This document shows positions 1 to 64,000 of a stretch of DNA of 64,000 bases, piece by piece. Numbering within the stretch: position 1 is the first letter of the stretch; every line of letters begins with the position of its first letter. The translations under genes and the position numbers were made by a program. The stretch is from positions 2,031 through 66,030 of the forward strand of contig CAZAPM010000012.1 of assembly GCA_964487475.1 (NCBI GenBank), given 5' to 3'. This DNA is from an uncultured Planctomycetales bacterium. GTDB taxonomy: Bacteria; Omnitrophota; Gorgyraeia; Gygaellales; Profunditerraquicolaceae. Under the pieces are notes generated by a model. That model did no database searches, had not been told where the DNA came from, and saw only the letters and a program-made list of their open reading frames with translations.

Positions 1-1497
1 GCGCACCTGATACACCGCCTTGGTCACGGACTTACCTTCATCCGTCAGCAGGGACATGAACTCCGCGGAGTCCACCGCCGCCACCAGCACCGGGATCTCC
101 TCGTGCTTGGTCACCTCGATATCGATGCCCACGGGCTGCTTGAGATACTTGAACGCCAGCAGGATGGGATTGGTGCTGCTCGACCACACCGACTGCGGCA
201 GTTCCCGCACGTCGATCGCGCTGACGTTCTCGGCCTTGTTCACCGCCAGCTCCACATTGGTGGAGGCGGCGATCCCGTAGAAACCCTTTTCCCTCTCGAC
301 ATTCAACGCGCGCAGCCAAGGGATCTGCGCCACTCCCGATCCTTCCCCGATCTTACGCTCATAGGAAAGGTTAAGCGCATACGTACCCCGCACCCCGAAA
401 TTGAGGTAGACATCGACATACTGGGTACCCTTATCCTGCGATACCTTCCAGTCCCGCAGCTCATTGCCCGAAACGCCCAGCACCGTCACATCCTCCGGCA
501 GCGCCAGACGGAAAGAAGGCACCTCGGACTGCAGGATGGAATAGGTCACCTGGCTCTGGCAGCGGATCACCGCGTCGCCGATAGCGGCGTAGGTGGTGGT
601 ATCCGCATACACCTTGGGCTCGAGCTTCACCGGAGCAATGGTCTCCTTGGGGATCGCCTTGGTCCAGCGCACCTGGATGACACTGGTGTTCGGCATGACC
701 GCCCAGGCGACCGTCGCCTTCTGCTCCCGCTTGATCTCGGTCTTGATGGAAGGCTCGATGAACACCTCGACTTCCGTTTCCGGCATGGTCAGCTCGAACT
801 GCGAGATCGGGGCCGGCATCACCTCGAAATTGAAATTCCCCGGCCCGCCTTCGCGCTCGCGATGCGCCTTGATCAGGAACTCGACGTCCAGCGAATACCT
901 GCCCGGACGGTCCACCATCAGGAAATATTTGCCCCCCTGCATGGTCACGAAGGAAGACCCGCGGTTGATCTTGACGTCGATCAGCCCTACGTCCGCGCGC
1001 ACCAGGGGTATCTGGGTCCATCCGGCGGAGAACACCTCGAAGAGCGCGTTGCCCTTGACGGAGACCACCTCGTCTTCGAGCTCCGCGGTATAATTGGTCC
1101 GGTAGATGACATACGGGGCCACCATGGCGCGGGAAGGAGCAGCGACCACCGGCCGGGAAGGCTTCTTGGCGTCCTGCTTCTTTTCGCGGCGGTCGGATTC
1201 CTCGTCCTTGACCAGGCCTTCCGCGCCGACCACCATGTCGCTGACCTCGACGTGCCTCTCAATATACTGTTGCACCGGAACAGCCGCGGACTGCTCCACC
1301 TGCTGACCGCCCCAGGACTCCTGCATGTAATAAGGCTCGTACTGACGGTTGCGCTCGTTGGTGAACTGCATGTTGCTCGGCGCCGCATTAAGGCGTTTCT
1401 GGATCTTTTCCTTGGTGCCTCCCGCGAAGAGCACTGCCGGAGCCGCCATCACGAACATTGCCGCAACCGCCGCGAACAACTTCATGTACCGAGCCAT
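1..1497 (-). CDS. Hypothetical secreted protein (5' part only; gene runs off the left edge of the window)
   Basis: Not in the ORF track because it is edge-truncated. Minus-strand translation from the ATG at 1497 gives MARYMKLFAAVAAMFVMAAPAVLFAGGTKEKIQKRLNAAPSNMQFTNERNRQYEPYYMQ, a signal-peptide-like N-terminus. The frame stays open in every segment I spot-checked down to ~pos 180 (…SSTNPILLAFKYLKQPVGID). The long plus ORF 103..1518 is its antisense shadow (R/H/L/D-rich). Confidence 0.5.
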   Translation of the reverse strand, partial: MARYMKLFAAVAAMFVMAAPAVLFAGGTKEKIQKRLNAAPSNMQFTNERNRQYEPYYMQESWGGQQVEQSAAVPVQQYIERHVEVSDMVVGAEGLVKDEESDRREKKQDAKKPSRPVVAAPSRAMVAPYVIYRTNYTAELEDEVVSVKGNALFEVFSAGWTQIPLVRADVGLIDVKINRGSSFVTMQGGKYFLMVDRPGRYSLDVEFLIKAHREREGGPGNFNFEVMPAPISQFELTMPETEVEVFIEPSIKTEIKREQKATVAWAVMPNTSVIQVRWTKAIPKETIAPVKLEPKVYADTTTYAAIGDAVIRCQSQVTYSILQSEVPSFRLALPEDVTVLGVSGNELRDWKVSQDKGTQYVDVYLNFGVRGTYALNLSYERKIGEGSGVAQIPWLRALNVEREKGFYGIAASTNVELAVNKAENVSAIDVRELPQSVWSSSTNPILLAFKYLKQPVGIDIEVTKHEEIPVLVAAVDSAEFMSLLTDEGKSVTKAVYQVR

Positions 1498-1611
1498 AGT
1501 TCCCCCGTCTTTTATTGACGCGCTGAAGCCGCTTTTACGTCTCCATCTCTGAATTCCGGCAGCCTCTGGCGCTTTTGCCGGAATTCATCCCGAGCTATGA
1601 TCGGGACCAGC

Positions 1612-2868
1612 TTATGTTCCCATCTCCCAACTTGCCAGGTACTTCTTCTGCTCTGCCGTAAGCGTATCTATCTTCATACCCATGGACTTAAGCTTCAGAT
1701 ACGCGATATTCTTATCGATGGCATCGGGAACCTTGAGCACCACCTTACCCAGCGTATCGTGATGCTGGGCCATGTATTCGGCCGAAAGCGCCTGATTGGC
1801 AAAGGACATATCCATCACCTGCGCCGGATGCCCTTCGGCAGCGGCCAGGTTGATCAAACGTCCCTCTCCCAGCAGAAACACCTTCTTGCCCGTAGGCAGG
1901 GTGAACTCCTCCACGAACTCGCGGATGGTGCGCACCTTCCTGCTCATTTTCTTCAGGGCCGGGATGTCGATCTCCACGTTGAAATGCCCGGAGTTGCACA
2001 CGATCGCGCCGTCCTTCATGCTCTTGAAATGCTCCGCGCGCAGCACTCCGATATCCCCGGTCACGGTGATATAGATATCCCCGTAGCGCACCGCTTCCTT
2101 CATCGGCATCACTTCGAAACCGTCGCAGGTAGCTTCCAGCGCGCGCAGAGGATCGATCTCGGTGACGATCACGCGCGAGCCCATACCCTTGGCGCGCATG
2201 GCCGTGCCTTTCCCGCACCAGCCGTACCCCGCCACCACGACCGTCGCCCCCGCCAGGAGCTTGTTCGTGGCGCGGATGACCCCGTCGAGCGTCGACTGCC
2301 CGGTGCCGTAGCGGTTATCGAACATATGCTTGGTGTAGGCATCGTTGACCGCGATGATCGGGTACCGCAGCTTCCCGTCCGCCGCCAGAGCCTTGAGCCG
2401 GATCACGCCGGTGGTGGTCTCCTCCGTGCCGCCGATGATATCCGGGAACTCAGCGGGCTTGGCCTGATGGATGTGGCCTACCAGGTCCGCGCCGTCATCC
2501 ATGGTCATGCAGGGGCTGATCGCCAGGGCGGCTTTCAGATGCGCGTAATACGTCTTGGTGTCCTCCCCCTTGATGGCGAACACCGGGATCTTCAGATGCT
2601 TGACCAGGGACGCCGCCACGTCATCCTGCGTCGAGAGCGGATTGGACGCGCACAGCGCCACCTCCGCCCCGCCCGCCACCAGCACCTCCATCAGCACCGC
2701 GGTCTCGGTCGTGACGTGCAGGCAGGCTGCCAGCTTGTAGCCGTCCAGCGGCTTTTCCTTCTCGAACCGGTCGCGCACCAGCTTCAATACCGGCATGTTG
2801 TTGCGCGCCCACTCGATGCGCAGCGCGCCTTTTTCCGCCAGCTGCATGTTCTTCACGTCATATTTCAT
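1612..2868 (-). CDS. ahcY: Adenosylhomocysteinase (S-adenosyl-L-homocysteine hydrolase)
   Basis: 418 aa; NAD-binding GYGWCGKG motif; globally like AhcY/SahH. Confidence 0.9.
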
Positions 2869-2918
2869 CTGCTTCGCTCCTCGCGTAACGGGCCGATCCT
2901 GCCGCCCGGCAATGATTA

Positions 2919-4097
2919 TTAAAGGTGTGCCGCCGCTTTCTTCAGCGCCGCCGCCTTATCCGTGCGCTCCCAGGCGAAGGACGATTCGTCCCGGCCGAAG
3001 TGCCCGTAGCAGGCGGTCTTAAGATAGACCGGCTTGCGCAATTCCAGGGTAGAGATGATCCCCTTGGGGGTCAGGTCGAAATTCTCCCGGATCAGCGTGA
3101 CGAACTCGGAGTCGCAGAGCTTGCCCGTGCCGAACGTATCCACGAAGATCGACAACGGATCGGCGTAGCCGATGACGTAGGAAAGCTGCACCATGAACTT
3201 GTCCGCCAGCCCCGCGGCCACGATGTTCTTGGCCACGTAACGGCACATATACGCCGCCGAACGGTCGACCTTGGTCGGGTCCTTGCCGGAGAACGCACCG
3301 CCGCCGTGAGGAACCACGCCGCCGTAGGTGTCCACGATGATCTTGCGGCCGGTCATACCCGTATCCGACTGCGGTCCGCCGATGACGAACTTGCCCGTCT
3401 GGTTCACGTAATACTTGGTCTTTTTATCCACCAGGCGCTTGAGCACCGGCTGGGCGATCACTTCGATCATCTCCTTGCGCGCCTTGTCCGTGATATGCTG
3501 GCCGCTCCTGTCCAGGATATCGTCGGTATGCTGGCAGGCCAGCACCACCGAATCCACGCGCACCGCTTTTCCGTCCTCGTACTCCACCGTCACCTGCGAT
3601 TTGCAGTCGGGGCCGAGGTATTTCAGGGTATTGCTGCGGCGCACGTCCGCCATGCGCTTGACCAGCTTATGGGAAAGCATGATCGGCAGCGGCATCAGCT
3701 CTTCCGTCTCGTTGCTGGCGTACCCGAACATGATCCCCTGGTCCCCGGCGCCGCCGGTGTTGACGCCCTGGGCGATGTCGGGTGACTGGGCGTTGATGGT
3801 GTTGACGATGGCGCAGGTATTGCAGTCGAACCCGTAGCGGGGATGGGTATACCCGATATCCCGGATGATGCCGCGCGCAAGCTTCTGGATGTCGATGTAC
3901 GCGTCGGTGGTGATCTCGCCGCCCACGATCAGCAGCCCCATAGTCACGTAAGTCTCGCAGGCAACGCGGGTACGCTCCTTATGGGAATCCCTGCGCAAGA
4001 CCTCGTCCAAGACCGCATCCGAAATCTGGTCGCAGACTTTATCGGGATGCCCTTCACCAACGGATTCAGAAGTGAAAAAATGCTTGCGTGACGCCAT
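2919..4097 (-). CDS. metK: S-adenosylmethionine synthetase
   Basis: 392 aa; N-terminal [13 protein letters not shown] and [19 protein letters not shown] motifs typical of MetK. Confidence 0.92.
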
Positions 4098-4121
4098 GTC
4101 GCTTCCTCCTTGTACGGAATA

Positions 4122-4865
4122 TCACGGGGAGCCGAAGCTCTTCCGTGCCTGGTTGTAATACGCCTTGTGGCCGATATCGAACCAACGGCCGGAAAATGCA
4201 TATGCATACACCGCTTCCTGGCGGCGCAGCCAATCGATATAGAATCCCGCCGCATCGTGCTTATGGGACGCATCCTGCGCGTAGAGGCTGATCAGCTGCA
4301 CCTTGCTGCGGGGGAAAAAATAGAGGCACATCGCCACCAGGCTGGAGGCCGGACGGGCGGGCTTTTCCTGGAAATCCGTGACCCGGTTGAGCCGGTTGAC
4401 CTTGATCACCCCATACTGGGTAGCCAGTGCTTTCCGCTTCATGTCATGGACGCCGATGACCGGGCTGTTCCGCTTTCTCCGGCACATGGCAAGGAACCCC
4501 TCCAACCCGCCGTCGAAGATATTATCCCCGCCGATCACCAGCAGGTCGTCCTTGATGCGCATGCGTTCCACGCAGAAATACATGTCTCCGATGGCCCCGC
4601 GGCGGTCTTCCAGGGTCGAGGTCAGATCGTCGACCAGCGTGATCTTCTTCGGGCAGCGCAGCCCCTTCTTCCACTGCTGGAAGAGCCGGAAAAAACGGCT
4701 GTTGGTGACCACCAGGATCTCGTCCACCTCATCCAGCCCGGAGACCTTGTCGATGATATGCTCGATCATCGGCCTGCCGCCCACTTCCAGGAGCGGCTTC
4801 GGGAAATTCTTCGTGAGCGGATAGAGCCTCGTAGCATAACCGGCAGCCAAGATGAGCACTTTCAT
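4122..4865 (-). CDS. Sugar-phosphate nucleotidyltransferase family protein (NTP_transferase fold)
   Basis: 247 aa; N-terminal KVLILAAGYATRLYPLT matches the G-x-G-T-R nucleotidyltransferase signature (RmlA/GlmU-N-like). Confidence 0.7.
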   Translation of the reverse strand: MKVLILAAGYATRLYPLTKNFPKPLLEVGGRPMIEHIIDKVSGLDEVDEILVVTNSRFFRLFQQWKKGLRCPKKITLVDDLTSTLEDRRGAIGDMYFCVERMRIKDDLLVIGGDNIFDGGLEGFLAMCRRKRNSPVIGVHDMKRKALATQYGVIKVNRLNRVTDFQEKPARPASSLVAMCLYFFPRSKVQLISLYAQDASHKHDAAGFYIDWLRRQEAVYAYAFSGRWFDIGHKAYYNQARKSFGSP

Positions 4866-4874
4866 AAGGAACGC

Positions 4875-6620
4875 TTATATCCCCAGTATCTGCTTCAGTT
4901 TTTCCTGACTGAACTCTTCGACCTGCTTGCCGGTGGAAAGGGTCAGCGCCTGAGCGGCGATCTCCTGCACCTGCGGCACGGTGACGGAGCGCACCAGGTA
5001 TTTGACCTTCGGGATCACCAATGCCGGCATGGACAATTCGTCGATGCCCAGCCCCAGAAGGATAAGCACCAGGGCCGGCTCTCCCGCCATTTCCCCGCAC
5101 ATCCCCACCCAGATCCCCGCCTGATGCGCGGAATCGATGATATTCTTGATCAGCCGCAGCACCGCCGGATGGGCCGGTTCGTAGAGATACGCCACTTTTT
5201 CGTTCGCGCGGTCCACCGCCAGGGAATACTGGATCAGGTCATTGGTGCCGATGCTGAAAAAATCCGCTTCCCGCGCCAGCAGATCCGCGGTCATGGCCGC
5301 CGAAGGGACCTCGATCATCGCCCCGATCTCGATATCCTCCTTGTACGGCACCCCCTCCCGGCGCAGCTCCTCCATCGCCTCCCGGAGGATGGCGTTGGCC
5401 TGCTGCATCTCCTCGATCCCCGAGATCATCGGGTACATCAACTTGAGGTTGCCGTGCACGGCGGCCCGCAGGATACCCCGCAGCTGCACCTTGAAGATAT
5501 CCGGCCGCGCCAGGCAGAAACGTATCGCGCGCCACCCCAGAAAAGGCTGCATCTCCTGGGGAAGCTGGAACTGCGAAAGGAACTTATCGCCGCCTAAGTC
5601 CAGGGTGCGGATGATCACCGGATGCGGATTCATCTCCTCGGCCACGTATTTGTAGGCCTGGTAATGCTCCTCTTCGGTGGGGTAATCCTTACGGTTCATG
5701 TAAAAGAACTCGGTACGGTACAGGCCGATGCCTAAGCCTCCGTGCTGTTTCACCGAAGGCACCTCGTCCGGGAACTCGATGTTTCCCACCAGCTCGATGG
5801 CACGGTTGTCCCTGGTCACCGCCGGCAGGTCCTTGACCTGCAGGAACTGCTCGGAGATGCCGATCAGGTTCAGGGCTTCCCGGCGGTACTCCTCCAGGGT
5901 CGCTTCGTCAGGATTGGCGATCACCACGCCGTGCATACCGTCCACGATCAGCATATCCCCCGCCCGGATCTTGTTCAGCGCCTCTCCCGCGCCCACCACA
6001 GCCGGGATCTCCAGGGATTTCGCCATGATGGCGGTATGCGAGGTCTTGCCTCCGATATCCGTAACGAACGCGCAGACGTTCTGGCGGTGCATCGCTGCCG
6101 TGTCCGAAGGGGAAAGGTCATGCGCCACCACCACCACCTTCTCCTTGAGGTCCTCCAGACCCCGGCGCTCCTTGCCCAGCAGGTTGCGCAGGATGCGTTT
6201 GCCCACGTCGTTGATATCCGCGGTGCGCTCCTTGAGGTATTCGTCCTCGATCCTCGAGAAGATATCCACGTATTTCTTGAGCACTTCCGAAAAGATGAAC
6301 GCGACGCTGACCCGCTCCTTCTTGAGGCGCGAGATCACCTCCTCGATGATCATGCGGTCCTCGAGCACCAGGATATGCGCGTCGAAGATCTGCGCCTCCT
6401 CCTGGCCCATCTCGGTGGCGATGCGCTTCTGCAGCTCGATGATCTCCTTGCGGGTCTGGATCAGCGCTTCCTCAAAGAGCTGGATCTGCAGGGGGATATC
6501 CTCCTGCCTGATCTCCTCGCGCGGGACGGCAAACTCCTCCTTGCCCAGCTTGTAGGCCGGAGCAATGGCGATACCGCCTGCCGCCGCGATCCCTTTTATC
6601 TGAAACATCGTCTGTCCCAT
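4875..6620 (-). CDS. ptsI: Phosphoenolpyruvate-protein phosphotransferase (PTS enzyme I)
   Basis: 581 aa; GGKTSHTAIMAKSLEIPAVVG phospho-His region and C-terminal PEP-utilising TIM barrel (IGTNDLIQYSLAVDR). Confidence 0.9.
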   Translation of the reverse strand: MGQTMFQIKGIAAAGGIAIAPAYKLGKEEFAVPREEIRQEDIPLQIQLFEEALIQTRKEIIELQKRIATEMGQEEAQIFDAHILVLEDRMIIEEVISRLKKERVSVAFIFSEVLKKYVDIFSRIEDEYLKERTADINDVGKRILRNLLGKERRGLEDLKEKVVVVAHDLSPSDTAAMHRQNVCAFVTDIGGKTSHTAIMAKSLEIPAVVGAGEALNKIRAGDMLIVDGMHGVVIANPDEATLEEYRREALNLIGISEQFLQVKDLPAVTRDNRAIELVGNIEFPDEVPSVKQHGGLGIGLYRTEFFYMNRKDYPTEEEHYQAYKYVAEEMNPHPVIIRTLDLGGDKFLSQFQLPQEMQPFLGWRAIRFCLARPDIFKVQLRGILRAAVHGNLKLMYPMISGIEEMQQANAILREAMEELRREGVPYKEDIEIGAMIEVPSAAMTADLLAREADFFSIGTNDLIQYSLAVDRANEKVAYLYEPAHPAVLRLIKNIIDSAHQAGIWVGMCGEMAGEPALVLILLGLGIDELSMPALVIPKVKYLVRSVTVPQVQEIAAQALTLSTGKQVEEFSQEKLKQILGI

Positions 6621-6629
6621 CGCTCCCCG

Positions 6630-6893
6630 CTATTCCTCGCTTAACACCAGCCGCTCGAGCTCATCCAAAGCCGCCTGGGCATCCGCACCCTCCGCTTCGA
6701 TGACGATCTCGCTGTCCTTCTCCGCGCCGAGCATGAGAATACCCATGATGGACTTGCCGTTGACCTCCTCGCCGTCACGGCGCACCGTGACCCGGGCGTC
6801 GAACTTGTTCGCCACCTGCACGAAAAGCGCCGCCGGACGGGCATGCAAGCCCTGCTTATTCTTCACTATGACTGTTTTACTCAATACCGCCAT
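6630..6893 (-). CDS. ptsH: Phosphocarrier protein HPr
   Basis: 87 aa; active-site GLHARPA motif. Confidence 0.88.
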   Translation of the reverse strand: MAVLSKTVIVKNKQGLHARPAALFVQVANKFDARVTVRRDGEEVNGKSIMGILMLGAEKDSEIVIEAEGADAQAALDELERLVLSEE

Positions 6894-6914
6894 GGCTGTT
6901 CCCCTTACGGGGCC

Positions 6915-8183
6915 TTAAAATTCCTCTAATATCCCGAAAATGACCCTGGCCAGCTTGGCCGGATCATGCCGGACGACCGCGCCGTCCACGAACACCGTGT
7001 CATCCTCCAACACCCGGTATCCGAGGGTGCGGACCCGCTTTATATCGCTCAAAACCTGCCCCGACCCCTCACTCTCGTAACGCTTGAGGATCTGTTCGGG
7101 GATATGCCCGCCGTTGACGATGCAGTAATCGAATATCCGCTGATGGGAATGCGCCACCAGCGCCTTGATATGGTCAGAGACCGAAAACCCGTCCGTTTCC
7201 CCCGGCTGGGTCATGATATTGCACACATACACCTTGATGGCGTCCGATGCGACGATGGCATCCGTGATCTCCCCGATCAGCAGATTGGGGATGATGCTGG
7301 TATACAGGGATCCCGGCCCCAGGACGATGATCTCCGCGTCCTTGATCGCCTCCACCGCCTCGGGCGTCGCCGTCGGCTGGTCGGGCTTCAGGGACACCCG
7401 GGTCACCGGCACCCCGGACTTAGGGATCAGGTGCTCTCCCTCCGTGACCGTACCGTCCTTATGCTGGGCCACCAGCACCACGTTATTGAGCGTCGACGGG
7501 ACCACCTTGCCGCGCAACGCCAGGACCTTGCTCGTTTCCTTCAGCGCCTTCTCGAAATCCCCGGTCACCCGCGTCATGGCGGTGATGAAGAGGTTCCCGA
7601 AAGAATGGCCGGAAAGCTCGGAACCGCCCTCGAATCTGAACTGAAAAAGGTCGCGCATCAGGGTCGAGGCGTCCGCCAGCGCCACCAGGCAGTTGCGGAT
7701 ATCGCCCGGAGGCAGGATATCGAACTGCTGCCGCAGGCGCCCCGATGACCCGCCGTCGTCGGCCACGGTCACGATCGCGGTGATATTGGAGGTGTACTCC
7801 TTGAGGCCTGAGAGCAAGGCCGAAAGCCCCGTGCCCCCGCCCACCGCCACGATCTTGGGCCCTTTTCCCAGCTGCTTCCTCTGATAGAGAATATCCACCA
7901 GCCCCGTCTCGCGCGACGCGGGACTTACCGCCGCCAGGAATGAGCGGATCATCCGGTTGACCCCCAGCACCAGGATGATGATGCCGGAGACGATGACCGT
8001 CAGATCCAGAAATTGAATGATCCAGAATTCTTCGCTGCGCAAATGCGCGGAGCCGATCACCACCAGCACCACGCCGAAACTGCCCAGCACTATCCAGCGC
8101 TTGACCCCTATGCCCGGATAGAGCCACTTGAATATCCCTGCCACTTTGAAACCGGAGTGAGAGGCGTTAAATCTTTTTTTCAT
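6915..8183 (-). CDS. YvcK/CofD-family (UPF0052, gluconeogenesis factor) protein with an N-terminal ~110-aa two-TM membrane anchor
   Basis: 422 aa; core IVAVGGGTGLSALLSGLK…VTVADDGGSSGRLR…LPPGDIRNCLVAL is diagnostic of YvcK. The N-terminus has two hydrophobic helices (WIVLGSFGVVLVVIG, LTVIVSGIIILVLGV). Confidence 0.75.
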   Translation of the reverse strand: MKKRFNASHSGFKVAGIFKWLYPGIGVKRWIVLGSFGVVLVVIGSAHLRSEEFWIIQFLDLTVIVSGIIILVLGVNRMIRSFLAAVSPASRETGLVDILYQRKQLGKGPKIVAVGGGTGLSALLSGLKEYTSNITAIVTVADDGGSSGRLRQQFDILPPGDIRNCLVALADASTLMRDLFQFRFEGGSELSGHSFGNLFITAMTRVTGDFEKALKETSKVLALRGKVVPSTLNNVVLVAQHKDGTVTEGEHLIPKSGVPVTRVSLKPDQPTATPEAVEAIKDAEIIVLGPGSLYTSIIPNLLIGEITDAIVASDAIKVYVCNIMTQPGETDGFSVSDHIKALVAHSHQRIFDYCIVNGGHIPEQILKRYESEGSGQVLSDIKRVRTLGYRVLEDDTVFVDGAVVRHDPAKLARVIFGILEEF

Positions 8184-8637
8184 CTTCCTGCGAGATGATA
8201 TTGATCACGGCCTGGGGAGCGTCACAGTGCCGCAGGGAATCGCGGAAGTATTTATCCTTCAGCAGCCGGGAGATACGCGCCAGCGCTTTCAAGTGCGGAC
8301 CGGCGGAATCCTGGGGCGCGACGAGAAGGAAGAAAATATAGACCGGCTCACCGTCGAGCGAATCGAAATCGATGCCCCGGCGGGAAAGCGCGAAGGCCGC
8401 CACCAGCTTATCTACGCAATCGCACTTAGCGTGCGGGATGGCCACGCCCTGCCCGATGGCCGTCGAGCCGAGCGATTCCCTGGCCATCAGCGAATCGATG
8501 AGCCGGGTGCGGTTCTTCTTGTCGATCTCCTCGGCGGAGATCAGGGCGTCCACCAGCTCTTTGATCACGTCGTCCTTTTTCTCGGACTTGATATCCATGA
8601 CCAGAGCCTTCGTTGAGAGAAAATCCATTATCTTCAT
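8167..8637 (-). CDS. ptsN: PTS EIIA(Ntr)-type regulatory protein (PtsN-like)
   Basis: 156 aa; GSTAIGQGVAIPHAK phosphorylation-site motif of fructose/nitrogen-type EIIA. Confidence 0.75.
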   Translation of the reverse strand: MKIMDFLSTKALVMDIKSEKKDDVIKELVDALISAEEIDKKNRTRLIDSLMARESLGSTAIGQGVAIPHAKCDCVDKLVAAFALSRRGIDFDSLDGEPVYIFFLLVAPQDSAGPHLKALARISRLLKDKYFRDSLRHCDAPQAVINIISQEDEKKI

Positions 8638-8744
8638 GCGGTCGATCTCCTTACTGGTTACTTATTACAAAAGCACCAGCCACTTGCCACTTCCTTGAGA
8701 AAAAAGTGAACATGCACTGGTGCTCTTGTCTTTGCGATTAAAAG

Positions 8745-8821
<77 letters not shown>

Positions 8822-8882
8822 ATAAGCCTGATTGTCATTTGCTGCCTGATCCGCTGCTGCCTGTACCGCCGCACTGGATCAA

Positions 8883-8964
8883 TGCGGACGGAGGGATTTG
8901 AACCCCCAAGGGTCACCCCAATAGCTCCTAAGGCTATCGCGTATGCCAGTTCCGCCACGTCCGC
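8883..8964 (-). tRNA. tRNA-Leu (anticodon TAG), long variable arm
   Basis: Reverse complement GCGGACGTGGCGGAACTGGCATACGCGATAGCCTTAGGAGCTATTGGGGTGACCCTTGGGGGTTCAAATCCCTCCGTCCGCA; class-II tRNA; anticodon loop CTTAGGA. Confidence 0.8.
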
Positions 8965-9134
8965 TTAGCAAAAGCGCACCCCCCAGCAAGGGGGTACTGG
9001 CGCAATACCGCTAAGCGCCAGGTACCGCGCGTGGGGAAAAACTCAATGAGCCTCTCCCTCGCATAATCGACCCTTCGATTCCTCCGGAATCTTCGGGTCA
9101 TGCTTCGGGACACGGCGTCAACCAACCAGATCAA

Positions 9135-9207
9135 TGAGCCTCCCGCGACTCGAACGCGGCACAGCCACCTTAAAAGGGTGGTGCTCTACCAGATGAGCTA
9201 GAGGCCC
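9135..9207 (-). tRNA. tRNA-Lys (anticodon TTT)
   Basis: Reverse complement GGGCCTCTAGCTCATCTGGTAGAGCACCACCCTTTTAAGGTGGCTGTGCCGCGTTCGAGTCGCGGGAGGCTCA; GTTCGAGTC T-loop; anticodon loop CTTTTAA. Confidence 0.8.
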
Positions 9208-9294
9208 GAACTTAACACCTGCCTCTGGAACCTTGCACCCGATCTTATCGGATGGATCGGTGTCCCGCCTTCTGCGGGAAGCTAGAGGCCCGAA
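9197..9294. repeat. 15-bp direct repeats AGCTAGAGGCCCGAA (9196-9210 and 9280-9294) flanking a ~69-bp dual-hairpin element; repeat 1 is the 5' end of tRNA-Lys
   Basis: Read directly: gagctagaggcccgaac … cacccgatcTTATCGGATGgatcggtg tcccgccttctgcgggaa gctagaggcccgaaaac. Confidence 0.6.
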
Positions 9295-9298
9295 AACA

Positions 9299-9859
9299 CT
9301 ATACCTCGGTGACCTCTTTTTCCTTGAGCTTCAGGAGGTCGTCCACCTTGGCAATATATTTGTCGACCATCTTCTGGAGATCGTCGATCCCGCGGAACTT
9401 ATCGTCCTCGGTCACGACCTTGTCCTTCTCCAGTTTCTCGATCGCTTCCTTCGCGTCCCGGCGGATGGTGCGCAGCGATACCCGGCCCTCTTCGGCCATG
9501 CCGTGTATCTGCTTGACCATCTCCCCGCGGCGGTCCTTGGAAAGCTGCGGGACCGAAAGCCTCACCACTTTGCCGTCGTTGGAAGGCATGATCCCCAGAT
9601 TCGACTTATTGATCGCCTTCTCGATCTCCGGGATCACGGACACGTCCCAGGGCTGGATGGTGATCAGATGCGCATCCGGCACGGCGATCTGCGCCAGCTG
9701 CTTCAAAAGCGTGGGCGTGCCGTAATAATCGATGTGCAGCCCCTCCACCAGATGGGGGCTGGCCCTGCCGGTACGCACCTCGGAGAATTCGCGGACCACC
9801 GAATCGTACGATTTCTTGAACTTCTCTTCCGTATGATGGAGGATCTCTCTGACTGTCAT
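9299..9859 (-). CDS. frr: Ribosome recycling factor
   Basis: 187 aa from MTVREIL…; conserved RRF helices and the C-terminal DRRGEMVKQIH…RRDAKEAI region. Confidence 0.9.
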   Translation of the reverse strand: MTVREILHHTEEKFKKSYDSVVREFSEVRTGRASPHLVEGLHIDYYGTPTLLKQLAQIAVPDAHLITIQPWDVSVIPEIEKAINKSNLGIMPSNDGKVVRLSVPQLSKDRRGEMVKQIHGMAEEGRVSLRTIRRDAKEAIEKLEKDKVVTEDDKFRGIDDLQKMVDKYIAKVDDLLKLKEKEVTEV

Positions 9860-9869
9860 GGCGACCACC

Positions 9870-10595
9870 TCACTTCACTATCGTTCCGATCTTTTCGCCG
9901 GTAACTACCCGTGTGATGTTGCCTTCCTTGGTCAGGTTGAACACCACGATGGGAAGCGAATTATCCATGCATAAGGAAACCGCCGTGGCATCCATGACCT
10001 TGAGCTTCTTGTTCAATACCTCTATATATTCGAGCTGCGAATATTTCTTGGCGCGGGCATCCTTGACCGGGTCCGCGGAATATACTCCGTCGACCTTGGT
10101 GGCCTTCAGAATGGCGTCCGCGTGGATCTCCATGGCCCGCAGCGCCGCCGCGGTGTCCGTGGTGAAATACGGGTTGCCCGTCCCGGCAACGAATATCACC
10201 ACCCGGCCTTTTTCCAGATGCCGCACCGCCCGGCGCCGGATGTACGGCTCGGCGATACGCTGCATCTCGATGGCCGTCATGACGCGGGTAGGGATCCCCC
10301 GCTTTTCCAGGGCGTTCTGCATGGCCAGGCCGTTGATCACGGTCGCGAGCATCCCCATGTAGTCCGCCACGGAACGGTCCATGTCCAGGCCCCGGGAAGC
10401 GGTGTTCTCCTGGCCGCGGAAGATATTGCCTCCGCCCAGGACGATCGCCACCTCCACCCCCAGATCACGGACGGCCTTGATCTGGACGGATATCGCATCC
10501 AGCACCCGGTTATCGATGCCGTGCGACTGTCCGCCCATCAACGCCTCGCCGCTCAACTTCAGGACTATCCTTCTGTACGCGGCTTTCTTCTTCAT
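9870..10595 (-). CDS. pyrH: UMP kinase
   Basis: 241 aa; N-terminal [12 protein letters not shown] and GGGNIFRG motifs. Confidence 0.9.
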
Positions 10596-10598
10596 CCC

Positions 10599-11123
10599 TT
10601 AGGCCCCGATCTTGTACCGGACGAAACGGCGCACCACGATATTCTCGCTGAACTTCGCCAGAAGCCCGCCCAGCAGGTCCTTGATCTGCAGGCCGGCATC
10701 CTTGACGAAGGCCTGTTCCATGAGCACGTACCCCTTGATGAACTGCTCGGCGTCCTTTTCCTGCTCCAGGACTTCCGCCGGAACATCCTCACGCTTGATG
10801 TACAGCGGGTTCATGGCGGCGATATGCATGGCCACGTCCCTGCAAAAGGTCACGAACTCTTCGTTGCGGGCCACGAAATCGGTCTCGCAATCGACCTCCA
10901 GGAGCACCCCCAGCTTGCTGCCGTGATGGATGTACGCTTCGACCCGGCCCTCTTTGGCCACGCGGTCGGTCTTCTTTGCCGCTATCTCCAGGCCGCGCTT
11001 GCGCAGGATGCCGGCGGCCTTATCCATATCCCCGCCCGCCTCATGCAGCGCTTCCTTGCAATGCGCCACGCTGGCCAATGTCAGATCCCTCAGTTTCTTG
11101 ATCGCTTCTATGCTCACTGCCAT
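10599..11123 (-). CDS. tsf: Elongation factor Ts (short form)
   Basis: 174 aa; N-terminal IKKLRDLTLASVAHCKEAL UBA-like domain and EF-Ts core (GSKLGVLLEVDCETDFVARNEEF). Confidence 0.85.
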   Translation of the reverse strand: MAVSIEAIKKLRDLTLASVAHCKEALHEAGGDMDKAAGILRKRGLEIAAKKTDRVAKEGRVEAYIHHGSKLGVLLEVDCETDFVARNEEFVTFCRDVAMHIAAMNPLYIKREDVPAEVLEQEKDAEQFIKGYVLMEQAFVKDAGLQIKDLLGGLLAKFSENIVVRRFVRYKIGA

Positions 11124-11128
11124 GATGC

Positions 11129-12043
11129 TTACCCTTTCTTCCTCAACTTAGCCGCGTCCTCCGCCGCCTTGGCTTTGCTCTTGCGGGCAGCCTTGGCCTC
11201 GGGGGTCTCGCCTTCCACGATCTCCTCGATCTCTTTGATTTTCTCCTCTTCCTCGGGCAGCACGCCGGCAGCCGGCGCTTCGTCGCTCAACTTCTTGGCG
11301 ACCCCCTCCTGCGAAAGGTACGACAGGAACCGCTTGCGGCCTTCGATGATGGCGTCCGTCAGGGCGGTGATCACCAGACGGATGGATTTGGTCGCGTCAT
11401 CGTTGCCGGGAACGGGATAATGCACCAGGTCGGGATTGGAGTTGGTGTCGATGAGCGCCACCACGGTGATCCCCAGACGGCGCGCTTCCTGCACGGCGGT
11501 CTCTTCCTTCTTGGTGTCCACTACCACCACCGCCTTGGGCATACGCTCCATCTGCACGATACCGGCAAAGTTCTTGTTCAGCTTCGCCAGTTCCTTTTCC
11601 AGGCGGGCGATCTCCTTCTTGGTGATTTTCTCGAAGGTCCCGTCCTGACGCATCTTTTCGATGTCCTTCAAACGGTTGATGCTCTTCTTGGCAGTGGCGA
11701 AATTCGTCAACATCCCGCCCGGCCAGCGCTCCGTCACGTAGAACATGCCCGCGCGGATCGCTTCCTGCTTGACCACGTCCTGGGCCTGCTTCTTGGTGCC
11801 CACGAAAAGCACGGTCTCGCCCTTGGAGGCGATATCTAAGAGGTAATCCCTGGCCTTGGTCAGGCATTCCTCGGTCTTCTCAAGGTCAATGATGTAGATC
11901 CCGCTGCGTTCCCCGAAAATGAACTTCTTCATCTTGGGATTCCAACGAGATGTCTTATGGCCGAAATGCACCCCTGATTCCAACAACTGAGTAATCAATT
12001 CTGATGGCACACTAACTCTCCTTTCAACAACGGTTATTTGCAT
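11129..12043 (-). CDS. rpsB: 30S ribosomal protein S2 (lysine-rich acidic C-terminal tail)
   Basis: LLESGVHFGHKTSRWNPKMKKFIFGERSGIYIIDLEKT is the S2 signature. The ORF track begins at 12094, but the likely start is the ATG at 12043 (MQITVV…) or slightly downstream. Confidence 0.85.
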   Translation of the reverse strand: MQITVVERRVSVPSELITQLLESGVHFGHKTSRWNPKMKKFIFGERSGIYIIDLEKTEECLTKARDYLLDIASKGETVLFVGTKKQAQDVVKQEAIRAGMFYVTERWPGGMLTNFATAKKSINRLKDIEKMRQDGTFEKITKKEIARLEKELAKLNKNFAGIVQMERMPKAVVVVDTKKEETAVQEARRLGITVVALIDTNSNPDLVHYPVPGNDDATKSIRLVITALTDAIIEGRKRFLSYLSQEGVAKKLSDEAPAAGVLPEEEEKIKEIEEIVEGETPEAKAARKSKAKAAEDAAKLRKKG

Positions 12044-12164
12044 GAACAGCTGGGGCTCGACGCTGTCAAGCCGCGGGGCCGCATGCGTGCACAAACGTGC
12101 ACATCTGGTTTTTCACGTCCGAATTACAAAGAGTTCTTAAATATAACACCGTTTAATCGAAAAA

Positions 12165-13952
12165 TCAACCATTTTTTTGGACCTGGCAGAGGTTCTGATA
12201 CAACTCGCAGGTATCGAGCAATTCACCGTGCGTGCCGCACGCCACGATCCGGCCGTGCTCCAGCACCACGATCTTATGCGCATTGCGCACGGTGGAAAGC
12301 CGGTGCGCCACCACGAACACGGTCCGGCCCACGATCAGCTTGTTGAGCGCCTCCTGCACCAGCCGCTCCGACTGGGTGTCCAGCTGGGAAGTGGCCTCGT
12401 CCAGGATCAGGATCGGCGGGTTCTTCAGCAGCGCCCGGGCGATGGCGATCCTCTGGCGTTCCCCTCCGGAAAGTTTCGCTCCCCGGTCGCCGATCACCGT
12501 ATCGTACCTGTCCGGAAGCTGCGCGATGAACTGGTGGATGTTCGCCTGCCGGGCCGCTTCCTCGATCTCCTGCTGCGAAGCCTCCCGCCTGCCGTAGGCG
12601 ATGTTCCCCCTGATGGTATCGTTGAAGAGGATCGTTTCCTGGGTAACGATACCTATCTGCCGGCGCAGCGACGCAAACGTGACCTCGCGCACATCCGTCC
12701 CGTCGATAAGCACCCGGCCGCGGGAAGGGTCATGGAACCTCGCCACCAGGTCCACCAGCGTGCTCTTACCCGAACCGCTGGGCCCCACGATCGCCAGCAT
12801 CTGGCCTTTTGCGACCGTAAGATCGACCCCGGAAAGCACCTCCGTAGGCCCGTAGGAAAAGGAAACGCCCTCAAACACCACCGCCGAAGAAAACGGCGCC
12901 AGTTCCCCTGCCCCGGGCTTCTCCACCACCGTAGGCTTGGTCTCCAGCACCTCGTGGATCCGCTCGCTTGCCGCCATTGCCTGCTGGTTCAGGGCATTGA
13001 CCGCGCTGAGCTTCTTGAAAGGACGGATCATGGAAAGGAAGGAGCCGAGAAAAAGCCCGAATACCCCGAAGGAAAGCGCGCCGTTGATCACTTCGCGGCC
13101 GAGGAAGAAGAACATCCCCACCCCGGCGACGCATCCCATCAGTTCGGTCACGGGCTGCAGGAGCTGGGTGCGCTTGATCGATTTCATGGTGAGCTTGTAA
13201 TACTCCTGGTTCACCCGGTCGAACCGCGAGATCTCGTGCGTTTCGGCGTTGAAGGCCTTGACGATGCGCGCGCCGACGATGGTCTCATGAAGCAGGGAAT
13301 TGGTGTCCGCCATCTTCTCCTGCGACCTCTTGGAGAGCTTGCGCAGGGCTTTGCCCACCCGGACGATAGGATAGGCGATCACCGCCGCCAGCAGGATGGA
13401 GAACAACGCCATCCGGAAATAGATCGCCAGGGTGATGGAAAGGAACACCGCCACCTGCAGGGTCTGGTACACCAGGTCGCTGGACCCGTAAGAGACGGCG
13501 TTTTCCACCAGTTTGACGTCATTGGTGATACGGGAAATAAGCTCCCCTCCCCGCTTATGGGTGAAAAAATCAAGGGAAAGGGACTGGAATTTCGCGTAAA
13601 GCTTCGCTTTGATGTCCCGCACCACCATTTGGCCGATATCGGACATCAAATAACTCTGCATGAAGTAAAAAAGTCCCTTAAGGAAGAAAAGCAGGGGTAT
13701 GGCGACCACCATATACTTCATCAGCTGAATGGGCTCGGTACTGTTCAACGCCGCGATGAACTGCTCGGCAGCCGCAGGCAGCTTGGAGGGAACCACGATC
13801 TGCTTGTTATTGAAGACCTTATCCGCAAGGGGCACCATCATGGCCAGGGTCAGGCCGTCAAATATAGCCGATACCCCCATGCAGGCACAGGCGGCCGTGA
13901 ATTTGAGCCAATAAGGACGGACAAATTTCAGTAATTTGAGATATTCCCGCAT
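12165..13952 (-). CDS. ABC transporter, fused permease/ATP-binding protein (MsbA/lipid exporter family)
   Basis: 595 aa; six N-terminal TM helices plus a C-terminal ABC domain with LSGGERQRIAIARALLKNPPILILDEATSQLD and Walker A GPSGSGKST. Confidence 0.85.
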   Translation of the reverse strand: MREYLKLLKFVRPYWLKFTAACACMGVSAIFDGLTLAMMVPLADKVFNNKQIVVPSKLPAAAEQFIAALNSTEPIQLMKYMVVAIPLLFFLKGLFYFMQSYLMSDIGQMVVRDIKAKLYAKFQSLSLDFFTHKRGGELISRITNDVKLVENAVSYGSSDLVYQTLQVAVFLSITLAIYFRMALFSILLAAVIAYPIVRVGKALRKLSKRSQEKMADTNSLLHETIVGARIVKAFNAETHEISRFDRVNQEYYKLTMKSIKRTQLLQPVTELMGCVAGVGMFFFLGREVINGALSFGVFGLFLGSFLSMIRPFKKLSAVNALNQQAMAASERIHEVLETKPTVVEKPGAGELAPFSSAVVFEGVSFSYGPTEVLSGVDLTVAKGQMLAIVGPSGSGKSTLVDLVARFHDPSRGRVLIDGTDVREVTFASLRRQIGIVTQETILFNDTIRGNIAYGRREASQQEIEEAARQANIHQFIAQLPDRYDTVIGDRGAKLSGGERQRIAIARALLKNPPILILDEATSQLDTQSERLVQEALNKLIVGRTVFVVAHRLSTVRNAHKIVVLEHGRIVACGTHGELLDTCELYQNLCQVQKNG

Positions 13953-14079
13953 CTTGCACTCCTCATAAATTGGTGTATTTTAGCACACCGCAGGGTGCTT
14001 GTCGAGATATCTTTTACTTATATAGGTATAGGGAAAATAGTAGTTGCGCGGGGGTATGCGCTCTGCTATCATTGCTCCT

Positions 14080-15009
14080 ATGGAAAAGATCCGCGTTGCG
14101 GTCATAGGAGTCGGTCATCTGGGACATATCCATGCCAAGATATACTCCCAACTCGCCGGATGCTCCCTGGAAGGGGTCTGCGACATCAATCGCGCGAAAC
14201 TGGCGCAGGTCTCCCAGGAACTGGGGGTCCCGGCGTACGAGGATCACAAGGACCTCTTCGGCAAGGTGGATGCGGTAAGCATCTGCGTGCCCACGGCCCA
14301 GCATTACGAAGTGGCCGCGGATTTCCTCATGAACAACATCGATACCCTGGTGGAAAAACCCTTCACCTCCACCATGGAACAGGCGCAGGCGATCCTCAAG
14401 ATCGCCAAATCCAACAAGCGCATCCTGCAGGTCGGCCATGTGGAGCGTTTCAACAGCGCGTTCACCGCGACGGTAAAACTGATCCAAAACCCCAAATTCA
14501 TCGAGTGCCACCGCTTGAGCCCCTTCCCCCACCGCTCCCTCGACGTAGGCGCGGTGCTGGATATCATGATCCATGATATCGACATCATCCTCGGGCTGGT
14601 CCCCTCCCGGATCAAGCGGATCGAATCGGTGGGGATCAACGTCCTGACCCCCTTCGAGGATATCGCCAACGCCCGGCTGGTCTTCGAGAACGGATGCGTG
14701 GCCAACCTGACCGCCAGCCGGATCTCCGACGATACGGTGCGCAAGATCCGCATCTTCCAGGAGCACACCTACATCTCCCTCGACTATAAAGACGCCAAAG
14801 CGACCCTTTACCGCAAAGCCGGGCAGGCGATCACCAAGGAAGACCTGCCCATCGAAAAAGAACAGCCTCTGCAAAAAGAGCTCGAGCACTTCCTCTCCTG
14901 CGTCCGCACCCATACCCAGCCGATGGTCTCGGGAGAGGTCGCGGCAGAAGCCCTGCGCGTGGCCCTCGAGATCCAGCACCAGATATGGCCGCACACCCGA
15001 AAATCCTGA
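14080..15009 (+). CDS. Gfo/Idh/MocA-family NAD(P)-dependent oxidoreductase
   Basis: Rossmann start MEKIRVAVIGVGHLGHIH; C-terminal Gfo/Idh/MocA alpha/beta domain. Its 3' end overlaps lpxB by 25 nt, so it is probably co-transcribed with lpxB. Confidence 0.75.
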   Translation: MEKIRVAVIGVGHLGHIHAKIYSQLAGCSLEGVCDINRAKLAQVSQELGVPAYEDHKDLFGKVDAVSICVPTAQHYEVAADFLMNNIDTLVEKPFTSTMEQAQAILKIAKSNKRILQVGHVERFNSAFTATVKLIQNPKFIECHRLSPFPHRSLDVGAVLDIMIHDIDIILGLVPSRIKRIESVGINVLTPFEDIANARLVFENGCVANLTASRISDDTVRKIRIFQEHTYISLDYKDAKATLYRKAGQAITKEDLPIEKEQPLQKELEHFLSCVRTHTQPMVSGEVAAEALRVALEIQHQIWPHTRKS

Positions 15010-16127
15010 TCGTTTGCGGGGAACCTTCGGGTGACCTGCACGCCAGCCTGCTTTGCCGCGCCCTTCTGGCGGAAGACCCCTCGCTTTCCATCCGCGCGGT
15101 AGGAGGCCCTTTACTCAAGGCTGCCGGCGCGCAGATCATCCGCGGTATCGAAGAACTTTCGGTGATGGGCGTCTTTGACGTACTTAAGAAGCTCCCTCTT
15201 TTCTTCTCCCTGCAGGATGCCATCCTTAAGGAGATCGAAGAGAGGCCCCCCTCCTGCCTGATCCTGGTGGATTTTTCCGGATTCAACCTGCGGCTGGCGA
15301 AGAAGATCGACCGCCGCATCCCGGTATTCTACTACGTCAGCCCCCAGGTGTGGGCATCGCGGGCAAGGCGTGTCGAACGCATCAGGAAATACGTCTCGCG
15401 GATGATCGTGCTCTTCGATTTTGAAAAGGAATTCTACTCCCGGCACGGGATATCCGCGGATTTCGTCGGGCATCCCCTCGTCGAAACCGCTCGCCCGGCG
15501 CAGGAAAAACCGGCGTTCTTCGCGCGCCTGGGGCTTTCCCCGTCGCGCAACACGGTGACGCTGCTGCCCGGCTCAAGGCCTTCGGAGATCGCGCGCATAC
15601 TTCCGGTCATGGCAGAAGCATGCACCCTGCTGAAAAAGTCGAATCCCGGAGTGCAATTCCTCCTGTGCCGGCCGCCGCACCTTCCGGAACATCTCTACTC
15701 CGGGATACTGCAGCGCTATGGGATCCACGCGGCGATCGCCGAGAACGCGGTGTACGACTGCCTGGCGCATGCGGACGCCGGCATGATCTGCTCCGGCACC
15801 GCGACCCTGGAAGCCGCGCTGATCGGCACCCCCTTCGTGCTGGTGTACAGGACCAGCACCCTCAATTACCTCCTCTATAAACCGCAGGTGAAAATACCCT
15901 GGATCGGGATGGCCAATATCGTAGCCGGGGAAAAAGTGGTGGAAGAGTTCATCCAGGGACGGGCGCAGCCGCGGGATATCGCACGGGCCGTGGGAGCGTT
16001 GCTGAACGATATTCCGGCGCGCACGCGCATGCAGGAAGCCTTCGGCAGGATCAGGAAAAAACTGGGGCCTCCCGGCGCAACCGGCCGGGCGGCAAAGATC
16101 ATTTTGGAAGCGATATCCGCCGAGTAG
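14985..16127 (+). CDS. lpxB: Lipid-A-disaccharide synthase
   Basis: 380 aa; N-terminal KILIVCGEPSGDLHAS and the GT-B fold typical of LpxB. Confidence 0.85.
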   Translation: MAAHPKILIVCGEPSGDLHASLLCRALLAEDPSLSIRAVGGPLLKAAGAQIIRGIEELSVMGVFDVLKKLPLFFSLQDAILKEIEERPPSCLILVDFSGFNLRLAKKIDRRIPVFYYVSPQVWASRARRVERIRKYVSRMIVLFDFEKEFYSRHGISADFVGHPLVETARPAQEKPAFFARLGLSPSRNTVTLLPGSRPSEIARILPVMAEACTLLKKSNPGVQFLLCRPPHLPEHLYSGILQRYGIHAAIAENAVYDCLAHADAGMICSGTATLEAALIGTPFVLVYRTSTLNYLLYKPQVKIPWIGMANIVAGEKVVEEFIQGRAQPRDIARAVGALLNDIPARTRMQEAFGRIRKKLGPPGATGRAAKIILEAISAE

Positions 16128-17223
16128 CCGCCGCGATCCGTTCTGACGCGGGCGGATGGCTGAAGAAGAATATCTTGGCCAGAAGTGACGGCGCGGGATC
16201 GGAAAGGTTCTGCCGCGAGAGTTTCTGCATCATGGCGATGAACGCTTCGGGGTTCCCGGTCGCCTCCAGCGCCAGACGGTCGGCTTCCCGTTCGAACGTA
16301 CGGCTTAAAAGATTCGCCAGAGGCTGCGTCAGGATACCCCACGCCGAAACACAGAGGAATACGACCGGCAGGAACGCTGCCTCCCCTACCGTCCCGGCCT
16401 GCGACCAGCGCAGCAGCCACCCGCTCGAGGAATACATCAGATAACAGACCAGCAGCGTCTCTCCGGCGTGATACAGCAGGAGCTTGGCCAGATGGCCCCG
16501 TTTGAAATGGGCCAGCTCGTGCGCCATCACCGCCTCGACCTCGTCGTGCGAATACGCCGAAAGCAGCGTATCCGCCAGCACCACCCTCCTGGTCGCGCCC
16601 CATCCCAGGAACGCGGCATTGGCCTTGACCGTCTTCTTCCCGAAATCTATCTGATAACACTCCAGAAGTGCGACCCGCATGCGCCGGGCCAGATGCAGCA
16701 GCCGCTCGCGCAGCCCGGGATCAGGCAACGGGGAATACTTGAAGAAAAGGGGGACGAGCACCAGAGGCGCGACCCGTGCCAGAACCACGCTGGCCAGATA
16801 CCATCCCGCCGCCACGGTCAACCACCACCAGTCGCCGGATATGCGCACCAGCATGGCCCAGCCCGCGGCCGCAGCCACGGTCAGGACCGCCGACACTGCC
16901 CATCCTTTTGCCTGGTCAGCCAGCCATTGCCGGATATTCTGCCGGGATAAGCCGAAGGCGTGCTCCAGGACGAATCCCCGGTAATACGCGGAAGGCAGCA
17001 TCAGCAGCTGATAGGCTGCGCCGCAGATGAGCACGTACGCGGGAAGCACGGCCCAAAGGGATGCGCCCGCATGCGCGCGCAACCACTGCGCCAGTACCAG
17101 GGATGCGCCGGACCAGATGAAATACCAGGAGAGGAAAAGGGAGAAAAGAATATCGGCCAGCGCCAGGCGGTAACGGATACGGCTGTACTGCCCGGCCGGC
17201 TGGCCGTCGATGCGGTTATGCAA
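16099..17223 (-). CDS. M48-family zinc metallopeptidase (HtpX/Ste24-like), polytopic membrane protein
   Basis: 374 aa; several N-terminal TM helices; HEXXH motif MAHELAHFKRGH. Confidence 0.75.
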   Translation of the reverse strand: MHNRIDGQPAGQYSRIRYRLALADILFSLFLSWYFIWSGASLVLAQWLRAHAGASLWAVLPAYVLICGAAYQLLMLPSAYYRGFVLEHAFGLSRQNIRQWLADQAKGWAVSAVLTVAAAAGWAMLVRISGDWWWLTVAAGWYLASVVLARVAPLVLVPLFFKYSPLPDPGLRERLLHLARRMRVALLECYQIDFGKKTVKANAAFLGWGATRRVVLADTLLSAYSHDEVEAVMAHELAHFKRGHLAKLLLYHAGETLLVCYLMYSSSGWLLRWSQAGTVGEAAFLPVVFLCVSAWGILTQPLANLLSRTFEREADRLALEATGNPEAFIAMMQKLSRQNLSDPAPSLLAKIFFFSHPPASERIAAATRRISLPK

Positions 17224-17449
17224 GGGGCTTGACGTTGATGTAGGTCATGGTCTTGCCTGCAGGGGTCTTCTTTTTGGTGAAATACACCGTGCCGGGACAT
17301 GCCGCCTGCAGCGTGCCTAATCCCCTGACGTTGATCCCCGGCTTATAGCGGTTGACGCCGCGCACCAGGATCTGGCTGGTCTTGACCGCCTGCCCGCCGC
17401 TGATCTTTAATTCTTCATCCTTCTTGGGTGTTGAAAATCCGCCTGCCAT
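17216..17449 (-). CDS. Ribosomal protein L27-like protein lacking the canonical AHKKGGGS N-terminus
   Basis: 77 aa from MAGGFSTPKKDEELK; the core ISGGQAVKTSQILVRGVNRYKPGINVRGLGTLQAACPGTVYF aligns with the L27 fold (GxxVxxGxIIVRQRGTKxHxGxNVGxGxDxTLFA). It is not in an rplU-rpmA-obg context. Confidence 0.5.
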   Translation of the reverse strand: MAGGFSTPKKDEELKISGGQAVKTSQILVRGVNRYKPGINVRGLGTLQAACPGTVYFTKKKTPAGKTMTYINVKPLA

Positions 17450-17535
17450 CTCTAAAAACCTCCTCATTACTGCTTCTTGCCTGTTTTACAAAGGAATTCA
17501 TATTACCACAGGAGGGCACTGCGCGCAACATAAAG

Positions 17536-18933
17536 TTACGTCAGCACCACCTCTTCGCTCTTATGGGGCACGTAGGCGTTGATCCCCCGCTGGGTCAGCT
17601 CCTCCTGGAACCGCAGGGATTCCTCCTCCTCCCCGTGCACCAGGAAGACCCGGGTCAGGGGCAGGCAGCGGGAGGCGAAGTCCACCAGCTCGTTCTTGTC
17701 CGCATGGCAGGAAAAGGAATTGATGACCACGACCTCGGCGTTGAGCTCGTACTCCACGCCGAATATGCGCACCAGGCGGTGCTTCTCCACGATCTTGCGG
17801 CCGAGGGTATCCTTGGCCATGTAGCCGACCACCAGCACGGTATTGCGGGAATCGGGGATGTTGTTCTTGAGGTGGTGCAGCACCCGGCCGGATTCGCACA
17901 TCCCGGAACCGGCGATGATGATCATGGGCCGCTTATCGTCGTTAAGGCGCTTGGATTCCTCCTGGTCCCGCACGAAACGCAGGTTGATGGATTCGAACGG
18001 GGAATCCTTGCTTAAAATAGCCTGCCGGGTCTGGAGGTTGAGGAAGCTCAAGTGGTGCGAGAAAAGATCGGTGATCTCGGTGGCCAGCGGGCTGTCCACG
18101 TAAATAGGGATGAACGGGATAGCCTTCTCCTTAAGCAGCTCATTGAGGAAAAAAAGCACCTCCTGGGTGCGCTCCAGGGAGAACGCCGGGATGATCACCT
18201 TTCCCTTGCGGGAGACGGTGCGGTTGACCACCTCCTGGAGCCTCACCTTCGCCTCCTCGATCGGCGCATGCGTCCGGCCGCCATAGGTGGTCTCGAGGAT
18301 GAGGTAATCCAGTCCGGCCGGCACCCGGGGATCGCTGATCAGGGGAAGGTTCTTGCGCCCCAGGTCCACGGCATACCCCACGCGCAGCACGCGCGATTCC
18401 TCCTTGATATCCAGCACCACGATCGCCGAGCCGAGGATATGCCCCGCATCGTAAAGCGTGACATACGTATCCTTGGTGATGCAGAAACGCTGTCCGTAGG
18501 AAAGAGCCCGGAAGATCTTGGTGGCGCGGGAGGCTTCCTTCTGCGTATACAGCGGCTCGCGCAAAGGAAGACCCAGGCGGCGGTTGATCTTGTTCAGATA
18601 ACGGATATCCTCTTCCTGGATCTTTCCGGAATCGTCGAGCATCAGCTTGGCGATATCCTTGGTAGCGGACGTGGTGTACACCTTGCAGCGCATCCCCTTC
18701 TTGATGAGGCTGGGGATATTGCCGCAATGGTCGATGTGGGCGTGGGAAAGGACCACCGCATCCAGCTGGCGGGGATTGAAATCGAAGCTGGTGTTGATGT
18801 TGTAGAACTGCTCGCGGCGCCCCTGGAAGAGACCGGCGTCGAGGAGGATATTGGACTTATCGGTGGTGACCAGGTGGCTCGATCCGGTGACGGTGCGCAC
18901 CCCGCCCAAGAACTTGACCTTAACCGACATCAC
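17536..18933 (-). CDS. MBL-fold/beta-CASP family ribonuclease (RNase J/CPSF-like)
   Basis: 465 aa; HAHIDHCG metallo-beta-lactamase motif followed by a beta-CASP region. Confidence 0.75.
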   Translation of the reverse strand: MMSVKVKFLGGVRTVTGSSHLVTTDKSNILLDAGLFQGRREQFYNINTSFDFNPRQLDAVVLSHAHIDHCGNIPSLIKKGMRCKVYTTSATKDIAKLMLDDSGKIQEEDIRYLNKINRRLGLPLREPLYTQKEASRATKIFRALSYGQRFCITKDTYVTLYDAGHILGSAIVVLDIKEESRVLRVGYAVDLGRKNLPLISDPRVPAGLDYLILETTYGGRTHAPIEEAKVRLQEVVNRTVSRKGKVIIPAFSLERTQEVLFFLNELLKEKAIPFIPIYVDSPLATEITDLFSHHLSFLNLQTRQAILSKDSPFESINLRFVRDQEESKRLNDDKRPMIIIAGSGMCESGRVLHHLKNNIPDSRNTVLVVGYMAKDTLGRKIVEKHRLVRIFGVEYELNAEVVVINSFSCHADKNELVDFASRCLPLTRVFLVHGEEEESLRFQEELTQRGINAYVPHKSEEVVLT

Positions 18934-18941
18934 GCACCCCC

Positions 18942-20603
18942 TTATTGGTCGTACGTCGAGTAGTAATACGGCGTGAACGCCTTGAACTCCGCGGCACAGG
19001 TGTCCACCAGCTTGAACACCGTGGTCAATCCCAGACGGCTGCGCAATGCGGCGACGTCCTCCTCTTTCTGGCCCCAGAGCTTGGCCAGCTGCCGGTCGGA
19101 GAACCCGTACTCTTTCGCCTGGCGCAACCTCTCCCGGGAGATCCCCGGCCCCTGGGCGGCCAGTTCCTTTTCCAGGTCGATGATCTGTTTGATGTTATGC
19201 AGGAACCAGGGGTCGATGCCGGTCAGTTCCCGGACCTTATCGACGGTCATGCCCGCGCGCAGGGCATCCCCCACATAAAAGATCCGCTCGGCATTGGGCA
19301 CGCGCAGGTACCCGATCAGGCTTTCGGCGGCATGGGCATCCAGGGAAGCGTTGCGGATATCGGAGAAAAGCAGGCTTTCCAGCCCGTACTTCTTTATCTC
19401 CAGCGACCGCAGCCCCTTCTGCAGGGCCTCCTTGAACGTCCGGCCGATCGACATCGCCTCGCCCACGGACTTCATGGAAACGGTAAGCGCCCAGTCGGCA
19501 GACGCGAACTTCTCGAAGGTGAAACGCGGGATCTTCACCACGCAGTAATCGATCGAAGGCTCGAAACAGGCCGGGGTCTCCTTGGTGATATCGTTGGAGA
19601 TCTCGTCCAGGGTAAATCCTACCGCCAGCTTGGCGGCGATCTTGGCGATGGGGAATCCCGTGGCCTTGGAGGCCAGCGCGGAACTGCGGGACACGCGCGG
19701 GTTCATCTCGATGACCACCATACGTCCGTTCGCGGGATTGACCGCGAACTGGATGTTCGACCCTCCGGTCTCGACGCCGATCTCCCGGATGCAGGCAATG
19801 GCCGCGTCCCGCATCTTCTGATATTCCACGTCGGTCAGGGTCTGGGCCGGCGCGACCGTGATACTGTCCCCGGTGTGCACTCCCATGGGATCGAAGTTCT
19901 CGATGGAGCAGATGATGACCACGTTATCCTTGATATCCCGCATCACTTCGAGCTCGTACTCCTTCCAGCCCGCCACGGACTCCTCGATCAGGATCTCGCT
20001 GATCATGCTCGATTCCAGGCCTTTCTTGGCCAGCTCGCGGAACTCCTCGGCGTTATACGCGACGCTTCCGCCGGTGCCGCCCAGGGTGAAGGAAGGCCGG
20101 ATGATCAAGGGGAACCCGATATCCTTCGCGATCGCGGCCGCCTGCTCCAGGGTATACGCCTGGCCGCTCTTCGGCACGTCCAGCCCGATCTTAAGCATCG
20201 CCTGCTTGAAGAGCTTGCGGTCCTCCCCCTTCTTGATCGCCTTGATGTTGGCGCCGATAAGCTCGACGTGATACTTCTTGAGCACCCCCTGCTCGTGCAG
20301 GGCGACGGTAGTATTCAGCGCGGTCTGCCCGCCTAAGGTCGGCAGCAGCGCGTCGGGTTTCTCCTTGGCGATGATCTTGGCCACCATCTCGGGGGTGATC
20401 GGCTCGACGTAGGTGCGATCCGCCAGTTCCGGATCGGTCATGATGGTCGCCGGATTGGAGTTGACCAGCACCACTTTATACCCTTCCTGCCGCAGGACCT
20501 TGCAGGCCTGGGAACCGGAATAATCGAATTCGCACGCCTGGCCGATCACAATGGGGCCGGCGCCGATGATCATGATCTTCTTCAAATCCTTGCGTTTTGG
20601 CAT
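18942..20603 (-). CDS. carB: Carbamoyl-phosphate synthase large subunit, N-terminal half (split carB)
   Basis: 553 aa, equivalent to CarB residues 1-~550 ([25 protein letters not shown]…). It ends at a clean stop (…YYSTYDQ*) and no C-terminal half follows. Confidence 0.85.
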
Positions 20604-20609
20604 ATGCGG

Positions 20610-21698
20610 TTACTTTTTCTTCACCTGCTGCATGAACTCGTCGAACATATACGCCGCGTCGTGCGGCCCGGGTGCGGCTTCGGGATGGAACTGCAGGGAA
20701 AAAAGGCGGTGTTTCTTATGCCGGATGCCTTCCAGCGTCCGGTCGTTCAGGTTCAGATGGGTGATCTCCAGGTCCTTCTTGGGAAGGGAATCCATATCCA
20801 CGCAAAACCCGTGGTTCTGCACGGTGATGTACACCTTGCCGGTCTTCAGATCCTTGACCGGATGATTCCCCCCGTGATGCCCGAACTTCAATTTGAAGGT
20901 CTTGCCCCCCAGCGCCTGCCCGAGCATCTGCTGGCCGAGACAGATACCGAAGATCGGCACTTCCCCGATAAGTTCGCGCACCGTCTCCACCACATAGGGC
21001 ACGGCCGAAGGGTCCCCCGGCCCGTTGGAAAGCAGGATGCCCTGCGGCCTTAACGACCTGATCCGGGAAGCGGAAGTCGAGGCCGGCACCACCACCACCC
21101 GGCATCCCCGCTGCGCCAGCAGGCGTAATGAATTGAACTTGATCCCGCAATCCAGCACCACCACCGTATGCCGGCCTTCCGCCGACCACTCATAGGTCTC
21201 GGCGCAGGTGACCTCTTTGACCAGATCGCGTCCCAGCAGGCCCGGCGCCTGTTTCGCTTTGCGCGCGAGGCTCCCCTCGTCAAGATCGACGGTGGAAAGT
21301 ACGGCGTTCATCGCCCCCGCCTCGCGGATGTGCAGGGTCAGCGCCCGGGTATCGATCCCTTCGATCCCCAGGATACCGTGCTCACGCAGATATTCGCCCA
21401 GGGACTTGGTCGCCCGCCAATTGGAGACCACCCGGCTGTATTCTTTGACCACGAACCCCTCCACCCACGGCCGGCAGCTTTCCACATCCTCGGCGTTGAC
21501 CCCGTAATTGCCGATCAACGGATAAGTCATGGTCACGATCTGGCCCTTATAGGAAGGATCGGTGATGATCTCCTGATACCCGGTCATGGAGGTGTTGAAC
21601 ACCACCTCCCCGTACTTTTCCCCGTCAGCGCCGAAGGAGGTACCGCGGAACACCGTACCGTCTTCAAGCACCAGCAGGGCTTTCTTGCCTTCGTTCAT
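20610..21698 (-). CDS. carA: Carbamoyl-phosphate synthase small subunit (glutamine amidotransferase)
   Basis: 362 aa; N-terminal CPSase_sm domain and C-terminal class-I GATase (GICLGQQ). Confidence 0.9.
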
Positions 21699-21728
21699 CC
21701 GGACTTACCCCGTTATAAAGTTACTGGA

Positions 21729-23252
21729 TCACGTTTCGAAGAAATTCTGCGACGCGAATGCGCCGTCAGTGGTCAGGTTCACCCCCAGGCGCTTCAGCCC
21801 CACCTCATCGCCGGGAGTGGGCAGGTGCGTCATATGCATCTCGCACCCCTTCAGTGCGGAGAGTTTTTTCATCGCCAGTTCCGCCGTATGGCTCGCGGTC
21901 GCGCTGATGGAAAGCGCGATCAAGGTCTCTTCCAGGTCCAGGCTCTCGGAATCCTCGTCGAAGATACCCTTTTTCAACGCCGAGATCTGCCCGATCACCT
22001 GCGGGGAGAGCAGCAGTATCTCATCGGGTATCCTGGCCAGCTGTTTGAGGGTGTTAAGCACCAGGCTCGAGGCGGCATGCAGCAGGGGCGAATTCTTTCC
22101 CGTCACCACCGTCCCGTCGGACAACTCGAGCGCCGCGCCGCAGAAGACCCCCGCGTGACCTTTCCCCTGGGACTGCGCCTCCCCGGCCGCCTCCCTGGCC
22201 GCCGCCACCACCGGACGGTCCGCGAACTTCACCCCCAGCTCTTCCATCAGCAGGGACGCGCGCGAAACCGTCTCTTTCTTTTCGATGCCCCGGATATACT
22301 CGGTGTGGTAGCGGAAGAACCGGCGGATAAGCTCCTGCTTGGCCGCCTCCTGTACCGCACCGTCATCCACGATGCCGAATCCCGCGCGGTTGACCCCCAT
22401 GTCGGTGGGAGAATTGTACATGGGCCCGTTGGCCTCATGCTCGGTGATCCTTTTCAGGATCATTTTCAATATCGGGAAACTTTCCACGTCCCGGTTGTAA
22501 TTGATGGTCACCTGGTTATACGTGCTCAGATGGAACGGATCGACCAGGTTAAAATCCTGGATATCGGCGGTCGCCGCCTCATACGCCACGTTGACCGGAT
22601 GCTTCAACGGCAGGTTCCAGATAGGGAACGTCTCGAACTTGGCATACCCGGACTTGAGGCCCTTCCGGTGGTCCTGATAGAGCTGCGAAAGGCACGTCGC
22701 AAGCTTGCCGCTGTTGGGCCCGGGGCCGGTCACCACCACGATCGGCTTCCCGGTCGGCACATACTCGTTCTTACCGAACCCGGCGTCGGACACCACCACG
22801 TCCACGTCCGCGGGATAATTCTCGATGGGGTAATGGTAAAAGACCTTCACCCCCCGCCGCTCCAGCTTGTGGCGGAACTTCTCCGCGGCCGACTGCCCGG
22901 AGAAACGGGTGATCACTACGGCGCAAAGGTCCAGGCCCCATTTCCTGAGGTCGTCGATCTGTTTTAAGGCCGCCGCATCATACGTGATGCCCAGGTCGCC
23001 CCGCATCCGCCCTTTTTCGATATCCCCGGCATAGATGCACAGGACGATCTCGGAATCGCCTTTGAGCTGCTGCAGGAGCCGCACCTTCACGTCCGGATCA
23101 TACCCGGGGAGCACCCGCGCGGCATGGAAATCCCCGCAAAGCTTGCCCCCGAACTCGAGATAAAGCTTGTTGTTGAACTTACGCACCCGCTCCAGGATCG
23201 CGGCCGTCTGTTCTTTGAGGTATTTCTCGTTGTCAAAACCGGTTCTTTTCAT
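21729..23252 (-). CDS. DUF1846/UPF0371-family protein of unknown function
   Basis: 507 aa; recognised by overall resemblance to the ~500-aa UPF0371 family (from memory, unverified). No catalytic motif recognised. Confidence 0.55.
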   Translation of the reverse strand: MKRTGFDNEKYLKEQTAAILERVRKFNNKLYLEFGGKLCGDFHAARVLPGYDPDVKVRLLQQLKGDSEIVLCIYAGDIEKGRMRGDLGITYDAAALKQIDDLRKWGLDLCAVVITRFSGQSAAEKFRHKLERRGVKVFYHYPIENYPADVDVVVSDAGFGKNEYVPTGKPIVVVTGPGPNSGKLATCLSQLYQDHRKGLKSGYAKFETFPIWNLPLKHPVNVAYEAATADIQDFNLVDPFHLSTYNQVTINYNRDVESFPILKMILKRITEHEANGPMYNSPTDMGVNRAGFGIVDDGAVQEAAKQELIRRFFRYHTEYIRGIEKKETVSRASLLMEELGVKFADRPVVAAAREAAGEAQSQGKGHAGVFCGAALELSDGTVVTGKNSPLLHAASSLVLNTLKQLARIPDEILLLSPQVIGQISALKKGIFDEDSESLDLEETLIALSISATASHTAELAMKKLSALKGCEMHMTHLPTPGDEVGLKRLGVNLTTDGAFASQNFFET

Positions 23253-23331
23253 GGATAACAGTAGGGGGGGTATGCAAAATTCTGATTATTATAATATACA
23301 AACCCGGGGTTGTAAACAGATTTAGCCGCCG

Positions 23332-24945
<1,614 letters not shown>

Positions 24946-25000
24946 TTAGGTGTTGAATTTTCCTGTATACATTATGCTGGGGTTGTATGCGACCGCTGAA

Positions 25001-25124
25001 CCACACCCCTGCGCTTATCGCACCCCGTCTATATCGGATCGACGGGTGCCCCGCTTTTGCGGGGGATTGCCGGGTGTGTTGGGTTAAAATTCACACCCCG
25101 CCTTATCGGATCGGCGGGTGTGTT
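25001..25124. repeat. Cluster of 2-3 tandem copies of the dual-hairpin element (loop TtATCGGATCG)
   Basis: The full copy at 25021-25082, caccccgtcTATATCGGATCgacgggtgccccgcttttgcgggggattgccgggtgtgttg, is ~85% identical to 43075-43136. Partial copies: cacacccctgcgcTTATCGcacc (25001-25024) and cacaccccgccTTATCGGATCggcgggtgtgttg (25092-25124). Confidence 0.7.
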
Positions 25125-25257
25125 GTCCTCCTACAACAAAAAAGGCGTTTTTTTTTATGCGGCTTTCCGGTACTCCGGAAGGCAGTCACAAAAAAAACGC
25201 CTTAACGTTAAGTTAACCCCGTTGTTAACCTTAGTGTTAGTATACCATGGAAGAAAG

Positions 25258-26112
25258 CTATGTCAATCCTTTATGCTCGGATTTCCGGAACAATCCGGCA
25301 AGATGATACCCCCGGCCCAAAAACGCCCGGATGCGGCTTCGCAGTACCCGCACACGGCCGAGGACCTGCGCGGAATGCAGGTCCTCCTCGAAGAGCTCCG
25401 GCAGGGAGAGGATCACCCGGGCCTCGAACCCGCATCGGGCCAGGGCGCTGCGCAAAGTGCGGCGGTCGAAGAACCAGTAATGCTGCCCGGGAAAGAAGAT
25501 CTGCGCATGGGTCCCCCCGGGCCCAAGGAAGTTCGGCACCGCCACGAACAAATACCCCCCCGGCGCCAGATACCGGGCGACCTGCTCCAACGCCAGGCGC
25601 AGATCGGGGAAATGCTCCAGCACGTGCACCATACAGATCAAGTCGAAGCTCTCCCCCTGCGGCATATCCTGTGGGAACGCCCCGCACCTGCCCTCGATCC
25701 CCTGCGCGTGCGCCCAGCGCACGTACTCTGCGTTAGCTTCGATCCCCTGCGCCTGCCACCCGCGGGAAGCCAGCCATTTCAGGAACATCCCCTGGCCAAA
25801 CCCTATCTCCAGCGCCCGGCCGCGCCGCATTATCCGCGACTCGATCACCCGGCCCATCAACTCAGCCTGCAGCATCTGGTGCCGGGCAGACTTCTCGCAG
25901 GGCGCGGGATACACCCCCTCCTCATCCCGGTAGAGATAATCCAGGGGAGGATACTCTTTCCCGTCCCGGTACAAGCCGCATCGGGCGCACTCCGAGATCA
26001 CCATCGACCACTTCCGGTAGGTGCGCGTGTGGCTCTGCCTGATCCTGGATTCACCGCATACGCAAGGCCTCATGGTCGGTATTGTAGCAGTCTCCGCCCC
26101 TAAACGCCACAA
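25258..26112 (-). CDS. Class I SAM-dependent methyltransferase with N-terminal Zn-ribbon-like Cys pairs
   Basis: Methyltransferase motif I ALEIGFGQGMF; N-terminal CVCGES…CARCG. The start may be the internal ATG at ~26073. Confidence 0.65.
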   Translation of the reverse strand: MWRLGAETATIPTMRPCVCGESRIRQSHTRTYRKWSMVISECARCGLYRDGKEYPPLDYLYRDEEGVYPAPCEKSARHQMLQAELMGRVIESRIMRRGRALEIGFGQGMFLKWLASRGWQAQGIEANAEYVRWAHAQGIEGRCGAFPQDMPQGESFDLICMVHVLEHFPDLRLALEQVARYLAPGGYLFVAVPNFLGPGGTHAQIFFPGQHYWFFDRRTLRSALARCGFEARVILSLPELFEEDLHSAQVLGRVRVLRSRIRAFLGRGYHLAGLFRKSEHKGLT

Positions 26113-26164
26113 AAAAAACGCGCCCCTCCGAAGGAAGGGCGCGTTTCATTACCCGGACGCGGAC

Positions 26165-27757
26165 TTATTTCCCGTTCAGTATCTTTTCCGCCTCCTTGCG
26201 ATACGCATCCATGACGTAGGGGATACCGCTTATCTCCTCCGCCTCTCTCGTCAGGGTCATCAGGTCCCGGCGGGAGATGGTGGTTAGATTGAAGTTGCGG
26301 GACCCGGCCATCAACTGCTGCAGCCCGACCTTGATGCGCTGGCTGAAGGTGTAAATACCGATGGCTCCCATGGGCATGGTCTCTATCTCTTTGCCGTACT
26401 TCTCCGCCAGCTCTTCATAGCAGACGAAGATCTCCTCGGGCTTCACGCCGTATTCGGCGATCTGCGGCGGGAGGTTGTTGTTCTTGATCCACTCGCCTAT
26501 GTTCTTGCCCACGAAGCCCGGGATCATCAACGCCCGGCCCATGCACACCGCCTTGACGTACGGTGCGCCCATGGCGATCGCCTTGAAGATATGGTCCTCG
26601 AGCGCGAAACCGCCGGCGATGGCGATATCCGGGACGCGGACCTTCTTGGCGCGCAGCTTCTCGCAGAATTCGTAGGTGAGCGCCTGCAGATAGAACGTAG
26701 GCGTGCCCCACTCCTGCATCATCCTCCACGGGCTCATGCCGGTGCCGCCCGGAGCTCCGTCGATGGTCAGCAGGTCGACTTTGGCCTCGGCGGAGAACCG
26801 CAGGGCCTGCGCCAGCTCCACCATCGAATACGCGCCGGTCTTCAGGGTGATGCGCTTGAACCCGAGATCGCGCAGCCGCTTGATCTCCTTCATGAACCCG
26901 TCCTCAGAGACGAAGCCTAACCGGGAGTGGCGCTCGAATTCCTTGATGGCGCCGGCCTTATACGCCTCCTGGTTCGCTTTCAGGGTGGGATCGGGAGTGA
27001 CGATGTACCCGCGCTTCTTGAGTTCCAGCGCGCGGTCCAGGGTCTTGACCTTGATCTCGCCGCCGATGCACTTGGCGCCCTGGCCCCACTTCAGTTCGAT
27101 GGTATCCAGTTTATGCTTCTTGCGCACGTACTCCGCCACGCCTAAACGGGTATCCTCTACGTTCATCTGCACCAGGATCTCGCCGTAGCCGTCGTGATAG
27201 CGCTTGTAGACCTCGATGCGGCGGTCCATATCCGGGGCATTGACGATCTTGCCCTTGGCATCGAGCTCGAGCTTGGGATCGATACCGCAGACGTTCTCGC
27301 CGCAGACCAGGGTGATGCCGGAGATCGCCGTACCCACCGCAAAATGCTCCCAGTTCTTGCGGGCGATCTCGGTCGACCCCAGGGCGCCTGTGAACATAGG
27401 CACCTTCATCTTGACCTTCTTATCCCACCCGTACTCGGTCTCGGTGTTCACCGCGGGGAAGATCGCGGTATCCGGCCCGCCCTCCACACCCTTAGGCAGC
27501 CCTTTGGCCCCGGCCGCATATCCCTGGATGTTCAGGTGGGAATAATCGACCGGATAATCCTTGTCCGCGCCGGCGGTCATTTCGCCGAAGGGGCCGGGAT
27601 AGATCACCTCCCTGCCTCTGAAGGAAGACTTGAACACCTCGCAGTTTCCCCGGCAGCTTTCCAGACAGCGGGAACAAAGACCGGAACAAGGGACGACGTT
27701 TTTCGACCTGTTGAAGGTCCGGCTGGCATCGTTGCCGCCCGGTGAGCGCAAATTCAT
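26165..27757 (-). CDS. Glutamate synthase-family protein (archaeal-type FMN-binding GltB domain with N-terminal Cys cluster)
   Basis: 530 aa; CSGLCSRCLESCRGNC Fe-S-like cluster; FMN-domain motif TIDGAPGGTGMSP. Confidence 0.75.
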   Translation of the reverse strand: MNLRSPGGNDASRTFNRSKNVVPCSGLCSRCLESCRGNCEVFKSSFRGREVIYPGPFGEMTAGADKDYPVDYSHLNIQGYAAGAKGLPKGVEGGPDTAIFPAVNTETEYGWDKKVKMKVPMFTGALGSTEIARKNWEHFAVGTAISGITLVCGENVCGIDPKLELDAKGKIVNAPDMDRRIEVYKRYHDGYGEILVQMNVEDTRLGVAEYVRKKHKLDTIELKWGQGAKCIGGEIKVKTLDRALELKKRGYIVTPDPTLKANQEAYKAGAIKEFERHSRLGFVSEDGFMKEIKRLRDLGFKRITLKTGAYSMVELAQALRFSAEAKVDLLTIDGAPGGTGMSPWRMMQEWGTPTFYLQALTYEFCEKLRAKKVRVPDIAIAGGFALEDHIFKAIAMGAPYVKAVCMGRALMIPGFVGKNIGEWIKNNNLPPQIAEYGVKPEEIFVCYEELAEKYGKEIETMPMGAIGIYTFSQRIKVGLQQLMAGSRNFNLTTISRRDLMTLTREAEEISGIPYVMDAYRKEAEKILNGK

Positions 27758-27825
27758 ACCACTCCTCCTTTGTTGGTTGGTGCTTATTTATACATACTAT
27801 GCATGTATTTTAGGCAGGAAAGAGC

Positions 27826-27915
27826 AAAAAAAAAGACAAAAACGACCCAGCCCACAGGGACGTCTTTGTCCAAATCGGTAATTTTCAGCATAACACAAAG
27901 CCTTACGCTGTCAAA
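27826..27915 (-). promoter_or_regulatory. Leader of the gltB-domain gene: sigma70-like promoter (TTGACA-N16-TATGCT) followed by a 10-bp-stem hairpin plus U9 (attenuator-like), then a palindrome ATACATGCATAGTATGTAT before the RBS
   Basis: Minus-strand reading: TTGACAGCGTAAGGCTTTGTGTTATGCT…GACAAAGACGTCCCTGTGGGCTGGGTCGTTTTTGTCTTTTTTTTT…AAGGAGGAGTGGTATG. Confidence 0.5.
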
Positions 27916-27929
27916 CAAAAAAAGCCGTG

Positions 27930-28835
27930 CTAAAAATTGAATTCCCCGGACACCTGCACATATACGCCGCTCTTGGGCTTGGCTTTTCCCAGGTCGTCGC
28001 CATATTTGAAACTCCTGTTCCAAGCATACCCCCCGGAAAGCGACACACGCGCAAAAGAAGAGGCTTTCAGACGGATCCCTCCTCCCGCGGCGGACTGGCT
28101 GTAACGCAAGGGCACCCCTTTTTGTCCGTTACGGGTAACCTCGAACTCCCCCCTCGTGAAATCAGCGTTCAGGAAAGTCTCCCAGGAACGCGTCATGGCA
28201 TAAGATACCTCGGGCCGGGGAGGAAGCAAACTCACGGTCAACCGGTCATTAGGCTTATATTTAAAGCCCGCGAAAGGCACCACCTCGCTCCCGAAATAAT
28301 GATCCGGGTACACTCCGAATCCGAGGATATAGACCCATCGGTCGTCGGGTGTGAAGATCGCATACGCCTGCACGGGAAAACGCATCGCCGAAGAATGCAG
28401 CTGCCAGTCATCGGTATTGCACAGCGCCGCAACTTTTACCCGCAGATACGCGTTCTGCAGGGCAAAGAACGGCGCGGTCGCCTGCGCGCTGGCGTGCATT
28501 CCGGTCAGCTGCGCCGGAAGTCCGGTGGCCGAGGAGTCATCCAAGGCATAATGGTTCACCCCTAGGGCGAAAGTCACGGGAAGCTCCTCCAGGACCTTGG
28601 TGTTGAGGGCCACCTCGGCCTGCGAACCGGCCACCGAGATCTTCCCGGTCTCGCCTTTCAGGGAACGCACCGGGATATAGAAGGAGGAAACGCTGGCCTG
28701 GACCCGGGGTTTCTCCCGTTCCTTGTCCCGTGCCGCCTCATCCTGCGCACCCGAAGATCCCGGATGCATGAACACCGCCAGTGCCACTGCCGCCGCACAC
28801 CTGATGTACCCCGTGCTCATGAGCCCCTCCCTCAT
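27930..28835 (-). CDS. Putative outer-membrane beta-barrel protein (signal peptide, C-terminal Phe)
   Basis: 301 aa; signal peptide AAAVALAVFMHPGSSGAQ; alternating amphipathic beta-strand pattern; ends …VSGEFNF. Confidence 0.5.
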   Translation of the reverse strand: MREGLMSTGYIRCAAAVALAVFMHPGSSGAQDEAARDKEREKPRVQASVSSFYIPVRSLKGETGKISVAGSQAEVALNTKVLEELPVTFALGVNHYALDDSSATGLPAQLTGMHASAQATAPFFALQNAYLRVKVAALCNTDDWQLHSSAMRFPVQAYAIFTPDDRWVYILGFGVYPDHYFGSEVVPFAGFKYKPNDRLTVSLLPPRPEVSYAMTRSWETFLNADFTRGEFEVTRNGQKGVPLRYSQSAAGGGIRLKASSFARVSLSGGYAWNRSFKYGDDLGKAKPKSGVYVQVSGEFNF

Positions 28836-29302
28836 TCGCGGATGATCGCGACCACTTTATAGCGCAATACGCCCGCCGGTATCTTTATCTCCACCAGATC
28901 CCCGACCTTATGGTTCAGCAGCGCGCTTCCCACCGGGGAGGTCACCGAGATCTTCCCGGAATCATAATCCGCCTCTACCTCGGAGACCAGCGTATACGCC
29001 ACTTCCTCCTCCGTATCCTCATCCTTAAGCGTCACCTTAGCCCCGATCAGCACCTCATCCGAAGGGATATCGTCGTCGATGATCCGGGCATGGGCTAATT
29101 TCTCCTCCAGCTCCGCGATCTTCTTCTCGTTCATCCCCTGCGCATCCTTGGCCGCGTCATATTCGGCATTCTCGGAGATATCCCCGTGCGCCCTGGCCTC
29201 TCCCACCGCCTTGGATAACTGCCTGCGCTTCGTGGTCTTGAGGTACTGCAGCTCTTCCGAAAGTTTCTGATATCCTTTATGGGTCAAATACAGGTCAGCC
29301 AT
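28832..29302 (-). CDS. greA: Transcription elongation factor GreA
   Basis: 156 aa from MADLYLTHKGYQKLSEELQYLK; coiled-coil N-domain plus C-terminal FKBP-like domain. Confidence 0.85.
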   Translation of the reverse strand: MADLYLTHKGYQKLSEELQYLKTTKRRQLSKAVGEARAHGDISENAEYDAAKDAQGMNEKKIAELEEKLAHARIIDDDIPSDEVLIGAKVTLKDEDTEEEVAYTLVSEVEADYDSGKISVTSPVGSALLNHKVGDLVEIKIPAGVLRYKVVAIIRE

Positions 29303-29306
29303 CGAC

Positions 29307-30335
29307 TTACTCTCCTTTTTCCTTCCCTGCGACCGCCGGCTGCGGAAGCAGGACACGAGTCCCCAGCAATACCAGGGGGATCACGATCCAGTATGCATAC
29401 ATCAAACCCCGGCCGTACGCTCCGATCACAAAAAGGTCGAAGAGCCACAACGCGACGATCAGGGGGATCCAGCAGCGCAAAGGCTCTTCAGGGTTTCCCT
29501 TCATTGCCCCGGCCGCCGCCAGGAACCACAGCGCACCGAATGAAGATGCCCAATCCAGGAACCGGTGCACGCGCAATCCGTCCGTAAAATAACGCAACGC
29601 CCGCTGCAGCCCCGCTCCCTGCAGCACATCCCCCGAAACCTGCCATCCCGCCCAACGCAATAAGGCATAGCCGCAGAACGCGGGCAGCATCCACGCCAGC
29701 AGTTTCACCCGGGGCACGCGGCGGTACAACAGCACCGCAGGCATCATCAGCACCAGGGATTCCTTGCAGAATATCCCCAGGGAAAATCCCGCCACGAAAA
29801 GGATGAAACGCCGCGTCAGCAGCGCGTACACGCACCACGAAAGGAAAAAATAACCCGCGGCATCGAGCAGCGGCAGCCCGGCGGAGTGCACGACGGGGCG
29901 GGAAAGGAAAAAGAACGCCTCTCCCGCGAGCGCTTCCCACGCCGAGAACCCGAGCCGGACAAGCACCCCCCAGAACAGCACTCCGGTGGCGGCCAGGAAG
30001 AAAAAATTGACCAGGAGGAACTTCGCCGCGGTCTCCATGAAGGGATCGAAGGTCCGGGCCGGGGAAAACCATCCGCGGGGCACCGGCGGGATGCTCCCGA
30101 CCAGCCGGCAGATGAGCTGGCGGCTGTGGAACTGCGCATGCCCTTCCTCTCCGGAGACCATACGGACATAGACGTTGACGTCGGGGTTATTGCGGTTGCA
30201 TCCCGGAGAAAGCGTGGACCAGGAGGAGTAGACGATGCTGAACGCCGCGGTAAGCGCCACCAGCAACGGCACCAGCCAGGCGCGTAACCGCAGTGCGGGT
30301 TCAGGTAAGCTCGGCTTCAAGCTTGCTGATGACAC
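29307..30335 (-). CDS. Polytopic integral membrane protein of unknown function (~9 TM; possibly GT-C-like)
   Basis: 342 aa with multiple hydrophobic helices and no recognisable motif. Confidence 0.4.
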   Translation of the reverse strand: MSSASLKPSLPEPALRLRAWLVPLLVALTAAFSIVYSSWSTLSPGCNRNNPDVNVYVRMVSGEEGHAQFHSRQLICRLVGSIPPVPRGWFSPARTFDPFMETAAKFLLVNFFFLAATGVLFWGVLVRLGFSAWEALAGEAFFFLSRPVVHSAGLPLLDAAGYFFLSWCVYALLTRRFILFVAGFSLGIFCKESLVLMMPAVLLYRRVPRVKLLAWMLPAFCGYALLRWAGWQVSGDVLQGAGLQRALRYFTDGLRVHRFLDWASSFGALWFLAAAGAMKGNPEEPLRCWIPLIVALWLFDLFVIGAYGRGLMYAYWIVIPLVLLGTRVLLPQPAVAGKEKGE

Positions 30336-30954
30336 TGTGAATATCCTTAAGCAGCGCCGCGGGCAGCAATTTATCCCCCTCCGCTTCCTGCTTCAGGGAC
30401 TTAAGCACTCCCATCAGGCGCTTGACGGTAGCGGCTTTTTTCTTCTCCCAGACCTCTTCGGGCTCGAGCTCCTGGCGCTGCCGGATAAGGGCGGTCAGGT
30501 CCTTCTTCACCTGTACCGCATCGCGTCCTTTTTCGAACACCTGTTTTTTCAGGTCGGAATAATCCTTTTCGTCCAGCACCTTCTTGGTCTTGGCCTGACG
30601 CAGCACGTCCACGGATTCGAAGCTGGGGACCTCGGTAGCGGAAGCCTGCTGCAGATACTCTTCCTTCAGGTACTGCGGCTCCTCCTTCTCCAGGAAGAAA
30701 TAGGAACGCAGCAGTTTAAGCGCCGTTTGCTTACGGATGCCGATCTCCTGCACGGTGTAGATATCGAAGGAGCCGTATCCCCACTCCTTGTATAATTTAT
30801 CCTTATACACGGTGTACAGAGACCTTCCCAGGTCCACCCAGGAGGATTTGAAGGACTTGGCGCTATGCAGGATCTGATACCGCAGCGAGGACTCATCGAG
30901 GGAAGCCATGCGCTCCTCGAGCTGCTGCAATGATTTTGGCTTGTGCGGTTCCAT
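30301..30954 (-). CDS. Hypothetical cytoplasmic protein
   Basis: ~217 aa from MEPHKPKSLQQLEERMASL; K/E-rich; no recognisable domain. Confidence 0.35.
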   Translation of the reverse strand: MEPHKPKSLQQLEERMASLDESSLRYQILHSAKSFKSSWVDLGRSLYTVYKDKLYKEWGYGSFDIYTVQEIGIRKQTALKLLRSYFFLEKEEPQYLKEEYLQQASATEVPSFESVDVLRQAKTKKVLDEKDYSDLKKQVFEKGRDAVQVKKDLTALIRQRQELEPEEVWEKKKAATVKRLMGVLKSLKQEAEGDKLLPAALLKDIHSVISKLEAELT

Positions 30955-30961
30955 GGATTCC

Positions 30962-31918
30962 TTACTGTGCGTTCTTGCGCGCAGCTTCCTGCATTGCCGC
31001 ATCGAACGCGGCTTCCTTGGGAGTCCTTACTGCCTGAGGGACATCCTCAAAAGAGGGGATCTGCGGAAGCAGCGACGCGTCGGCTCCCTCCTGGCTGTCG
31101 GGGACCGGCATCTCCTGCTCCTCGAGCTGTCCTTCCTCTACGGGCAGGGGATCGATCTCCAGCTCGATGCTTTCGCTGCGCACAGGCATCTTGATCGGAG
31201 CGGGGACGGGGACAGGTACGGGTGCGGGGACGGGTGTAGGGACGGGTTCCGGAGCTGCCTCAACCTCCTCGGGGATCTGCGGGACGGGAGGCGCCATGCG
31301 CGCGGCTTCCAGCTCCTGCTGCAATTGCTTCACCAGCGATTCCTTACGCTCGATCTCCTTCAATAACTGCCGGCGTTCCTCCTCATGGCGGCGCTTGGCC
31401 TGCGCCAACTCCGACGCCTTTTCATTGACCAGACGGGATTGCTCGACCTGCGAATGCTCGGCTTTACGCGCCTGCTGTTCCTTTTCCTCCACTGCTTTGG
31501 TCAGGTCCTGGATCCGCCTATCGAGCTCCATGATCCGGGAGGACGTGGCCGCCGCCGGAGAAGGAGGTTCCTTGATCTGCGCGGGCGCAGCCGTCTCCTT
31601 CGGAGACTTCGGCTGCACCGCTACCGGAGCCGCCGGACGCGCCGCGGGAACCGCGACCGGAGCGTTCGGGGAACGGGAGTCTATCTTTTTAATAAGCTCC
31701 AGGGCAGCGGAATTTCCCGGATTGAGCATCAGGGCTTTCTTGAGCTCTCCCCTGGCTTCGGCATAATTGCCCTGCTTATAAAGCTTAGTCGCATACTCCA
31801 CCAGGAAATCGCTCACCTTATCCGAAGGCGCCGGGTTTTTCGCCCACGCGGCAGAGCCGCATCCGAACGCCGCGGTCATCATCAAAGCGCAAAGCATCAT
31901 CTGGCATGCTCTGTTCAT
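30962..31918 (-). CDS. Putative periplasmic lipoprotein with a TPR-like repeat, long coiled coil and Pro/Val-rich repeats
   Basis: 318 aa; signal/lipobox-like LMMTAAFGC. One TPR-like segment (LYKQGNYAEARGELKKALMLNP), a coiled coil, PVPTPVPAPVPVPVPAP and an acidic C-terminus. Encoded partly by the DNA tandem repeat at 31195-31255 (GGGACGGGGACAGGTACGGGTGCGGGGACGGG…). Confidence 0.45.
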   Translation of the reverse strand: MNRACQMMLCALMMTAAFGCGSAAWAKNPAPSDKVSDFLVEYATKLYKQGNYAEARGELKKALMLNPGNSAALELIKKIDSRSPNAPVAVPAARPAAPVAVQPKSPKETAAPAQIKEPPSPAAATSSRIMELDRRIQDLTKAVEEKEQQARKAEHSQVEQSRLVNEKASELAQAKRRHEEERRQLLKEIERKESLVKQLQQELEAARMAPPVPQIPEEVEAAPEPVPTPVPAPVPVPVPAPIKMPVRSESIELEIDPLPVEEGQLEEQEMPVPDSQEGADASLLPQIPSFEDVPQAVRTPKEAAFDAAMQEAARKNAQ

Positions 31919-32367
31919 AGTGAACCTCCGGTCTCATTGAATTTCTTCATTTCAGGGAATTTCTCTTCAAAACCGGCCTCGGCCGGCACCAGTTTCGCAG
32001 GCTTGATGACCTGCTGCGGCCCGGGGATCTTCTGCATCTGCAGATCCGCAGCCAGGGGAAGCGTCGGCACGATATTCCCGGTCGCGCCGTACTGACGGCC
32101 GGGGGTCAAACCCGCGGCAGGCAGCCGGGGCGCATCCGCATACGCCGACGGTGCACGCAGGGAGATCGCCGGCCCCATCGTCGCGATGGCATTATACGTC
32201 TCCAGGGACGTGCGCCCTACCCAGGTGGAATAGAACGCCGGAGACGTCCCGAATACCGTGGTATACAGCTCACCCCGGGAATAATCATCGTCGGCAGAAC
32301 ATATCCCTGCACACGAGAGCGCCGCGATACATACAATCAGACTCTTCAAGTGCCCCCCTCTCCCCAA
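31915..32367 (-). CDS. Small secreted/lipoprotein of unknown function
   Basis: 150 aa; signal peptide LIVCIAALSCAGICSADD. Confidence 0.35.
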   Translation of the reverse strand: MGRGGHLKSLIVCIAALSCAGICSADDDYSRGELYTTVFGTSPAFYSTWVGRTSLETYNAIATMGPAISLRAPSAYADAPRLPAAGLTPGRQYGATGNIVPTLPLAADLQMQKIPGPQQVIKPAKLVPAEAGFEEKFPEMKKFNETGGSL

Positions 32368-32431
32368 AAAAAAGGGACGATCCTATTGTAGCAGAACCGT
32401 CCCTATTTGCAAGATATTGCACAACTTCGCG

Positions 32432-33877
32432 TTACATTGAAGGCAGATCGCTTCTCCCCATCAGGTGCTCGTCAATGGCCCGTGCGGCTTTACGCCCTTC
32501 GGAGACCGCCCACACGATCAGCGACTGGCCGCGCCGCATATCCCCGGCACAGAATACGCCTTTCTTCGACGTCATATACCGGGCGTCGGTCTTGACATTA
32601 CCCCGGGGGTCAAGCTCCAGGCCCAGGTCCTTCAGCAGCCCGTCATGTTCGGGATGCACGAACCCTACCGCCAGGACCGCCATATCGCATTCGATCTCGA
32701 ATTCGCTTCCGGACATCTCCCGCATCAGGGCACACCCCTTGGCATCCTTCTGGGAAAAATCGACCTCCACGCACTCGATCTTCGACAGCCTCCCCTGCTC
32801 CCCGATGAAACGCTTGGTCAGGACCGCCCACTTACGCTCGGCGCCTTCTTCATGGCTGGTGGAGGTCTTCAAAAGCATCGGGTATTTCGGCCAGGGCTGG
32901 TCGCATGTCCGCTGATCGGCCGGCCGGGGCATCACCTCGATCTGCACCACGCACGCCGCCCCCTGTCGGTTGGCAGTACCCACGCAATCGGCGCCGGTAT
33001 CCCCGCCTCCGATCACCAGGACCTTCTTGCCCTTCGCATCGATACGGGTATCCGCGCTTATGCGCGCTCCGGAAACCAGACGATTGGACTGCATCAGATA
33101 ATCCATGGCGAAATATATCCCCTGCAGCTCGCGGCCTTCGATGTTCAGGTCGCGGGCAGCGCGGGCACCGCCGGCAAGACAGACCGCGTCAAAATCCTTG
33201 AGCAGCTTTTCCGCGGCATACCCTTTGCCCACGTGGGTCGAGGTGGCGAACACGATGCCCTCCTCCTCGAGGATCTTGAGCCTGCGGTCGATCACGCTCT
33301 TTTCCAGCTTGAAGTCGGGAATGCCGAAACGCAGTATCCCTCCCGCTTTCTCGTCACGCTCGAAGACCGTCACCGTATGCCCGGCCTTATTGAGCTGATC
33401 GGCGCAGGAAAGCCCCGCCGGCCCGCTGCCGACCACCGCCACCTTCTTGCCGGTGCGCGTCGCCGGAGGGTTCGCCTTCACCAGCCCGCGCGCGAACGCC
33501 TCCTCGATGATATCCCGCTCATTCTCCCGGATGGTCACCGCGTCATCGTTGATCCCCAGCACGCAGGCGTATTCGCACAGCGCCGGACAAAGCCTGCCGG
33601 TGATCTCCGGCAGGTTGTTCGCCGCCTGCAGCAGGGCGAACGCCTTCTGCCATTTTCCGTGGTAGACGGCATCGTTCCACTCGGGGATATAATTCCCTAC
33701 CGGGCAGGCCCAATGGCAGAACGGCGTGCCGCAATCCATGCACCGCGAAGCCTGCGCCCGGGACTCCTCCCCCTCGCGCGGCTGCGTGACATCCCGGTAA
33801 TCCTTGACACGCTCGCATACCGGGCGGTAATGCGCCTTTTGCCGCTTGACCTTCAGGAAACCTTTCACGTCGCCCAT
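32432..33877 (-). CDS. gltD: Glutamate synthase small (beta) subunit, NADPH-dependent
   Basis: 481 aa; N-terminal Fe-S Cys clusters (CMDCGTPFC…CPALCEYAC), two Rossmann motifs (VAVVGSGPAGL, VLVIGGGDTGADC). Confidence 0.9.
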   Translation of the reverse strand: MGDVKGFLKVKRQKAHYRPVCERVKDYRDVTQPREGEESRAQASRCMDCGTPFCHWACPVGNYIPEWNDAVYHGKWQKAFALLQAANNLPEITGRLCPALCEYACVLGINDDAVTIRENERDIIEEAFARGLVKANPPATRTGKKVAVVGSGPAGLSCADQLNKAGHTVTVFERDEKAGGILRFGIPDFKLEKSVIDRRLKILEEEGIVFATSTHVGKGYAAEKLLKDFDAVCLAGGARAARDLNIEGRELQGIYFAMDYLMQSNRLVSGARISADTRIDAKGKKVLVIGGGDTGADCVGTANRQGAACVVQIEVMPRPADQRTCDQPWPKYPMLLKTSTSHEEGAERKWAVLTKRFIGEQGRLSKIECVEVDFSQKDAKGCALMREMSGSEFEIECDMAVLAVGFVHPEHDGLLKDLGLELDPRGNVKTDARYMTSKKGVFCAGDMRRGQSLIVWAVSEGRKAARAIDEHLMGRSDLPSM

Positions 33878-33880
33878 AGC

Positions 33881-36800
33881 TTATTCCAGGTTCTCCGCCA
33901 GGCCCATCTTCTCCTCCTGCTTCTTGGCTTCCAGGATCCGCTTGTACTCCAGCGGCATGACCTTGACGAAATGGTTGAGTTCATGATTGAAATGCGCGAG
34001 AAGCTTTTCCGCTGCCGCGCTTGCCGTATATTTGAAATGGCTGCGGATAAGGTCGTGCATCACCGCCTCATCCTCCCCGTCCGGCTCCTGCAGCTCGATC
34101 ATCTCCAGGTTGCAGCGGGATTTGAATTTTCTCTGCGGGTCGTAGACATAGGCGATCCCTCCGGACATCCCGGCGCCGAAGTTCCTGCCGGTCTCTCCCA
34201 GGATCACCAGGCGTCCTCCGGTCATATATTCGCAGCCGTGGTCCCCCACGCCTTCCACTACCCCGTAAAGGCCGGAGTTGCGGATACAGAACCGTTCCCC
34301 GGCCATGCCCCGGATATACGCCTCCCCGGTGATGGCGCCGTAGAACGTGGTATTGCCGATGATGATGTTCTGCGAGGAATCGAAGCGGGCTTTTTTGTCG
34401 GGATAGATGATGATCTTTCCGCCGGAGATGCCTTTTCCGACGTAGTCGTTGGCCATGCCCTCCAGCTCGAAGGTAACACCCTTTGCCAGCCAGGCCCCGA
34501 AGCTCTGCCCGGCCACCCCGAGGAATTTGCAGGTGATGGTATCCTCCGCCAGGCCGTCCTCCCCGAAATTCCGGCACACCTGGCCGGAAAGCATCGCGCC
34601 CGTGGTACGGTTATAATTTCGGATCGGCAGCTCGATCTTCACCGGGGTCTGCGCCTGCAACGCGGCGGACGCCTTCTCGATCAGGGTACGGTCGAGCACC
34701 TTATCGATACCGTGGTCCTGGGAAATGGTGCAGCGGGTCTTGACGGACGCGGGCACCTCCGGCTTATACAGCAGCCGGGAGAAATCGATGGCCTTCGCCT
34801 TCCAGGGGATGATCCCGGTATTCGCCTCCAGCAGGTCGGTGCGGCCGACCAGCTCCTCCAGGGTCAGGATACCCAGGCTCGCCATGATCTCGCGCAGCTC
34901 TTCGGCCACGAAACGCAGGTAGTTCTCCACGTATTCCGGCTTGCCGCGGAAACGCTTGCGCAGGATCTCGTCCTGAGTGGCCACTCCCACGGAACAATTG
35001 TTGAGATTACAGTGGCGCAGCATCACGCAGCCGAGCGTGATCAGCGCGGCGGTACAGAACCCGTACTCCTCGGCCCCCAGCATGGCGGCGATAGCCACGT
35101 CGCGGCCGGTGCGCATCTGGCCGTCGGTCTGCAGCCGCACGCGGCTGCGCAGGTCGTTCAAGACCAGCGTCTGGTGGGTCTCGGAAAGCCCCAGTTCCCA
35201 GGGAAGGCCGGCGTGCTTGATCGAGCTCAAAGGGGACGCCCCGGTGCCGCCGTCGAAGCCGGAGATGAGGATCATGTCCGCGTGGCCCTTGGCCACGCCT
35301 GCCGCGACCGTCCCCACGCCGATCTCGGAGACCAGCTTGACGCTGATGCGCGCGCCGGGATTGGTGTTCTTCAGGTCGAATATCAGCTGCGCCAGGTCCT
35401 CGATGGAATAGATATCGTGGTGCGGCGGCGGGGAGATCAGGGTCACTCCCGGAGTGGTATACCGGGTCTTGGCGATGGTGACGCTCACTTTATGCCCGGG
35501 CAGCTGCCCGCCTTCTCCGGGCTTGGCGCCCTGGGCGATCTTGATCTGCAGCTCATCACCGTTGACCAGATAATTGGTGGTCACCCCGAAGCGGCCGGAA
35601 GCCACCTGCTTGACCGCGCTGCGCAGGGAATCCCCGTTCGGCAGGGGCCGGAAACGCATGGGATCCTCTCCGCCCTCCCCGGTATTGGACTTTCCCTTGA
35701 GCCGGTTCATGGCGACGGCCAGCGCCTCATGCGCCTCTTTGCTGATGGAGCCGAAACTCATGGCTCCGGTGACAAAGCGGGTCACGATGGAAGACACCGG
35801 CTCGACCTTCTCCAGAGACACCGGAGTGCCGGATTTGAATTTCAAAAGACTGCGCAACGTCGCCGGCTGCGCCGATTGGTCGTTGATCAGTCCGGCGAAC
35901 TGACGGTACTTCTTCTGGTCCCCGCTCCACGCGGCATCCTGCAGCGCGGCGATGGATTCCGGGTTCCAGAGATGGAACTCCCCGTCCTTCTTCCATTGGT
36001 ACACCCCTCCGGTGGAAAGCATCGGGGGCTGCTGTACCGTCGCGTACGCCTGCGCATGCCGCAAGAGCGTCTCCTGCGCGATCACCCCTAAGTCCGCGCC
36101 TCCGATACGGGAAACGGTCCCGGGGAAACACTGTTCTATCACATCCGAATTCAGGCCAAGGGCCTCGAAGATCTGGGCGCCGCGGTAACTCTGCAAGGTC
36201 GAGATCCCCATTTTCGAGAGCACCTTCAGGATCCCCTTTTCCACCGCCTTGATGTAATGATACTGCGCTTTTTCCGCGAGCTTAGGCTCGATCTCCCCCT
36301 CTTCGATCATGGAAGAGATAGCCTCGTACGCCAGGTAAGGATTGACGCAATCCACGCCGTAGCCGAAAAGCAGGGCGAAATGATGCACTTCCCGCGGCTC
36401 GCCGCTTTCCACGATGATGCTGATCTGGGAACGCAGCGACCTCTTGACCAGGTGATGATGCACCGCCCCTGCCGCCAGGAGCGCCGGAAGCGCCGCCTTC
36501 TGCGGAGATACCCCCCGGTCGCTTAAGATGATGAAGGTATACCCTTCGCTGATCGCCGCCTCGGCTTCCCGGCGGATCCGCTCCAGGGTCAACGCAAAGT
36601 CCTCTTTTTTCCCGGCATCGAAGAGCACGGAGATGGTCTTGGTCCTGAACCCGCCCTCGCGTATGGAAGAAAGCTTGGCCAGCTCGGCGTTGGAAAGGAT
36701 GGGATGTTTGACCCGGACCTTATGCGCGTGCGCCGCGGTCTCCTCCAGGGTGTTCTTATCGGGGCCGAGGTATGTCTCCAGGCTCATGACCAGCTCTTCC

Positions 36801-38407
36801 CTGATGGGATCGATGGCCGGATTGGTGACCTGGGCGAAAAGCTGCTTGAAATACCCGTACAGCACCTGCGGCCCCTTGGAGAGCACCGCGTGAGGCGTAT
36901 CGCTGCCCATGGCGCCCACCGGCTCCTGGCCGGTCTCGGCCATGGGTTTGATCACCGTGCGCAGGTCTTCCCGGGTGTACCCGAACGCCTTAAGCTGCGC
37001 GAGCGCCTCGGGACCATACCCCTTGGCTGCCTTACCCGGCGCCACGGAATCCAACTCGACCATGTGCTGCGAGATCCACTGGCCGTACGGCTGGCGGCCG
37101 GAGATCTGGCGCTTGACCTCCTCATCCTCGATGATGCGCCCTTCCTCGGTATCGATGTAAAAGATCTTGCCCGGCTCGAGCCGTCCGGATCTGACGATAT
37201 CCGCGGGCTTGATATCCAGCACCCCCATCTCGGAGGCCATGACCACGAAATCATCCTTGGTCACCAGATAGCGCGCCGGACGCAAACCGTTGCGGTCCAG
37301 CAGCGCGCCGATACGGGTGCCGTCGGTAAAGGCCATGGCCGCCGGGCCGTCCCAGGGCTCCATCAGGCAGGCGTGGTACTTGTAAAAATCCACCAGCCCC
37401 GGGTCCATCTGCGAGTGCTGCTGCCAGGCTCCGGGGATGAGCATCATCATGGCGTGCGGTAAAGACCTGCCGGAGAGCACCAGGAGTTCCAGGGCGTTGT
37501 CGATGGCCGCGGAATCGCTGCCTCCGGGCACGATGACCGGATAGATATCCTTGAGCTCGCGGCCGAATTCCCGGCTTTTCAGCAGCCCCTCCCTGGCGCG
37601 CATCCAGTTGATGTTCCCGCGCAACGTGTTGATCTCGCCGTTATGCGCCAGGAAACGGAAAGGCTGCGCCAGGTCCCAGGTCGGGAAGGTGTTGGTACTG
37701 TAACGGGAATGGACCAGGCACAGGGCGCTTTGCAGCGTATGGTCCTGCAGATCGACGAAGAAGCTCTCCACCTGCTCCGGCATCAGAAGACCCTTGAAGG
37801 AGAAGGTGCGGCTGGAAAGGTTGGTGATATAGAAAGACTGTTTCTGCGCAAGGTTCGATCCGCGCACGGCGTTCTCCACCGTCTTACGGATCACGTACAG
37901 CGCCCGCTCGAACGCCAGGACATCCGTCAGGGAGTGCGCCCGGCCCACGATGATCTGCTCGATCACGGGAGCGGTCTCCTTGGCGGTGACGCCGATATCG
38001 CTGTCATCCACCGGGACCTTGCGCCATCCCAGGAGCTCCTGACCCTCTTTTTTCACCGCTGCGGCGAACGCATCCTTGCAGAACTGGCGCTCTTTCGCAT
38101 TTTGCGGCAGGAACACCAGACCGCTGGCATAGGCGCCCTGCGCGGGAAGCGCGACCTTCGCCTCCTCCGCCGCTTTCGCCATGAAGGCATGCGGCATCTG
38201 GATGAGGATGCCGGCGCCGTCCCCGGTCTTGGGGTCCGCGCCCGTGGCGCCGCGATGGGAAAGCCGCACCAGGATCTCCAGGCCCTGCCTGATGATATGA
38301 TGGGTCCTGGCGCCTTTGATATCGCAGACGAACCCTACCCCGCAGGCGTCATGCTCGAAACGCGGGTCATACAGACCGAAATGTGAGAGTCTCTCTCGTG
38401 CGTTCAT
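33881..38407 (-). CDS. gltB: Glutamate synthase large (alpha) subunit
   Basis: 1508 aa; N-terminal Ntn amidotransferase (CGVGFVCDIKG), central domain, FMN domain and C-terminal GXGXG domain. Confidence 0.92.
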   Translation of the reverse strand: MNARERLSHFGLYDPRFEHDACGVGFVCDIKGARTHHIIRQGLEILVRLSHRGATGADPKTGDGAGILIQMPHAFMAKAAEEAKVALPAQGAYASGLVFLPQNAKERQFCKDAFAAAVKKEGQELLGWRKVPVDDSDIGVTAKETAPVIEQIIVGRAHSLTDVLAFERALYVIRKTVENAVRGSNLAQKQSFYITNLSSRTFSFKGLLMPEQVESFFVDLQDHTLQSALCLVHSRYSTNTFPTWDLAQPFRFLAHNGEINTLRGNINWMRAREGLLKSREFGRELKDIYPVIVPGGSDSAAIDNALELLVLSGRSLPHAMMMLIPGAWQQHSQMDPGLVDFYKYHACLMEPWDGPAAMAFTDGTRIGALLDRNGLRPARYLVTKDDFVVMASEMGVLDIKPADIVRSGRLEPGKIFYIDTEEGRIIEDEEVKRQISGRQPYGQWISQHMVELDSVAPGKAAKGYGPEALAQLKAFGYTREDLRTVIKPMAETGQEPVGAMGSDTPHAVLSKGPQVLYGYFKQLFAQVTNPAIDPIREELVMSLETYLGPDKNTLEETAAHAHKVRVKHPILSNAELAKLSSIREGGFRTKTISVLFDAGKKEDFALTLERIRREAEAAISEGYTFIILSDRGVSPQKAALPALLAAGAVHHHLVKRSLRSQISIIVESGEPREVHHFALLFGYGVDCVNPYLAYEAISSMIEEGEIEPKLAEKAQYHYIKAVEKGILKVLSKMGISTLQSYRGAQIFEALGLNSDVIEQCFPGTVSRIGGADLGVIAQETLLRHAQAYATVQQPPMLSTGGVYQWKKDGEFHLWNPESIAALQDAAWSGDQKKYRQFAGLINDQSAQPATLRSLLKFKSGTPVSLEKVEPVSSIVTRFVTGAMSFGSISKEAHEALAVAMNRLKGKSNTGEGGEDPMRFRPLPNGDSLRSAVKQVASGRFGVTTNYLVNGDELQIKIAQGAKPGEGGQLPGHKVSVTIAKTRYTTPGVTLISPPPHHDIYSIEDLAQLIFDLKNTNPGARISVKLVSEIGVGTVAAGVAKGHADMILISGFDGGTGASPLSSIKHAGLPWELGLSETHQTLVLNDLRSRVRLQTDGQMRTGRDVAIAAMLGAEEYGFCTAALITLGCVMLRHCNLNNCSVGVATQDEILRKRFRGKPEYVENYLRFVAEELREIMASLGILTLEELVGRTDLLEANTGIIPWKAKAIDFSRLLYKPEVPASVKTRCTISQDHGIDKVLDRTLIEKASAALQAQTPVKIELPIRNYNRTTGAMLSGQVCRNFGEDGLAEDTITCKFLGVAGQSFGAWLAKGVTFELEGMANDYVGKGISGGKIIIYPDKKARFDSSQNIIIGNTTFYGAITGEAYIRGMAGERFCIRNSGLYGVVEGVGDHGCEYMTGGRLVILGETGRNFGAGMSGGIAYVYDPQRKFKSRCNLEMIELQEPDGEDEAVMHDLIRSHFKYTASAAAEKLLAHFNHELNHFVKVMPLEYKRILEAKKQEEKMGLAENLE

Positions 38408-38427
38408 ATACGGAACCTGTGCTTCGG

Positions 38428-38805
38428 TTACACTTTGAATGAGTCCGGATCGATCCCCAGCTTCTTGATTTTTGCGCGGATGGTATTGCGGTTTAACCCA
38501 AGGATTTTAGCGGCTTTAAGCTGGTTTCCCTCGGTACGCTCCAGCACAGACTCAATAATGGGTTTTTCCAGTATCTCTAAAAGAGATTTATATAATACAC
38601 CCTTTTTTTCATCGTACAAGTTATTTTCCAGCTCGCGGATGGATCGGGAAATGCTGCCGCCCGCGTCAGCGGAGGGCTTCTTCATCACATGCACGACGCC
38701 TTCCTGGCGGGCATCCTCCTGCATGCAGAACCCCTGCCGCTCCAGCACCTGCGCGATGATCTCTTTGACCCGCCTGTCCTCTTCCGTGATCCGCAATGTC
38801 ACCAT
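38428..38805 (-). CDS. Small Fis-family (HTH_8) DNA-binding protein, a stand-alone NtrC-C-terminus-like HTH
   Basis: 125 aa; C-terminal LERTEGNQLKAAKILGLNRNTIRAKIKKLGI is a Fis/NtrC-type HTH. No sigma54 AAA+ or receiver domain. The 20-nt gap to gltB suggests co-transcription. Confidence 0.6.
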   Translation of the reverse strand: MVTLRITEEDRRVKEIIAQVLERQGFCMQEDARQEGVVHVMKKPSADAGGSISRSIRELENNLYDEKKGVLYKSLLEILEKPIIESVLERTEGNQLKAAKILGLNRNTIRAKIKKLGIDPDSFKV

Positions 38806-38924
38806 CGTGATTAATTTTTATGCAACGCACCGTTAAAAAAAAGCGCCCAAGAAAAGGCCTCTCCCCTTGAACGCCGGCGTTCATGCAACCAATCACGCGG
38901 TACGGCACTGTACCCCGCCATATA

Positions 38925-38954
38925 TACAAGTAAAAAAAAGCCGCGGGTGGTAAC
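38925..38954 (-). promoter_or_regulatory. Site D of the conserved bipartite motif GTTACCA-N14-TTACTTGTA, upstream of the Fis-like-gltBD operon
   Basis: Plus strand reads TACAAGTAA-N14-TGGTAAC. The GTTACCA half lies in the 3' arm of the glnN terminator stem. Confidence 0.6.
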
Positions 38955-38977
38955 ACCTAAGTGTTACTACCCGCGGC
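38932..38977 (-). terminator. Rho-independent terminator of glnN (17-bp stem with one mismatch, TTAG loop, T8)
   Basis: Minus strand: GCCGCGGGTAGTAACAC-TTAG-GTGTTACCACCCGCGGC-TTTTTTTT, starting 18 nt after the glnN stop. Confidence 0.75.
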
Positions 38978-38994
38978 TTGAGGTACCGCGCGGA

Positions 38995-41183
38995 TTACTT
39001 GATAAAAAGCATCTCCCGGTACTTCGGCAGATCCCAATGCTCGTCGGAGACCACGGCCTCGAGCGCATCCACGTGCTTGCGGATGTGCGCCATCAGAGGC
39101 TTGAGCTCCTCAAAATAGAGCATCGCCCGCTCCTCGCCTTCCATCTTGGCCGCCTTTTCCAGGAGCTTGACCATCTCCTTGGCGTTACGGCGGACGTAGA
39201 AGACCATGGAGACCACCTCGCTCAAGTGGTTCTTCAGGTCCTCGAAGGCCTTGGTATCCACCTTGACCGCCGATTTCTTGAGCGCGGCGATCGCGCCCAC
39301 GTTATCCGCCAGCATCTTCTGGTATTCCAGGCCGGCCGGAACCACGCTGGCGTTGACCATCTCGTGCAGGGTATTGGCCTCGATCTCGAGCAGGAGGCAG
39401 TACGTATGCACCCAGATATGGAAACGCGCCAGCACCTCCTCCTTGGTGAACACCTTATATTTCTCGAAGAGCGCGACGTTCGCCGGCTTCTTCAGGGCCT
39501 CGAGCGCTTCCACGGCGGAGGCGACGTTCGGCAGCCCCCGTTTCTTGGCTTCTTTAACCCACTCTTCCGAATAGTTATTGCCCTCGAAACGGATCGCCTT
39601 GTGCTCCTTGTAGAGCCTGGCCACCACCTTGAGCACCGCGGCGTTGAAATCCCCCTTCGCCGCCTCTTTTTTGATCTCGGAGGCCACGTAATCCAGGGAT
39701 TCCGCGATGATGGTATTGATCACGGTCAGAGGTGTAGCGATGTTCTGGGAGGACCCCACGGCGCGGAACTCGAACTTGTTGCCGGTAAAGGCAAACGGCG
39801 AAGTGCGGTTGCGGTCGGTGGTATCCTTATTGAATTTCGGCAGCCGGCCTACGCCCACGTCATACACTTCCTGGCCGGACATCTTCTCTTTCACGCCCTT
39901 CTCGATGGCATCCACGATCTTGACCAGCTGATCGCCCAGGAAGACGCTTACGATCGCCGGAGGCGCTTCGTTGGCGCCCAGGCGGTGCTCGTTGCCGGCG
40001 GTCGCCACGGCCGCGCGCAACAGGTCCGCATGCAGGTGCACGGCACGCAGCACCGCTGCCAGCACTGCCAGGAACTGCAGGTTATCCGCGGGAGTTTCCC
40101 CGGGATTAAGCAGGTTATTGCCCTTATCGTCCGCCATGGCCCAGTTCACGTGCTTGCCGCTTCCGTTGATCCCGGCAAAGGGCTTCTCGTGCAGCAGGCA
40201 GACCAGGTTATGGCGCAACGCCACCTTCTTCATGATCTCCATGAGCATCTGGTTATGGTCGGTGGCCAGGTTCGACTCCTCGAAGATCGGCGCGAACTCA
40301 TACTGGTGCGGCGCCACTTCGTTATGCCGGGTCACTACCGGGATCCCCAGCTTATACGCTTCTTCCGCCACTTCGAACATATAATTGAGCACCCGCTCCT
40401 TGATGGACCCGAAATACTGGTCTTCCATCTGCTGGCCCTTAGGGGACGGAGCACCCACGAGGGTGCGGCCGGCCATCACCAGGTCCTGGCGCAGGTTGTA
40501 ATAGTTCTTATCGATCAGGAAATACTCCTGTTCCGGGCCGCAGGTAGAGATGACCTTTTTCACGTCATGCCCGAACATCCTGAGCAGATTGCACGCCGCC
40601 TTGCTCACCGCTTCGTCGGAACGCAGCAAAGGCAGTTTCTGGTCCAGCGCCTCGCCGTGATAGGCGATGAAGATGGTGGGGATACAAAGGGTCTTGCCCA
40701 GCTTGGCCTCGGTGATGAACGCGGGGCTGGAAGGGTCCCACGCCGTATACCCGCGGGCTTCGAAGGTCGCGCGGATACCGCCCGAAGGGAAAGAGCTGGC
40801 ATCGGGCTCGCCCTGGATGAGCTTCGATCCGGAGAACTTCTCGATGACCTTGCCCGGGCCGGTGATGGAGATGAACCCGTCGTGCTTCTCGGCGGTCAAG
40901 CCGGTCATGGGCTGGAACCAGTGGGTATAAAAAGTGGCTCCCTTGGCCATCGCCCATTCCTTCATGGCATTGGCGATCTCGTTCGCCTGTTCCAGGGAGA
41001 TGGTCTTGCCTTCGTTGAGCCACATCTTAAAGGCTTCAAAGGTCTCCTTGGAGATATGCTTTTGCATGGTCTCCATGCTGAAGGTGTTCTCCCCGAAATA
41101 GGAAGAGACCTTTTTGGGAGACTCGACTTTCTTCAGATCGACACTATTGATCTTGAACAACGCTTCATGACGGATACCCATTG
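38995..41183 (-). CDS. glnN: Glutamine synthetase type III
   Basis: ~729 aa from MGIRHEALFKIN… (RBS AAGGAGG 6 nt upstream; the ORF track extends it to 41313). GSIII-specific N-terminal domain plus GS catalytic domain (TFYTHWFQPMTGLTAEKHD…). Confidence 0.88.
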
Positions 41184-41348
41184 CTTCCTCCTTGACTGGT
41201 TTCTCTAATTGGACCATTTTACCACATCCCGGAACCGGCGCACACAAAAAAAAGACGTCCGCAGGCAAAACCGCTCTGCCTCGAACGCCGCTGTTCGCTG
41301 CTAAATCACGCACCCCTCAGTGCCTAAAAATCGACCACCCACATAAAG

Positions 41349-41378
41349 TACAAGTAAAACTGCAGACTTATTGGTAAC
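41349..41378 (-). promoter_or_regulatory. Site A of the conserved bipartite motif GTTACCA-N14-TTACTTGTA, 166 nt upstream of glnN
   Basis: Plus strand: tacaagtaa aactgcagacttat tggtaac. Confidence 0.6.
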
Positions 41379-41421
41379 CCGGAAAGAACTTCACCCGGCA
41401 TCCCGATAAGCCGAGGTGAAA

Positions 41422-41763
41422 CTATCCAATAGCCTGCGAACCCCGCTCTTCGGTACGGATACGCACGCACTCCTTCAAGTCCAGGATGAATATCTTCCCG
41501 TCCCCGGTCTCCCCGGTCTTGGCGCCCTTGATGATCGCCTTGACCGTCGGCTCCACGAAGTTATCGTTGACCGCGATCTCGAGCCTGACCTTGCGCAGCA
41601 GATTCCCGGATTCCCGGGCCCCGCGGTACACTTCGGTCACTCCCTTCTGCCGGCCGTGCCCCAGCACCTCGGAGACGGTGATCAGATGCACATCCGCCTT
41701 ATACAACTCCTCTTTGACCTCTTCCAGCTTGTACGGCTGGATTATCGCGATGATCAGCTTCAT
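41422..41763 (-). CDS. glnK: Nitrogen regulatory protein P-II (GlnK-type, downstream of amt)
   Basis: 113 aa; [20 protein letters not shown]…; T-loop [17 protein letters not shown] with Tyr51. Confidence 0.92.
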
Positions 41764-41788
41764 AGTGTCCCCTTTCGCAAATGCAGGA

Positions 41789-43030
41789 TCATTCCACCAG
41801 GGTATACGCCCGCTCCCGGTGCTGGGTCAGGTCCAACCCCATCAGCTCGTCCTTGACGCTGATGCGCACCTTCATGAACACATCCACCAGCTTGTAAAGG
41901 ATATAGGTGACCGCCATGGTATAGAGGCCGCATACCGCCACGGCAAAAAGCTGCACCAGCAGCAATTTGGGGTTTCCTGACAACAACCCGTCCGCTCCGG
42001 CAGCATTCACGGCCTTGGTCGCAAAGAGCCCCGTCAGAAGCGTTCCCAGTACGCCGCCGACACCGTGCACGCCGAAGGCGTCCAGGGAATCGTCATATCC
42101 GAATTTTGGCTTGATCAGCGCCACGGCGATAAAACAAAGCACGCTGGCGATGATCCCGATCACGATGGCGGAAAAAGGCGTCACGAACCCTGCGCCCGGA
42201 GTGATCGTAGCCAGGCCCGCGATACAGCCCGTGGCCGTGCCGAACATGGTCGGCTTGCCGTTTCTGATCCACTCCAGAAGCGCCCAGGACAAACCGGCTG
42301 CGGCAGCCGCAGTATTGGTGGTCATGAACGCGTTCGCCGCGACGCCGTTGGCAGCCAAGGCGCTTCCGGCATTGAACCCGAACCACCCGAACCACAACAG
42401 GCCGGTGCCCAACACCACCAGCGGAAGGTTATGCGGAGAAGGAACGTTATGTTCGATGTTCTTCCTCTTGCCGATCACCACGGTCGTGACCAGCGCCGCG
42501 ATACCCGCGGTAGTATGCACCACCAACCCGCCGGCAAAATCCAGCACTCCCAACTTACGCAGCCATCCGCCCATTCCCCACACCCAGTGGCATACCGGAG
42601 CGTAGACGAACGTCACCCACAAAAGCGTGAACACCAGGAACGCGGAGAACTTCATCCGCTCCGCGAACGCGCCGATGATCAATGCGGGGGTGATCACCGC
42701 GAACATCGCCTGGAACATGATGAACGCCTGGTGCGGGATACCCGGCGCATAATCCGCGTAAGGCTCCAAACCGATGCCGCGCATCCCCACCCAGGAAAAC
42801 CCTCCCCAGAACCCCTCGCCGGGGGCAAAAGCCAGGCTGTAACCGAACACCACCCAGCAGACGCTGACCAGGCACATGGCCACAAAACACTGCATCAGCA
42901 CGTTGAGGATATTCTTGCGCCGCACCATACCCCCGTAAAAGAACGCCAGACCCGGGGTCATCAGCATGACCATCGCTGCAGACATCAATACAAACGCCGT
43001 ATCGCCCGCGCTTATACCTATATTCTCCAT
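41789..43030 (-). CDS. amt: Ammonium transporter (Amt family), no signal peptide
   Basis: ~413 aa from [16 protein letters not shown] (RBS GGGAGG; the ORF track extends it to 43159). Amt signature motifs (DFAGG, FGFNAGS). Confidence 0.9.
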
Positions 43031-43074
43031 TCCCGCCTCCCTTACTTGCTTTCTGCACACACCCCGGCTTAAAG

Positions 43075-43136
43075 CACCCCGTCTTAATCGGATTGACGGG
43101 TACCCCGCATGTGCGGGGGTCTGCCGGGTGTGTTGC
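43075..43136. repeat. Dual-hairpin element copy (loop TTAATCGGATTG, then ccccgc-atgt-gcgggg) in the amt1 5' leader
   Basis: caccccgtcTTAATCGGATTgacgggtaccccgcatgtgcgggggtctgccgggtgtgttg; ~85% identical to 25021-25082. Confidence 0.7.
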
Positions 43137-43146
43137 TTGCTGCAAC

Positions 43147-43198
43147 AAAAAACGTTCATCCCCCCCGGATGGTCCGGAGAGGATGAACGCCATTGTTC
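43147..43198 (-). terminator. Strong intrinsic terminator in the amt1 leader, with an overlapping GAAC-AATGGC-GTTC hexaloop hairpin (alternative structure)
   Basis: Minus strand: AGAACAATGGC GTTCATCC TCTCCGGACCATCCGGGGG GGATGAAC GTTTTTT. The upstream small hairpin (stem GAAC/GTTC) shares its GTTC with the terminator's 5' arm. Confidence 0.65.
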
Positions 43199-43204
43199 TT
43201 TTAG

Positions 43205-43234
43205 TACAAGTAAATCGGAGGAGCGTTTGGTAAC
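43205..43234 (-). promoter_or_regulatory. Site B of the conserved bipartite motif GTTACCA-N14-TTACTTGTA, 175 nt upstream of amt1
   Basis: Plus strand: tacaagtaa atcggaggagcgtt tggtaac. The GGGTTAC half also forms an inverted repeat, GTAACCC-TTGCT-GGGTTAC. Confidence 0.6.
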
Positions 43235-43316
43235 CCAGCAAGGGTTACACTCGGCATTAGTACTTCAGCTTATAGCACCCGGCCTAATCGGATCGGCCGG
43301 TGCTAAGCCCTCCTGC

Positions 43317-43658
43317 TTAGCCGATCGCCGTGCTACCGGTCTCCTCGGTACGGATGCGCACGCACTCCTTTAGATCCAGGATGAAGATCTTCCCGTCGCC
43401 GGTCTCCCCGGTCTTGGCGCCGCGGATGATCGCCTTGACCGTCGGCTCCACGAAGTTGTCGTTGACCGCGATCTCGAGCCTGACCTTGCGCAGCAGGTTG
43501 CCGGATTCCCGGGCCCCGCGGTACACTTCGGTCACTCCCTTCTGCCGGCCGTGCCCCAGCACCTCGGAGACCGTGATCAGGTTGACTTCCGACTTGTACA
43601 GCTCCTCTTTTACCTCTTCCAGCTTATACGGCTGGATTATCGCGATGATAAGTTTCAT
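43317..43658 (-). CDS. glnK: Nitrogen regulatory protein P-II, second copy (6 aa differences from the first)
   Basis: 113 aa; near-identical to 41422..41763 at both protein and DNA level. Confidence 0.92.
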
Positions 43659-43672
43659 GAGTATCCTCCTTA

Positions 43673-45007
43673 TTATTCCAGCAGGGTGTATGAACGTTCG
43701 TGGTGCTGCGTCAAATCCAGGCCCATGAGCTCCTCTTTCTCGCTCACGCGCGCGCCCAGGACCAGATCCACCACCTTATAGATCACGAAGGTGACCACGC
43801 CCGCGTACACCGCGGTGATCCCCACTGCCGCCGCCTGGATCAGGAGCTGCTGCGGATTGCCGAAGAAAAGGCCGTCCGCGCCCGCGGCGTTCACCGCTTT
43901 CGAAGCGAAGAGGCCGGTCGCCAGCGCGCCCCAGATGCCGCCGACGCAGTGCACGCCAAAAGCGTCCAAAGCATCGTCATACCCGAACTTGGGCTTGAGG
44001 TAGCTTACCGCAAAGTAGCAGAGGAAGCTGACCGCGAACCCGATGATGACCGCCGGGACGACACTCACAAATCCCGCCGCAGGAGTGATCGCGACCAACC
44101 CGGCCACCACACCCGAGACCACGCCGAAAAGCGTAGGCTTGCCGTTCTTGATCCATTCGATCAGCGCCCAGCTCAAGCCTGCCGCTGCGGCCGCGGTATT
44201 GGTCACCACGAACGCATTGACCGCCAGGCCGTTCGCGGAAAGCGAGCTTCCGGCGTTAAAGCCGAACCACCCGAACCACAACAACGCGGTTCCCAGCGCC
44301 ACAAAGGGAAGGTTATGCGGAGCGGGAACGTTCTTATCGAGATTCTTCCTCTTTCCGATCACGATCGCCGTCACCAGCGCCGCGATACCGGCATTGATAT
44401 GCACCACGGTCCCTCCGGCAAAATCCAGCGCGCCCATCTTACGCAGGAATCCGCCGACCGCCCATACCCAGTGGCACACCGGAGAGTACACGAAGGTCGC
44501 CCAGAGCAAGGTGAACACCAAAAACGAAGAAAATTTCATCCTCTCCGCGAACGCGCCGATGATCAACGCCGGCGTGATGATCGCGAACATCGCCTGGAAG
44601 ATCATGAACGCCTGATGCGGGACAGTCGCGGAGTAATCGGCGTACGGCTCAAGGCCAACACCGTTCAGACCCGCCCACCCCAACCCTCCCCAGAAACCGT
44701 CTCCCGGCTTAAAGGAAAGGCTGTACCCGAAAAGCACCCAGAACACGCTCATCACGCACAGGATGATAAAACACTGCATCAGGACGCTTAACATGTTCTT
44801 CTTTCGCACCATGCCTCCGTAAAAGAACGCCAGACCCGGGGTCATGATCATGACCAACGCCGAGGAGATCAGGACCCAGGCCGTATCCCCGGTATCCGCC
44901 ACGGGCGCTGCCGCGACATCCTGCGCCCACGCCGGAACCACCAGTGCCATCACTCCCAGCAAGAGCAGAAGCCCTGCCGGTACTGCTTTACGCAACCACG
45001 TGCTCAT
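43673..45007 (-). CDS. amt: Ammonium transporter (Amt family) with cleavable N-terminal signal peptide
   Basis: ~444 aa from [30 protein letters not shown] (RBS AAGGAGG; the ORF track extends it to 45151). ~75% identical to Amt1. Confidence 0.9.
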
Positions 45008-45037
45008 TGTTTCCTCCTTTTGTATATCCCCGTCAAC

Positions 45038-45090
45038 AAAAAAGACGCCTTCCATCCTCTCTCTGAGGATCAAAGACGTCTGCGTCTTTC
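45038..45090 (-). terminator. Nested-hairpin intrinsic terminator in the amt2 leader
   Basis: Minus strand: AAAGACGCAGACGTCTTT…AGACGTC-TTTG-ATCCTC-AGAGA-GAGGAT-GGAA-GGCGTCT-TTTTTT. Confidence 0.55.
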
Positions 45091-45181
45091 TGCCTAAAAC
45101 AAAATGGGCGCCCGCTGCTATCGCGAACGCCTTTGTATTCTTTGCACACATCCCCGTGTGCCGTGCTGCCTGCTACAGTAC

Positions 45182-45211
45182 TACAAGTAAATTACGGACA
45201 ACCCTGGTAAC
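45182..45211 (-). promoter_or_regulatory. Site C of the conserved bipartite motif GTTACCA-N14-TTACTTGTA, 175 nt upstream of amt2 (overlaps the sigma gene stop)
   Basis: Plus strand: tacaagtaa attacggacaaccc tggtaac. Confidence 0.6.
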
Positions 45212-45752
45212 ACCCCGCATCCAAATGGGTGCGGCACTTCTCCTGCATGGTCTTGCGCAGCTTCACCACCCGCACGTGGGAGACCCCCAGACGGCTTCCG
45301 ATCTCCCGCACGGTCAGTCCGGAAAGGCTTAAACGGAACACCTGCTTCTCCCTGTCCGTAAGGCCGTTATTATTGATCGCCTCGATGATCAGGGACGCAT
45401 TCACCGTATCGAATGCGCTGGGGACGGTCTTCTCGGAAAGTATATCCTCCAGGGAGCACTCCGTATCGCCGCTTCCGACACACGCTTCCAGGCTGGTCAG
45501 GGAAGCTTTGTCCATATGCGTGCGCAGAAAATTCTTCAGATGAAAATAGCACCCCTGCAGGATATAGCTCCTGGTCTTGTGCTCCCAGGCGCCCTGCATA
45601 TACCTGTTCCAGAGGAAAAGTACCGCCTCCTGATAGAGGTCCTCGGCCTGCAGCGCAGGCGAACGCGCCTGCATCCCCGCCCGGTAGGAGATCCTCCTGA
45701 GGGTCACCGACACGTCCTTGAGTAAAGTTTCGAATGTGTTCTTCATAATCAA
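45192..45752 (-). CDS. RNA polymerase sigma-70-family factor, ECF-like (regions 2 and 4 only), Cys-rich C-terminus
   Basis: 186 aa; region 2 AEDLYQEAVLFLWNRY; region 4 HTH LTDREKQVFRLSLSGLTVREIGSRLGVSHVRVVKLR. Confidence 0.75.
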   Translation of the reverse strand: MIMKNTFETLLKDVSVTLRRISYRAGMQARSPALQAEDLYQEAVLFLWNRYMQGAWEHKTRSYILQGCYFHLKNFLRTHMDKASLTSLEACVGSGDTECSLEDILSEKTVPSAFDTVNASLIIEAINNNGLTDREKQVFRLSLSGLTVREIGSRLGVSHVRVVKLRKTMQEKCRTHLDAGCYQGCP

Positions 45753-45783
45753 ATAAAAAACGCCCTTCCTCCCGCTGCGCGGG

Positions 45784-45926
45784 AAAAAGGACGCCGTAGT
45801 CCTTACTTAACAAAAAAGGCCCTCCGCAGGCTAAACCTTACATTCGCCCTTGGAAGACCTCATAGTCTTCGCTGATTACAACCCTGTAATCACTCTAGAT
45901 TATAGCATCCCTGGAGAGGATGTCAA
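45784..45926 (-). promoter_or_regulatory. Consensus sigma70 promoter (TTGACA-N16-TATAAT) overlapping the nadE stop, with a +1 palindromic operator TGATTACA-GGGT-TGTAATCA, followed by a ~140-nt leader with three hairpins (two with U-tracts) before the sigma gene
   Basis: Minus strand: GCTTGACATCCTCTCCAGGGATGCTATAATCTAGAGTGATTACAGGGTTGTAATCAGC GAAGAC-TATGAG-GTCTTC … GGCC-TTTTTT … AGGAC-TACGGC-GTCCT-TTTTT-CCCGC-GCA-GCGGG AGGAAGGGCG-N12-ATG. Confidence 0.6.
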
Positions 45927-47578
45927 GCCTTTTTCGCGCCTTTGCCGTAATGGTTGGTGATGGGCATGCGCCGGTCGCGGCCGAACGCCTTGGGCGTGAT
46001 CTTCACTCCCGGCGGGGCCTGACGCCGCTTATACTCGCTGACATCGACCATCCGCGCCACGCGCCGCACCACCTCCCGGTCGAAACCCCGGGCCGCCACC
46101 TGCGCGACATCCTTATCCTCCTCCACATACGCCTTGAGGATCGGGTCGAGCACGGGATACTCCGGCAGCGTATCGCTGTCCTTCTGGCCGTACCGCAGCT
46201 CGGCGGTCGGCGCCTTCTTCAATACATTCTCCGGGATCAGAGGCCCTGCGGCACTTTGGCTGTTACGCCAGAGGCAAAGGTCATACACCAGCATCTTGGG
46301 CACGTCCTTGATCACGGCAAAACCGCCGGCCATGTCCCCGTAGAGCGTGGCATAGCCGGTGCTCATCTCGGACTTATTCCCCGTGGTGAGGACCAGCCAG
46401 TTGAATTTGTTGGAGAAGGCCATCAGCATGGTGCCGCGGATACGCGCCTGCAGGTTTTCTTCGGCGATATTACGGGCCGCGCCGGCAAAATGCGCCTCCA
46501 GGGTCAGCAGGAACACCTTGTAGATATGGTCGATGGGGATCTCTTTCCATCCGATCCCGAGATTACGGGCCAGTTCCTGCGCATCCCGGCGCGATTCCTG
46601 CGAAGAATACCGGGAAGGCATGAAGATCCCCGTCACCTGCTGCGGGCCTAACGCATCAGCCGCCAGGGCCGCTACCAGCGCGGAATCCACCCCGCCGCTT
46701 AAGCCTACCACCACTTTTTCGAAACCGTTCTTGCGCACATAATCCTTCAGCCCCAGCACCAGGGCCCCGTAGGCTTCGGCCTCGGGCGCAAGTTCCTGCG
46801 CGCGCGATGATCCCGCAGGGTTTGCCAGGTCCACCAGCAGCAGCTCCTCTTCGAACGCCCGGGCTAACGCGACCACTTTGCCGGACGCATCCACCACCAT
46901 GCTCTGGCCGTCGAAGACCAGCTCGTCCTGGCCGCCGACCATGTTCACATACGCAACCGTCACCTTGTGCTTCCTGGCCTGCCGCCGGATGATCTCCTGT
47001 CTCTGCGCGAACTTCCCCAGGTGATACGGGGAGGCGTTAAGCGCCAGGATGACCCGGCACCCCTTCATCGCCTGCATGCGCAGCGGCCCTTCCCCGGACC
47101 AGATATCCTCGCAGATGTTCACGCCCAGAAGCGTTCCCCCCACGCGGAGGGTCTGCGCCTTCGAGGCCGGAGTGAAATATCTTTTTTCGTCGAATACCCC
47201 GTAATTAGGCAGGAGCATCTTATGCGTCACGCTGCGGATGCGGCCCTCCGCGATCAGCGCGGCGGCATTATAGAGCTTGCCCTCCCGGCGGTCGACGAAT
47301 CCCACCAGCGCAGACGTGCCCTTGATGCGGGGCGCCAGCGCTTTCAACGCGGCGAGATTGTCGCGAATGAACGCATCCTTGCACAACAGGTCTTCGGGAG
47401 GGTAACCGGTCACCGTCAATTCGGGGAAGATCACCGCGTCCGCCTGCGCCTCCGCTGCCCTGGCGGCATACTCCGCGATCAACGCGCAGTTGCCTTCCAG
47501 GTCGCCGACGGTACAATTGATCTGGGCCAGCGCCAGGCGCAGCGCGTTACGGGAAGAAGCGGTCTTATGCCTGCTCAT
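45923..47578 (-). CDS. nadE: Glutamine-dependent NAD+ synthetase (CN-hydrolase plus NAD synthetase domains)
   Basis: 551 aa; N-terminal nitrilase-like domain (LRLALAQINCTVGD) and C-terminal PP-loop GLSGGVDSALVAALA. Confidence 0.88.
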   Translation of the reverse strand: MSRHKTASSRNALRLALAQINCTVGDLEGNCALIAEYAARAAEAQADAVIFPELTVTGYPPEDLLCKDAFIRDNLAALKALAPRIKGTSALVGFVDRREGKLYNAAALIAEGRIRSVTHKMLLPNYGVFDEKRYFTPASKAQTLRVGGTLLGVNICEDIWSGEGPLRMQAMKGCRVILALNASPYHLGKFAQRQEIIRRQARKHKVTVAYVNMVGGQDELVFDGQSMVVDASGKVVALARAFEEELLLVDLANPAGSSRAQELAPEAEAYGALVLGLKDYVRKNGFEKVVVGLSGGVDSALVAALAADALGPQQVTGIFMPSRYSSQESRRDAQELARNLGIGWKEIPIDHIYKVFLLTLEAHFAGAARNIAEENLQARIRGTMLMAFSNKFNWLVLTTGNKSEMSTGYATLYGDMAGGFAVIKDVPKMLVYDLCLWRNSQSAAGPLIPENVLKKAPTAELRYGQKDSDTLPEYPVLDPILKAYVEEDKDVAQVAARGFDREVVRRVARMVDVSEYKRRQAPPGVKITPKAFGRDRRMPITNHYGKGAKKA

Positions 47579-47833
47579 CGAGATCCTCTCGCAGAAGCAA
47601 AGTCACGGCGTTGTGCCGCACCTGCATGAAACCTTTCGCGGTGAGGCGTATCGACCGGGTAACGGCATCCGGCAGGGTCAGGGAGAGCGTTCCCGGCACG
47701 ACATTGGCCATCAGCGCCGCATGGTCCGCCAGCACCTCCAGGTACCCCGACTCGCAGGGGACCTTCAGGGAGACCGCGCCTCCGTCAAAAAGGATGCGCT
47801 GGGGGCCGAGGATGGAAACGGCGAACTCCTTCA

Positions 47834-47834
<1 letters not shown>
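47565..47834 (-). CDS. atpC: ATP synthase epsilon subunit, truncated form (beta-sandwich domain only)
   Basis: 89 aa; RILFDGGAVSLKVPCESGYLEVLADHAALMANVVPG matches the epsilon N-domain. There is no C-terminal helical hairpin. Confidence 0.8.
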
Positions 47835-49240
<1,406 letters not shown>

Positions 49241-50089
49241 CTATCCTTTCAATGCTTCAGCCGAAGAGACGATCTCGATGATCTCCCGGGTGATATTCGC
49301 CTGCCGGATCTTATTGCGGGTCAGGATCAGCTTCTCCAGAAGCTCGACCGCGTTCTTGGTCGCTTCGCCCATGGCCATAGCCCGGGACTGATGCTCGGCG
49401 CAGAACGCCTCAAGGAGCAGCATCCTGATCCGGCTCTCCAGATACAAGGGCAGCAGCCCCTCCAGTATTTCGCTCAAGGAAGATTCCGGGATATGCTCCT
49501 GCGCTGCGCCCGGCGCGCACTCCAGAGGCAATATCCGCTCGCATACGACGGAAACCCGGGCGCCGCTTTCGGAGCGGGCGTACACCGCGTGCACTTCTCC
49601 GGTTTGCCCCTGCGTCAAAAGCTCCTCCAGCGCACGGCTTAACGACTGGCCGACCGCCGAAGTATAGCGTCCGTTCAACCCCAGAAAAGACCGCGCTACC
49701 CGGTATCCGCGGCTTTTCAAGGAAGCGAACCCCCTTTTGCCCACCACGATAAGCTCGGTCTCCTCCGCAGTATGTGCTGCCAGCCACTGCTCGGCTGCCC
49801 TCACTACGGATACGGTGTAGGACCCGCAAAGGCCCGCATCAGAGGTCACCACCAGCAGCGCCTTGCGGCGTCCCGACGGCGCCGGGGAAAAAAGCGGGTG
49901 CGAAATATCCTCGCCGCAGGTCGCCAGCGCAGCCAGCATGCTCCGGGCACTGGAAAAATACCGCTGGGCCGCCTCCCGCATCTTCTGCGTGCGCTTAAGC
50001 TTGGAGGAAGAGACCATCTCCATGGCGCGGGTAAGTTTGCGCGTGCTCTCCACTCCCTTGATCCTGGATTTTATGTGGCGCAGCGACAT
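49241..50089 (-). CDS. atpG: ATP synthase gamma subunit
   Basis: Likely start MSLRHIKSRIKGV; gamma-chain helices. Confidence 0.85.
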   Translation of the reverse strand: MSLRHIKSRIKGVESTRKLTRAMEMVSSSKLKRTQKMREAAQRYFSSARSMLAALATCGEDISHPLFSPAPSGRRKALLVVTSDAGLCGSYTVSVVRAAEQWLAAHTAEETELIVVGKRGFASLKSRGYRVARSFLGLNGRYTSAVGQSLSRALEELLTQGQTGEVHAVYARSESGARVSVVCERILPLECAPGAAQEHIPESSLSEILEGLLPLYLESRIRMLLLEAFCAEHQSRAMAMGEATKNAVELLEKLILTRNKIRQANITREIIEIVSSAEALKG

Positions 50090-50102
50090 CACCGCCATGG
50101 CA

Positions 50103-51629
50103 TCACTCCCGGTCTCCCGCAAACTCCGCGCCGAACTGCCGCAGAGCTTCGTCCAGTTCCCGGGTCACCTCCGCATCCAGCGCCTGTTTCTTCTCGATGG
50201 AGCGCTCCAGCGCCGGAAACTTCGCGTCGGCGAACGCCAGGAACTTCTCCTCGAACTCCCTCACCCGGGAGACCGGCAATTCATCCAGCGCGCCGTGCGT
50301 GCCCGCGTACAAGAGCATCACCTGCCGGGCCATAGGCATGGGTTTGAACTGATCCTGCTTCAAAAGCTCTACCATGCGCTCGCCCCGGGTCAGCTGCGCC
50401 TGGGTGGTCTTCTCGATCTCTGAACCGAACTGCGCGAAGGTGACCAGCTCCCGGTACTGCGCCAGGTCGATGCGCAGTTTGCCGGACACCTGCCGCATAG
50501 CCTTAGCCTGGGCTTTGCCTCCGACGCGGGAGACGGAAAGGCCGACATTCACCGCCGGCCTGATCCCCGAATAGAACAGGTCGCTTTCGAGATAGATCTG
50601 CCCGTCGGTGATCGAGATCACGTTCGTCGGGATATAACTGGTGATGTCCCCGGCCTGGGTCTCGATGATGGGAAGCGCGGTCAGGGAGCCTCCCCCTAAG
50701 GAATCGTGCAGCTTGGCCGCCCGCTCCAGCAGGCGCGAATGCAGATAGAAGATATCCCCCGGATACGCCTCGCGTCCCGGCGGACGGCGCAGCAGAAGCG
50801 AGATCTGTCGGTACGCCTGCGCATGCCGGGAAAGGTCGTCGTAGATCACCAGGCAATGCTTTCCGGAATACATGAACTCTTCCCCGATGGCACAGCCGGC
50901 ATACGGCGCCAGGTACTGCAGGGATGCGGACGCGCGGGAAGAGGCGCTCACAATCGTGGTATACTCCATCGCCCCGTACTTTTCCAAAGTCTCCGCCACC
51001 GCCACCACACTCGAGATCTTCTGGCCGATGGCCACATATACGCAATATACCCCCTTGCCCTTCTGATTGATGATGGTGTCCATCGCCAAAGCGGTCTTAC
51101 CCGTCTGGCGGTCGCCGATCACCAGTTCGCGCTGGCCGCGGCCGATGGGGATCATGGAATCGACGGCCTTGATCCCGGTCTGCAGCGGCTCGGTCACGGG
51201 CTGGCGCTGCACCACGCTGGGGGAAGGGGCTTCCAGGGGCCGCGACCTGTTCGTCGCGATGGCTCCCTTGCCGTCGATAGGATTGCCGAGCGCGTTGACC
51301 ACCCTTCCTAAAAGCGCCTCGCCCACCGGCACCTGCGCGATCTTCCCGGTGCGCTTGACCACATCCCCTTCCTTGATGTTGCGGTCGGGATTATCCGGCC
51401 CGAAGATGACCGCGCCGACGGAATCCTCTTCCAGGTTCAGGACCATCCCCATCACGTCGTTGGGGAATTCGATGAGCTCGCCCATCATCACGTCGTCGAG
51501 ACCGTAAATGCGCGCGATGGCATCCCCCACCTGGATGACATTACCGACGGATTCCATGCGCAGGCGGGTGCGGTACTTCTCCAGTTCCTTCCTGATGATC
51601 GAGGTAACCTCTTCGGGCCTTATCTCCAT
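50103..51629 (-). CDS. atpA: ATP synthase alpha subunit
   Basis: 508 aa; Walker [10 protein letters not shown]. Confidence 0.93.
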
Positions 51630-51632
51630 GGA

Positions 51633-52181
51633 TCACTCCACCTCTGCGGTCATAAGTTTCTCTTTCAATTCTGCCAGACGCCGCTGCACGGAACCGTCGA
51701 TGACCGTATTACCGACGCGCACCTGCACTCCCCCCAGCAGATCGGGATCGAGCTCGATGTATAAGTTCAGCTTCTTGTGCAGCCGGCGTTCCAGGGCGTC
51801 TTTAAGCTCCCGGATCGTCTCCGTTTCCAGCGGATAGGAGGTCTTCAGCAGCGCCTCCGTCGCGCCCTCGTGCTCGAAGGTCACGCGCACGTATTCGCAG
51901 ATCTCCTCCAGGTACTCGATGCGGTTCTTTTCGATGAGCAGCTTGACGAAATCCCTGGTCTCGAAGGCGAAATACCCGTAGCGCAGCACCTTGTCGATGA
52001 CCCCGCACTTCTCCTTGAAACCGAACTCCGGATTGACCAGGAAACGGCCGAACTCCGGATTGTTCTGCAGCACGTGGCGCAGATTATGCAGATCCTCCAG
52101 CCCCCGGGCCTTCCCGATGGTCATACGGACGTACGAAAGATAGGCATCGGCGTACCGGCGCACGATGATCGGGCTTTTCAT
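51633..52181 (-). CDS. atpH: ATP synthase delta subunit (OSCP)
   Basis: 182 aa; position in the operon; OSCP-like helices. Confidence 0.8.
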   Translation of the reverse strand: MKSPIIVRRYADAYLSYVRMTIGKARGLEDLHNLRHVLQNNPEFGRFLVNPEFGFKEKCGVIDKVLRYGYFAFETRDFVKLLIEKNRIEYLEEICEYVRVTFEHEGATEALLKTSYPLETETIRELKDALERRLHKKLNLYIELDPDLLGGVQVRVGNTVIDGSVQRRLAELKEKLMTAEVE

Positions 52182-52681
52182 TCCTTCTCCACGGTATCCA
52201 GCTTGTCCAGGAACTCTTTGACCAGCGCTTTATCCTGGGATTCGGTCAGCTTTTCCTGCACCAGATGCTGCGCCGCCTGCAGGGAAAGATCGATGATCTC
52301 TTTTTTCAGCTCGCGCTTTGCCTGGCCCATCTCGTATTTGATATCTTCGCGGGCCTTTTCGATGATCTGCTGGGCATCGACATGCGCCTGCCGGCGGATC
52401 TCGTCCCTGGCCTTCTTGCCTTCATCCACCGCCTCGTTGACCGTACGGCGGGCCATCTCCTGCGCCTGGGAAAGCTGCTGCTGATAACTTTCCTTAAGCC
52501 GGGAGATCTCCTGCTTGGAAGTTTCGATCGCGGCGAACTCTCCGGCGATACGCTCCCGCCTGGCGTCGAGCATCGCCAGCAGCCTCTTCCAGGCGAACGC
52601 CTTCAGCAGGAAGAAAAGGATGAGAAAACTGACCAGCTGCGCGAAGACTTCGCTGGCGCTTATAAGCTTCAGCAGTTCCAT
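52178..52681 (-). CDS. atpF: ATP synthase subunit b
   Basis: 167 aa; one N-terminal TM helix and a long charged coiled coil. Confidence 0.8.
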   Translation of the reverse strand: MELLKLISASEVFAQLVSFLILFFLLKAFAWKRLLAMLDARRERIAGEFAAIETSKQEISRLKESYQQQLSQAQEMARRTVNEAVDEGKKARDEIRRQAHVDAQQIIEKAREDIKYEMGQAKRELKKEIIDLSLQAAQHLVQEKLTESQDKALVKEFLDKLDTVEKE

Positions 52682-52691
52682 ACCCGCTCCT

Positions 52692-52922
52692 TCAGAACTT
52701 GCCCATCAGGATGAAACTGAACACCAGCGCGTAGATCGCGATCGACTCGATGAACGCGCAGCCGATGGTCATGTTGATCAGCAGCTTGTTCGACGCTTCC
52801 GGCTGCCTCCCCATCGCCTCCATGGCGCGGGAAACGGCCATACCCAGCCCTAAGCCGCACCCGAGCGCGGCCATGCCTAAGCCGATAGGCAGACTTATCG
52901 CCAATGCAAACTTGTAATCCAT
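52692..52922 (-). CDS. atpE: ATP synthase subunit c
   Basis: 76 aa; two-helix hairpin with GxGxGxG motif (GLGMAALGCGLGLG) and the conserved carboxylate helix. Confidence 0.88.
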   Translation of the reverse strand: MDYKFALAISLPIGLGMAALGCGLGLGMAVSRAMEAMGRQPEASNKLLINMTIGCAFIESIAIYALVFSFILMGKF

Positions 52923-52935
52923 TTCATTCCTCCTT

Positions 52936-53697
52936 TTAATGATGCGATTCTTGAGCGTTCAAGAATATCGCGAAATACACCGTACTCAACAGACTGAACA
53001 CCAGCGCCTGGATCAGCGCCGCCAGCAGCCCCATGCCCAGCGCAAAGACCGTGAACGGCAGCCCCAGGATGCCGAAGTTCGCGAAGGTCGCCAGCAGCAG
53101 CTCGTCCCCCCAGATATTGCTGCGCAAACGCAGCGCCAGGGACAACGGCTTGAGCAATTCGGTGAGCAAATGCAGGGACAGCATGAACACCGGCAGGATC
53201 AGCGTCCAGGCCATGGCGCCGCGGGGGCTTCCCGCAAGGTGATCGACGTACTTCCTGATCCCCAGGGTCCTGATAGCCATATACTGCACATAGGCGAACA
53301 CGCACAGGGACAACGCGAAGGTCGCGGAGAGGCTGGCCGTGGCCGCTTTCATGAAAGGCAGGAGACCCAGCAGGTTCATGGAGAATATATAGATGAAAAG
53401 GGTGCCGATGAAAGGGGTGAATCTCCGGCCCTGGGGGCCGAGGATCCCGCAGACGAAGGAATCCAGCCCTTCCACCACGGATTCCGCGGCATTCTGCAGT
53501 TTTCCCGGGATGAAGGACGGCGCCCGGGAAGCCGCGAAGGCCAGGACGCTTAAGAGGCCCGCGGCGATCCCCGCGAACGCCACGAACTCCCAATGGCGCA
53601 ACACTGCTGCCGCCGGCAGATGCGGAAAGGCATCGGCCAGCAGCGAGAACACATCGGGTAACTCCGGCAAAACCCCTGCCGCGTGCGACTCGGACAC
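52936..53697 (-). CDS. atpB: ATP synthase subunit a (GTG start)
   Basis: 253 aa; five TM helices; conserved Arg-containing helix (LSLALRLRSNIWGDELLL). Confidence 0.85.
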   Translation of the reverse strand: MSESHAAGVLPELPDVFSLLADAFPHLPAAAVLRHWEFVAFAGIAAGLLSVLAFAASRAPSFIPGKLQNAAESVVEGLDSFVCGILGPQGRRFTPFIGTLFIYIFSMNLLGLLPFMKAATASLSATFALSLCVFAYVQYMAIRTLGIRKYVDHLAGSPRGAMAWTLILPVFMLSLHLLTELLKPLSLALRLRSNIWGDELLLATFANFGILGLPFTVFALGMGLLAALIQALVFSLLSTVYFAIFLNAQESHH

Positions 53698-53766
53698 GTT
53701 TCCCCCTAAAGCAAAAAAGCGTACCTTATCCTCGTTTCAAGAATAGGGACGCCGTTATCCTTTAAC

Positions 53767-53860
53767 AAAAAAACGCTCGCGCATTTCGAGCGAACGTCGT
53801 CATTGCCGCATTACCACTTTGTAATTATTTCAAGTATAGCGCAATTCTCCCGTTTGTCAA
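53767..53860 (-). promoter_or_regulatory. atp operon promoter (TTGACA-N16-TATACT) and ~130-nt leader: a +1 hairpin ATTAC-AAAGTG-GTAAT (hexaloop A1/G4), a 17-nt linker, then the terminator hairpin CGCTCG-AAATGCG-CGAGCG plus U7
   Basis: Minus strand: TTGACAAACGGGAGAATTGCGCTATACTTGAAATAATTACAAAGTGGTAATGCGGCAATGACGACGTTCGCTCGAAATGCGCGAGCGTTTTTTTGTTAAAGGATAACGGCGTCC…AGGGGGAAACGTG(start). Confidence 0.6.
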
Positions 53861-53873
53861 GGAATGAATGCGC

Positions 53874-54596
53874 TTAATGCCGCTTGCCCTTGATCTCGCG
53901 GGCCATGATCACCGCTTCCGCCACCTCGCGCATGGTCTTGCGGGAATCCATGCTCTGCTTCTGGATGAGACGGAACGCCTCCGCGGAGGAGACATTGGCA
54001 TCCTGCGAGAGTATGTCCTTGGCGCGTTCCACGAGCTTGCGGGTCTCCAGCGCTTCCTCGGCGCTTTGGGCGCGCAGGGAAAGCTCGGCGTTCTCGATGG
54101 CGATCGCGGCCTGGTTGGCCACGGCGGTCAGGATCCCCAGCTCGGGCTTGGTGAACTCCCTTTTCTTCGAAGTATAACAGTTCAGCACCCCGATCACCCG
54201 GCCCTTGACGGACAGAGGCACGCAGGCCAAAGACACCAGCCCTTCCTTCGCGGCGATATCCTGGTTCAGATAACGCGCATCCTTGCGCACATCCGGCACG
54301 CAGATAGCCTTGTTCTCTTTCGCCACCAGACCGGCGATCCCCTCGCCGAGCGGGATATTGGGCTTCTTGTTGTAACGCTCCGAGATCGACTGCGTGGATT
54401 TAACCACCAGCTCCTTGCGCTCCGGGTCCAGCAGCATCAGGGAGCAGATGTTGGAGTTCATGATCTCGGCGGTGATGTGCACCACCAGCCGCAGCAGCTC
54501 CTCCAGGTACAACCCCGAAGTGATGAGGTTGGCGACCTTGGAAAGGGCCTCGATCTGCTTAAAGTAGATCTGATAATGCTTGGTCTGCGCAGGCAT
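53874..54596 (-). CDS. GAF-ANTAR two-domain RNA-binding antitermination regulator
   Basis: 240 aa; N-terminal GAF fold; C-terminal ANTAR helices LETRKLVERAKDILSQDANVSSAEAFRLIQKQSMDSRKTMREVAEAVI (AmiR/NasR-type). Confidence 0.8.
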   Translation of the reverse strand: MPAQTKHYQIYFKQIEALSKVANLITSGLYLEELLRLVVHITAEIMNSNICSLMLLDPERKELVVKSTQSISERYNKKPNIPLGEGIAGLVAKENKAICVPDVRKDARYLNQDIAAKEGLVSLACVPLSVKGRVIGVLNCYTSKKREFTKPELGILTAVANQAAIAIENAELSLRAQSAEEALETRKLVERAKDILSQDANVSSAEAFRLIQKQSMDSRKTMREVAEAVIMAREIKGKRH

Positions 54597-54599
54597 ACG

Positions 54600-55763
54600 T
54601 TATTTCCTTTTCGAAGAGTTAAGGAACGACTCCATGCGGCTCAGTGCTTCCTTGAGATTCTCCAGGCTCGACGCATAGGAGATGCGCACGTACCCTTCTC
54701 CGCAGGTGCCGAACGCCGTGCCCGGCACCACTGCCACCTTCTGCTCCTTCAGCAGCCCCTGAGAGAACTCCATGGAGGAAAGCCCCGAGCTTTTGATCGA
54801 AGGGAACGCGTAGAACGCTCCCTGCGGCATATGGCAGGTCAGGCCGATGCGGTTGAGCTCCTTCGCCACGAACTCCCGCCGGCGGCGGTACTCGCGCTTC
54901 ATCTCCTCCACCTGGCTGCGGCATGAGGTCACCGCCTCCGCTGCCGCCATCTGGCTGGTGATGGAAACGCACATGATGGTGTACTGGTGGATCTTGGTCA
55001 TGCCCGCGATGATATCCTTAGGACCGCAGGCATACCCCACTCTCCAGCCGGTCATGGCGTAACCTTTGGAGAAGCCGTTAAGGTAGACGGTGCGCTCCTT
55101 CATCCCCGGCAACGTCGCCAGGGGCGTATGGGTGAAATCATAGGTCAGGTCGTCATAGACCTCATCCGAAAGGCAGATCAGGTCATGCGTGACGATGATC
55201 TTCGCAAGCTCCTTGAGCTCCTTCGCGGTATAGGACATACCCGTCGGGTTGGAGGGATAATTCAGCACGATCCCCTTGGTCTTCTTGTCGATCGCCTTTT
55301 CCAGCGCCTTGGGAGTAAGCTTAAAGCCCGTGGATTCGGTCTCCAGGGGGACTGCCGTGCCTCCCGCCAGTTCGACCACCGGGCAGTATGACACATAGCT
55401 GGGTACGGGAACGATGAATTTGTCGCCGGGGCTGGCCACGGTACGCGCCGCCAGGTCCACGCCTTCGCTCACGCCCACGGTAATGAGCATCTCCTCGTCC
55501 GGCGAATACTCCAGGCCGAAGCGGTGCTTCAGGTCGCGGGCGATGGATAAGCGCAGCTTGTAAAGGCCCTTGTTGGAGGTATAGGACGTGAACCCCTTTT
55601 CGAGGGAGAATATCCCCGCCTCGCGGATCTGCCAGGGGGTGACGAAATCCGGTTCGCCTACGCCAAGGGAGATGACGTCCTTCATCCCCAGCACCAGGTC
55701 GAAGAAGACCCGGATGCCGGAAGGCTGCATCTTCTGTACTTTCTCACACACCGCACACTTCAT
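54600..55763 (-). CDS. Pyridoxal-phosphate-dependent aminotransferase, class I/II (aspartate/aromatic aminotransferase-like)
   Basis: ~387 aa from MKCAVCEKVQKMQPSGIRVFFD…VISLGVGEPDF; PLP-lysine region NGFSKGYAMTGWRVGYACGP. Confidence 0.8.
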   Translation of the reverse strand: MKCAVCEKVQKMQPSGIRVFFDLVLGMKDVISLGVGEPDFVTPWQIREAGIFSLEKGFTSYTSNKGLYKLRLSIARDLKHRFGLEYSPDEEMLITVGVSEGVDLAARTVASPGDKFIVPVPSYVSYCPVVELAGGTAVPLETESTGFKLTPKALEKAIDKKTKGIVLNYPSNPTGMSYTAKELKELAKIIVTHDLICLSDEVYDDLTYDFTHTPLATLPGMKERTVYLNGFSKGYAMTGWRVGYACGPKDIIAGMTKIHQYTIMCVSITSQMAAAEAVTSCRSQVEEMKREYRRRREFVAKELNRIGLTCHMPQGAFYAFPSIKSSGLSSMEFSQGLLKEQKVAVVPGTAFGTCGEGYVRISYASSLENLKEALSRMESFLNSSKRK

Positions 55764-55765
55764 CA

Positions 55766-55809
55766 GGGACGCTCCTAAAGGGGACGCCCCTAAAGGGGAC
55801 ACCCCTTGG
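55766..55809. repeat. Three tandem 15-bp units GGGACGCYCCTAAAG (13-bp 5-3-5 near-palindromes AGGGG-ACG-CCCCT) abutting the aminotransferase start codon
   Basis: Read directly: gggacgctcctaaag gggacgcccctaaag gggacaccccttgg. Confidence 0.75.
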
Positions 55810-55863
55810 TAGAAAACCAAGCACCGGCCACATCCTCTTGGGCCGGATACCACTCAAATCAAC

Positions 55864-56349
55864 TCAATAAGAGATCGGTATTCTCTTATTATCCTCTTTT
55901 TGCTTCAAAATCACCCCATCCTCCTTATACTTCCTCAGGAGGAAATGGGTCACCACGCCCTTCACATTCTCCATCGGAGAAAGCTTCTCCGAAACGAACC
56001 TGGCCACGGTATGAAGGTCCTTTCCCTCCACAATCAGCAAGAGGTCATACGTTCCCGAGATCAAATAGCAGCTGGTAACCTCGGAGAACGCATAAATACG
56101 CTCCGCGACCTTATCAAAACCAAGATCCTTCTGAGGGGTGATATTGACTTCGATCAGCGCCCGCACCGCCGCACCGTTATGCTTGACCATCTCGGAATTA
56201 ATAACCGCCTTATATCCGAGAATGACCCCCTCTTTTTCCAATTTTTTGATGGCACTCTTCACAGCTTCGGGCTTGGAACGGGTCATTTTCGCGATATCTT
56301 CAGCCGTTGCCCTGCCGTGCTTTGCCAGTATCTCCAGGATCTCATCCAT
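55864..56349 (-). CDS. Lrp/AsnC-family transcriptional regulator
   Basis: 161 aa; N-terminal HTH (LDEILEILAKHGRATAEDIAKMTRSKPEAVKSAIKKLEKEGVI) and C-terminal RAM/AsnC_trans_reg domain. Confidence 0.85.
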   Translation of the reverse strand: MDEILEILAKHGRATAEDIAKMTRSKPEAVKSAIKKLEKEGVILGYKAVINSEMVKHNGAAVRALIEVNITPQKDLGFDKVAERIYAFSEVTSCYLISGTYDLLLIVEGKDLHTVARFVSEKLSPMENVKGVVTHFLLRKYKEDGVILKQKEDNKRIPISY

Positions 56350-56425
56350 GCCAGCCTCCCGTACAGTAGGAACAGGTCTCTCAGTAAATATAGGTAACTA
56401 TAACAGAAACAACCGACAAAATCAA

Positions 56426-56508
56426 GGGACGCCCCTAAAAGGGACACCTCTAGAACCACGCCAAGGGTGTCCCCCTCAAGGGCGTCCCCTTTAGGGGCGT
56501 CCCTAAGG
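56426..56508. repeat. Palindromic array of five 15-bp units (two direct GGGACRCCYCTARAA, a 9-bp centre, three inverted) upstream of the lrp promoter TTGATT-N17-TATAGT; the right end overlaps the HD-GYP stop
   Basis: Read directly: gggacgcccctaaaa gggacacctctagaa ccacgccaa gggtgtccccctcaag ggcgtcccctttagg ggcgtccctaagg. Confidence 0.75.
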
Positions 56509-57909
56509 TTCGAGGATGGCGAGAAAGGCTTTGACGACTTCGGGATTGAATTGCGTACCGGCGTTCTTTTTCAGCTCCACCACCGCCGCATCCCGGCTCA
56601 TGGCCGGACGGTAAGAACGCGGAGAGGTCATGGCATCGAACGCATCCGCCACGGAGATGATCTGCGCGAACATATCGATATGGTCCCCCCGCATGCTGTC
56701 GGGATACCCTTTCCCGTCGTAACGCTCATGATGGGCGCGCACCACCGCCAGCAACGCCTCGTCCACCAGCACGGGCTTGAGCACTTCCTCCCCAATCACG
56801 GGATGCTCGCGTATGATCTTCCACTCCTCATCCGAAAGCTTGCCCGGTTTATTGAGAATGCTTTCATGGATCACCAGCTTGCCGATATCGTGCAGTTCCG
56901 CGGCCTTCTCCAGCAGATCGACCCTTTGCGGAGAGAATCCCAGCTGGATGCCGATCCGGCGCGAATATTCCGCCACCCTCTCGGAATGCCCCTTGGTGTA
57001 CGCATCCTTGGCTTCCAAAATACGCACCAGGGACTGCACCGCCCGGTAAAAATACTCGTGCAGCCGCTTGCGGGAACGGGAAAGGCTTGAGGCCATGTAA
57101 TTGAAGGAGCCGGCAAGTTCGCTGATCTCGTCATGACCTTTGACATCCACCTTCACGTCCAGATCGTCCGCCGCGATACGCCGGGTAGCCTGCACCAGCT
57201 TCTCGAGCCGGCTCGTAAGCCGGTAGGAGATCGCCACCCCCAGCACCACCGCCCCCACCAGGCCGATCATCAGCACCAGGAGCATCCGCTGGCCCACCTG
57301 CCGCTGCAGCACCCTCACGTCATCCGCCAGCATATCCACACCCAGGATCGCCACCACCTTGCCGGAGGAATCCCGCAAAGGCGCATACCCGGAAAGCGTA
57401 GCTCCCCATTCATCCACCATGATCTGCTGGTCGGCCGCAGGCCCGGAAAACCCCCTGAGCATCTCGGGGAAACGCGACGCATTGTACGGATCCCCGGGAT
57501 AGGAACTGGGACTGCGCAGGCGGCCCTTCCCCGACGATGGTTCGGGATCCACGATAAACTGAAGCTGCCCCTTGGTCCGGGTCGGCCCTAATGTATACAC
57601 ATATTTGATCGAAGGCGCGGCGCGCTTGACCTTCAAAAGCTGCTCCGCCACCTTCCTGTATTCTGGAGTACCCACTCCCGCACGCTGCAGGGGAACCTGC
57701 GCCAGCGCATCCACATCCACGGAAACCGCCGCAGTCTGCGCGATCGCCATCAGGCGTTCGCGCAGCTGCAGCATCTGAGCCTGCAGGGAAAAACGGTAGA
57801 TCAGCAGGTTGCTCAAACCCACCATGGCCAAAAGCGCCAGCACCAGCACCACGGTCACCCGGATGCGGAAACTGCCCAGCAGATTGGCCGCCCTTTTCCC
57901 TTTTTTCAT
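56503..57909 (-). CDS. Membrane-anchored sensor with periplasmic domain, HAMP and HD-GYP phosphodiesterase domain (c-di-GMP hydrolase family)
   Basis: 468 aa; N-terminal TM; HAMP; HD-GYP motifs (…LHDIGKLVI… HHERYDGKGYPD). Confidence 0.8.
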   Translation of the reverse strand: MKKGKRAANLLGSFRIRVTVVLVLALLAMVGLSNLLIYRFSLQAQMLQLRERLMAIAQTAAVSVDVDALAQVPLQRAGVGTPEYRKVAEQLLKVKRAAPSIKYVYTLGPTRTKGQLQFIVDPEPSSGKGRLRSPSSYPGDPYNASRFPEMLRGFSGPAADQQIMVDEWGATLSGYAPLRDSSGKVVAILGVDMLADDVRVLQRQVGQRMLLVLMIGLVGAVVLGVAISYRLTSRLEKLVQATRRIAADDLDVKVDVKGHDEISELAGSFNYMASSLSRSRKRLHEYFYRAVQSLVRILEAKDAYTKGHSERVAEYSRRIGIQLGFSPQRVDLLEKAAELHDIGKLVIHESILNKPGKLSDEEWKIIREHPVIGEEVLKPVLVDEALLAVVRAHHERYDGKGYPDSMRGDHIDMFAQIISVADAFDAMTSPRSYRPAMSRDAAVVELKKNAGTQFNPEVVKAFLAILEP

Positions 57910-57910
57910 A

Positions 57911-59275
57911 TTAGAACTTGATCATGCATTCGGTACGCAGGAAGATCGCGTGATCCTGGTCCTGATAAAAATTCCCCGGGATCAGATAATCCGCCAGAAA
58001 ATATGTGGAGATGTTCTTGGTCAGCGCATACTCCACTTTCGACTGCAGCAGGTGCCCGCGGTTCTTGCCCTTGCCCGAAAAGACCGCGCTGGGCGCGACC
58101 TGCTCATTGGCCCACAGATAATTGTAATACCCGGATACCTTCAGTTTCTCGGTGAGGGCCGCCGCCGCTCCGGTACGCGCCATCTGCAGGTTGGTCCAAT
58201 ACCCGATGATCCCGGTCTCCGAAGCCATGCTCAGGTTATACAGCTCCGAGAGCCACGGGGAACGGTTGAACAGCGGATTGAACGCCTCCATCCTGTCGGT
58301 ACGCCTGCGGTCTCCGGAAAGATAGACGTACCCTAAGGTAGCCTTCGGCTTTCCCTTGAGGTCCGCAAAATCCTTATCCACGAACCCGTATCCTCCCACA
58401 CCCTGACGGTCGGCATCCCCGTAATCCCCGAACTGGCCGGCCAACTGACCGCGCAGCGTCCAGGCGCCCCAGGCATATTTGGCGAAGGACCCGATGGTGT
58501 TGATCTGCCCCTGACGCGCCTGCAGACCGGTACCGCCCTCCTCCGCTTCCACCTTATAGATATAGTAGGCTTCGAGCGCGAGGTCCTCGATCAACCCCTT
58601 ATTCTTCCAATATAATACCGCCGCTTCCTCATCGGTGGTATTAAGCGACTGAACGACCTTGTTGGTGTTGCGGTTACTGTAGTTGACCAGCCGGGTACGG
58701 TTGATCACCGGCAGCATCTCTTCGTCGCGCGGATTGTTGATGTAAAGGACGTCCAGCGTATTCTCCTCGTTGACGCGCCAGCTCGCCTTCGCCGCGTTGA
58801 AATAGAAGGTGCGGGATCCGTCGCCGGGAGTTCCGTCGCAGATCAGGAAGTTCTCCCCGTACATGTTCAACAGGTCCTGACGGCCGAGCCGGATGTCCAC
58901 CGGCCGGTCCAGCACATCCTTCACTTCCGCATACAGGTTATCAAAGACCACCTCGTTGATATCGAAATGGTATCCTTTTTTTGCCGCGCTCTTGTCCGTG
59001 GTCGTACCCCCGAAATACGTATAGGCCTTGAACTCGTTCGTCAGTTTCGCATACACACTGGCTTTCTTCTCGTATGCCAGCTGGCCCCAAAGCGAGGATT
59101 TCACGCGGAAGTAGTTGCGCACGTCGGACTGGTCATTGTCCATATCCTTCCAGTTCTTCCAATACTCGTGGCGCATACGCACCGCACCGCCGCCGGTAGG
59201 AGTGATCTCTGCCGATGCCCCTGACGCGCACAGCAACACTGCCGCCAACGCAACCGCTAACTTCTTCATATCCAT
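57911..59275 (-). CDS. Outer-membrane beta-barrel protein (porin-like, possibly alginate-export-family fold)
   Basis: 454 aa; signal peptide LAVALAAVLLCASGASA; aromatic-rich beta strands; C-terminal …ECMIKF. Confidence 0.5.
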   Translation of the reverse strand: MDMKKLAVALAAVLLCASGASAEITPTGGGAVRMRHEYWKNWKDMDNDQSDVRNYFRVKSSLWGQLAYEKKASVYAKLTNEFKAYTYFGGTTTDKSAAKKGYHFDINEVVFDNLYAEVKDVLDRPVDIRLGRQDLLNMYGENFLICDGTPGDGSRTFYFNAAKASWRVNEENTLDVLYINNPRDEEMLPVINRTRLVNYSNRNTNKVVQSLNTTDEEAAVLYWKNKGLIEDLALEAYYIYKVEAEEGGTGLQARQGQINTIGSFAKYAWGAWTLRGQLAGQFGDYGDADRQGVGGYGFVDKDFADLKGKPKATLGYVYLSGDRRRTDRMEAFNPLFNRSPWLSELYNLSMASETGIIGYWTNLQMARTGAAAALTEKLKVSGYYNYLWANEQVAPSAVFSGKGKNRGHLLQSKVEYALTKNISTYFLADYLIPGNFYQDQDHAIFLRTECMIKF

Positions 59276-59281
59276 CCTCCT

Positions 59282-60730
59282 TTATTTAAAAGCTTTCTCC
59301 AGCACCGCCTTAGAGGGCGGCTTGGTCACCGCGCTCACCAGCGGCACGACCAGAAACGGCACCAGCATGGCCAATGAGGCGGCCAAAGGCGCTTTATCCT
59401 GCCCCCAGGAGAAGAAAAGCACGGCGGCGGTCACGATCCCGCTCACCATCCCCGCCTTCACCCCGAGCAGCGTGGTGCGCTTCCAGAACAGGCCGTACAC
59501 ATAGGGCGCCATGAACGTCCCGGCCACCACTCCCCAGGAAAGGGACATCAAAGTCACGATAAAACTGATCTCGTAGCGCGCGATGAAATAAGAAAGCACC
59601 ACGAATATCCCGCTCATGAAACGGATCATCGCCAGAGAGCCCTTTCCCGAGATTTTGGGATTGATGTGCCCCTTGTAAAGGTCGATCGACACCGCCGAGG
59701 CCGAGACCAGGATCAGCGAGGATAGCGTCGACATGGAAGCGGAAAGCACCAGAAGCAGGATCAGCCCCATCAGCCACTCCGGAAGCTGGGCGGTCAACAG
59801 CATCGGGATGATGCGGTCGAAGGCCGGCTTGCCGTTGACCATGGGCAACTGATCGAAGAACAGGTGCGCCATGGCGCCTACCAGATAGGCGGTCACGGAG
59901 ATCACGGTCGCGAAAATGAGCGTCGCTACCGCAGCCTTGGGGATCACCTTCTCATCCCTGACCGCATAGAACTTCTGCACCATCTGCGGCATGCCCCACA
60001 CCCCGAAGGAGGTCATGAACACGAGCGCCGCCAGCGTCCAATTGTCCGGCTGCTTGGCCAGAGGCACGTGCTGCGCGTATCTCTCCATGATCTGCGGGAG
60101 GAGCGAAGATGCCCCGCCGGCTTTCGAGACCAGGACCCCGACCATAATGACGCTTCCCACCAGCATGATCAATCCCTGGATGAAATCCGTCAGGGTGATG
60201 GCAAAATACCCGCCCAGGATAAGATATAACCCGGTGATCCCCACCATCACCAGCAGCGCCACGTCATACGGCATGTTGAAATTGGCTTCGAAGAGATGGC
60301 TCAAGCCCTTGAACACCGAGGCGGAATACGGCAGCAGGAACATGAAGATGACGGTCGCCGCGAACATCTTGAGGAACCTTCCCCCGTACCGCTCCTGCAG
60401 GAACTCCGGCATGGTCATGACCTCCAGGTTCTTGGTCATGCGCCGCGTCCGCGCGCCCAGCACCATCCACGCCAGAAAAGACCCGATAAGGGCGTTGCCG
60501 GCGGCGATCCACAGGCCCCGCAGGCCGAACCCCCAACCGATCTTGCCCGCGAACCCGATAAAGACGACCGCGGAAAAATACGTGGTGCCGTAGGCGAACG
60601 CCGAGATCCACGGCCCGATGCTGCGGCCGCCCAGGAAAAAATCGTTGAGGCTGGTGGTCTTCTTCATCCCCCAAAGCCCTATCCCCACCATGCCGCACAG
60701 GAATACCGCAAGTAGAATAGCTGAGAACAC
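59282..60730 (-). CDS. Sodium:solute symporter family (SSF) transporter
   Basis: 482 aa; ~13 TM helices; SSF-like N-terminal region. Confidence 0.75.
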   Translation of the reverse strand: MFSAILLAVFLCGMVGIGLWGMKKTTSLNDFFLGGRSIGPWISAFAYGTTYFSAVVFIGFAGKIGWGFGLRGLWIAAGNALIGSFLAWMVLGARTRRMTKNLEVMTMPEFLQERYGGRFLKMFAATVIFMFLLPYSASVFKGLSHLFEANFNMPYDVALLVMVGITGLYLILGGYFAITLTDFIQGLIMLVGSVIMVGVLVSKAGGASSLLPQIMERYAQHVPLAKQPDNWTLAALVFMTSFGVWGMPQMVQKFYAVRDEKVIPKAAVATLIFATVISVTAYLVGAMAHLFFDQLPMVNGKPAFDRIIPMLLTAQLPEWLMGLILLLVLSASMSTLSSLILVSASAVSIDLYKGHINPKISGKGSLAMIRFMSGIFVVLSYFIARYEISFIVTLMSLSWGVVAGTFMAPYVYGLFWKRTTLLGVKAGMVSGIVTAAVLFFSWGQDKAPLAASLAMLVPFLVVPLVSAVTKPPSKAVLEKAFK

Positions 60731-60792
60731 TCTTCTCCTCCTGTATGCGCGTACCTATTAATAAAGAACGCCTGTTCCCGCGTTCGCGTACA

Positions 60793-61590
60793 CTACACGA
60801 TCTTCAAGAGCGCTGCCGCATTATCGTAAAAGATCATTTCCTTGAGTTCCCGGGAGATGTCCAGCTTCTCCAGGAACGCGATATCCGCGGCCGGATCCGC
60901 CAGGGGAAAATCAGAACCGAAAAGCAGCCGGTCGGGCTTATGATGCTCCAGAAGCTCCTTTACCTGCGCCGCAGGCAGAAAATTGAAGAAATACGAGGTG
61001 TCCAGGTACACGTCCTCCCCCAGCAGGAACTCCCGCGTCTCCTCCCAGTGCTTGAACCCGCCGAAATGGGCGGCGATGATCTTCAATTGAGGGAACCTGC
61101 GGTGCACGGCCAGTATCCTCTTGGGATTGGAACGCACCTGCATGGTGCCGGAAAGTTCCTCCCCGCAGTGGAAGAGCACCGGCAGGCCCAGCCGCATGAT
61201 CTCCTCGTACATGGGGAACATCTGCTCGTCATCGACGAAAAAATCCTGGAACTCCGGCTGGAACTTTATCCCGTCGCCCTGGGCCTTGATGCGGAGAAGC
61301 TCCTTCCGCCACTCCGGGTAGCGCGGATGCATGGCGCAAAAGACCCGGAACTGCCCGCCTCGCACCACGAACATCCAGTCATTGATCGAAGGCACCTGCT
61401 CCGGCTTGGTGGCCACCGCGCAGATGACGCTGGCTTCGATGTGCAGCCGCCGCATGGACTCCGCCAGGGAATCCAGGGTAGGGGCCGCCGCAAAGGTGAT
61501 CTTGAAAAGGGATTCCAGGTTCTCCCTGGCGCGGGACGCGACCTTCTCCGGCCAGGCATGCGTATGGCAATCGATGATCTTAAAATTCAT
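60793..61590 (-). CDS. Amidohydrolase-2-family metal-dependent TIM-barrel hydrolase
   Basis: 265 aa; N-terminal IIDCHTHAWPEKVA (HxH metal motif) and C-terminal D-residue barrel. Confidence 0.7.
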   Translation of the reverse strand: MNFKIIDCHTHAWPEKVASRARENLESLFKITFAAAPTLDSLAESMRRLHIEASVICAVATKPEQVPSINDWMFVVRGGQFRVFCAMHPRYPEWRKELLRIKAQGDGIKFQPEFQDFFVDDEQMFPMYEEIMRLGLPVLFHCGEELSGTMQVRSNPKRILAVHRRFPQLKIIAAHFGGFKHWEETREFLLGEDVYLDTSYFFNFLPAAQVKELLEHHKPDRLLFGSDFPLADPAADIAFLEKLDISRELKEMIFYDNAAALLKIV

Positions 61591-62005
61591 ACAGCTCTTC
61601 TTCCAGGAGCGTGAAACCTTCCTGGGCCAGGAGCGCCTTCGTACCGGGGATGTCCTTGACTTCGACGCAGAAGACGGCGTTCTTGTTGGATTCGATCACA
61701 AATCCGTACGCGTCGACGATGTTGATGGAGTGCTTGTTGAGCGCGTCCGCAAGCTTCAGGAAACTTCCCGGCTTATCGTCGATCAGGATGGCCAGGATAT
61801 CCTTGAGCGCGCAGGCAAACCCCTTTTCGGAGAGCGCCAGGTGCGCTTCCACGGGCTTGTTCACGATGATCTTCATCAGGCCGAACTCGGTGCGGTCCTG
61901 CAGGGTCATGGTACGCACGTTGATCTTATGCTCGGCCAACACCTCGGCGACGGAGCGCAGCCGGCCGGGTCGGTTATCGAGAAATACGTTCACTTCCTTT
62001 GCCAT
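61580..62005 (-). CDS. Tandem ACT-domain protein
   Basis: 141 aa; two ACT-like beta-alpha-beta-beta-alpha-beta units (VFLDNRPGRLRSVAEVLAEHKINV… / ILIDDKPGSFLKLADALNKHSINI…). Confidence 0.7.
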   Translation of the reverse strand: MAKEVNVFLDNRPGRLRSVAEVLAEHKINVRTMTLQDRTEFGLMKIIVNKPVEAHLALSEKGFACALKDILAILIDDKPGSFLKLADALNKHSINIVDAYGFVIESNKNAVFCVEVKDIPGTKALLAQEGFTLLEEELYEF

Positions 62006-62020
62006 GCTCGCACCTCGCAG

Positions 62021-63337
62021 TTAAAGTTTGGGACGCAGGTCCACCACCCGCTTGGCCTTACCCTCGGACACCGGAAGGCTCCCGGGCTCGTGCAATTCGA
62101 CCAGAGGATTGATGATGATGGACGTACGCAGGTCATCCTTGATCCGGTGCTTCAACCGGTCCAGTTCGGCCACGTCCCCTCTGAAAAGCTTGGAATAGAT
62201 CTCCACCTTGACCGTCAGTTTGTCCAGCGCCCCGTCCTTGTCCAGGCAGACCACATAATTGGTCCCCACCTCGGGGATGCGCATGATCACTTCCTCGATC
62301 TGGGAGGGGAACACGTTGACCCCGTTGATGATGAGCATATCGTCGCTGCGGCCGGTGATACGCGAGATCCGCCGGTGCGTGCGTCCGCACTTGCAGGGCG
62401 CTTTCAGGACGCGGCTCAAGTCGCGGGTGCGGTAACGGAGCAGCGGGGTGGCCTGCCGGCAGAGGGTCGTGAACACCAGCTCCCCCTCCTCATCCTCCCG
62501 GCGCATCTCTCCCGTCGCAGGGTCGATGACCTCCATGAAGAAGGCATCCTCCCAGGTGTGCATCGCGTCCTTGTAGACGCACTCGAAGCTCACCCCGGGG
62601 CCGTTCATCTCGCTTAACCCGTAGGAATTATACGCGTCGATCCCGAAGAGCTCCTCGATCTTGCGGCGGGCGTTCTCCGAATACGGCTCCGCGCCCAGGA
62701 ACGCTTTCTTGAGCGCCAGGTCCTTAGGGGTAACCCCGCACTCGGCAAGCTGGGAGACGATGTGCAGGGCATAACTGGGGGTGGCATGGATCACGGTAGT
62801 GCGGAAATCCTTCATCAGCTGCACCTGCCTGCGGGTATTGCCGCTGGCAGCCGGGATCACGGTCATCCCCACCCGCTCCGCGCCGTAGTGCAGGCCTAAG
62901 CCTCCGGTAAAAAGCCCGTAGCCGGTCATGTTCTGGAACACGTCCTTCTTCGAGGCGCCGGTAGCGACGATGCAGCGGGCCACCAGCTCCGTCCAGTTCT
63001 CCAGGTCGGCCCTGGTGTGATAGATGACGGTAGGGATACCGGTGGTGCCGGAAGAGGTGTGCAGGCGCACCACCTCGTCCATGTCCACCGCCAGCAATCC
63101 CTTAGGATAGGCCTCCCGCAGGTCGTCTTTCGTGGTAAAAGGGATGCGGCGGATATCGTCGAGGGAACGGATGTCCCCGCCGGAGGAGATCCCGCATTTC
63201 TTGAGCCGTCGCTGATACAGCGGAGTGCGCAGCGCCAGCTCAACGGAACCCCTAAGCCGGGAAAGCTGCAACGCTTCCAGATCCGGCCGGGAGATGGTCT
63301 CCGCGGCTTTATCAAAATAGGTGATCGGCTCTTTCAT
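62021..63337 (-). CDS. paaK: Phenylacetate-CoA ligase-family adenylate-forming enzyme (PaaK-like)
   Basis: 438 aa; TSSGTTGIPTVIYHTRADLENW AMP-binding motif and PaaK C-terminal domain. Confidence 0.85.
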   Translation of the reverse strand: MKEPITYFDKAAETISRPDLEALQLSRLRGSVELALRTPLYQRRLKKCGISSGGDIRSLDDIRRIPFTTKDDLREAYPKGLLAVDMDEVVRLHTSSGTTGIPTVIYHTRADLENWTELVARCIVATGASKKDVFQNMTGYGLFTGGLGLHYGAERVGMTVIPAASGNTRRQVQLMKDFRTTVIHATPSYALHIVSQLAECGVTPKDLALKKAFLGAEPYSENARRKIEELFGIDAYNSYGLSEMNGPGVSFECVYKDAMHTWEDAFFMEVIDPATGEMRREDEEGELVFTTLCRQATPLLRYRTRDLSRVLKAPCKCGRTHRRISRITGRSDDMLIINGVNVFPSQIEEVIMRIPEVGTNYVVCLDKDGALDKLTVKVEIYSKLFRGDVAELDRLKHRIKDDLRTSIIINPLVELHEPGSLPVSEGKAKRVVDLRPKL

Positions 63338-63343
63338 GCTCCC

Positions 63344-63775
63344 TTATTTCGCTGCGATACGGTCGTTCCTGACGATCTTGACCTTAGCCTTGGCCAATGC
63401 CGCCAGCGCCTTGTCCGGATCATCGAAACGGAAGACCATCAGCGCCTTGCCCGAACGCTTTTCGACGAACCCGTACATATACTCCACGTTGATCTTTTTC
63501 GCGTCCAATGTCTTGAGGATATACGCCAGGCCGCCGGGCTTATCATCCACCTCCACGGCCACGATCTCGGAAAAACTGGCCACGAAACCGCTGCTCTTAA
63601 GGAGCGTCAGCGCTTCCTGGGGCCTGTCCACCACCAGCCGCAGCACCCCGAAATCCTGCGTTTCGGCGACGGTCAAAGCGCGGATATTGATCTTCTGCGC
63701 CCCCAGCAGGGCGCACACGTCGTGCAATCGACCTTTACGGTTCTCCAGGAACACCGAAATCTGATTGATCTTCAT
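63344..63775 (-). CDS. Tandem ACT-domain protein (paralog of 61580..62005)
   Basis: 143 aa; VFLENRKGRLHDVCALLGAQKINI… / VEVDDKPGGLAYILKTLDAKKINV…. Confidence 0.7.
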   Translation of the reverse strand: MKINQISVFLENRKGRLHDVCALLGAQKINIRALTVAETQDFGVLRLVVDRPQEALTLLKSSGFVASFSEIVAVEVDDKPGGLAYILKTLDAKKINVEYMYGFVEKRSGKALMVFRFDDPDKALAALAKAKVKIVRNDRIAAK

Positions 63776-63786
63776 AGGCCCGTCCT

Positions 63787-64000
63787 TTATAAGGTTCTTT
63801 TATCCACTACCCGCTTGGCCTTGCCTTCGCTGCGCTCGATCGTGCGCGGCTCGACCAGCCGCACCCGGGCGCCGATACCTAAGACCGACTCGATCTCTTT
63901 GCAGATACGCTCCTCCAGGGCGGAAAGCTTTTTCAGCTCGTCGGAGAATATCTTCTCCTCCACCTCGACCAGGATCTCGATCTCATCCAGGTACCCGCCC
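63787..64000 (-). CDS. Second PaaK-like phenylacetate-CoA ligase, C-terminal fragment (the gene continues beyond the right edge)
   Basis: Not in the ORF track because it is edge-truncated. The minus-strand translation ends …RTIERSEGKAKRVVDKRTL*, matching the PaaK C-terminus …VSEGKAKRVVDLRPKL of 62021..63337. Confidence 0.6.
   Translation of the reverse strand, partial: GGYLDEIEILVEVEEKIFSDELKKLSALEERICKEIESVLGIGARVRLVEPRTIERSEGKAKRVVDKRTL

Follow-up and report, generated by a model that had tools for sequence, protein, structure and literature searches.

A Near-Invariant Bipartite Motif of Nitrogen-Assimilation Operons in Omnitrophota, Most Likely a Promoter Read by a Small ECF-Like Sigma Factor, Precedes ANTAR-Type Leaders

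Introduction

Nitrogen control in bacteria is classically exerted by sigma-54/NtrC, NtcA, GlnR/TnrA, AmtR, or NrpR. The motif described here, GTTACCA-N14-TTACTTGTA, resembles the sites of sigma-54, NtcA, GlnR/TnrA, and NrpR in that it is a short conserved DNA element common to amt, glnK, GS, and GOGAT operons, but differs from them in being asymmetric, spanning 30 bp, and being located at the core promoter. HrpL-type ECF (group 4) sigma factors are controlled via their own transcription and use a strict bipartite hrp box. The present locus shares with that system a sigma factor of about 180 aa composed of sigma2 and sigma4, the absence of an adjacent anti-sigma gene, a control that would operate through the expression of the sigma factor itself, and target promoters whose two halves are nearly invariant and separated by a constant spacing. 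The box, however, is unrelated to the ECF consensus (the AAC-containing -35 and the CGT-like -10 typical of ECF promoters are absent from GTTACCA and TTACTTGTA), the regulon is that of nitrogen assimilation, and the upstream control would involve RNA antitermination instead of sigma-54 activators.

In the nasF operon of Klebsiella oxytoca, a sigma-54/NtrC promoter is combined with antitermination by NasR, a NIT-ANTAR protein (PMC12591593). A similar two-layer control of nitrogen genes is suggested here, with a specialized-sigma promoter followed by an ANTAR decision at a leader terminator beside hexaloop hairpins, but in place of sigma-54 and an enhancer-binding protein there is a small ECF-like protein of the sigma-70 family, in place of a NIT sensor domain a GAF domain, and in place of nitrate assimilation the targets amt/glnK, glnN, and gltBD. 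The sigma gene itself also appears to be gated by the same type of leader.

ANTAR dual-hexaloop RNAs and predicted nitrogen regulons (EutV, AmiR, NasR; Desulfotomaculum, Pelobacter) were reported by Ramesh et al. (2012; PMC3369931), who called the GAF-ANTAR architecture uncharacterized. Their definition of ANTAR targets broadly fits the leaders found here (PMC3369931), which have short hairpins with six-base loops, conserved closing pairs, and a second hairpin (P2) overlapping the terminator, and which precede genes for P-II, ammonium transporters, and glutamine or glutamate synthase, an ANTAR protein being encoded nearby. The agreement is less clear-cut for the loop bases of that definition, A at position 1 and G at position 4. 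That study did not cover Omnitrophota; in addition, some of the present leaders have one hairpin or two tandem terminator modules, and they are combined with a dedicated promoter class. Two hairpins are needed by EutV, whereas one class of leaders here, including that of amt1, has a single one. An initial reading of this DNA, based on the sequence only, took the arrangement for an undescribed nitrogen regulon; since ANTAR control of nitrogen genes is already known, this is only partly right. No dedicated ECF-like nitrogen sigma factor with such a promoter was found in the literature searched.

Motif Sites and Gene Content of the Cluster

The motif was located by pattern search in the window, i.e., the whole 64-kb stretch of DNA analyzed. 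It occurs there exactly four times (reading TACAAGTAA-N14-TGGTAAC on the plus strand) and was never matched in 100 dinucleotide shuffles, none being expected by chance; allowing up to three mismatches yielded no further sites in the 64 kb. The genes concerned were identified with Pfam and NCBIfam:

45192..45746, minus strand: cluster sigma factor, 184 aa, two domains (sigma2-sigma4), ECF-like; candidate cognate factor
45182..45211, minus strand: motif site 4, putative promoter of amt2-glnK2
43673-45007, minus strand: amt2 (Amt/P-II pair with glnK2)
43317-43658, minus strand: glnK2
43205..43234, minus strand: motif site 3, putative promoter of amt1-glnK1
41789-43030, minus strand: amt1 (Amt/P-II pair with glnK1)
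41422-41763, minus strand: glnK1
41349..41378, minus strand: motif site 2, putative promoter of glnN
38995-41181, minus strand: glnN, GS type III
38925..38954, minus strand: motif site 1, putative promoter of HTH_8-gltB-gltD
38428-38805, minus strand: HTH_8 protein
33881-38407, minus strand: gltB (GltB)
32432-33877, minus strand: gltD (GltD)
32432..45007, minus strand: block of putatively regulated genes as a whole

These gene identities, as well as the coordinates of the four sites, agree with those proposed in the sequence-only reading. The motif ends 120, 168, 175, and 175 nt from the start codon at sites 1, 2, 3, and 4, respectively, the only figure to be corrected being that for glnN, previously given as 166 nt. 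Site 4 reaches into the 3' end of the sigma gene, overlapping its last codons and its stop codon. The four spacers are unrelated in sequence, as had been noticed, apart from a T-rich 3' end. The motif was also rightly said to differ from known nitrogen-control sites: neither the motif nor its position matrix contains sigma-54 elements (GG at -24, GC at -12; TGGCAC-N5-TTGC), and none of the NtcA (GTA-N8-TAC), GlnR/TnrA (TGTNA-N7-TNACA), and NrpR (GGAA-N6-TTCC) patterns fits it.

Conservation of the Motif

A scan of 185,579 species genomes for GTTACCA-N13-TTTACTTGTA, in which 13 free positions and a fixed T make up the 14-nt spacer, matched at least 120 loci. Among the matches listed, 72 loci carry an Omnitrophota or Omnitrophica label, another 39 or so, from MAGs, have the same gene context, and about nine look like chance matches. 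In Omnitrophota and related MAGs, the motif is kept almost to the base at more than 110 loci. All 136 exact sites in the non-chance loci among the matches listed have a 14-nt spacer, and no more than 15 variants with one mismatch and 2 with two were found in 774 kb. Operons of amt/glnK, glnN, glnA, or gltB almost always lie downstream. Among the matches listed, the first recognizable downstream gene is Amt (50 sites), GlnN (27), HTH_8-GltB (19), or GlnK (12), the others being mostly porins, GlnA, a GATase, NifH, and Hcp. In the position matrix, the motif is surrounded by an A-tract upstream, a T-rich stretch before TTAC, and a conserved T/R about 5–6 nt downstream. The comparison with related genomes called for in the initial reading ties the motif to nitrogen genes in Omnitrophota and related MAGs.

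The Sigma Factor

The product of the gene at the head of the cluster matches TIGR02937 (sigma70-ECF) over residues 7-177 with 51.3 bits, the cutoff being 42.9, and as far as the size and domains of the protein itself are concerned, it corresponds to the ECF/group 4 family (sigma2 plus sigma4, ~170–200 aa); a literature search on its ECF group gave nothing relevant. Its AF2 model consists of two helical bundles and a disordered linker, and the top Foldseek matches of this model in the PDB are all sigma factors, including Mycobacterium tuberculosis SigL and SigH and Escherichia coli SigE. The ATG at 45746 is more likely to be the start codon than the TTG at 45752, from which the ORF had initially been drawn (45192..45752). 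The family comprises 946 homologues of about 174 aa; those with a source name are annotated as sigma-70 family, and several come from Omnitrophica/Omnitrophota. The YILQGCYFHLKNY and ISHVRVVKL segments are nearly invariant across these homologues. The predicted DNA-reading segments as a whole are almost invariant, which matches the invariance of the motif and was counted in favor of the pairing of the two.

The linkage between gene and motif was assessed at 76 loci chosen solely because they encode a homologue of the cluster sigma factor, the motif playing no part in the selection. At 63 of them (83%; 55 exact), a same-strand motif starts between -10 and +151 nt relative to the sigma gene end; none of the 76 has one at this position on the opposite strand. 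Of the 13 loci with no adjacent motif, at least two contain one at a greater distance downstream.

The sigma gene has a promoter of its own:

45899..45926, minus strand: sigma gene promoter, TTGACA, 16-nt spacer with TG, TATAAT (12/12 matches)

This canonical sigma-70 promoter is conserved as TTGACA-N17-TATACT at other loci, and a canonical sigma-70 promoter precedes the sigma gene at many loci at which nadE is not its immediate upstream neighbor. In motif-bearing genomes, the sigma-gene promoters read TTGACA-N16/17-TATAAT or TATACT, unlike the motif, and no autoregulation from the motif was detected in the window. In the window and about 130 loci, nadE or a GAF-ANTAR gene lies upstream of the sigma gene and porin or amt genes downstream, and no anti-sigma gene was found next to it. 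Several recognized ECF groups likewise have no anti-sigma factor.

ANTAR-Type Leaders

Every leader in the cluster contains ANTAR-type hexaloop hairpins overlapping intrinsic terminators, a feature that the sequence-only reading did not mention:

45747..45892, minus strand: sigma gene leader; first module with hexaloop hairpins 45873-45892 and 45853-45870 and terminator 1 (45816-45861)
within 45747..45892, minus strand: second module of the sigma gene leader, hexaloop hairpin 45787-45804, terminator 2 (45759-45795)
45008..45181, minus strand: amt2 leader, P1 hexaloop hairpin 45144-45161, terminator 45107-45131 with 5' arm GGCGUUC
within 45008..45181, minus strand: second hexaloop hairpin (45072-45089) and second terminator (45044-45081) of the amt2 leader
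43031..43204, minus strand: amt1 leader, single hexaloop hairpin GAAC-AAUGGC-GUUC (43185-43198) overlapping terminator 43151-43191; no P1
41182..41348, minus strand: glnN leader, P1 41310-41323, P2 41282-41297 (CGAAC-AGCGGC-GUUCG), terminator 41254-41289
38806..38924, minus strand: HTH_8-gltBD leader, P1 38899-38914, P2 38868-38883, terminator 38842-38875 followed by a U-run
53874..54596, minus strand: GAF-ANTAR protein (Pfam GAF + ANTAR), candidate antiterminator of the hexaloop hairpins

At least two hexaloop hairpins are present in the leaders of sites 1, 2, and 4 and in that of the sigma gene, the design of which recurs at many loci; a single one is present at site 3 (amt1) and in a class of glnN leaders. 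Of 147 leaders, 104 show one or more A1/G4 hexaloop hairpins within their first 70 nt, as compared with 15.9 ± 4.1 in shuffles, and 61 show two or more strict ones, as compared with 2.4. G at loop position 4 was demanded by the hairpin scan itself, and it is an invariant column in a sequence-only alignment too. Position 1 is A in 59% of the hairpins, G in 30%, and another base in 11%; in the window, A1 is present in 4/10 hexaloops (the four motif leaders and the sigma leader taken together). GGCGUUC is common to P2 and the 5' arm of the terminator at all four sites in the window, and RNAalifold on 45 leaders independently recovered both P1, with compensatory changes, and the terminator formed on the invariant GGCGUUC. 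The glnN leader also contains a conserved TGTGGTAAAAT box (~41217-41227) downstream of its terminator. With Rfam, only three tRNA matches reached the gathering score over the window, no cis-regulatory RNA (e.g., a glutamine riboswitch) being among them, and only two chance-level matches were obtained on 38400-46000 at E<=10.

The GAF-ANTAR gene, which had been missed, is located 8 kb upstream of the cluster. Its product is 54% identical to a motif-driven homologue at another locus (L083), and its GAF domain is closest to those of PtsP and NifA. Homologues occur at about 30 loci within the same 8 kb as the sigma/nitrogen cluster, and at several loci its 3' end immediately precedes the sigma promoter.

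Two other leaders of this type follow sigma-70 promoters in the window. One precedes the atpB/F-ATPase operon (53698..53860, minus strand; TTGACA 53855-53860, TATACT 53833-53838) and contains P1 (53810-53825) and then two terminator modules. The other (27758..27914, minus strand; TTGACA 27909-27914, TATGCT 27887-27892) precedes a Glu_synthase-domain ORF (26165-27757) and contains the hexaloop hairpin GGAC-AAAGAC-GUCC (27858-27871) and then a terminator.

What Reads the Motif

Judging from its sequence and context, the repeated motif is most likely a promoter read by the small alternative sigma factor whose gene heads the cluster. Its position is that of a core promoter, because the conserved RNA hairpins begin as close as 6–10 nt downstream. 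What weighs against this reading, including its ANTAR layer, is that the motif is unlike typical ECF promoters, that the sigma gene has neither an anti-sigma gene beside it nor autoregulation in the window, that 13 of the 76 sigma loci have no adjacent motif, and that one class of leaders has a single hairpin. Two candidate factors had been put forward initially: the ECF-type sigma factor, which is the best candidate in view of the linkage of its gene to the motif, and the Fis-like HTH_8 protein, which is not favored, being a regulon member always attached to gltB.

That the motif might serve as an operator or activator site, bound by a regulator such as the HTH_8 protein or an unlinked factor, transcription being left to the housekeeping sigma factor, seems unlikely. 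TTAC is present in both halves at a 20-bp interval (about two helical turns), which a tandem-binding transcription factor could use, and the gene of the HTH_8 protein, which NCBIfam relates to the DNA-binding domains of Fis and NtrC, is conserved as part of the regulon. However, the targets of Fis and NtrC-type HTH_8 dimers are inverted repeats, whereas the motif is asymmetric: its halves are not inverted repeats, and the position matrix shows no conserved palindrome from -30 to +75. The motif also fills the whole core-promoter space and contains no sigma-70-like -10 or -35 hexamers, even though these genomes do use canonical sigma-70 promoters at other places. Whereas the HTH_8 gene occurs in front of gltB and nowhere else, the sigma gene directly adjoins the first motif at 83% of the loci, and 16 near-invariant bases with a rigid spacer throughout a phylum are more typical of alternative-sigma promoters than of transcription factor sites.

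Nor is it probable that the motif is the promoter of a different alternative sigma factor encoded elsewhere, the adjacent one being a regulon member or serving another promoter class. The pairing is based on adjacency and co-conservation, no convincing co-variation of sigma residues with the rare GTTACCG variant was found, and, in contrast to many ECF sigma genes that are autoregulated, the one found here is located upstream of the motif and is not transcribed from it. On the other hand, the motif begins about 0–20 nt from the sigma stop codon in most lineages, the sigma family and the motif are about equal in distribution and conservation, no second sigma gene is conserved in these loci, and at one of them (L054 only) a one-mismatch motif precedes the sigma gene itself.

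An action of the motif in read-through RNA, as a processing or protein-binding site, is made plausible by the fact that the upstream genes (sigma, glnK, glnN) end only 0–80 nt before it, often with no clear terminator, but this reading, like that of a remnant of a repeated or mobile element, is highly improbable, since the two halves cannot pair together, no Rfam family matches, the bipartite form and rigid spacer suit the recognition of double-stranded DNA, site 1 cannot depend on read-through because its -35-like half and spacer lie within the 3' arm and U-run of the strong glnN terminator hairpin (~38938-38979), and the spacers and flanks diverge across loci where the halves do not, so the motif is not a repeat copy. 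The initial view that it is a recognition site and not a relic of duplication is supported by this divergence, as well as by the nitrogen-gene context and the linkage to the sigma gene.

Discussion

We consider it probable that the sigma-read promoter and a GAF-ANTAR feed-forward control act together on the nitrogen operons, along the following lines. GTTACCA-N14-TTACTTGTA would be the core promoter of a nitrogen-assimilation regulon, with GTTACCA as a -35-like and TTACTTGTA as a -10-like element, read by the ECF-like sigma factor (45192-45746), and transcription would be expected to start about 5–8 nt after TTGTA. Each transcript would open with an ANTAR-type leader in which one or two short hairpins present six-base loops (G at position 4, usually A or G at position 1), and the 3' half of the second hairpin (GGCGUUC) would double as the 5' arm of the intrinsic terminator. 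When active, presumably under nitrogen limitation, the GAF-ANTAR protein would hold the hairpins, so that the terminator could not form and RNA polymerase would read into amt/glnK, glnN, and gltBD. The sigma gene would be transcribed from its ordinary sigma-70 promoter through two ANTAR terminator modules; since its leader is gated like those of the sigma-dependent operons, ANTAR activity would be needed twice, for the synthesis of the sigma factor and for the read-through of each operon. The path from GAF-ANTAR to sigma to nitrogen operons would thus form a coherent feed-forward AND gate.

The sigma promoter and the ANTAR "stop/go" leaders appear to switch on the genes of ammonium uptake and assimilation across Omnitrophota. 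Since the promoter is nearly invariant, it provides a simple and specific marker for nitrogen-regulated genes in Omnitrophota metagenomes, and those found with it so far include porins, GSI, GSIII, GOGAT, NifH, Hcp, and possibly F-ATPase. The locus also supplies a nitrogen-linked GAF-ANTAR protein with predicted RNA targets, and a compact, putatively orthogonal sigma/promoter pair that is a candidate for heterologous hosts. On balance, we lean towards the view that Omnitrophota and some neighboring uncultivated lineages mount a general response to nitrogen limitation via a feed-forward loop of an ECF-like sigma factor and a GAF-ANTAR protein, a kind of master regulator not described for nitrogen control. 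If this is true, an ECF-like sigma factor fills the role held elsewhere by sigma-54/NtrC, NtcA, GlnR/TnrA, or AmtR, and an entire phylum with no cultivated members apparently relies on another solution, based on a small alternative sigma factor with a strict promoter and on ANTAR antitermination at two levels.

Distribution of the Motif

The motif reads GTTACCA-N14-TTACTTGTA on the minus strand, with a -35-like and a -10-like half, and is present upstream of four nitrogen-assimilation operons:

38925-38954, minus strand, site 1, upstream of HTH_8-gltBD
41349-41378, minus strand, site 2, upstream of glnN
43205-43234, minus strand, site 3, upstream of amt1-glnK1
45182-45211, minus strand, site 4, upstream of amt2-glnK2

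Searching the window with the plus-strand pattern TACAAGTAA-N14-TGGTAAC gave these four occurrences, exactly where the sequence-only reading had placed them, and none in 100 dinucleotide shuffles. When up to three mismatches were allowed, the same four sites were obtained in the 64 kb, with no fifth site, the other 56 kb being free of the motif. The gene identities (the HTH_8 protein, GltB, GltD, a type III glutamine synthetase, two Amt/P-II pairs, and the sigma factor) were also as previously assigned. The distances of 120, 175, and 175 nt from the motif end to the start codons were confirmed, that of glnN being 168 nt instead of the 166 nt announced, and the spacers described as unrelated are so at the four sites except at their 3′ end, which is T-rich in common. 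Site 4 shares bases with the final codons of the sigma gene, and site 1 overlaps the following element:

about 38938-38979, minus strand, intrinsic terminator of glnN (dG -33 kcal/mol, z -5.4)

The 3′ arm of this terminator holds the -35-like half of site 1, the next promoter, and its U-run is the T-rich end of the site 1 spacer, terminator and promoter being very compactly overlapped. A candidate operator, the inverted repeat GTAAC...GTTAC that overlaps the -35 half of site 1, is this same terminator, and orthologous sites do not conserve it.

At least 120 loci were obtained by scanning one genome per species (596 Gb) with GTTACCA-N13-TTTACTTGTA, a pattern including an extra T beyond the core of the sequence-only reading. 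Among the 120 loci listed, 72 are labelled Omnitrophota or Omnitrophica; the others are mostly MAGs under other labels with an identical gene context, and about nine isolated matches in unrelated genomes resemble chance. The non-chance loci (774 kb) carry 136 exact copies, 15 copies with one mismatch, and two with two mismatches, always with a 14-nt spacer, and no alternative spacer length was found across them when lengths of 10-17 nt were tried. Locus L165 (L-numbers denote loci of other genomes, MAGs, or metagenomes collected by the motif or by sigma homology) has a 15-nt spacer with one extra T within a homopolymer. Since most of the mismatches hit the added T, the 16-base core originally proposed is the true conserved unit. 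Weaker features also emerge from the position matrix: GTTACCA is flanked by a purine on its 5′ side and by RAA on its 3′ side, positions -8 to -4 form an A-tract, a T-run lies 5′ of TTAC, and a T/R is conserved about 5-6 nt past TTGTA.

Genes Associated With the Motif

In the motif-ascertained loci, the first recognisable gene 3′ of the motif encodes Amt at 50 sites, GlnN at 27, HTH_8-GltB at 19, and GlnK at 12. The remaining sites mostly precede outer-membrane porins located ahead of amt (BBP2 and Gcw_chp families), a GSI GlnA ahead of HTH_8-gltB, or a class I glutamine amidotransferase, and single cases involve NifH, Hcp, a GAF-ANTAR gene, a P-type ATPase fused to EIIA, and an ATP synthase A chain. 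From these genes, the motif can be taken to mark a nitrogen-assimilation regulon, the outcome that the refutation criterion of the earlier reading called for.

In many Omnitrophota loci (L006, L014, L015, L026, L048, and others; L003, L004, L032, L070, L107), an outer-membrane beta-barrel gene of 260-310 or 430-480 aa (Gcw_chp-like, of an unassigned family, or BBP2 OmpL-like) opens the first motif-driven operon ahead of amt-glnK, which suggests a nitrogen-regulated porin; the window lacks a gene of this kind. The motif was also found upstream of nifH in L094 (a MAG labelled Elusimicrobia), of a hybrid-cluster/prismane protein gene in L001, and, in L050, of a gene for a P-type ATPase carrying a fused EIIA(Ntr)-like domain; in some lineages the regulon may therefore take in nitrogen fixation, the handling of hydroxylamine/NO, and the transport of ions. 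The Fis-like HTH_8 protein (125 aa; 38428-38805, minus strand) is always encoded between the leader and gltB, in about 19 loci besides the window; its 70 N-terminal residues match no family, and it may act on gltBD specifically or regulate its own expression.

The Motif as a Probable Promoter and Its Candidate Sigma Factor

Since conserved RNA hairpins start as near as 6-10 nt 3′ of the motif, leaving no space for a separate promoter, the motif itself is predicted to be roughly the -37 to -7 region. It lacks symmetry, and its halves show no likeness to sigma-70 hexamers. Four traits agree with an alternative-sigma promoter, namely the two-part form, the fixed spacing, the A-tract on the 5′ side, and the conserved surroundings of the predicted start site. 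Its use by a tandem-binding regulator is formally possible, TTAC being common to both halves, 20 bp apart. That the motif might be the housekeeping promoter of the phylum was rejected, given that sigma-70 consensus promoters serve the sigma gene, atpB, and a Glu_synthase-like gene, and that the other 56 kb of the window carry no motif. The sigma gene promoter in the window (TTGACA-16-TATAAT with an upstream TG) is a 12/12 match to canonical sigma-70, and TTGACA-N17-TATACT is recurrent 5′ of the sigma genes at other loci.

The candidate for reading an alternative-sigma promoter is the 184-aa sigma-70 family protein encoded in the cluster (45192-45746, minus strand), which clears the TIGR02937 ECF-superfamily cutoff across its full length. 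A homologue ends just 5′ of the motif at 53 sites in the motif-ascertained loci. In the reverse test, 80 metagenome loci were gathered solely for encoding a sigma homologue, and 76 of them extend far enough 3′ of it to be scored. A motif in the orientation of the sigma gene begins between -10 and +151 nt relative to the end of that gene in 63 of these 76 (exactly matched in 55); scored on the other strand, the regions give no match with fewer than five mismatches. In some of the loci without an adjacent motif, it is present further downstream, ahead of amt or glnN. We infer from this association that the adjacent sigma factor reads the motif.

The protein search gave 946 members of the sigma family, about 174 aa in length; wherever a source name is given, the annotation is sigma-70 family, and several of these members come from Omnitrophica or Omnitrophota MAGs. 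The closest homologues share at most 55% identity with the cluster sigma factor, those with an organism name being Omnitrophica/Omnitrophota MAGs. The near-invariant segments, DKTDSYILQGCYFHLKNYIRK in region 2 and the helix-turn-helix GLTxREIGxRLGISHVRVVKL in region 4, fit an invariant target. When sigma4 residues were searched for co-variation with the rare GTTACCG variant, position 144 stood out at first, but it varies also among sigma factors with the canonical motif, and no convincing co-variation was obtained. The AF2 model (mean pLDDT 79) has two helical domains, and its PDB matches are sigma factors only. The protein departs from several typical ECF traits: no anti-sigma gene lies beside it, its gene is not autoregulated, and the promoter assigned to it is of another type than AAC/CGT.

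The nearest gene 5′ of the sigma gene is nadE, encoding a glutamine-dependent NAD synthetase, both in the window (45923-47578, minus strand) and at many other loci (L013, L073, L074, L089, L163, L170, L186, L187). In some of them, just a short hairpin or terminator separates both genes, which may be co-transcribed in those cases.

ANTAR-Type Leaders

An ANTAR-type leader layer was overlooked in the sequence-only reading. In all four leaders, an intrinsic terminator followed by a U-run has GGCGUUC as its 5′ arm, and short hairpins with a six-base loop and a G at loop position 4 lie just 5′ of this arm and overlapping it. The first hairpin (P1) typically has the form RCAC-AnnGnn-GUGY and the second (P2) GAAC-AnnGGC-GUUC. 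The leaders resemble ANTAR target RNAs, whose hallmarks are the dual hexaloop, A1/G4, conserved closing pairs, and a P2 overlapping the terminator (PMC3369931); such RNAs have been reported mostly 5′ of nitrogen genes (PMC3369931). Loop position 1 is A in 59% of the hairpins and G in 30%, and the amt1 leader has one hairpin only. GGCGUUC was also considered as a glutamine riboswitch or other known RNA family, and no Rfam match was obtained; it is the arm common to P2 and the terminator.

At least one strict A1/G4 hairpin was found in the first 70 nt of 104 of the 147 leaders, versus 15.9 ± 4.1 in shuffles (maximum 29), and at least two in 61 of the 147, versus 2.4 (maximum 7). The dominant closing stems are GAAC/GUUC, ACAC/GUGU, GCAC/GUGC, and AGAC/GUCU, the 5′ side ending in AC and the 3′ side starting with GU. 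When 45 leaders were aligned by sequence alone, RNAalifold recovered P1 (97% paired, with compensatory AU-to-GC changes), the terminator, and the G that is invariant in the loop. P2, although conserved in sequence, forms a weak helix of 3 bp, which would suit an antiterminator stabilised by protein.

A protein of the ANTAR type is encoded in the window:

53874-54596, minus strand, GAF-ANTAR protein (GAF and ANTAR domains)

Its homologues share loci with the sigma/nitrogen cluster in about 30 other cases; in several of these, the GAF-ANTAR gene ends directly 5′ of the sigma promoter, and in L083 the homologue is itself motif-driven. The nearest relatives of its GAF domain are the GAF domains of PtsP (EI-Ntr) and NifA, which respond to glutamine and 2-oxoglutarate, a likeness that is only a hint as to the signal.

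Further elements of the window are the following:

about 41217-41227, minus strand, conserved TGTGGTAAAAT box, 3′ of the leader terminator and 5′ of the glnN start codon
53698-53860, minus strand, sigma-70 promoter TTGACA-16-TATACT and ANTAR-type leader, directly after the GAF-ANTAR gene
27758-27914, minus strand, sigma-70 promoter TTGACA-16-TATGCT and leader, upstream of ORF 26165-27757
8745-9207, minus strand, tRNA genes Gly-GCC, Leu-TAG, and Lys-TTT, with no relation to the nitrogen finding

The TGTGGTAAAAT box, also present in the glnN leaders of L015, L026, and L102, resembles an extended -10 sigma-70 promoter and could be a source of basal glnN expression bypassing the attenuator. The leader at 53698-53860 carries AUUAC-AAAGUG-GUAAU followed by two terminator modules; behind it come atpB (52936-53697) and the F-ATPase operon, extending to about 47834. 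In L024, the nitrogen motif itself is 5′ of an ATP synthase A-chain gene, and the ATP synthase may belong to the ANTAR/nitrogen regulon. The leader at 27758-27914 has a single hexaloop hairpin, GGAC-AAAGAC-GUCC, overlapping a terminator; the ORF behind it encodes a 530-aa product with a Glu_synthase (FMN) domain only, and looks like a further ANTAR-gated nitrogen gene without the sigma motif.

A Predicted Regulatory Cascade

The sigma gene has a leader of its own:

45747-45892, minus strand, sigma gene leader with three hexaloop hairpins and two terminators, comprising in order
element 1, hexaloop hairpin GAUUAC-AGGGUU-GUAAUC
element 2, hexaloop hairpin GAAGAC-UAUGAG-GUCUUC
element 3, terminator
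element 4, hexaloop hairpin GGAC-UACGGC-GUCC
element 5, second terminator, directly 5′ of the ATG

The order sigma-70 promoter, P1, P2, terminator, hairpin, terminator is kept 5′ of the sigma genes in many other loci. The most economical model would be a feed-forward AND gate, the mechanistic steps of which are predicted from this architecture: active GAF-ANTAR protein would permit the synthesis of the sigma factor, the latter would initiate at the GTTACCA-N14-TTACTTGTA promoters, and GAF-ANTAR would be required once more to pass the terminator of each operon. Among described systems, the Klebsiella nasF operon comes nearest to this model: a sigma-54/NtrC promoter is combined there with NasR antitermination (PMC12591593).

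In the literature searched, no earlier description was found of the promoter motif, of a dedicated ECF-like sigma factor for nitrogen assimilation, of an ECF paired with an ammonium transporter, or of ANTAR control in Omnitrophota. That P-II, amt, GS, and GOGAT genes can be under ANTAR control is already known. The Omnitrophota leaders would be new cases of such control, from a phylum that had not been looked at before, and would involve the GAF-ANTAR architecture, which was called uncharacterised in 2012 (PMC3369931).

Follow-up and report, generated by a model that had tools for sequence, protein, structure and literature searches.

ANTAR targets have been reported upstream of genes for PII proteins, ammonium transporters, glutamate synthase, and glutamine synthetase (PMC3369931), and they follow the rule of a hexaloop with A at position 1 and G at position 4 (PMC3369931, PMC8934654). 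The eut leaders of Enterococcus faecalis contain two such hairpins, the second of which overlaps the 5' arm of a terminator, and they are read by the ANTAR-domain regulator EutV (Ramesh et al. 2012, PMC3369931; Walshe et al. 2022, PMC8934654). Linkers of 5-12 nt are tolerated by EutV, while linkers of 3, 14, or +20 nt abolish its action (PMC3369931, PMC8934654). In the revised motif, a single hexaloop is the accepted minimal ANTAR binding unit (PMC8934654). In Geobacter sulfurreducens, the ANTAR regulator GnfR, a response regulator phosphorylated by GnfK, relieves premature terminators in nitrogen-gene leaders, and part of the gene set under a dedicated promoter system is additionally controlled by antitermination, giving two layers (Ueki and Lovley 2010, PMC2995071). 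For the nasF leader of Klebsiella oxytoca (Chai and Stewart 1998, 1999), the accounts relayed by PMC3369931 and PMC7496416 describe NasR as a one-component ANTAR protein with a directly fused ligand-sensing domain, and place an A1/G4 hexaloop hairpin upstream of the leader terminator, on top of nitrogen-regulated promoter control.

The locus analyzed here lies in a 64-kb window (the whole stretch of DNA under analysis) from an uncultivated Omnitrophota bacterium known only from metagenome-assembled genomes (MAGs). The palindrome GAAC-N6-GTTC occurred in three copies and no more in this window, each in a leader whose RNA sense is the (-) strand, and the sequences and coordinates given for all three by a first-pass annotation were correct on rechecking. 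Exact matches to GAACNNNGGCGTTC numbered three, versus ~0.04 expected from base composition; with up to one mismatch, six were found in the window versus 1.37 expected from shuffles. The right half reported for amt2, AAAGGCGTTCG, was located at 45125-45135. A long-ORF start for amt2 at 45151 was rejected as spurious, since the ATG at 45007 has a Shine-Dalgarno sequence and is followed by a signal peptide; the true start is thus ATG 45007, and the half-site is therefore counted as leader, outside the coding sequence. With a probability of roughly 85%, the palindrome serves in nascent RNA as P2, the 'antitermination' hairpin of an attenuator of the ANTAR type. The analysis established how the leaders are built, that P2 and the terminator exclude each other, that the element is conserved, confined to one strand, and marked by covarying pairs, and that an ANTAR gene is present and genomically linked.

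As RNA, every copy of the palindrome forms a 4-5 bp hairpin with the hexaloop [A/G]nnGGC, and the 3' half of the loop together with the GUUC arm is the 5' arm of a strong intrinsic terminator (stem plus U6-8). All leader features given here are on the (-) strand. In the glnN leader, P2 is CGAAC-AGCGGC-GUUCG (41282-41297, A1 and G4), separated by a 13-nt linker from P1, GCAC-UGAGGG-GUGC (41310-41323, U1 and G4). The terminator (41246-41289) pairs its 5' arm GGCGUUCG with CGGACGUC, followed by U8, and overlaps the P2 loop and 3' arm. The fis-gltBD leader contains P2 UGAAC-GCCGGC-GUUCA (38868-38883, G1 and G4), a 17-nt linker, and P1 GGUAC-AGUGCC-GUACC (38899-38914, A1 and G4), and its terminator (38835-38875) has 15 pairs and U8 with a 5' arm that starts GGCGUUC. 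The amt1 leader has a lone hairpin without P1, GAAC-AAUGGC-GUUC (43185-43198, A1 and G4), which begins 8 nt past a promoter-like motif; its terminator (43147-43191; 19 pairs, then U6) also starts its 5' arm with GGCGUUC.

Further modules were found in three other settings. Module 1 of the amt2 leader (45125-45161) pairs P1 GCACAC-GGGGAU-GUGUGC (45144-45161) with a degenerate P2, AUAC-AAAGGC-GUUC (45125-45140), and its terminator 1 (45096-45131) pairs GGCGUUCGC with GCGGGCGCC before a U-rich tail, UUUUGUUUU. Module 2 (45038-45089) has the hairpin AAAGAC-GCAGAC-GUCUUU (45072-45089), which overlaps terminator 2 (45038-45081, then U6). Folds and a terminator scan placed two tandem attenuators in the leader of the ECF-type sigma gene (45755-45891), 3' of a consensus sigma-70 promoter. 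The first comprises P1 GAUUAC-AGGGUU-GUAAUC (45874-45891), P2 GAAGAC-UAUGAG-GUCUUC (45853-45870), and terminator 1 (45812-45861), and the second the hairpin GGAC-UACGGC-GUCC (45789-45802) and terminator 2 (45755-45795). The leader of a Glu_synthase-domain gene (26165-27757), 3' of a sigma-70-like promoter (27887-27914), contains a module at 27826-27871 with the hairpin GGAC-AAAGAC-GUCC (27858-27871) overlapping a terminator. Tandem hexaloop hairpins were thus present in the glnN, fis-gltBD, amt2, and sigma leaders, as well as in 28 strong orthologous matches. The amt1 module and that at 27858-27871 have a single hairpin each, compatible with the revised minimal motif of one hexaloop (PMC8934654).

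Stems of 9-19 bp followed by U-rich tails (U6-U8, or UUUUGUUUU at amt2 terminator 1), the anatomy of intrinsic terminators, were found at eight sites: 38835-38875, 41246-41289, 43147-43191, 45096-45131, 45038-45081, 45812-45861, 45755-45795, and 27826-27871. Those overlapped by the three palindromes and the amt2 half-site were the top-scoring terminator-like sites of the region, and all begin with GGCGUUC or GGCGUCC. The sharing of the GTTC arm with the terminator, which had been noted for amt1, is true of all leaders. In every one, GGCGUUC is the 5' arm of the terminator and GAAC its competing partner, so the earlier suggestion of an antiterminator/terminator switch is supported. Minimum-free-energy folds contained P1 and the terminator but never P2, and P2 therefore needs a stabilizing factor.

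The weakness of P2 (4-5 bp) and its absence from these folds could also be taken to mean that there is no switch, the hairpins being constitutive terminators or pause hairpins and GAAC an incidental similarity left by leader duplication, as the leaders of one genome could be paralogous copies. This is very unlikely given the wider comparison. More than 20 Omnitrophota MAGs carry the P1-linker-P2-terminator unit, placed ahead of glnN, fis-gltB, amt-PII, GAF-ANTAR, and a sigma gene. The GAAC arm, the hexaloop length, and A1/G4 were kept in more than 20 genomes with GlnN identities of just 75-81%, while linkers and terminator loops diverged freely. A generic scan that placed no constraint on stem sequence (4-bp stem, hexaloop with G4, overlapping terminator) returned 65 sense versus 7 antisense matches, with 5-11 in both-strand shuffles, a roughly tenfold sense-strand excess over antisense and shuffled controls. 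Strong terminators ahead of essential nitrogen-assimilation genes also require a mechanism of relief.

The first-pass annotation had favored a DNA operator on the grounds of the conserved stem sequence. Under such a model, GAAC-N6-GTTC would recruit a transcription factor dimer, such as the Fis-type HTH protein encoded at 38428-38805, that acts as a roadblock or repressor 3' of the promoter. The GAAC/GTTC stem is indeed near-invariant across genomes, and a small HTH_8 protein is the product of a regulated operon, with its gene conserved beside glnN and gltB. The distribution and variation of the element nevertheless make an operator extremely unlikely. A covariance model of P1-linker-P2 searched against 840 kb of related loci gave 42 matches, of which 41 had the sense orientation and preceded glnN (19), fis-gltB, amt-PII, GAF-ANTAR, and sigma genes; the generic scan was similarly sense-bound. 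The conserved center is asymmetric (A1...G4GC): G4 was invariant in every P1 and P2 loop, and A1 was present in ~39/40 aligned P2 loops, while position 1 of P1 is A or G; the exceptions at loop position 1 in the window are G in fis P2 and U in glnN P1. The half-sites are also unequally conserved, as the 5' arm decays in amt leaders (GCAC, AAAC, AUAC) while AnnGGCGUUC is kept. Paralogous modules use other stems in the same geometry, with GAAC/GUUC (28), AGAC/GUCU (10), GGAC/GUCC (3), and GGAU/GUCC (3) among the stem classes of the generic scan, and the element overlaps the 5' arm of a terminator in every case.

Covariation across orthologous leaders had been proposed as the means to separate a DNA site from an RNA site, and it points to RNA. 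Compensatory changes were observed in the P1 stem (GC↔AU in 7 sequences, CG↔UA, and AU↔GC), and the two outer pairs of P2 covary across stem classes; the A-U and C-G pairs next to the loop do not vary. Within its own class the GAAC/GUUC stem is nearly constant, which leaves weak direct covariation in this helix. Variants with G·U pairs (GGAC/GUUC and GGAU/GUCC, for example) preserve RNA pairing and destroy DNA symmetry. Linkers between P1 and P2, 13 and 17 nt in the window, ranged from 3 to 25 nt, and once 52 nt, in orthologues. A box, GCGTGATT, had been described as shared by the glnN and Fis leaders. It was found exactly twice in the window (38891-38898 and 41304-41311), each time 7-8 nt upstream of the GAAC core; the orthologous leaders searched for it did not conserve it. 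In the minimum-free-energy fold, the copy in the fis leader linker (GCGUGAUU, 38891-38898, (-) strand) forms the 3' strand of a P1 basal extension; the second copy (41304-41311) belongs to the glnN leader.

A switch in RNA could also operate without an ANTAR protein, with a small-molecule riboswitch (e.g., for glutamine) or another RNA-binding protein stabilizing the GAAC/GUUC antiterminator; the sequence-conserved competition between terminator and antiterminator and a nitrogen-gene context like that of glutamine riboswitches would fit this view. It is considered unlikely, as the conserved part consists of two 4-bp hexaloop hairpins with a linker of 3-52 nt, which is too small and variable for a ligand pocket. 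At gathering thresholds, neither the window nor 9 related loci contained a match to the covariance models of Rfam 15, glutamine riboswitch families included, and the sole weak match at E up to 5 was at chance level (bglG-cis-reg, E=1.4). The features instead correspond exactly to the definition of an ANTAR target, and an ANTAR gene is linked.

That gene (53874-54596, (-) strand) encodes a GAF-ANTAR protein of 240 aa, the candidate hexaloop-binding antiterminator, identified through Pfam (ANTAR PF03861, E=1.2e-18, above cutoff; GAF_2, E=5e-23) and PDB sequence matches to the ANTAR domains of Rv1626, EutV, and NasR. Thirteen Omnitrophota loci have an orthologue no more than 6 kb from glnN, and at one locus (L016) the orthologue is itself preceded by an attenuator of the P1-P2 type. 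In the Velamenicoccus clade, GAF-ANTAR adjoins glnN, yet the covariance model found no match in the glnN leader. This counts against the ANTAR reading, as do the often long linkers, the single-hairpin modules, the two loop exceptions at position 1, the near-constant GAAC/GUUC stem, and the lack of a matching Rfam family. The GAF domain resembles those of PtsP and NifA, and its ligand is presumably a nitrogen-status signal. Binding of the leader RNAs by this particular protein, the signal that it senses, and induction of the genes when nitrogen is limiting are putative assignments.

Under the ANTAR reading, amt2-glnB, amt1-glnB, glnN, and fis-gltBD would each be transcribed from a TTACCA-N15-TACTTGTA promoter-like element (38925-38956, 41349-41380, 43205-43236, and 45182-45213). 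By default, the leader would fold into the strong intrinsic terminator with the 5' arm ...GGCGUUC..., and transcription would stop before the gene. Active GAF-ANTAR would bind the hexaloop hairpins, P1 where present and P2 as GAAC-[A]nnGGC-GUUC; bound P2 would retain the GGC-GUUC segment, blocking the terminator and allowing RNA polymerase to read through. Activation presumably follows when the GAF domain senses its nitrogen-status ligand.

The TTACCA-N15-TACTTGTA motif, earlier called a nitrogen motif, behaves like a promoter, probably one read by the adjacent ECF-type sigma-70 family factor (45192-45746, (-) strand; TIGR02937, 51.3 bits versus a cutoff of 42.9). A broader proposal, offered tentatively and at somewhat less than even odds, is a self-contained two-tier nitrogen-assimilation circuit that replaces NtrBC/sigma-54 in this Omnitrophota clade. 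The sigma factor would read the rigid promoters of amt2, amt1, glnN, and fis-gltBD, and one GAF-ANTAR, sensing 2-oxoglutarate or glutamine directly, would gate the leader of the sigma gene as well as every sigma-dependent operon, forming a coherent feed-forward AND gate. This ANTAR subfamily may also recognize the loop-proximal stem AC...GU and accept single hairpins as well as linkers that are long or structured, which, if true, would extend the recognition rules of ANTAR proteins.

The first-pass annotation had suggested an uncharacterized control system with two layers. Both layers are real, but specialized promoters combined with ANTAR attenuation are a known design, seen in Klebsiella nasF and Geobacter GnfLM/GnfKR (PMC2995071), and the leaders have the build of the dual-hexaloop antiterminators already known for ANTAR proteins (PMC3369931), with a GAF-ANTAR gene in the window. 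The system is thus not a new kind of control or a new mechanism; it fits known ANTAR protein-dependent antitermination. In the ANTAR literature surveyed, no GAF-ANTAR protein with a characterized RNA target was found. For the core genes of ammonium assimilation in an uncultivated phylum, the analysis provides a concrete candidate regulator-target pair, GAF-ANTAR and hexaloop attenuators, extending the link between ANTAR proteins and nitrogen metabolism to Omnitrophota. More than 60 related attenuators, which vary in linker and stem class and include single-hairpin forms, make up a natural set that could aid in working out the rules by which GAF-ANTAR proteins recognize RNA.

Among the described systems, the leaders share with eut the two A1/G4 hexaloop hairpins, the second overlapping the terminator 5' arm, and an ANTAR-domain regulator, and with the published regulons of this dual-hexaloop class the genes for PII, ammonium transporter, glutamate synthase, and glutamine synthetase. 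They differ in the sensor, a phospho-receiver in EutV and GAF here, and in linkers mostly longer than the 5-12 nt of EutV and thus outside its short-linker rule; the EutV-defined limit may not apply to GAF-ANTAR proteins. Additionally, the stems here are strongly sequence-conserved (GCAC/GUGC, GAAC/GUUC), some modules are single-hairpin, and the host is an uncultivated Omnitrophota bacterium. The GnfR site CAGGCAANGGCGCC of Geobacter likewise combines a sequence-conserved stem, an AAnGGC loop (AnnGGC here), and terminator overlap (PMC2995071). Its regulator is controlled by phosphorylation rather than through a GAF sensor, its promoter layer is sigma-54 with GnfM in place of the TTACCA-N15-TACTTGTA element and its probable ECF-type reader, and its targets are nif genes, whereas those here are the assimilation genes amt, glnN, and gltBD (PMC2995071). 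NasR, in the accounts cited above, carries a NIT sensor for nitrate/nitrite and serves one target operon, in contrast to the GAF sensor and multi-operon regulon of this locus.

The three GAAC-N6-GTTC palindromes in the leaders of glnN, amt1, and the fis-gltBD operon were located exactly where the first-pass annotation had placed them, and they were the only sites of this form in the 64 kb. Exact GAACNNNGGCGTTC sites were observed three times, against approximately 0.04 expected by chance as estimated from base composition; with one mismatch allowed, six were observed and 1.37 expected. Read as RNA, each palindrome formed a hairpin of 4-5 bp with a six-base loop (AGCGGC in glnN, AAUGGC in amt1, and GCCGGC in fis), here termed P2. 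In all three leaders, the last three bases of the P2 loop and the GUUC arm began the 5' arm of a strong intrinsic terminator on the - strand, at 41246-41289 in glnN (followed by U8), 38835-38875 in fis (15 pairs, then U8), and 43147-43191 in amt1 (19 pairs, then U6). Across the 20 kb scanned, no terminator-like site scored higher than the leader terminators, all of which opened with GGCGUUC or GGCGUCC. Because the minimum-free-energy folds contained the terminator and lacked P2, termination is the default state, and the GAAC/GUUC hairpin can win only if stabilized by something.

An upstream hexaloop hairpin, P1, was found in the glnN leader (41310-41323, - strand; GCAC-UGAGGG-GUGC), with a 13-nt linker to P2, and in the fis leader (38899-38914, - strand; GGUAC-AGUGCC-GUACC), with a linker of 17 nt. 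A dual-hairpin regular expression with A or G at loop position 1 matched the fis leader alone in the window, the glnN leader being missed because its P1 loop begins with U. No P1 was found in amt1 between the promoter-like motif and P2. The GCUAAGC-AGGAGG-GCUUAGC hairpin at 43299-43322 (- strand), whose hexaloop has A at position 1 and G at position 4 (A1/G4), was not counted as an amt1 P1; it lies about 100 nt upstream, across the stop codon of PII_b, the second PII gene. No clear terminator was found after PII_b, so that amt2-PII may read through into amt1. Additionally, a G+C-rich structure of about 100 nt (43035-43135, - strand), lying past the amt1 leader terminator and ahead of the ribosome-binding site, folded as a three-way junction (z=-2.7), and was not obviously conserved in the amt1 leader of the closest relative, L001.

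The leaders were compared across 80 loci around GlnN homologues, the closest of which belonged to Candidatus Omnitrophota MAGs with identities of at most 81%. In about 20 Omnitrophota MAGs, the glnN leader had the order promoter-like motif, P1, linker, P2, and terminator, with the consensus GCAC-[A/G]nnGnA-GUGC for P1 and GAAC-AnnG[G/A][C/U]-GUUC for P2. A covariance model of the attenuator, built from 24 instances, had 42 matches in 840 kb, all but one on the sense strand. The matches were upstream of glnN (19), fis-gltB, amt-PII, the GAF-ANTAR gene (in locus L016), and the sigma gene (in L001); in the window, the model further matched the P2 of amt1 alone, the leaders of amt2 and of the sigma gene, and a module at 27858-27871.

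The conservation of the stem sequence had led the first-pass annotation to favor a symmetric DNA operator over an RNA structure, with covariation proposed as the means of distinguishing the two. Compensatory changes were evident in P1, including GC↔AU (seven sequences), CG↔UA, and AU↔GC as well as G·U pairs, and 97% of cells were paired, versus 2-75% when the partners were slid. The P2 helix alone was uninformative, since its stem hardly varies within the main class. A further scan left the stem unconstrained, accepting any 4-bp stem around a hexaloop with G4, and requiring the 3' half of the loop and the 3' arm to be re-paired downstream before a U tract. It returned 65 sense and seven antisense matches, compared with 5-11 when both strands were shuffled. 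By stem, the classes were GAAC/GUUC (28), AGAC/GUCU (10), GGAC/GUCC (3), and GGAU/GUCC (3); among them the outer two pairs covaried, while the loop-proximal A-U and C-G pairs were fixed. In the amt leaders, the 5' arm decayed to GCAC, AAAC, or AUAC with AnnGGCGUUC intact. This asymmetry fits an RNA, where the 3' half serves as loop recognition, P2 arm, and terminator arm, but makes no sense for a symmetric operator, which is also at odds with the strict strand specificity of the element. Compensation in P1, covariation of the outer P2 pairs, arm asymmetry, and strand specificity thus exclude the operator for practical purposes.

The GCGTGATT box, considered as a second conserved box, was indeed common to the glnN and fis leaders, the only two in the window that contain it, but it was rejected as a general element as it was absent from orthologous linkers. 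In folds of both window leaders, P1 was lengthened at its base by a few pairs whose 3' strand was GCGTGATT, and this position was paired in only 50-70% of cells among the orthologues, so a basal extension of P1 is only weakly supported. We regard the box as a genome-specific linker similarity rather than a second regulatory element.

With the RNA reading preferred, the leaders resemble the reported target of ANTAR antiterminators, which consists of two short A1/G4 hexaloop hairpins, the second overlapping a terminator, and which in many bacteria precedes genes for PII, ammonium transporters, glutamate synthase, and glutamine synthetase (PMC3369931, PMC8934654). Searches at gathering and permissive thresholds identified no Rfam cis-regulatory family in the window, the leaders, or nine related loci. 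All genes around the nitrogen leaders are on the - strand, and their order was assigned from Pfam and NCBIfam. An aminotransferase gene comes first in transcription order, followed by a 240-aa GAF-ANTAR protein (53874-54596), F-type ATPase genes, NadE, an ECF-type sigma factor (45192-45746; TIGR02937 score 51.3 bits, above the cutoff of 42.9), amt2 (43673-45007) with a PII gene, amt1 with a PII gene, the type III glutamine synthetase gene glnN (38995-41181), and a Fis-type HTH protein of 125 aa (38428-38805) with gltB and gltD. The GAF-ANTAR protein had an ANTAR match at E=1.2e-18; its C-terminus matched the ANTAR domains of Rv1626, EutV, and NasR, and its GAF domain was nearest to those of Nlh1, PtsP, and NifA. 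In 13 loci, an orthologue was encoded no more than 6 kb upstream of glnN. The mechanism of the palindromes is very probably ANTAR-type protein-dependent antitermination, with a probability of about 0.85.

Hexaloop/terminator modules also flanked GAF-ANTAR genes in L016 (383-435 and 681-694), L022 (3002-3724), and L006 (248-1027). In L022 this gene is directly upstream of glnN, and in L016 the module upstream of it suggests autoregulation. The 125-aa protein, nearly all of which is a Fis/NtrC-type HTH_8 domain, is conserved in over 20 Omnitrophota loci, where its gene separates glnN from gltB; it heads the attenuated gltBD operon.

The bipartite nitrogen motif, TTACCA-N15-TACTTGTA, was found in 40 copies in the window and loci, all in sense orientation and all with a spacer of exactly 15 nt. 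Four are in the window (38925-38956, 41349-41380, 43205-43236, and 45182-45213, - strand) and 36 in related loci, and in 37 copies the attenuator loop and 3'-arm motif followed within 130 nt. The fis copy is embedded in the 3' terminator of glnN (38932-38979). The motif behaves like a promoter, though unlike sigma-54 or consensus sigma-70 promoters, and is probably read by the adjacent ECF-type sigma factor, homologues of which were found in five loci having the motif. The sigma gene itself has a sigma-70 promoter (45899-45926, - strand; TTGACA and TATAAT, 12/12 to consensus) and, downstream of it, a tandem pair of hexaloop/terminator modules (45755-45891, - strand) conserved in L001. This suggests that the sigma factor is also under ANTAR-type attenuation, in a cascade or feed-forward loop where the ANTAR protein would gate the sigma factor as well as its regulon.

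The right half of the palindrome noted upstream of amt2 is real (45125-45135) and belongs to the leader, because the true start of amt2 is the ATG at 45007 (- strand), which has a Shine-Dalgarno sequence, AAAGGAGG upstream, and a signal peptide. A coding reading from the longest ORF start, 45151, was ruled out by this start and by tandem attenuators conserved in L001 and L035; that start is an artefact of the open frame, and the intervening 144 nt contain two attenuator modules. A further module, GGAC-AAAGAC-GUCC (27858-27871, - strand), is a single hairpin overlapping a terminator. It has a sigma-70-like promoter (TTGACA/TATGCT) upstream, promoter and module together lying within 27826-27914, and precedes the gene of a 530-aa Glu_synthase-domain protein (26165-27757, - strand). 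The element also occurs in L041 and L047, and a homologue of the gene comes after GAF-ANTAR in L016.

In the Velamenicoccus clade, GAF-ANTAR adjoins glnN, yet the glnN leader differs: it had no match to the covariance model and the P1/P2 unit was absent. GGAU-AAAGAC-GUCC/terminator modules were found elsewhere in these loci by the stem-unconstrained scan. The glnN leaders of the clade (L028 5740-6000, from Candidatus Velamenicoccus archaeovorus, and L026 1-186) included a repeated element of about 50 nt, UAACCCAnAAGGGGUAGGCCUCCGC...GCGGAGGGCC, with two copies in L028, and a UUCCGCC-AGA-GGCGGAA hairpin beside the Shine-Dalgarno sequence. Neither had an Rfam match, and they may represent a different leader RNA.

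Several features set these leaders and their regulator apart from textbook ANTAR control. The regulator has a GAF domain as sensor, linkers often exceed the length that EutV tolerates (PMC3369931, PMC8934654), and a few loops deviate from the A1 rule. Some modules are single-hairpin rather than dual, as the revised minimal motif allows (PMC8934654). In agreement with the fixed loop-proximal pairs, conservation of the closing-pair sequence was reported for eut leaders. The Geobacter GnfR site CAGGCAANGGCGCC shares the AAnGGC loop and overlaps terminators (PMC2995071). The two-tier logic of the inferred cascade is also the same as that of Geobacter, where GnfLM with sigma-54 is combined with GnfKR antitermination (PMC2995071), and as that known for Klebsiella nasF.

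Follow-up and report, generated by a model that had tools for sequence, protein, structure and literature searches.

ANTAR proteins act on RNA targets defined by A1/G4 hexaloops (A at loop position 1, G at position 4), with a second hairpin that overlaps a terminator (PMC3369931). ANTAR antitermination of nitrogen genes is already known, both from experiments (GnfR, NasR, AmiR and EutV) and from prediction. EutV/EutW of E. faecalis acts on the eut operon through a phosphorylated receiver domain (Ramesh 2012, PMC3369931; Walshe 2022, PMC8934654). In Geobacter sulfurreducens, GnfK/GnfR (REC-ANTAR) controls the nif, glnK and amtB leaders (Ueki and Lovley 2010, PMC2995071), which carry CAGGCAANGGCGCC upstream of and overlapping a terminator, with an AANGGC hexaloop between complementary arms (PMC2995071). 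A nitrogen regulon of 13 attenuators in six transcription units has been predicted in Desulfotomaculum acetoxidans (PMC3369931). GAF-ANTAR is among the most frequent ANTAR architectures, and papers of 2012 and 2020 still called proteins of this type uncharacterised.

Here, we analysed a 64-kb window (the whole stretch of DNA under study) from an uncultured member of the Omnitrophota, to our knowledge a phylum without a genetic system. The window holds a single ANTAR gene (53874-54596, minus strand), which encodes a one-component GAF-ANTAR regulator of 240 aa and is the final member of an Lrp-aminotransferase-ANTAR cluster. The domain assignment of the initial annotation was supported by Pfam, which gave 82 bits for GAF_2 and, at residues 179-230, 67 bits for ANTAR (PF03861), above the curated threshold (cut-off 27.3). 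The nearest NCBIfam models of the GAF domain were the N-terminal GAFs of PtsP (EI-Ntr) and NifA, and orthologs of the protein with 70-82% identity were found throughout the Omnitrophota. The ANTAR domain could be aligned with PDB chains of Rv1626 (1s8n), EutV (6wsh) and NasR (4akk). In EutV, the flipped-out hexaloop G4 is contacted by Arg142, Lys149, Glu160 and Tyr164 (PMC8934654). At the corresponding positions of the 6wsh alignment, a mapping which presumes a 2-residue offset between chain and published numbering, the Arg and Lys were kept, while Tyr was replaced by Phe and Glu by Ser; a Phe is also found in Rv1626 at the position of the stacking Tyr of EutV.

A spacer of 176 nt separates the GAF-ANTAR gene from atpB. 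The initial annotation had described a promoter, a hexaloop hairpin, a 17-nt linker and a terminator with U7 ahead of the GTG start of atpB, and all of these, like the regulator gene itself, lie on the minus strand where it had placed them. The sigma-70-type promoter (53833-53860, 11 of 12 consensus matches) starts 13 nt past the ANTAR stop codon and consists of TTGACA (53860-53855), a 16-nt spacer and TATACT (53838-53833). Within the 2.2-kb region the single promoter-like site does not exceed what shuffles yield (0.8 expected); only six sites in the whole window had at least 10 of 12 promoter matches, three of which head ANTAR-type leaders, and the atp promoter was kept at an equal position in homologous and orthologous leaders. 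The first hairpin, P1 (53810-53825, AUUAC-AAAGUG-GUAAU, -1.0 kcal/mol), has a 5-bp stem (ATTAC at 53825-53821, GTAAT at 53814-53810) and an A1/G4 hexaloop (AAAGTG, 53820-53815). It aligned with P1 of the related leaders L017, L030 and L036 and of the sigma-gene leader in the window, with both sides of the outer pair altered from AU to UA. The 17-nt linker leads from P1 to the CGCTCG stem of T1, an intrinsic terminator (53767-53798, -13.1 kcal/mol) with its stem within 53798-53772, a core of CGCTCG-AAATGCG-CGAGCG at 53792-53774 and then T7 (U7 in the transcript) at 53773-53767. T1 was conserved in L017 and in a further related leader, L023.

We looked for a canonical P2 at T1 of the atp leader and found none. 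The candidates at this place are an 8-bp hairpin with an ACGA tetraloop, which is the RNAfold alternative, and a degenerate P2 (53793-53804, minus strand, AAU-GACGAC-GUU), recognised from the sequence and from alignment A2. The latter begins 5 nt past P1, overlaps the 5' arm of T1 and keeps G4, but has only 3 bp, G instead of A at loop position 1 and no stable fold alone; in L023 a canonical GGAC-AAUGAU-GUUC occupies the homologous position. Further downstream we identified a second pair, P3/T2 (53760-53713), which the initial annotation had missed. P3 (53747-53760, minus strand, GGAU-AACGGC-GUCC, -2.0 kcal/mol) has 4 bp and an A1/G4 hexaloop, and T2 (53713-53753, minus strand, -14.9 to -15.5 kcal/mol, z -3.2) is an intrinsic terminator with an imperfect long stem (53753-53719) and U6 (53718-53713), which ends 15 nt ahead of the atpB start codon (GTG 53697). 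The T2 5' arm opens with the 3' half of the P3 loop and the P3 3' arm, and the T2 stem showed compensatory changes among homologous leaders. This overlap is the defining geometry of an ANTAR antiterminator, and it was also found at seven other leader sites of the window. The proposed competition between a second hairpin and a terminator has its canonical layout at P3/T2, whereas the hairpin originally noted, P1, does not overlap T1. P3 has no partner hairpin within 40 nt, and P1 lies 49 nt upstream of it. The leader is followed by one transcription unit (45923-53697, minus strand), in which ORF coordinates and Pfam bore out the order atpBEFHAGDC and added nadE, a gene for glutamine-dependent NAD synthetase that overlaps atpC by 14 nt.

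The window has at least seven copies of the cassette of a hairpin over a terminator, which lie in front of atp, the gene for an ECF-type sigma, both amt-glnK operons, glnN, fis-gltBD and a gltS-like gene, and 30 kb contain at least eight attenuators together with one regulator gene. We scored these sites, all on the minus strand, with a covariance model, R1, which was built from 55 sites of other genomes without the window sequence. The sigma-gene leader (45754-45926, R1 22.9 and 13.5 bits; gene 45192-45746, TIGR02937 at 51.3 bits) is a full-length paralog, with TTGACA-N16-TATAAT, P1 GAUUAC-AGGGUU-GUAAUC, P2 GAAGAC-UAUGAG-GUCUUC with T1, and P3 GGAC-UACGGC-GUCC with T2. Four nitrogen operons share a promoter-like element, GTTACCA-N13-TTTACTTGTA, which is probably read by the ECF-type sigma. 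In the amt1-glnK leader (45043-45211, R1 15.7 bits) it precedes P1 GCACAC-GGGGAU-GUGUGC, T1 and AGAC-GCAGAC-GUCU overlapping T2, and in the amt2-glnK leader (43145-43234, R1 16.7 bits) it precedes GAAC-AAUGGC-GUUC (43198-43185) overlapping a terminator. The glnN leader (41246-41378) continues from the element with P1 GCAC-UGAGGG-GUGC, a 13-nt linker and P2 GAAC-AGCGGC-GUUC (41296-41283), and the fis-gltB-gltD leader (38834-38954, R1 12.1 bits) with P1 GGUAC-AGUGCC-GUACC (about 38914-38899), a 17-nt linker and P2 GAAC-GCCGGC-GUUC; both P2 hairpins overlap a terminator. The gltS-like gene (26165-27757, glutamate-synthase-like) has a leader (27825-27914, R1 16.5 bits) with TTGACA-N16-TATGCT and GGAC-AAAGAC-GUCC overlapping a terminator. 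The hexaloop hairpins that had been pointed out for glnN (AGCGGC), amt (AATGGC) and fis/gltB (AGTGCC) are all among these.

For a register test, a site had to show only a G in the loop, GUYY as its 3' arm and overlap with a terminator; the 5' arm was ignored. The 5' arm was fully paired at loop size 6 in 61 of 120 sites, versus 1-5 of 120 at sizes 3-5 and 7-9, and the arms co-varied (GGAC/GUCC 17, AGAC/GUCU 16, GAAC/GUUC 5). Loop position 1 was A in 36 of the 61, with a loop consensus of AANGGC. G4 is fixed in this set by the site selection and its invariance there is therefore circular; in two scans that left G4 free, it was present in 75 of 112 and 104 of 196 sites. Changes on both sides of a pair were counted in 40 cells versus 17.3 for shuffles, none of which reached that count in 500 trials, and the counts were far lower when the register was slid; since pairing had been a selection criterion for the inner four pairs of alignment A1, the non-circular tests are the register test and the outer pairs. 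Compensatory changes were also found in 12 of 28 base pairs in the alignment of homologous atp, nadE and sigma leaders. These compensatory changes support base pairing in the target-RNA family. That T1 is the plain end of the upstream operon, with hairpins there by chance, was rejected on the grounds of conservation and the register statistics. The P1-P2 linkers measured 1-7 nt in homologous leaders with canonical pairs and 13-26 nt in nitrogen-gene leaders.

The covariance-model search suggested in the initial annotation, carried out with R1 over the window, returned leader sites overlapped by a terminator as seven of the best eight matches, the eighth being the opposite-strand image of the top one. 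The atp P3 ranked fourth (15.8 bits); its E-value of 0.16, like other individual R1 E-values, is marginal because the model is short. No ANTAR-target family of Rfam 15 was matched, either at the gathering threshold over the whole window or in an E-value search of 53650-53900, and a search of related loci for the GAUCCGAU-loop hairpin gave almost nothing. Together, the hexaloop register, the compensatory changes, R1, the leader homology and a match with the GnfR leaders support the earlier proposal of an ANTAR-type conditional terminator common to atp and nitrogen-gene leaders.

The locus resembles EutV/EutW in its small A1/G4 hexaloop hairpins, in the overlap of the terminator-proximal hairpin with the 5' arm of an intrinsic terminator, in having one regulator for several attenuators, and in an ANTAR domain that keeps the G4-contacting Arg and Lys and an aromatic stacking residue. 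However, the sensor here is a one-component GAF domain in place of the phosphorylated receiver domain, the targets are nitrogen assimilation and atp instead of ethanolamine use, the stems are strongly constrained (NNAC...GUNN) around the AANGGC loop consensus, one leader can hold tandem terminators, and some leaders show one hairpin only. With GnfR it shares a nitrogen regulon under antitermination, amtB and glnK as targets, and the AANGGC loop in an arm-loop-arm layout. The arms differ (GGAC/GUCC here, GGC/GCC in Geobacter), as do the regulator (here a GAF one-component protein, in Geobacter a two-component response regulator with a receiver domain under sigma-54/GnfLM control) and the use here of the GTTACCA-N13 element, and no atp target has been reported in Geobacter. 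As in D. acetoxidans, which belongs to a different phylum, genes for PII, Amt, glutamine synthetase and glutamate synthase lie behind many attenuators, and one transcription unit may have two or more of these; in the supplements of PMC3369931, a search for targets that encode ATP synthase, NAD synthetase or a sigma factor found none. NasR (NIT-ANTAR) and AmiR/AmiC likewise combine ligand-sensing control without phosphorylation with a leader of an A1/G4 hexaloop hairpin and a terminator, but each has a single operon target (nasF, amiE) and uses a NIT or AmiC sensor. Judged from sequence, the atp leader system would thus join the known ANTAR nitrogen regulons, with atp-nadE as the unusual target and GAF as the sensor.

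We consider it probable that the spacer is a two-stage ANTAR attenuator which is relieved by the GAF-ANTAR protein and places atp inside a nitrogen regulon. Transcripts from the TTGACA/TATACT promoter, together with read-through from the Lrp-aminotransferase-ANTAR genes, would meet T1 and then T2. By computed energy, T1 and T2 (-13 and -15.5 kcal/mol) prevail over the small hexaloop hairpins (-1 to -2 kcal/mol), so that termination is the predicted default. An activated GAF-ANTAR protein would bind the hexaloop hairpins through its ANTAR dimer in the order P1, weak P2 and P3; with P2 and P3 held closed, the 5' arms of T1 and T2 would stay unpaired, and RNA polymerase would enter atpBEFHAGDC-nadE. 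We infer this antitermination step from the geometry, with EutV, NasR and GnfR as precedents. Canonical relief may not operate at T1, where the second hairpin has only 3 bp and a loop that begins with G in place of A. In EutV, lengthening of the P1-P2 linker by 20 nt abolished antitermination (PMC8934654), and for this reason the 49-nt gap between P1 and P3 counts against the two-stage attenuator. The same module precedes nitrogen genes in the window and in relatives, which points to nitrogen assimilation as the regulon, and most likely the GAF domain responds to nitrogen status, with 2-oxoglutarate or glutamine as the signal. The ATP synthase operon would have been brought into that regulon in this lineage, and energy and nitrogen genes are probably switched together, implying that regulation ties membrane energetics directly to nitrogen status.

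In dozens of related genomes, the leader cassette likewise comes after an orthologous GAF-ANTAR gene, and modules with the hairpin over the terminator were found there before nadE, gdhA, glnN, amt and ANTAR paralogs. A general adjacency of ANTAR and atp was rejected, as the two adjoin in no more than 4 (the window, L011, L012 and L017) of about 45 orthologous loci, and at the seven closest orthologs that were looked up the next gene is not atp but nadE, a Mrp/Nuo-like gene or a sigma gene. A clear ANTAR-type leader of the atp operon was seen in four genomes (the window, L011, L017 and L081), while in six related atp loci a leader of this type was looked for and none was present; together with the 4 adjacent loci, these counts make the trait lineage-specific. 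A metagenome scan with AtpB returned 28 loci, where only L081 had a clear leader, L082 had a T1-like terminator without a canonical hairpin, and the six loci just mentioned had none. The L081 leader does not lie beside an ANTAR gene, and it was the best R1 match in 70 kb of atp loci. The initial view of atp as an unusual ANTAR target agrees with the literature searched, in which no report of an ATP synthase operon under antitermination control was found; what our survey adds is its restriction to this lineage.

The same survey bears on an unlikely alternative, namely that the leader is a relic or passenger of an ancestral ANTAR-nadE or ANTAR-sigma junction, behind which atp was inserted, so that the attenuator controls atp only incidentally or is circumvented, for instance through a weak internal promoter. 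The genes usually found past ANTAR (nadE, a sigma gene, glnN, Mrp/Nuo-like genes) fit such a history, as do the six atp loci lacking a leader, the overlap that puts nadE at the end of the atp unit, the alignment of the L030 and L036 nadE leaders with the atp leader, and L023, where the same leader type precedes a putative N-terminal nadE remnant (read from DNA only) and then a sigma gene. Between T1 and T2, TTGTTA-N17-TATTCT is a weak candidate (8 of 12 matches) whose transcript would lack the T2 5' arm, but its score is under the scan threshold. Against a relic, the window and L017 atp leaders are homologous over their full length (P1, T1, P3 and T2), although AtpB is only ~60% identical; L011 and L081 have atp leaders too, the latter in a different context. 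It also counts against the two-stage attenuator reading that nadE may be the original gene of the leader, with atp inserted behind it.

Quite improbable is a second alternative, in which promoter, P1 and T1 form a separate small RNA gene of ~60 nt that titrates or buffers the regulator as EutX/Rli55 does, and only P3/T2 attenuates atp. A near-consensus promoter is indeed followed by a good terminator within ~60 nt, this unit accompanies the ANTAR gene in many genomes irrespective of the next gene, and T1 has no canonical competing hairpin here; EutX carries ANTAR sites, and a single hexaloop suffices for binding (PMC8934654). The layout of promoter, P1 and T1 is compatible with EutX/Rli55, whereas the riboswitch part is absent. 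However, P2 is canonical and overlaps T1 in most homologous leaders, which argues for T1 as a regulated terminator and not a fixed 3' end, the downstream gene has no visible independent promoter, and a small RNA would be compatible with the two-stage attenuator.

The adjacent GAF-ANTAR protein is the likely regulator of the atp leader. As the view of this genome is confined to 64 kb, the regulator might be another ANTAR paralog, and in some relatives (L045, L046) a leader of this kind precedes the gene of a second GAF-ANTAR paralog with 56% identity, but it is highly improbable that the attenuators are read by a paralog or an unrelated RNA-binding protein with the adjacent protein as a mere regulon member, given that the motif fits the ANTAR definition, dozens of genomes show a physical linkage of the cassette with this ortholog group and the window contains no ANTAR gene besides 53874-54596.

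On a wider scale, we tentatively propose, with some doubt, that the GAF-ANTAR protein is a master nitrogen-status regulator in this Omnitrophota clade, with relatives in Nitrospirota and Syntrophales, which acts in a feed-forward loop with the ECF-type sigma and has recruited membrane-energising machines. In such a loop, terminators would be relieved both before the ECF-type sigma gene and before the operons with the GTTACCA-N13 promoters of that sigma. Recruitment would concern the F-type ATPase in this genome and, in its sisters, antiporter-type complexes resembling Mrp/Nuo, possibly to power electrogenic ammonium uptake and the ATP-costly GS-GOGAT assimilation. The site itself, NNAC-AANGGC-GUNN, is sharply defined, and the set can be used to annotate nitrogen regulons in MAGs of Omnitrophota, Nitrospirota and Syntrophales.

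We found that the promoter, hexaloop hairpin, terminator, GAF-ANTAR gene and atp operon described in the initial annotation are all in place on the minus strand. A promoter-like TTGACA-16 nt-TATACT (53860-53855 and 53838-53833), 13 bases after the stop codon of the GAF-ANTAR gene (53874-54596), is followed by the hairpin P1, ATTAC-AAAGTG-GTAAT (53825-53810), a 17-nt linker and the terminator T1, CGCTCG-AAATGCG-CGAGCG with T7 (53792-53774 and 53773-53767). Downstream lie another hexaloop hairpin, P3, GGAU-AACGGC-GUCC (53760-53747), with A at loop position 1 and G at position 4 (A1/G4), a terminator-like hairpin with U6, T2 (53753-53719 and 53718-53713; z = -3.2), and the GTG start of atpB (53697), then atpE, F, H, A, G, D and C. 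The competition between hairpin and terminator that had been proposed is predicted at P3 and T2, a pair previously unnoticed: P3 contributes its 3′ arm and the final three bases of its loop to the start of the T2 5′ arm. P1, the hairpin originally named, is clear of T1. In known ANTAR targets, a weak hexaloop hairpin and a strong terminator exclude each other (PMC3369931, PMC8934654), and the predicted P3/T2 overlap is this defining geometry. The second hairpin expected at T1 (P2) is degenerate in the atp leader (AAU-GACGAC-GUU, 3 bp, 5 nt after P1, with G at loop position 4); it did not fold when folded alone, and RNAfold gave an alternative 8-bp hairpin with an ACGA tetraloop. The homologous position in the related locus L023 carries a canonical GGAC-AAUGAU-GUUC. 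The promoter-like site alone is not significant (one found versus 0.8 expected in a 2.2-kb stretch), but on both strands of the window no more than six sites have at least 10/12 promoter matches, and three of these head ANTAR-type leaders.

By default the terminators dominate: T1 and T2 fold at -13.1 and -15.5 kcal/mol, respectively, versus -1.0 for P1 and -2.0 for P3 alone. An activated GAF-ANTAR dimer would bind the hexaloops and thereby block terminator formation. The promoter, P1 and T1 could also make up a putative EutX-like decoy sRNA, which is compatible with antitermination by GAF-ANTAR. The start of nadE (45923-47578, minus) overlaps atpC by 14 nt, so the controlled unit would be atpBEFHAGDC-nadE, with nadE as the last gene. 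Separately, atpC (47565-47834, minus) encodes only 89 aa, namely the epsilon N-terminal beta-sandwich without the C-terminal helical domain.

By Pfam, the 240-aa regulator scores 82 bits for GAF and, at its C-terminus, 67 bits for ANTAR (cut-off 27.3). Thousands of homologs were found, and the ones sharing 70-82% identity carry the names Omnitrophota or Omnitrophica. Synteny is kept among relatives in 80 genome loci, in the order Lrp, aminotransferase, sometimes glnA, then GAF-ANTAR. The curated models nearest to its GAF domain are the N-terminal GAF domains of PtsP (EI-Ntr) and NifA, which respond to glutamine and 2-oxoglutarate. Alignment suggests that the Arg and Lys by which EutV, an antiterminator of E. 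faecalis, contacts the flipped-out G4 are conserved and that its stacking Tyr is replaced by Phe (PMC8934654). GAF-ANTAR proteins were called uncharacterised in 2012 (PMC3369931) and again in 2020. The hairpin sites could instead be read by another factor or a paralog, and GAF-ANTAR paralogs are indeed present in L045 and L046, but the window holds only one ANTAR gene. These paralogs, 56-57% identical, lie directly behind two to three tandem hairpin-terminator modules (L045 4780-5000; L046 3790-3975), a placement that suggests auto- or cross-regulation among them.

To avoid circularity, hairpin sites were chosen without regard to the 5′ arm, on three features only: a G in the loop, GUYY as the 3′ arm and a terminator overlapping the site. 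Full 4-nt 5′-arm pairing occurred at loop size 6 in 61 of 120 distinct sites, and at loop sizes 3, 4, 5, 7, 8 and 9 in 1, 1, 1, 1, 5 and 1, respectively. The arms co-vary (GGAC/GUCC 17, AGAC/GUCU 16, GAAC/GUUC 5), A occupies loop position 1 in 36 of the 61, and the loop consensus is AANGGC. The same AANGGC is the core of CAGGCAANGGCGCC, the recognition element of GnfR; this ANTAR response regulator of Geobacter has been shown to relieve termination in the leaders of nitrogen genes (PMC2995071). In an alignment of 55 sites from other genomes, 40 cells were changed on both sides versus 17.3 in shuffles (0/500 as high), and slid registers scored far lower than the true one. A covariance model of 28 positions built on these non-window sites was then run over the window with filters off. 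P3 was among the best matches (53739-53766, 15.8 bits, E = 0.16), together with 45781-45808 (the best, 22.9 bits), 43177-43204, 27850-27877, 45066-45093, 45847-45874 and 38861-38888. The shortness of the model keeps single E-values weak; even so, all top minus-strand matches were leader sites overlapped by a terminator.

A terminator scan identified the hairpin-over-terminator arrangement at seven more window sites, all in 5′ leaders on the minus strand. The ECF-type sigma leader has two (GAAGAC-UAUGAG-GUCUUC over T1, GGAC-UACGGC-GUCC over T2) and forms a full cassette with TTGACA-N16-TATAAT and P1 GAUUAC-AGGGUU-GUAAUC. The others precede amt1-glnK (AGAC-GCAGAC-GUCU over T2, with a T1 upstream), amt2-glnK (GAAC-AAUGGC-GUUC), glnN (GAAC-AGCGGC-GUUC; P1 GCAC-UGAGGG-GUGC), fis-gltB-gltD (GAAC-GCCGGC-GUUC; P1 GGUAC-AGUGCC-GUACC) and a glutamate-synthase-like gene at 26165-27757 (GGAC-AAAGAC-GUCC). 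The hexaloop hairpins noted earlier in the glnN (AGCGGC), amt (AATGGC) and fis/gltB (AGTGCC) leaders were likewise recovered. The regulon content and the PtsP/NifA-like GAF domain both suggest that the signal is nitrogen status. It is speculation that atp belongs to the regulon because GS-GOGAT consumes much ATP and uptake through Amt relies on the membrane potential. Mrp/Nuo-like genes stand behind the same leader type in sister genomes.

Many-attenuator ANTAR nitrogen regulons covering PII, amt, GS and GOGAT were predicted in 2012, in Desulfotomaculum acetoxidans (PMC3369931). The view that atp is an unusual target agrees with the literature, as ATP synthase was not mentioned among ANTAR targets in the main text or supplements of that paper, a 2025 review, an actinobacterial survey or full-text searches, and a literature search found no paper linking ANTAR with Omnitrophota. 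The predicted attenuator before atp is a known kind of system, with a target that is unusual and a sensor from an uncharacterised class.

Among the 80 related loci, this cassette (promoter, P1, P2/T1, P3/T2) recurs very often in the spacer that follows the ANTAR gene. Modules precede genes for sigma, nadE, gltS-like, amt, glnN, gdhA, nfnA/gltD-like, ANTAR paralogs, Mrp/Nuo-like Proton_antipo_M and atp; downstream of the closest ANTAR orthologs come nadE, Proton_antipo_M genes or a sigma gene. The atp leaders of the window and L017 (ANTAR 75% identical, AtpB ~60%) align over their full length, including the promoter, P1, the ATGAYGTTCGCT part of T1, the U-run, GGATAAYGGCGTCC and T2, and also align with nadE leaders (L030, L036) and the window sigma leader. 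RNAalifold on homologous leaders recovered P1, T1 and T2, with compensatory changes in 12/28 pairs. Downstream of the ANTAR gene, atp is found in L011 and L017 with the leader and in L012 without it. A metagenome scan with AtpB identified L081, where atp follows TTGACA-N17-TAAAAT and GAU-UAAGGC-GUC with an overlapping terminator; its upstream gene is not ANTAR, and among 70 kb of atp loci its leader, at 17.2 bits, matches the model best. At L082 only a T1-like terminator is present, and no ANTAR-type leader was found at atp loci L085, L087, L089/L092, L091, L093 and L095. Since only some related atp loci have such leaders and the closest ANTAR orthologs adjoin other genes, the atp leader is, by this comparison, real but lineage-specific. 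It may originally have been that of nadE, which in other loci is often the immediate neighbour or the target of a leader. That the leader is a relic and atp its passenger is plausible as an origin, but is contradicted by its conservation in L017, L011 and L081.

Several further observations were made. In the closest relatives, with 81% identical ANTAR, a Proton_antipo_M (Mrp/Nuo-like) membrane complex follows the leader AGGY-AUUGAA/AAUGAA-GUCU with a terminator (L015 ~1273-1400; L109 3724-3848; L118 3224-3348), a putative second case of an ion-translocating machine behind an ANTAR attenuator. GGAY-NNNGNC-GUCC hairpins over terminators also occur beside distant GAF-ANTAR homologs (44-56% identical), before nadE and a gltS-like gene, in Nitrospirota (L067 1336, L068 4822, L079 5042 and 6159) and Syntrophales (L063 4017, L070 4717), indicating a system much wider than one phylum. 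The commonest gene after the cassette in related genomes is an ECF-type sigma gene. That of the window (45192-45746, minus; 184 aa) has Pfam matches to GerE/sigma-70 region 4 only, and a full-length match to the sigma-70/ECF model TIGR02937 (51.3 bits). The exact bipartite element GTTACCA-N13-TTTACTTGTA precedes the amt1, amt2, glnN and fis-gltB leaders (45211-45182, 43234-43205, 41378-41349 and 38954-38925, minus). The 10-mer gave four exact matches, and five with at most one mismatch versus 0.68 expected. The element also occurs at 17 sites in L003-L045 and L112, and in many related genomes it stands ahead of dual-hexaloop leaders, often at the very end of the ECF-type sigma gene. This sigma probably uses the element as its promoter, from which an ANTAR-sigma feed-forward loop would follow.

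A ~300-nt leader (25266-24933, minus) starting with TTGACA-N16-TATACT precedes 23332-24933, which we take from a stretch of sequence and its length to be the CTP synthase gene (pyrG). It has a 6-bp hairpin, GUUAAC-AACGGG-GUUAAC, with an A1/G4 hexaloop, and further on a terminator-like stem in which U8 and A9 pair over a long range. The gene may be another, atypical regulon member; glutamine would be a substrate of CTP synthase. Downstream of the terminators, the amt2 (~43140-43050) and pyrG (~25075-24990) 5′ UTRs share a ~85-nt structured element on the minus strand; simpler copies lie around 25115-25090 and 43310-43280. The element comprises the outer stem CACACCC...GGGGUGUG, the inner hairpin CCCCGC...GCGGGG and a further hairpin, CACCCGUC-(G/A)AUCCGAU(AUA/UAA)-GACGGGGUG; the GAUCCGAU loop is conserved, and the stems around it co-vary. 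Rfam gave no match for this element, which may be a cis-regulatory RNA not described before. Finally, a ~15-nt unit, (A/G)GGGAC(G/A)CCCCUUUA, occurs in tandem and inverted copies on both sides of the Lrp gene (56505-56430 and 55830-55775, minus). One set forms a large hairpin after an HD-GYP/HAMP gene, and the other is located between Lrp and the start of the aminotransferase gene; they are candidate REP-like elements or protein-binding sites.
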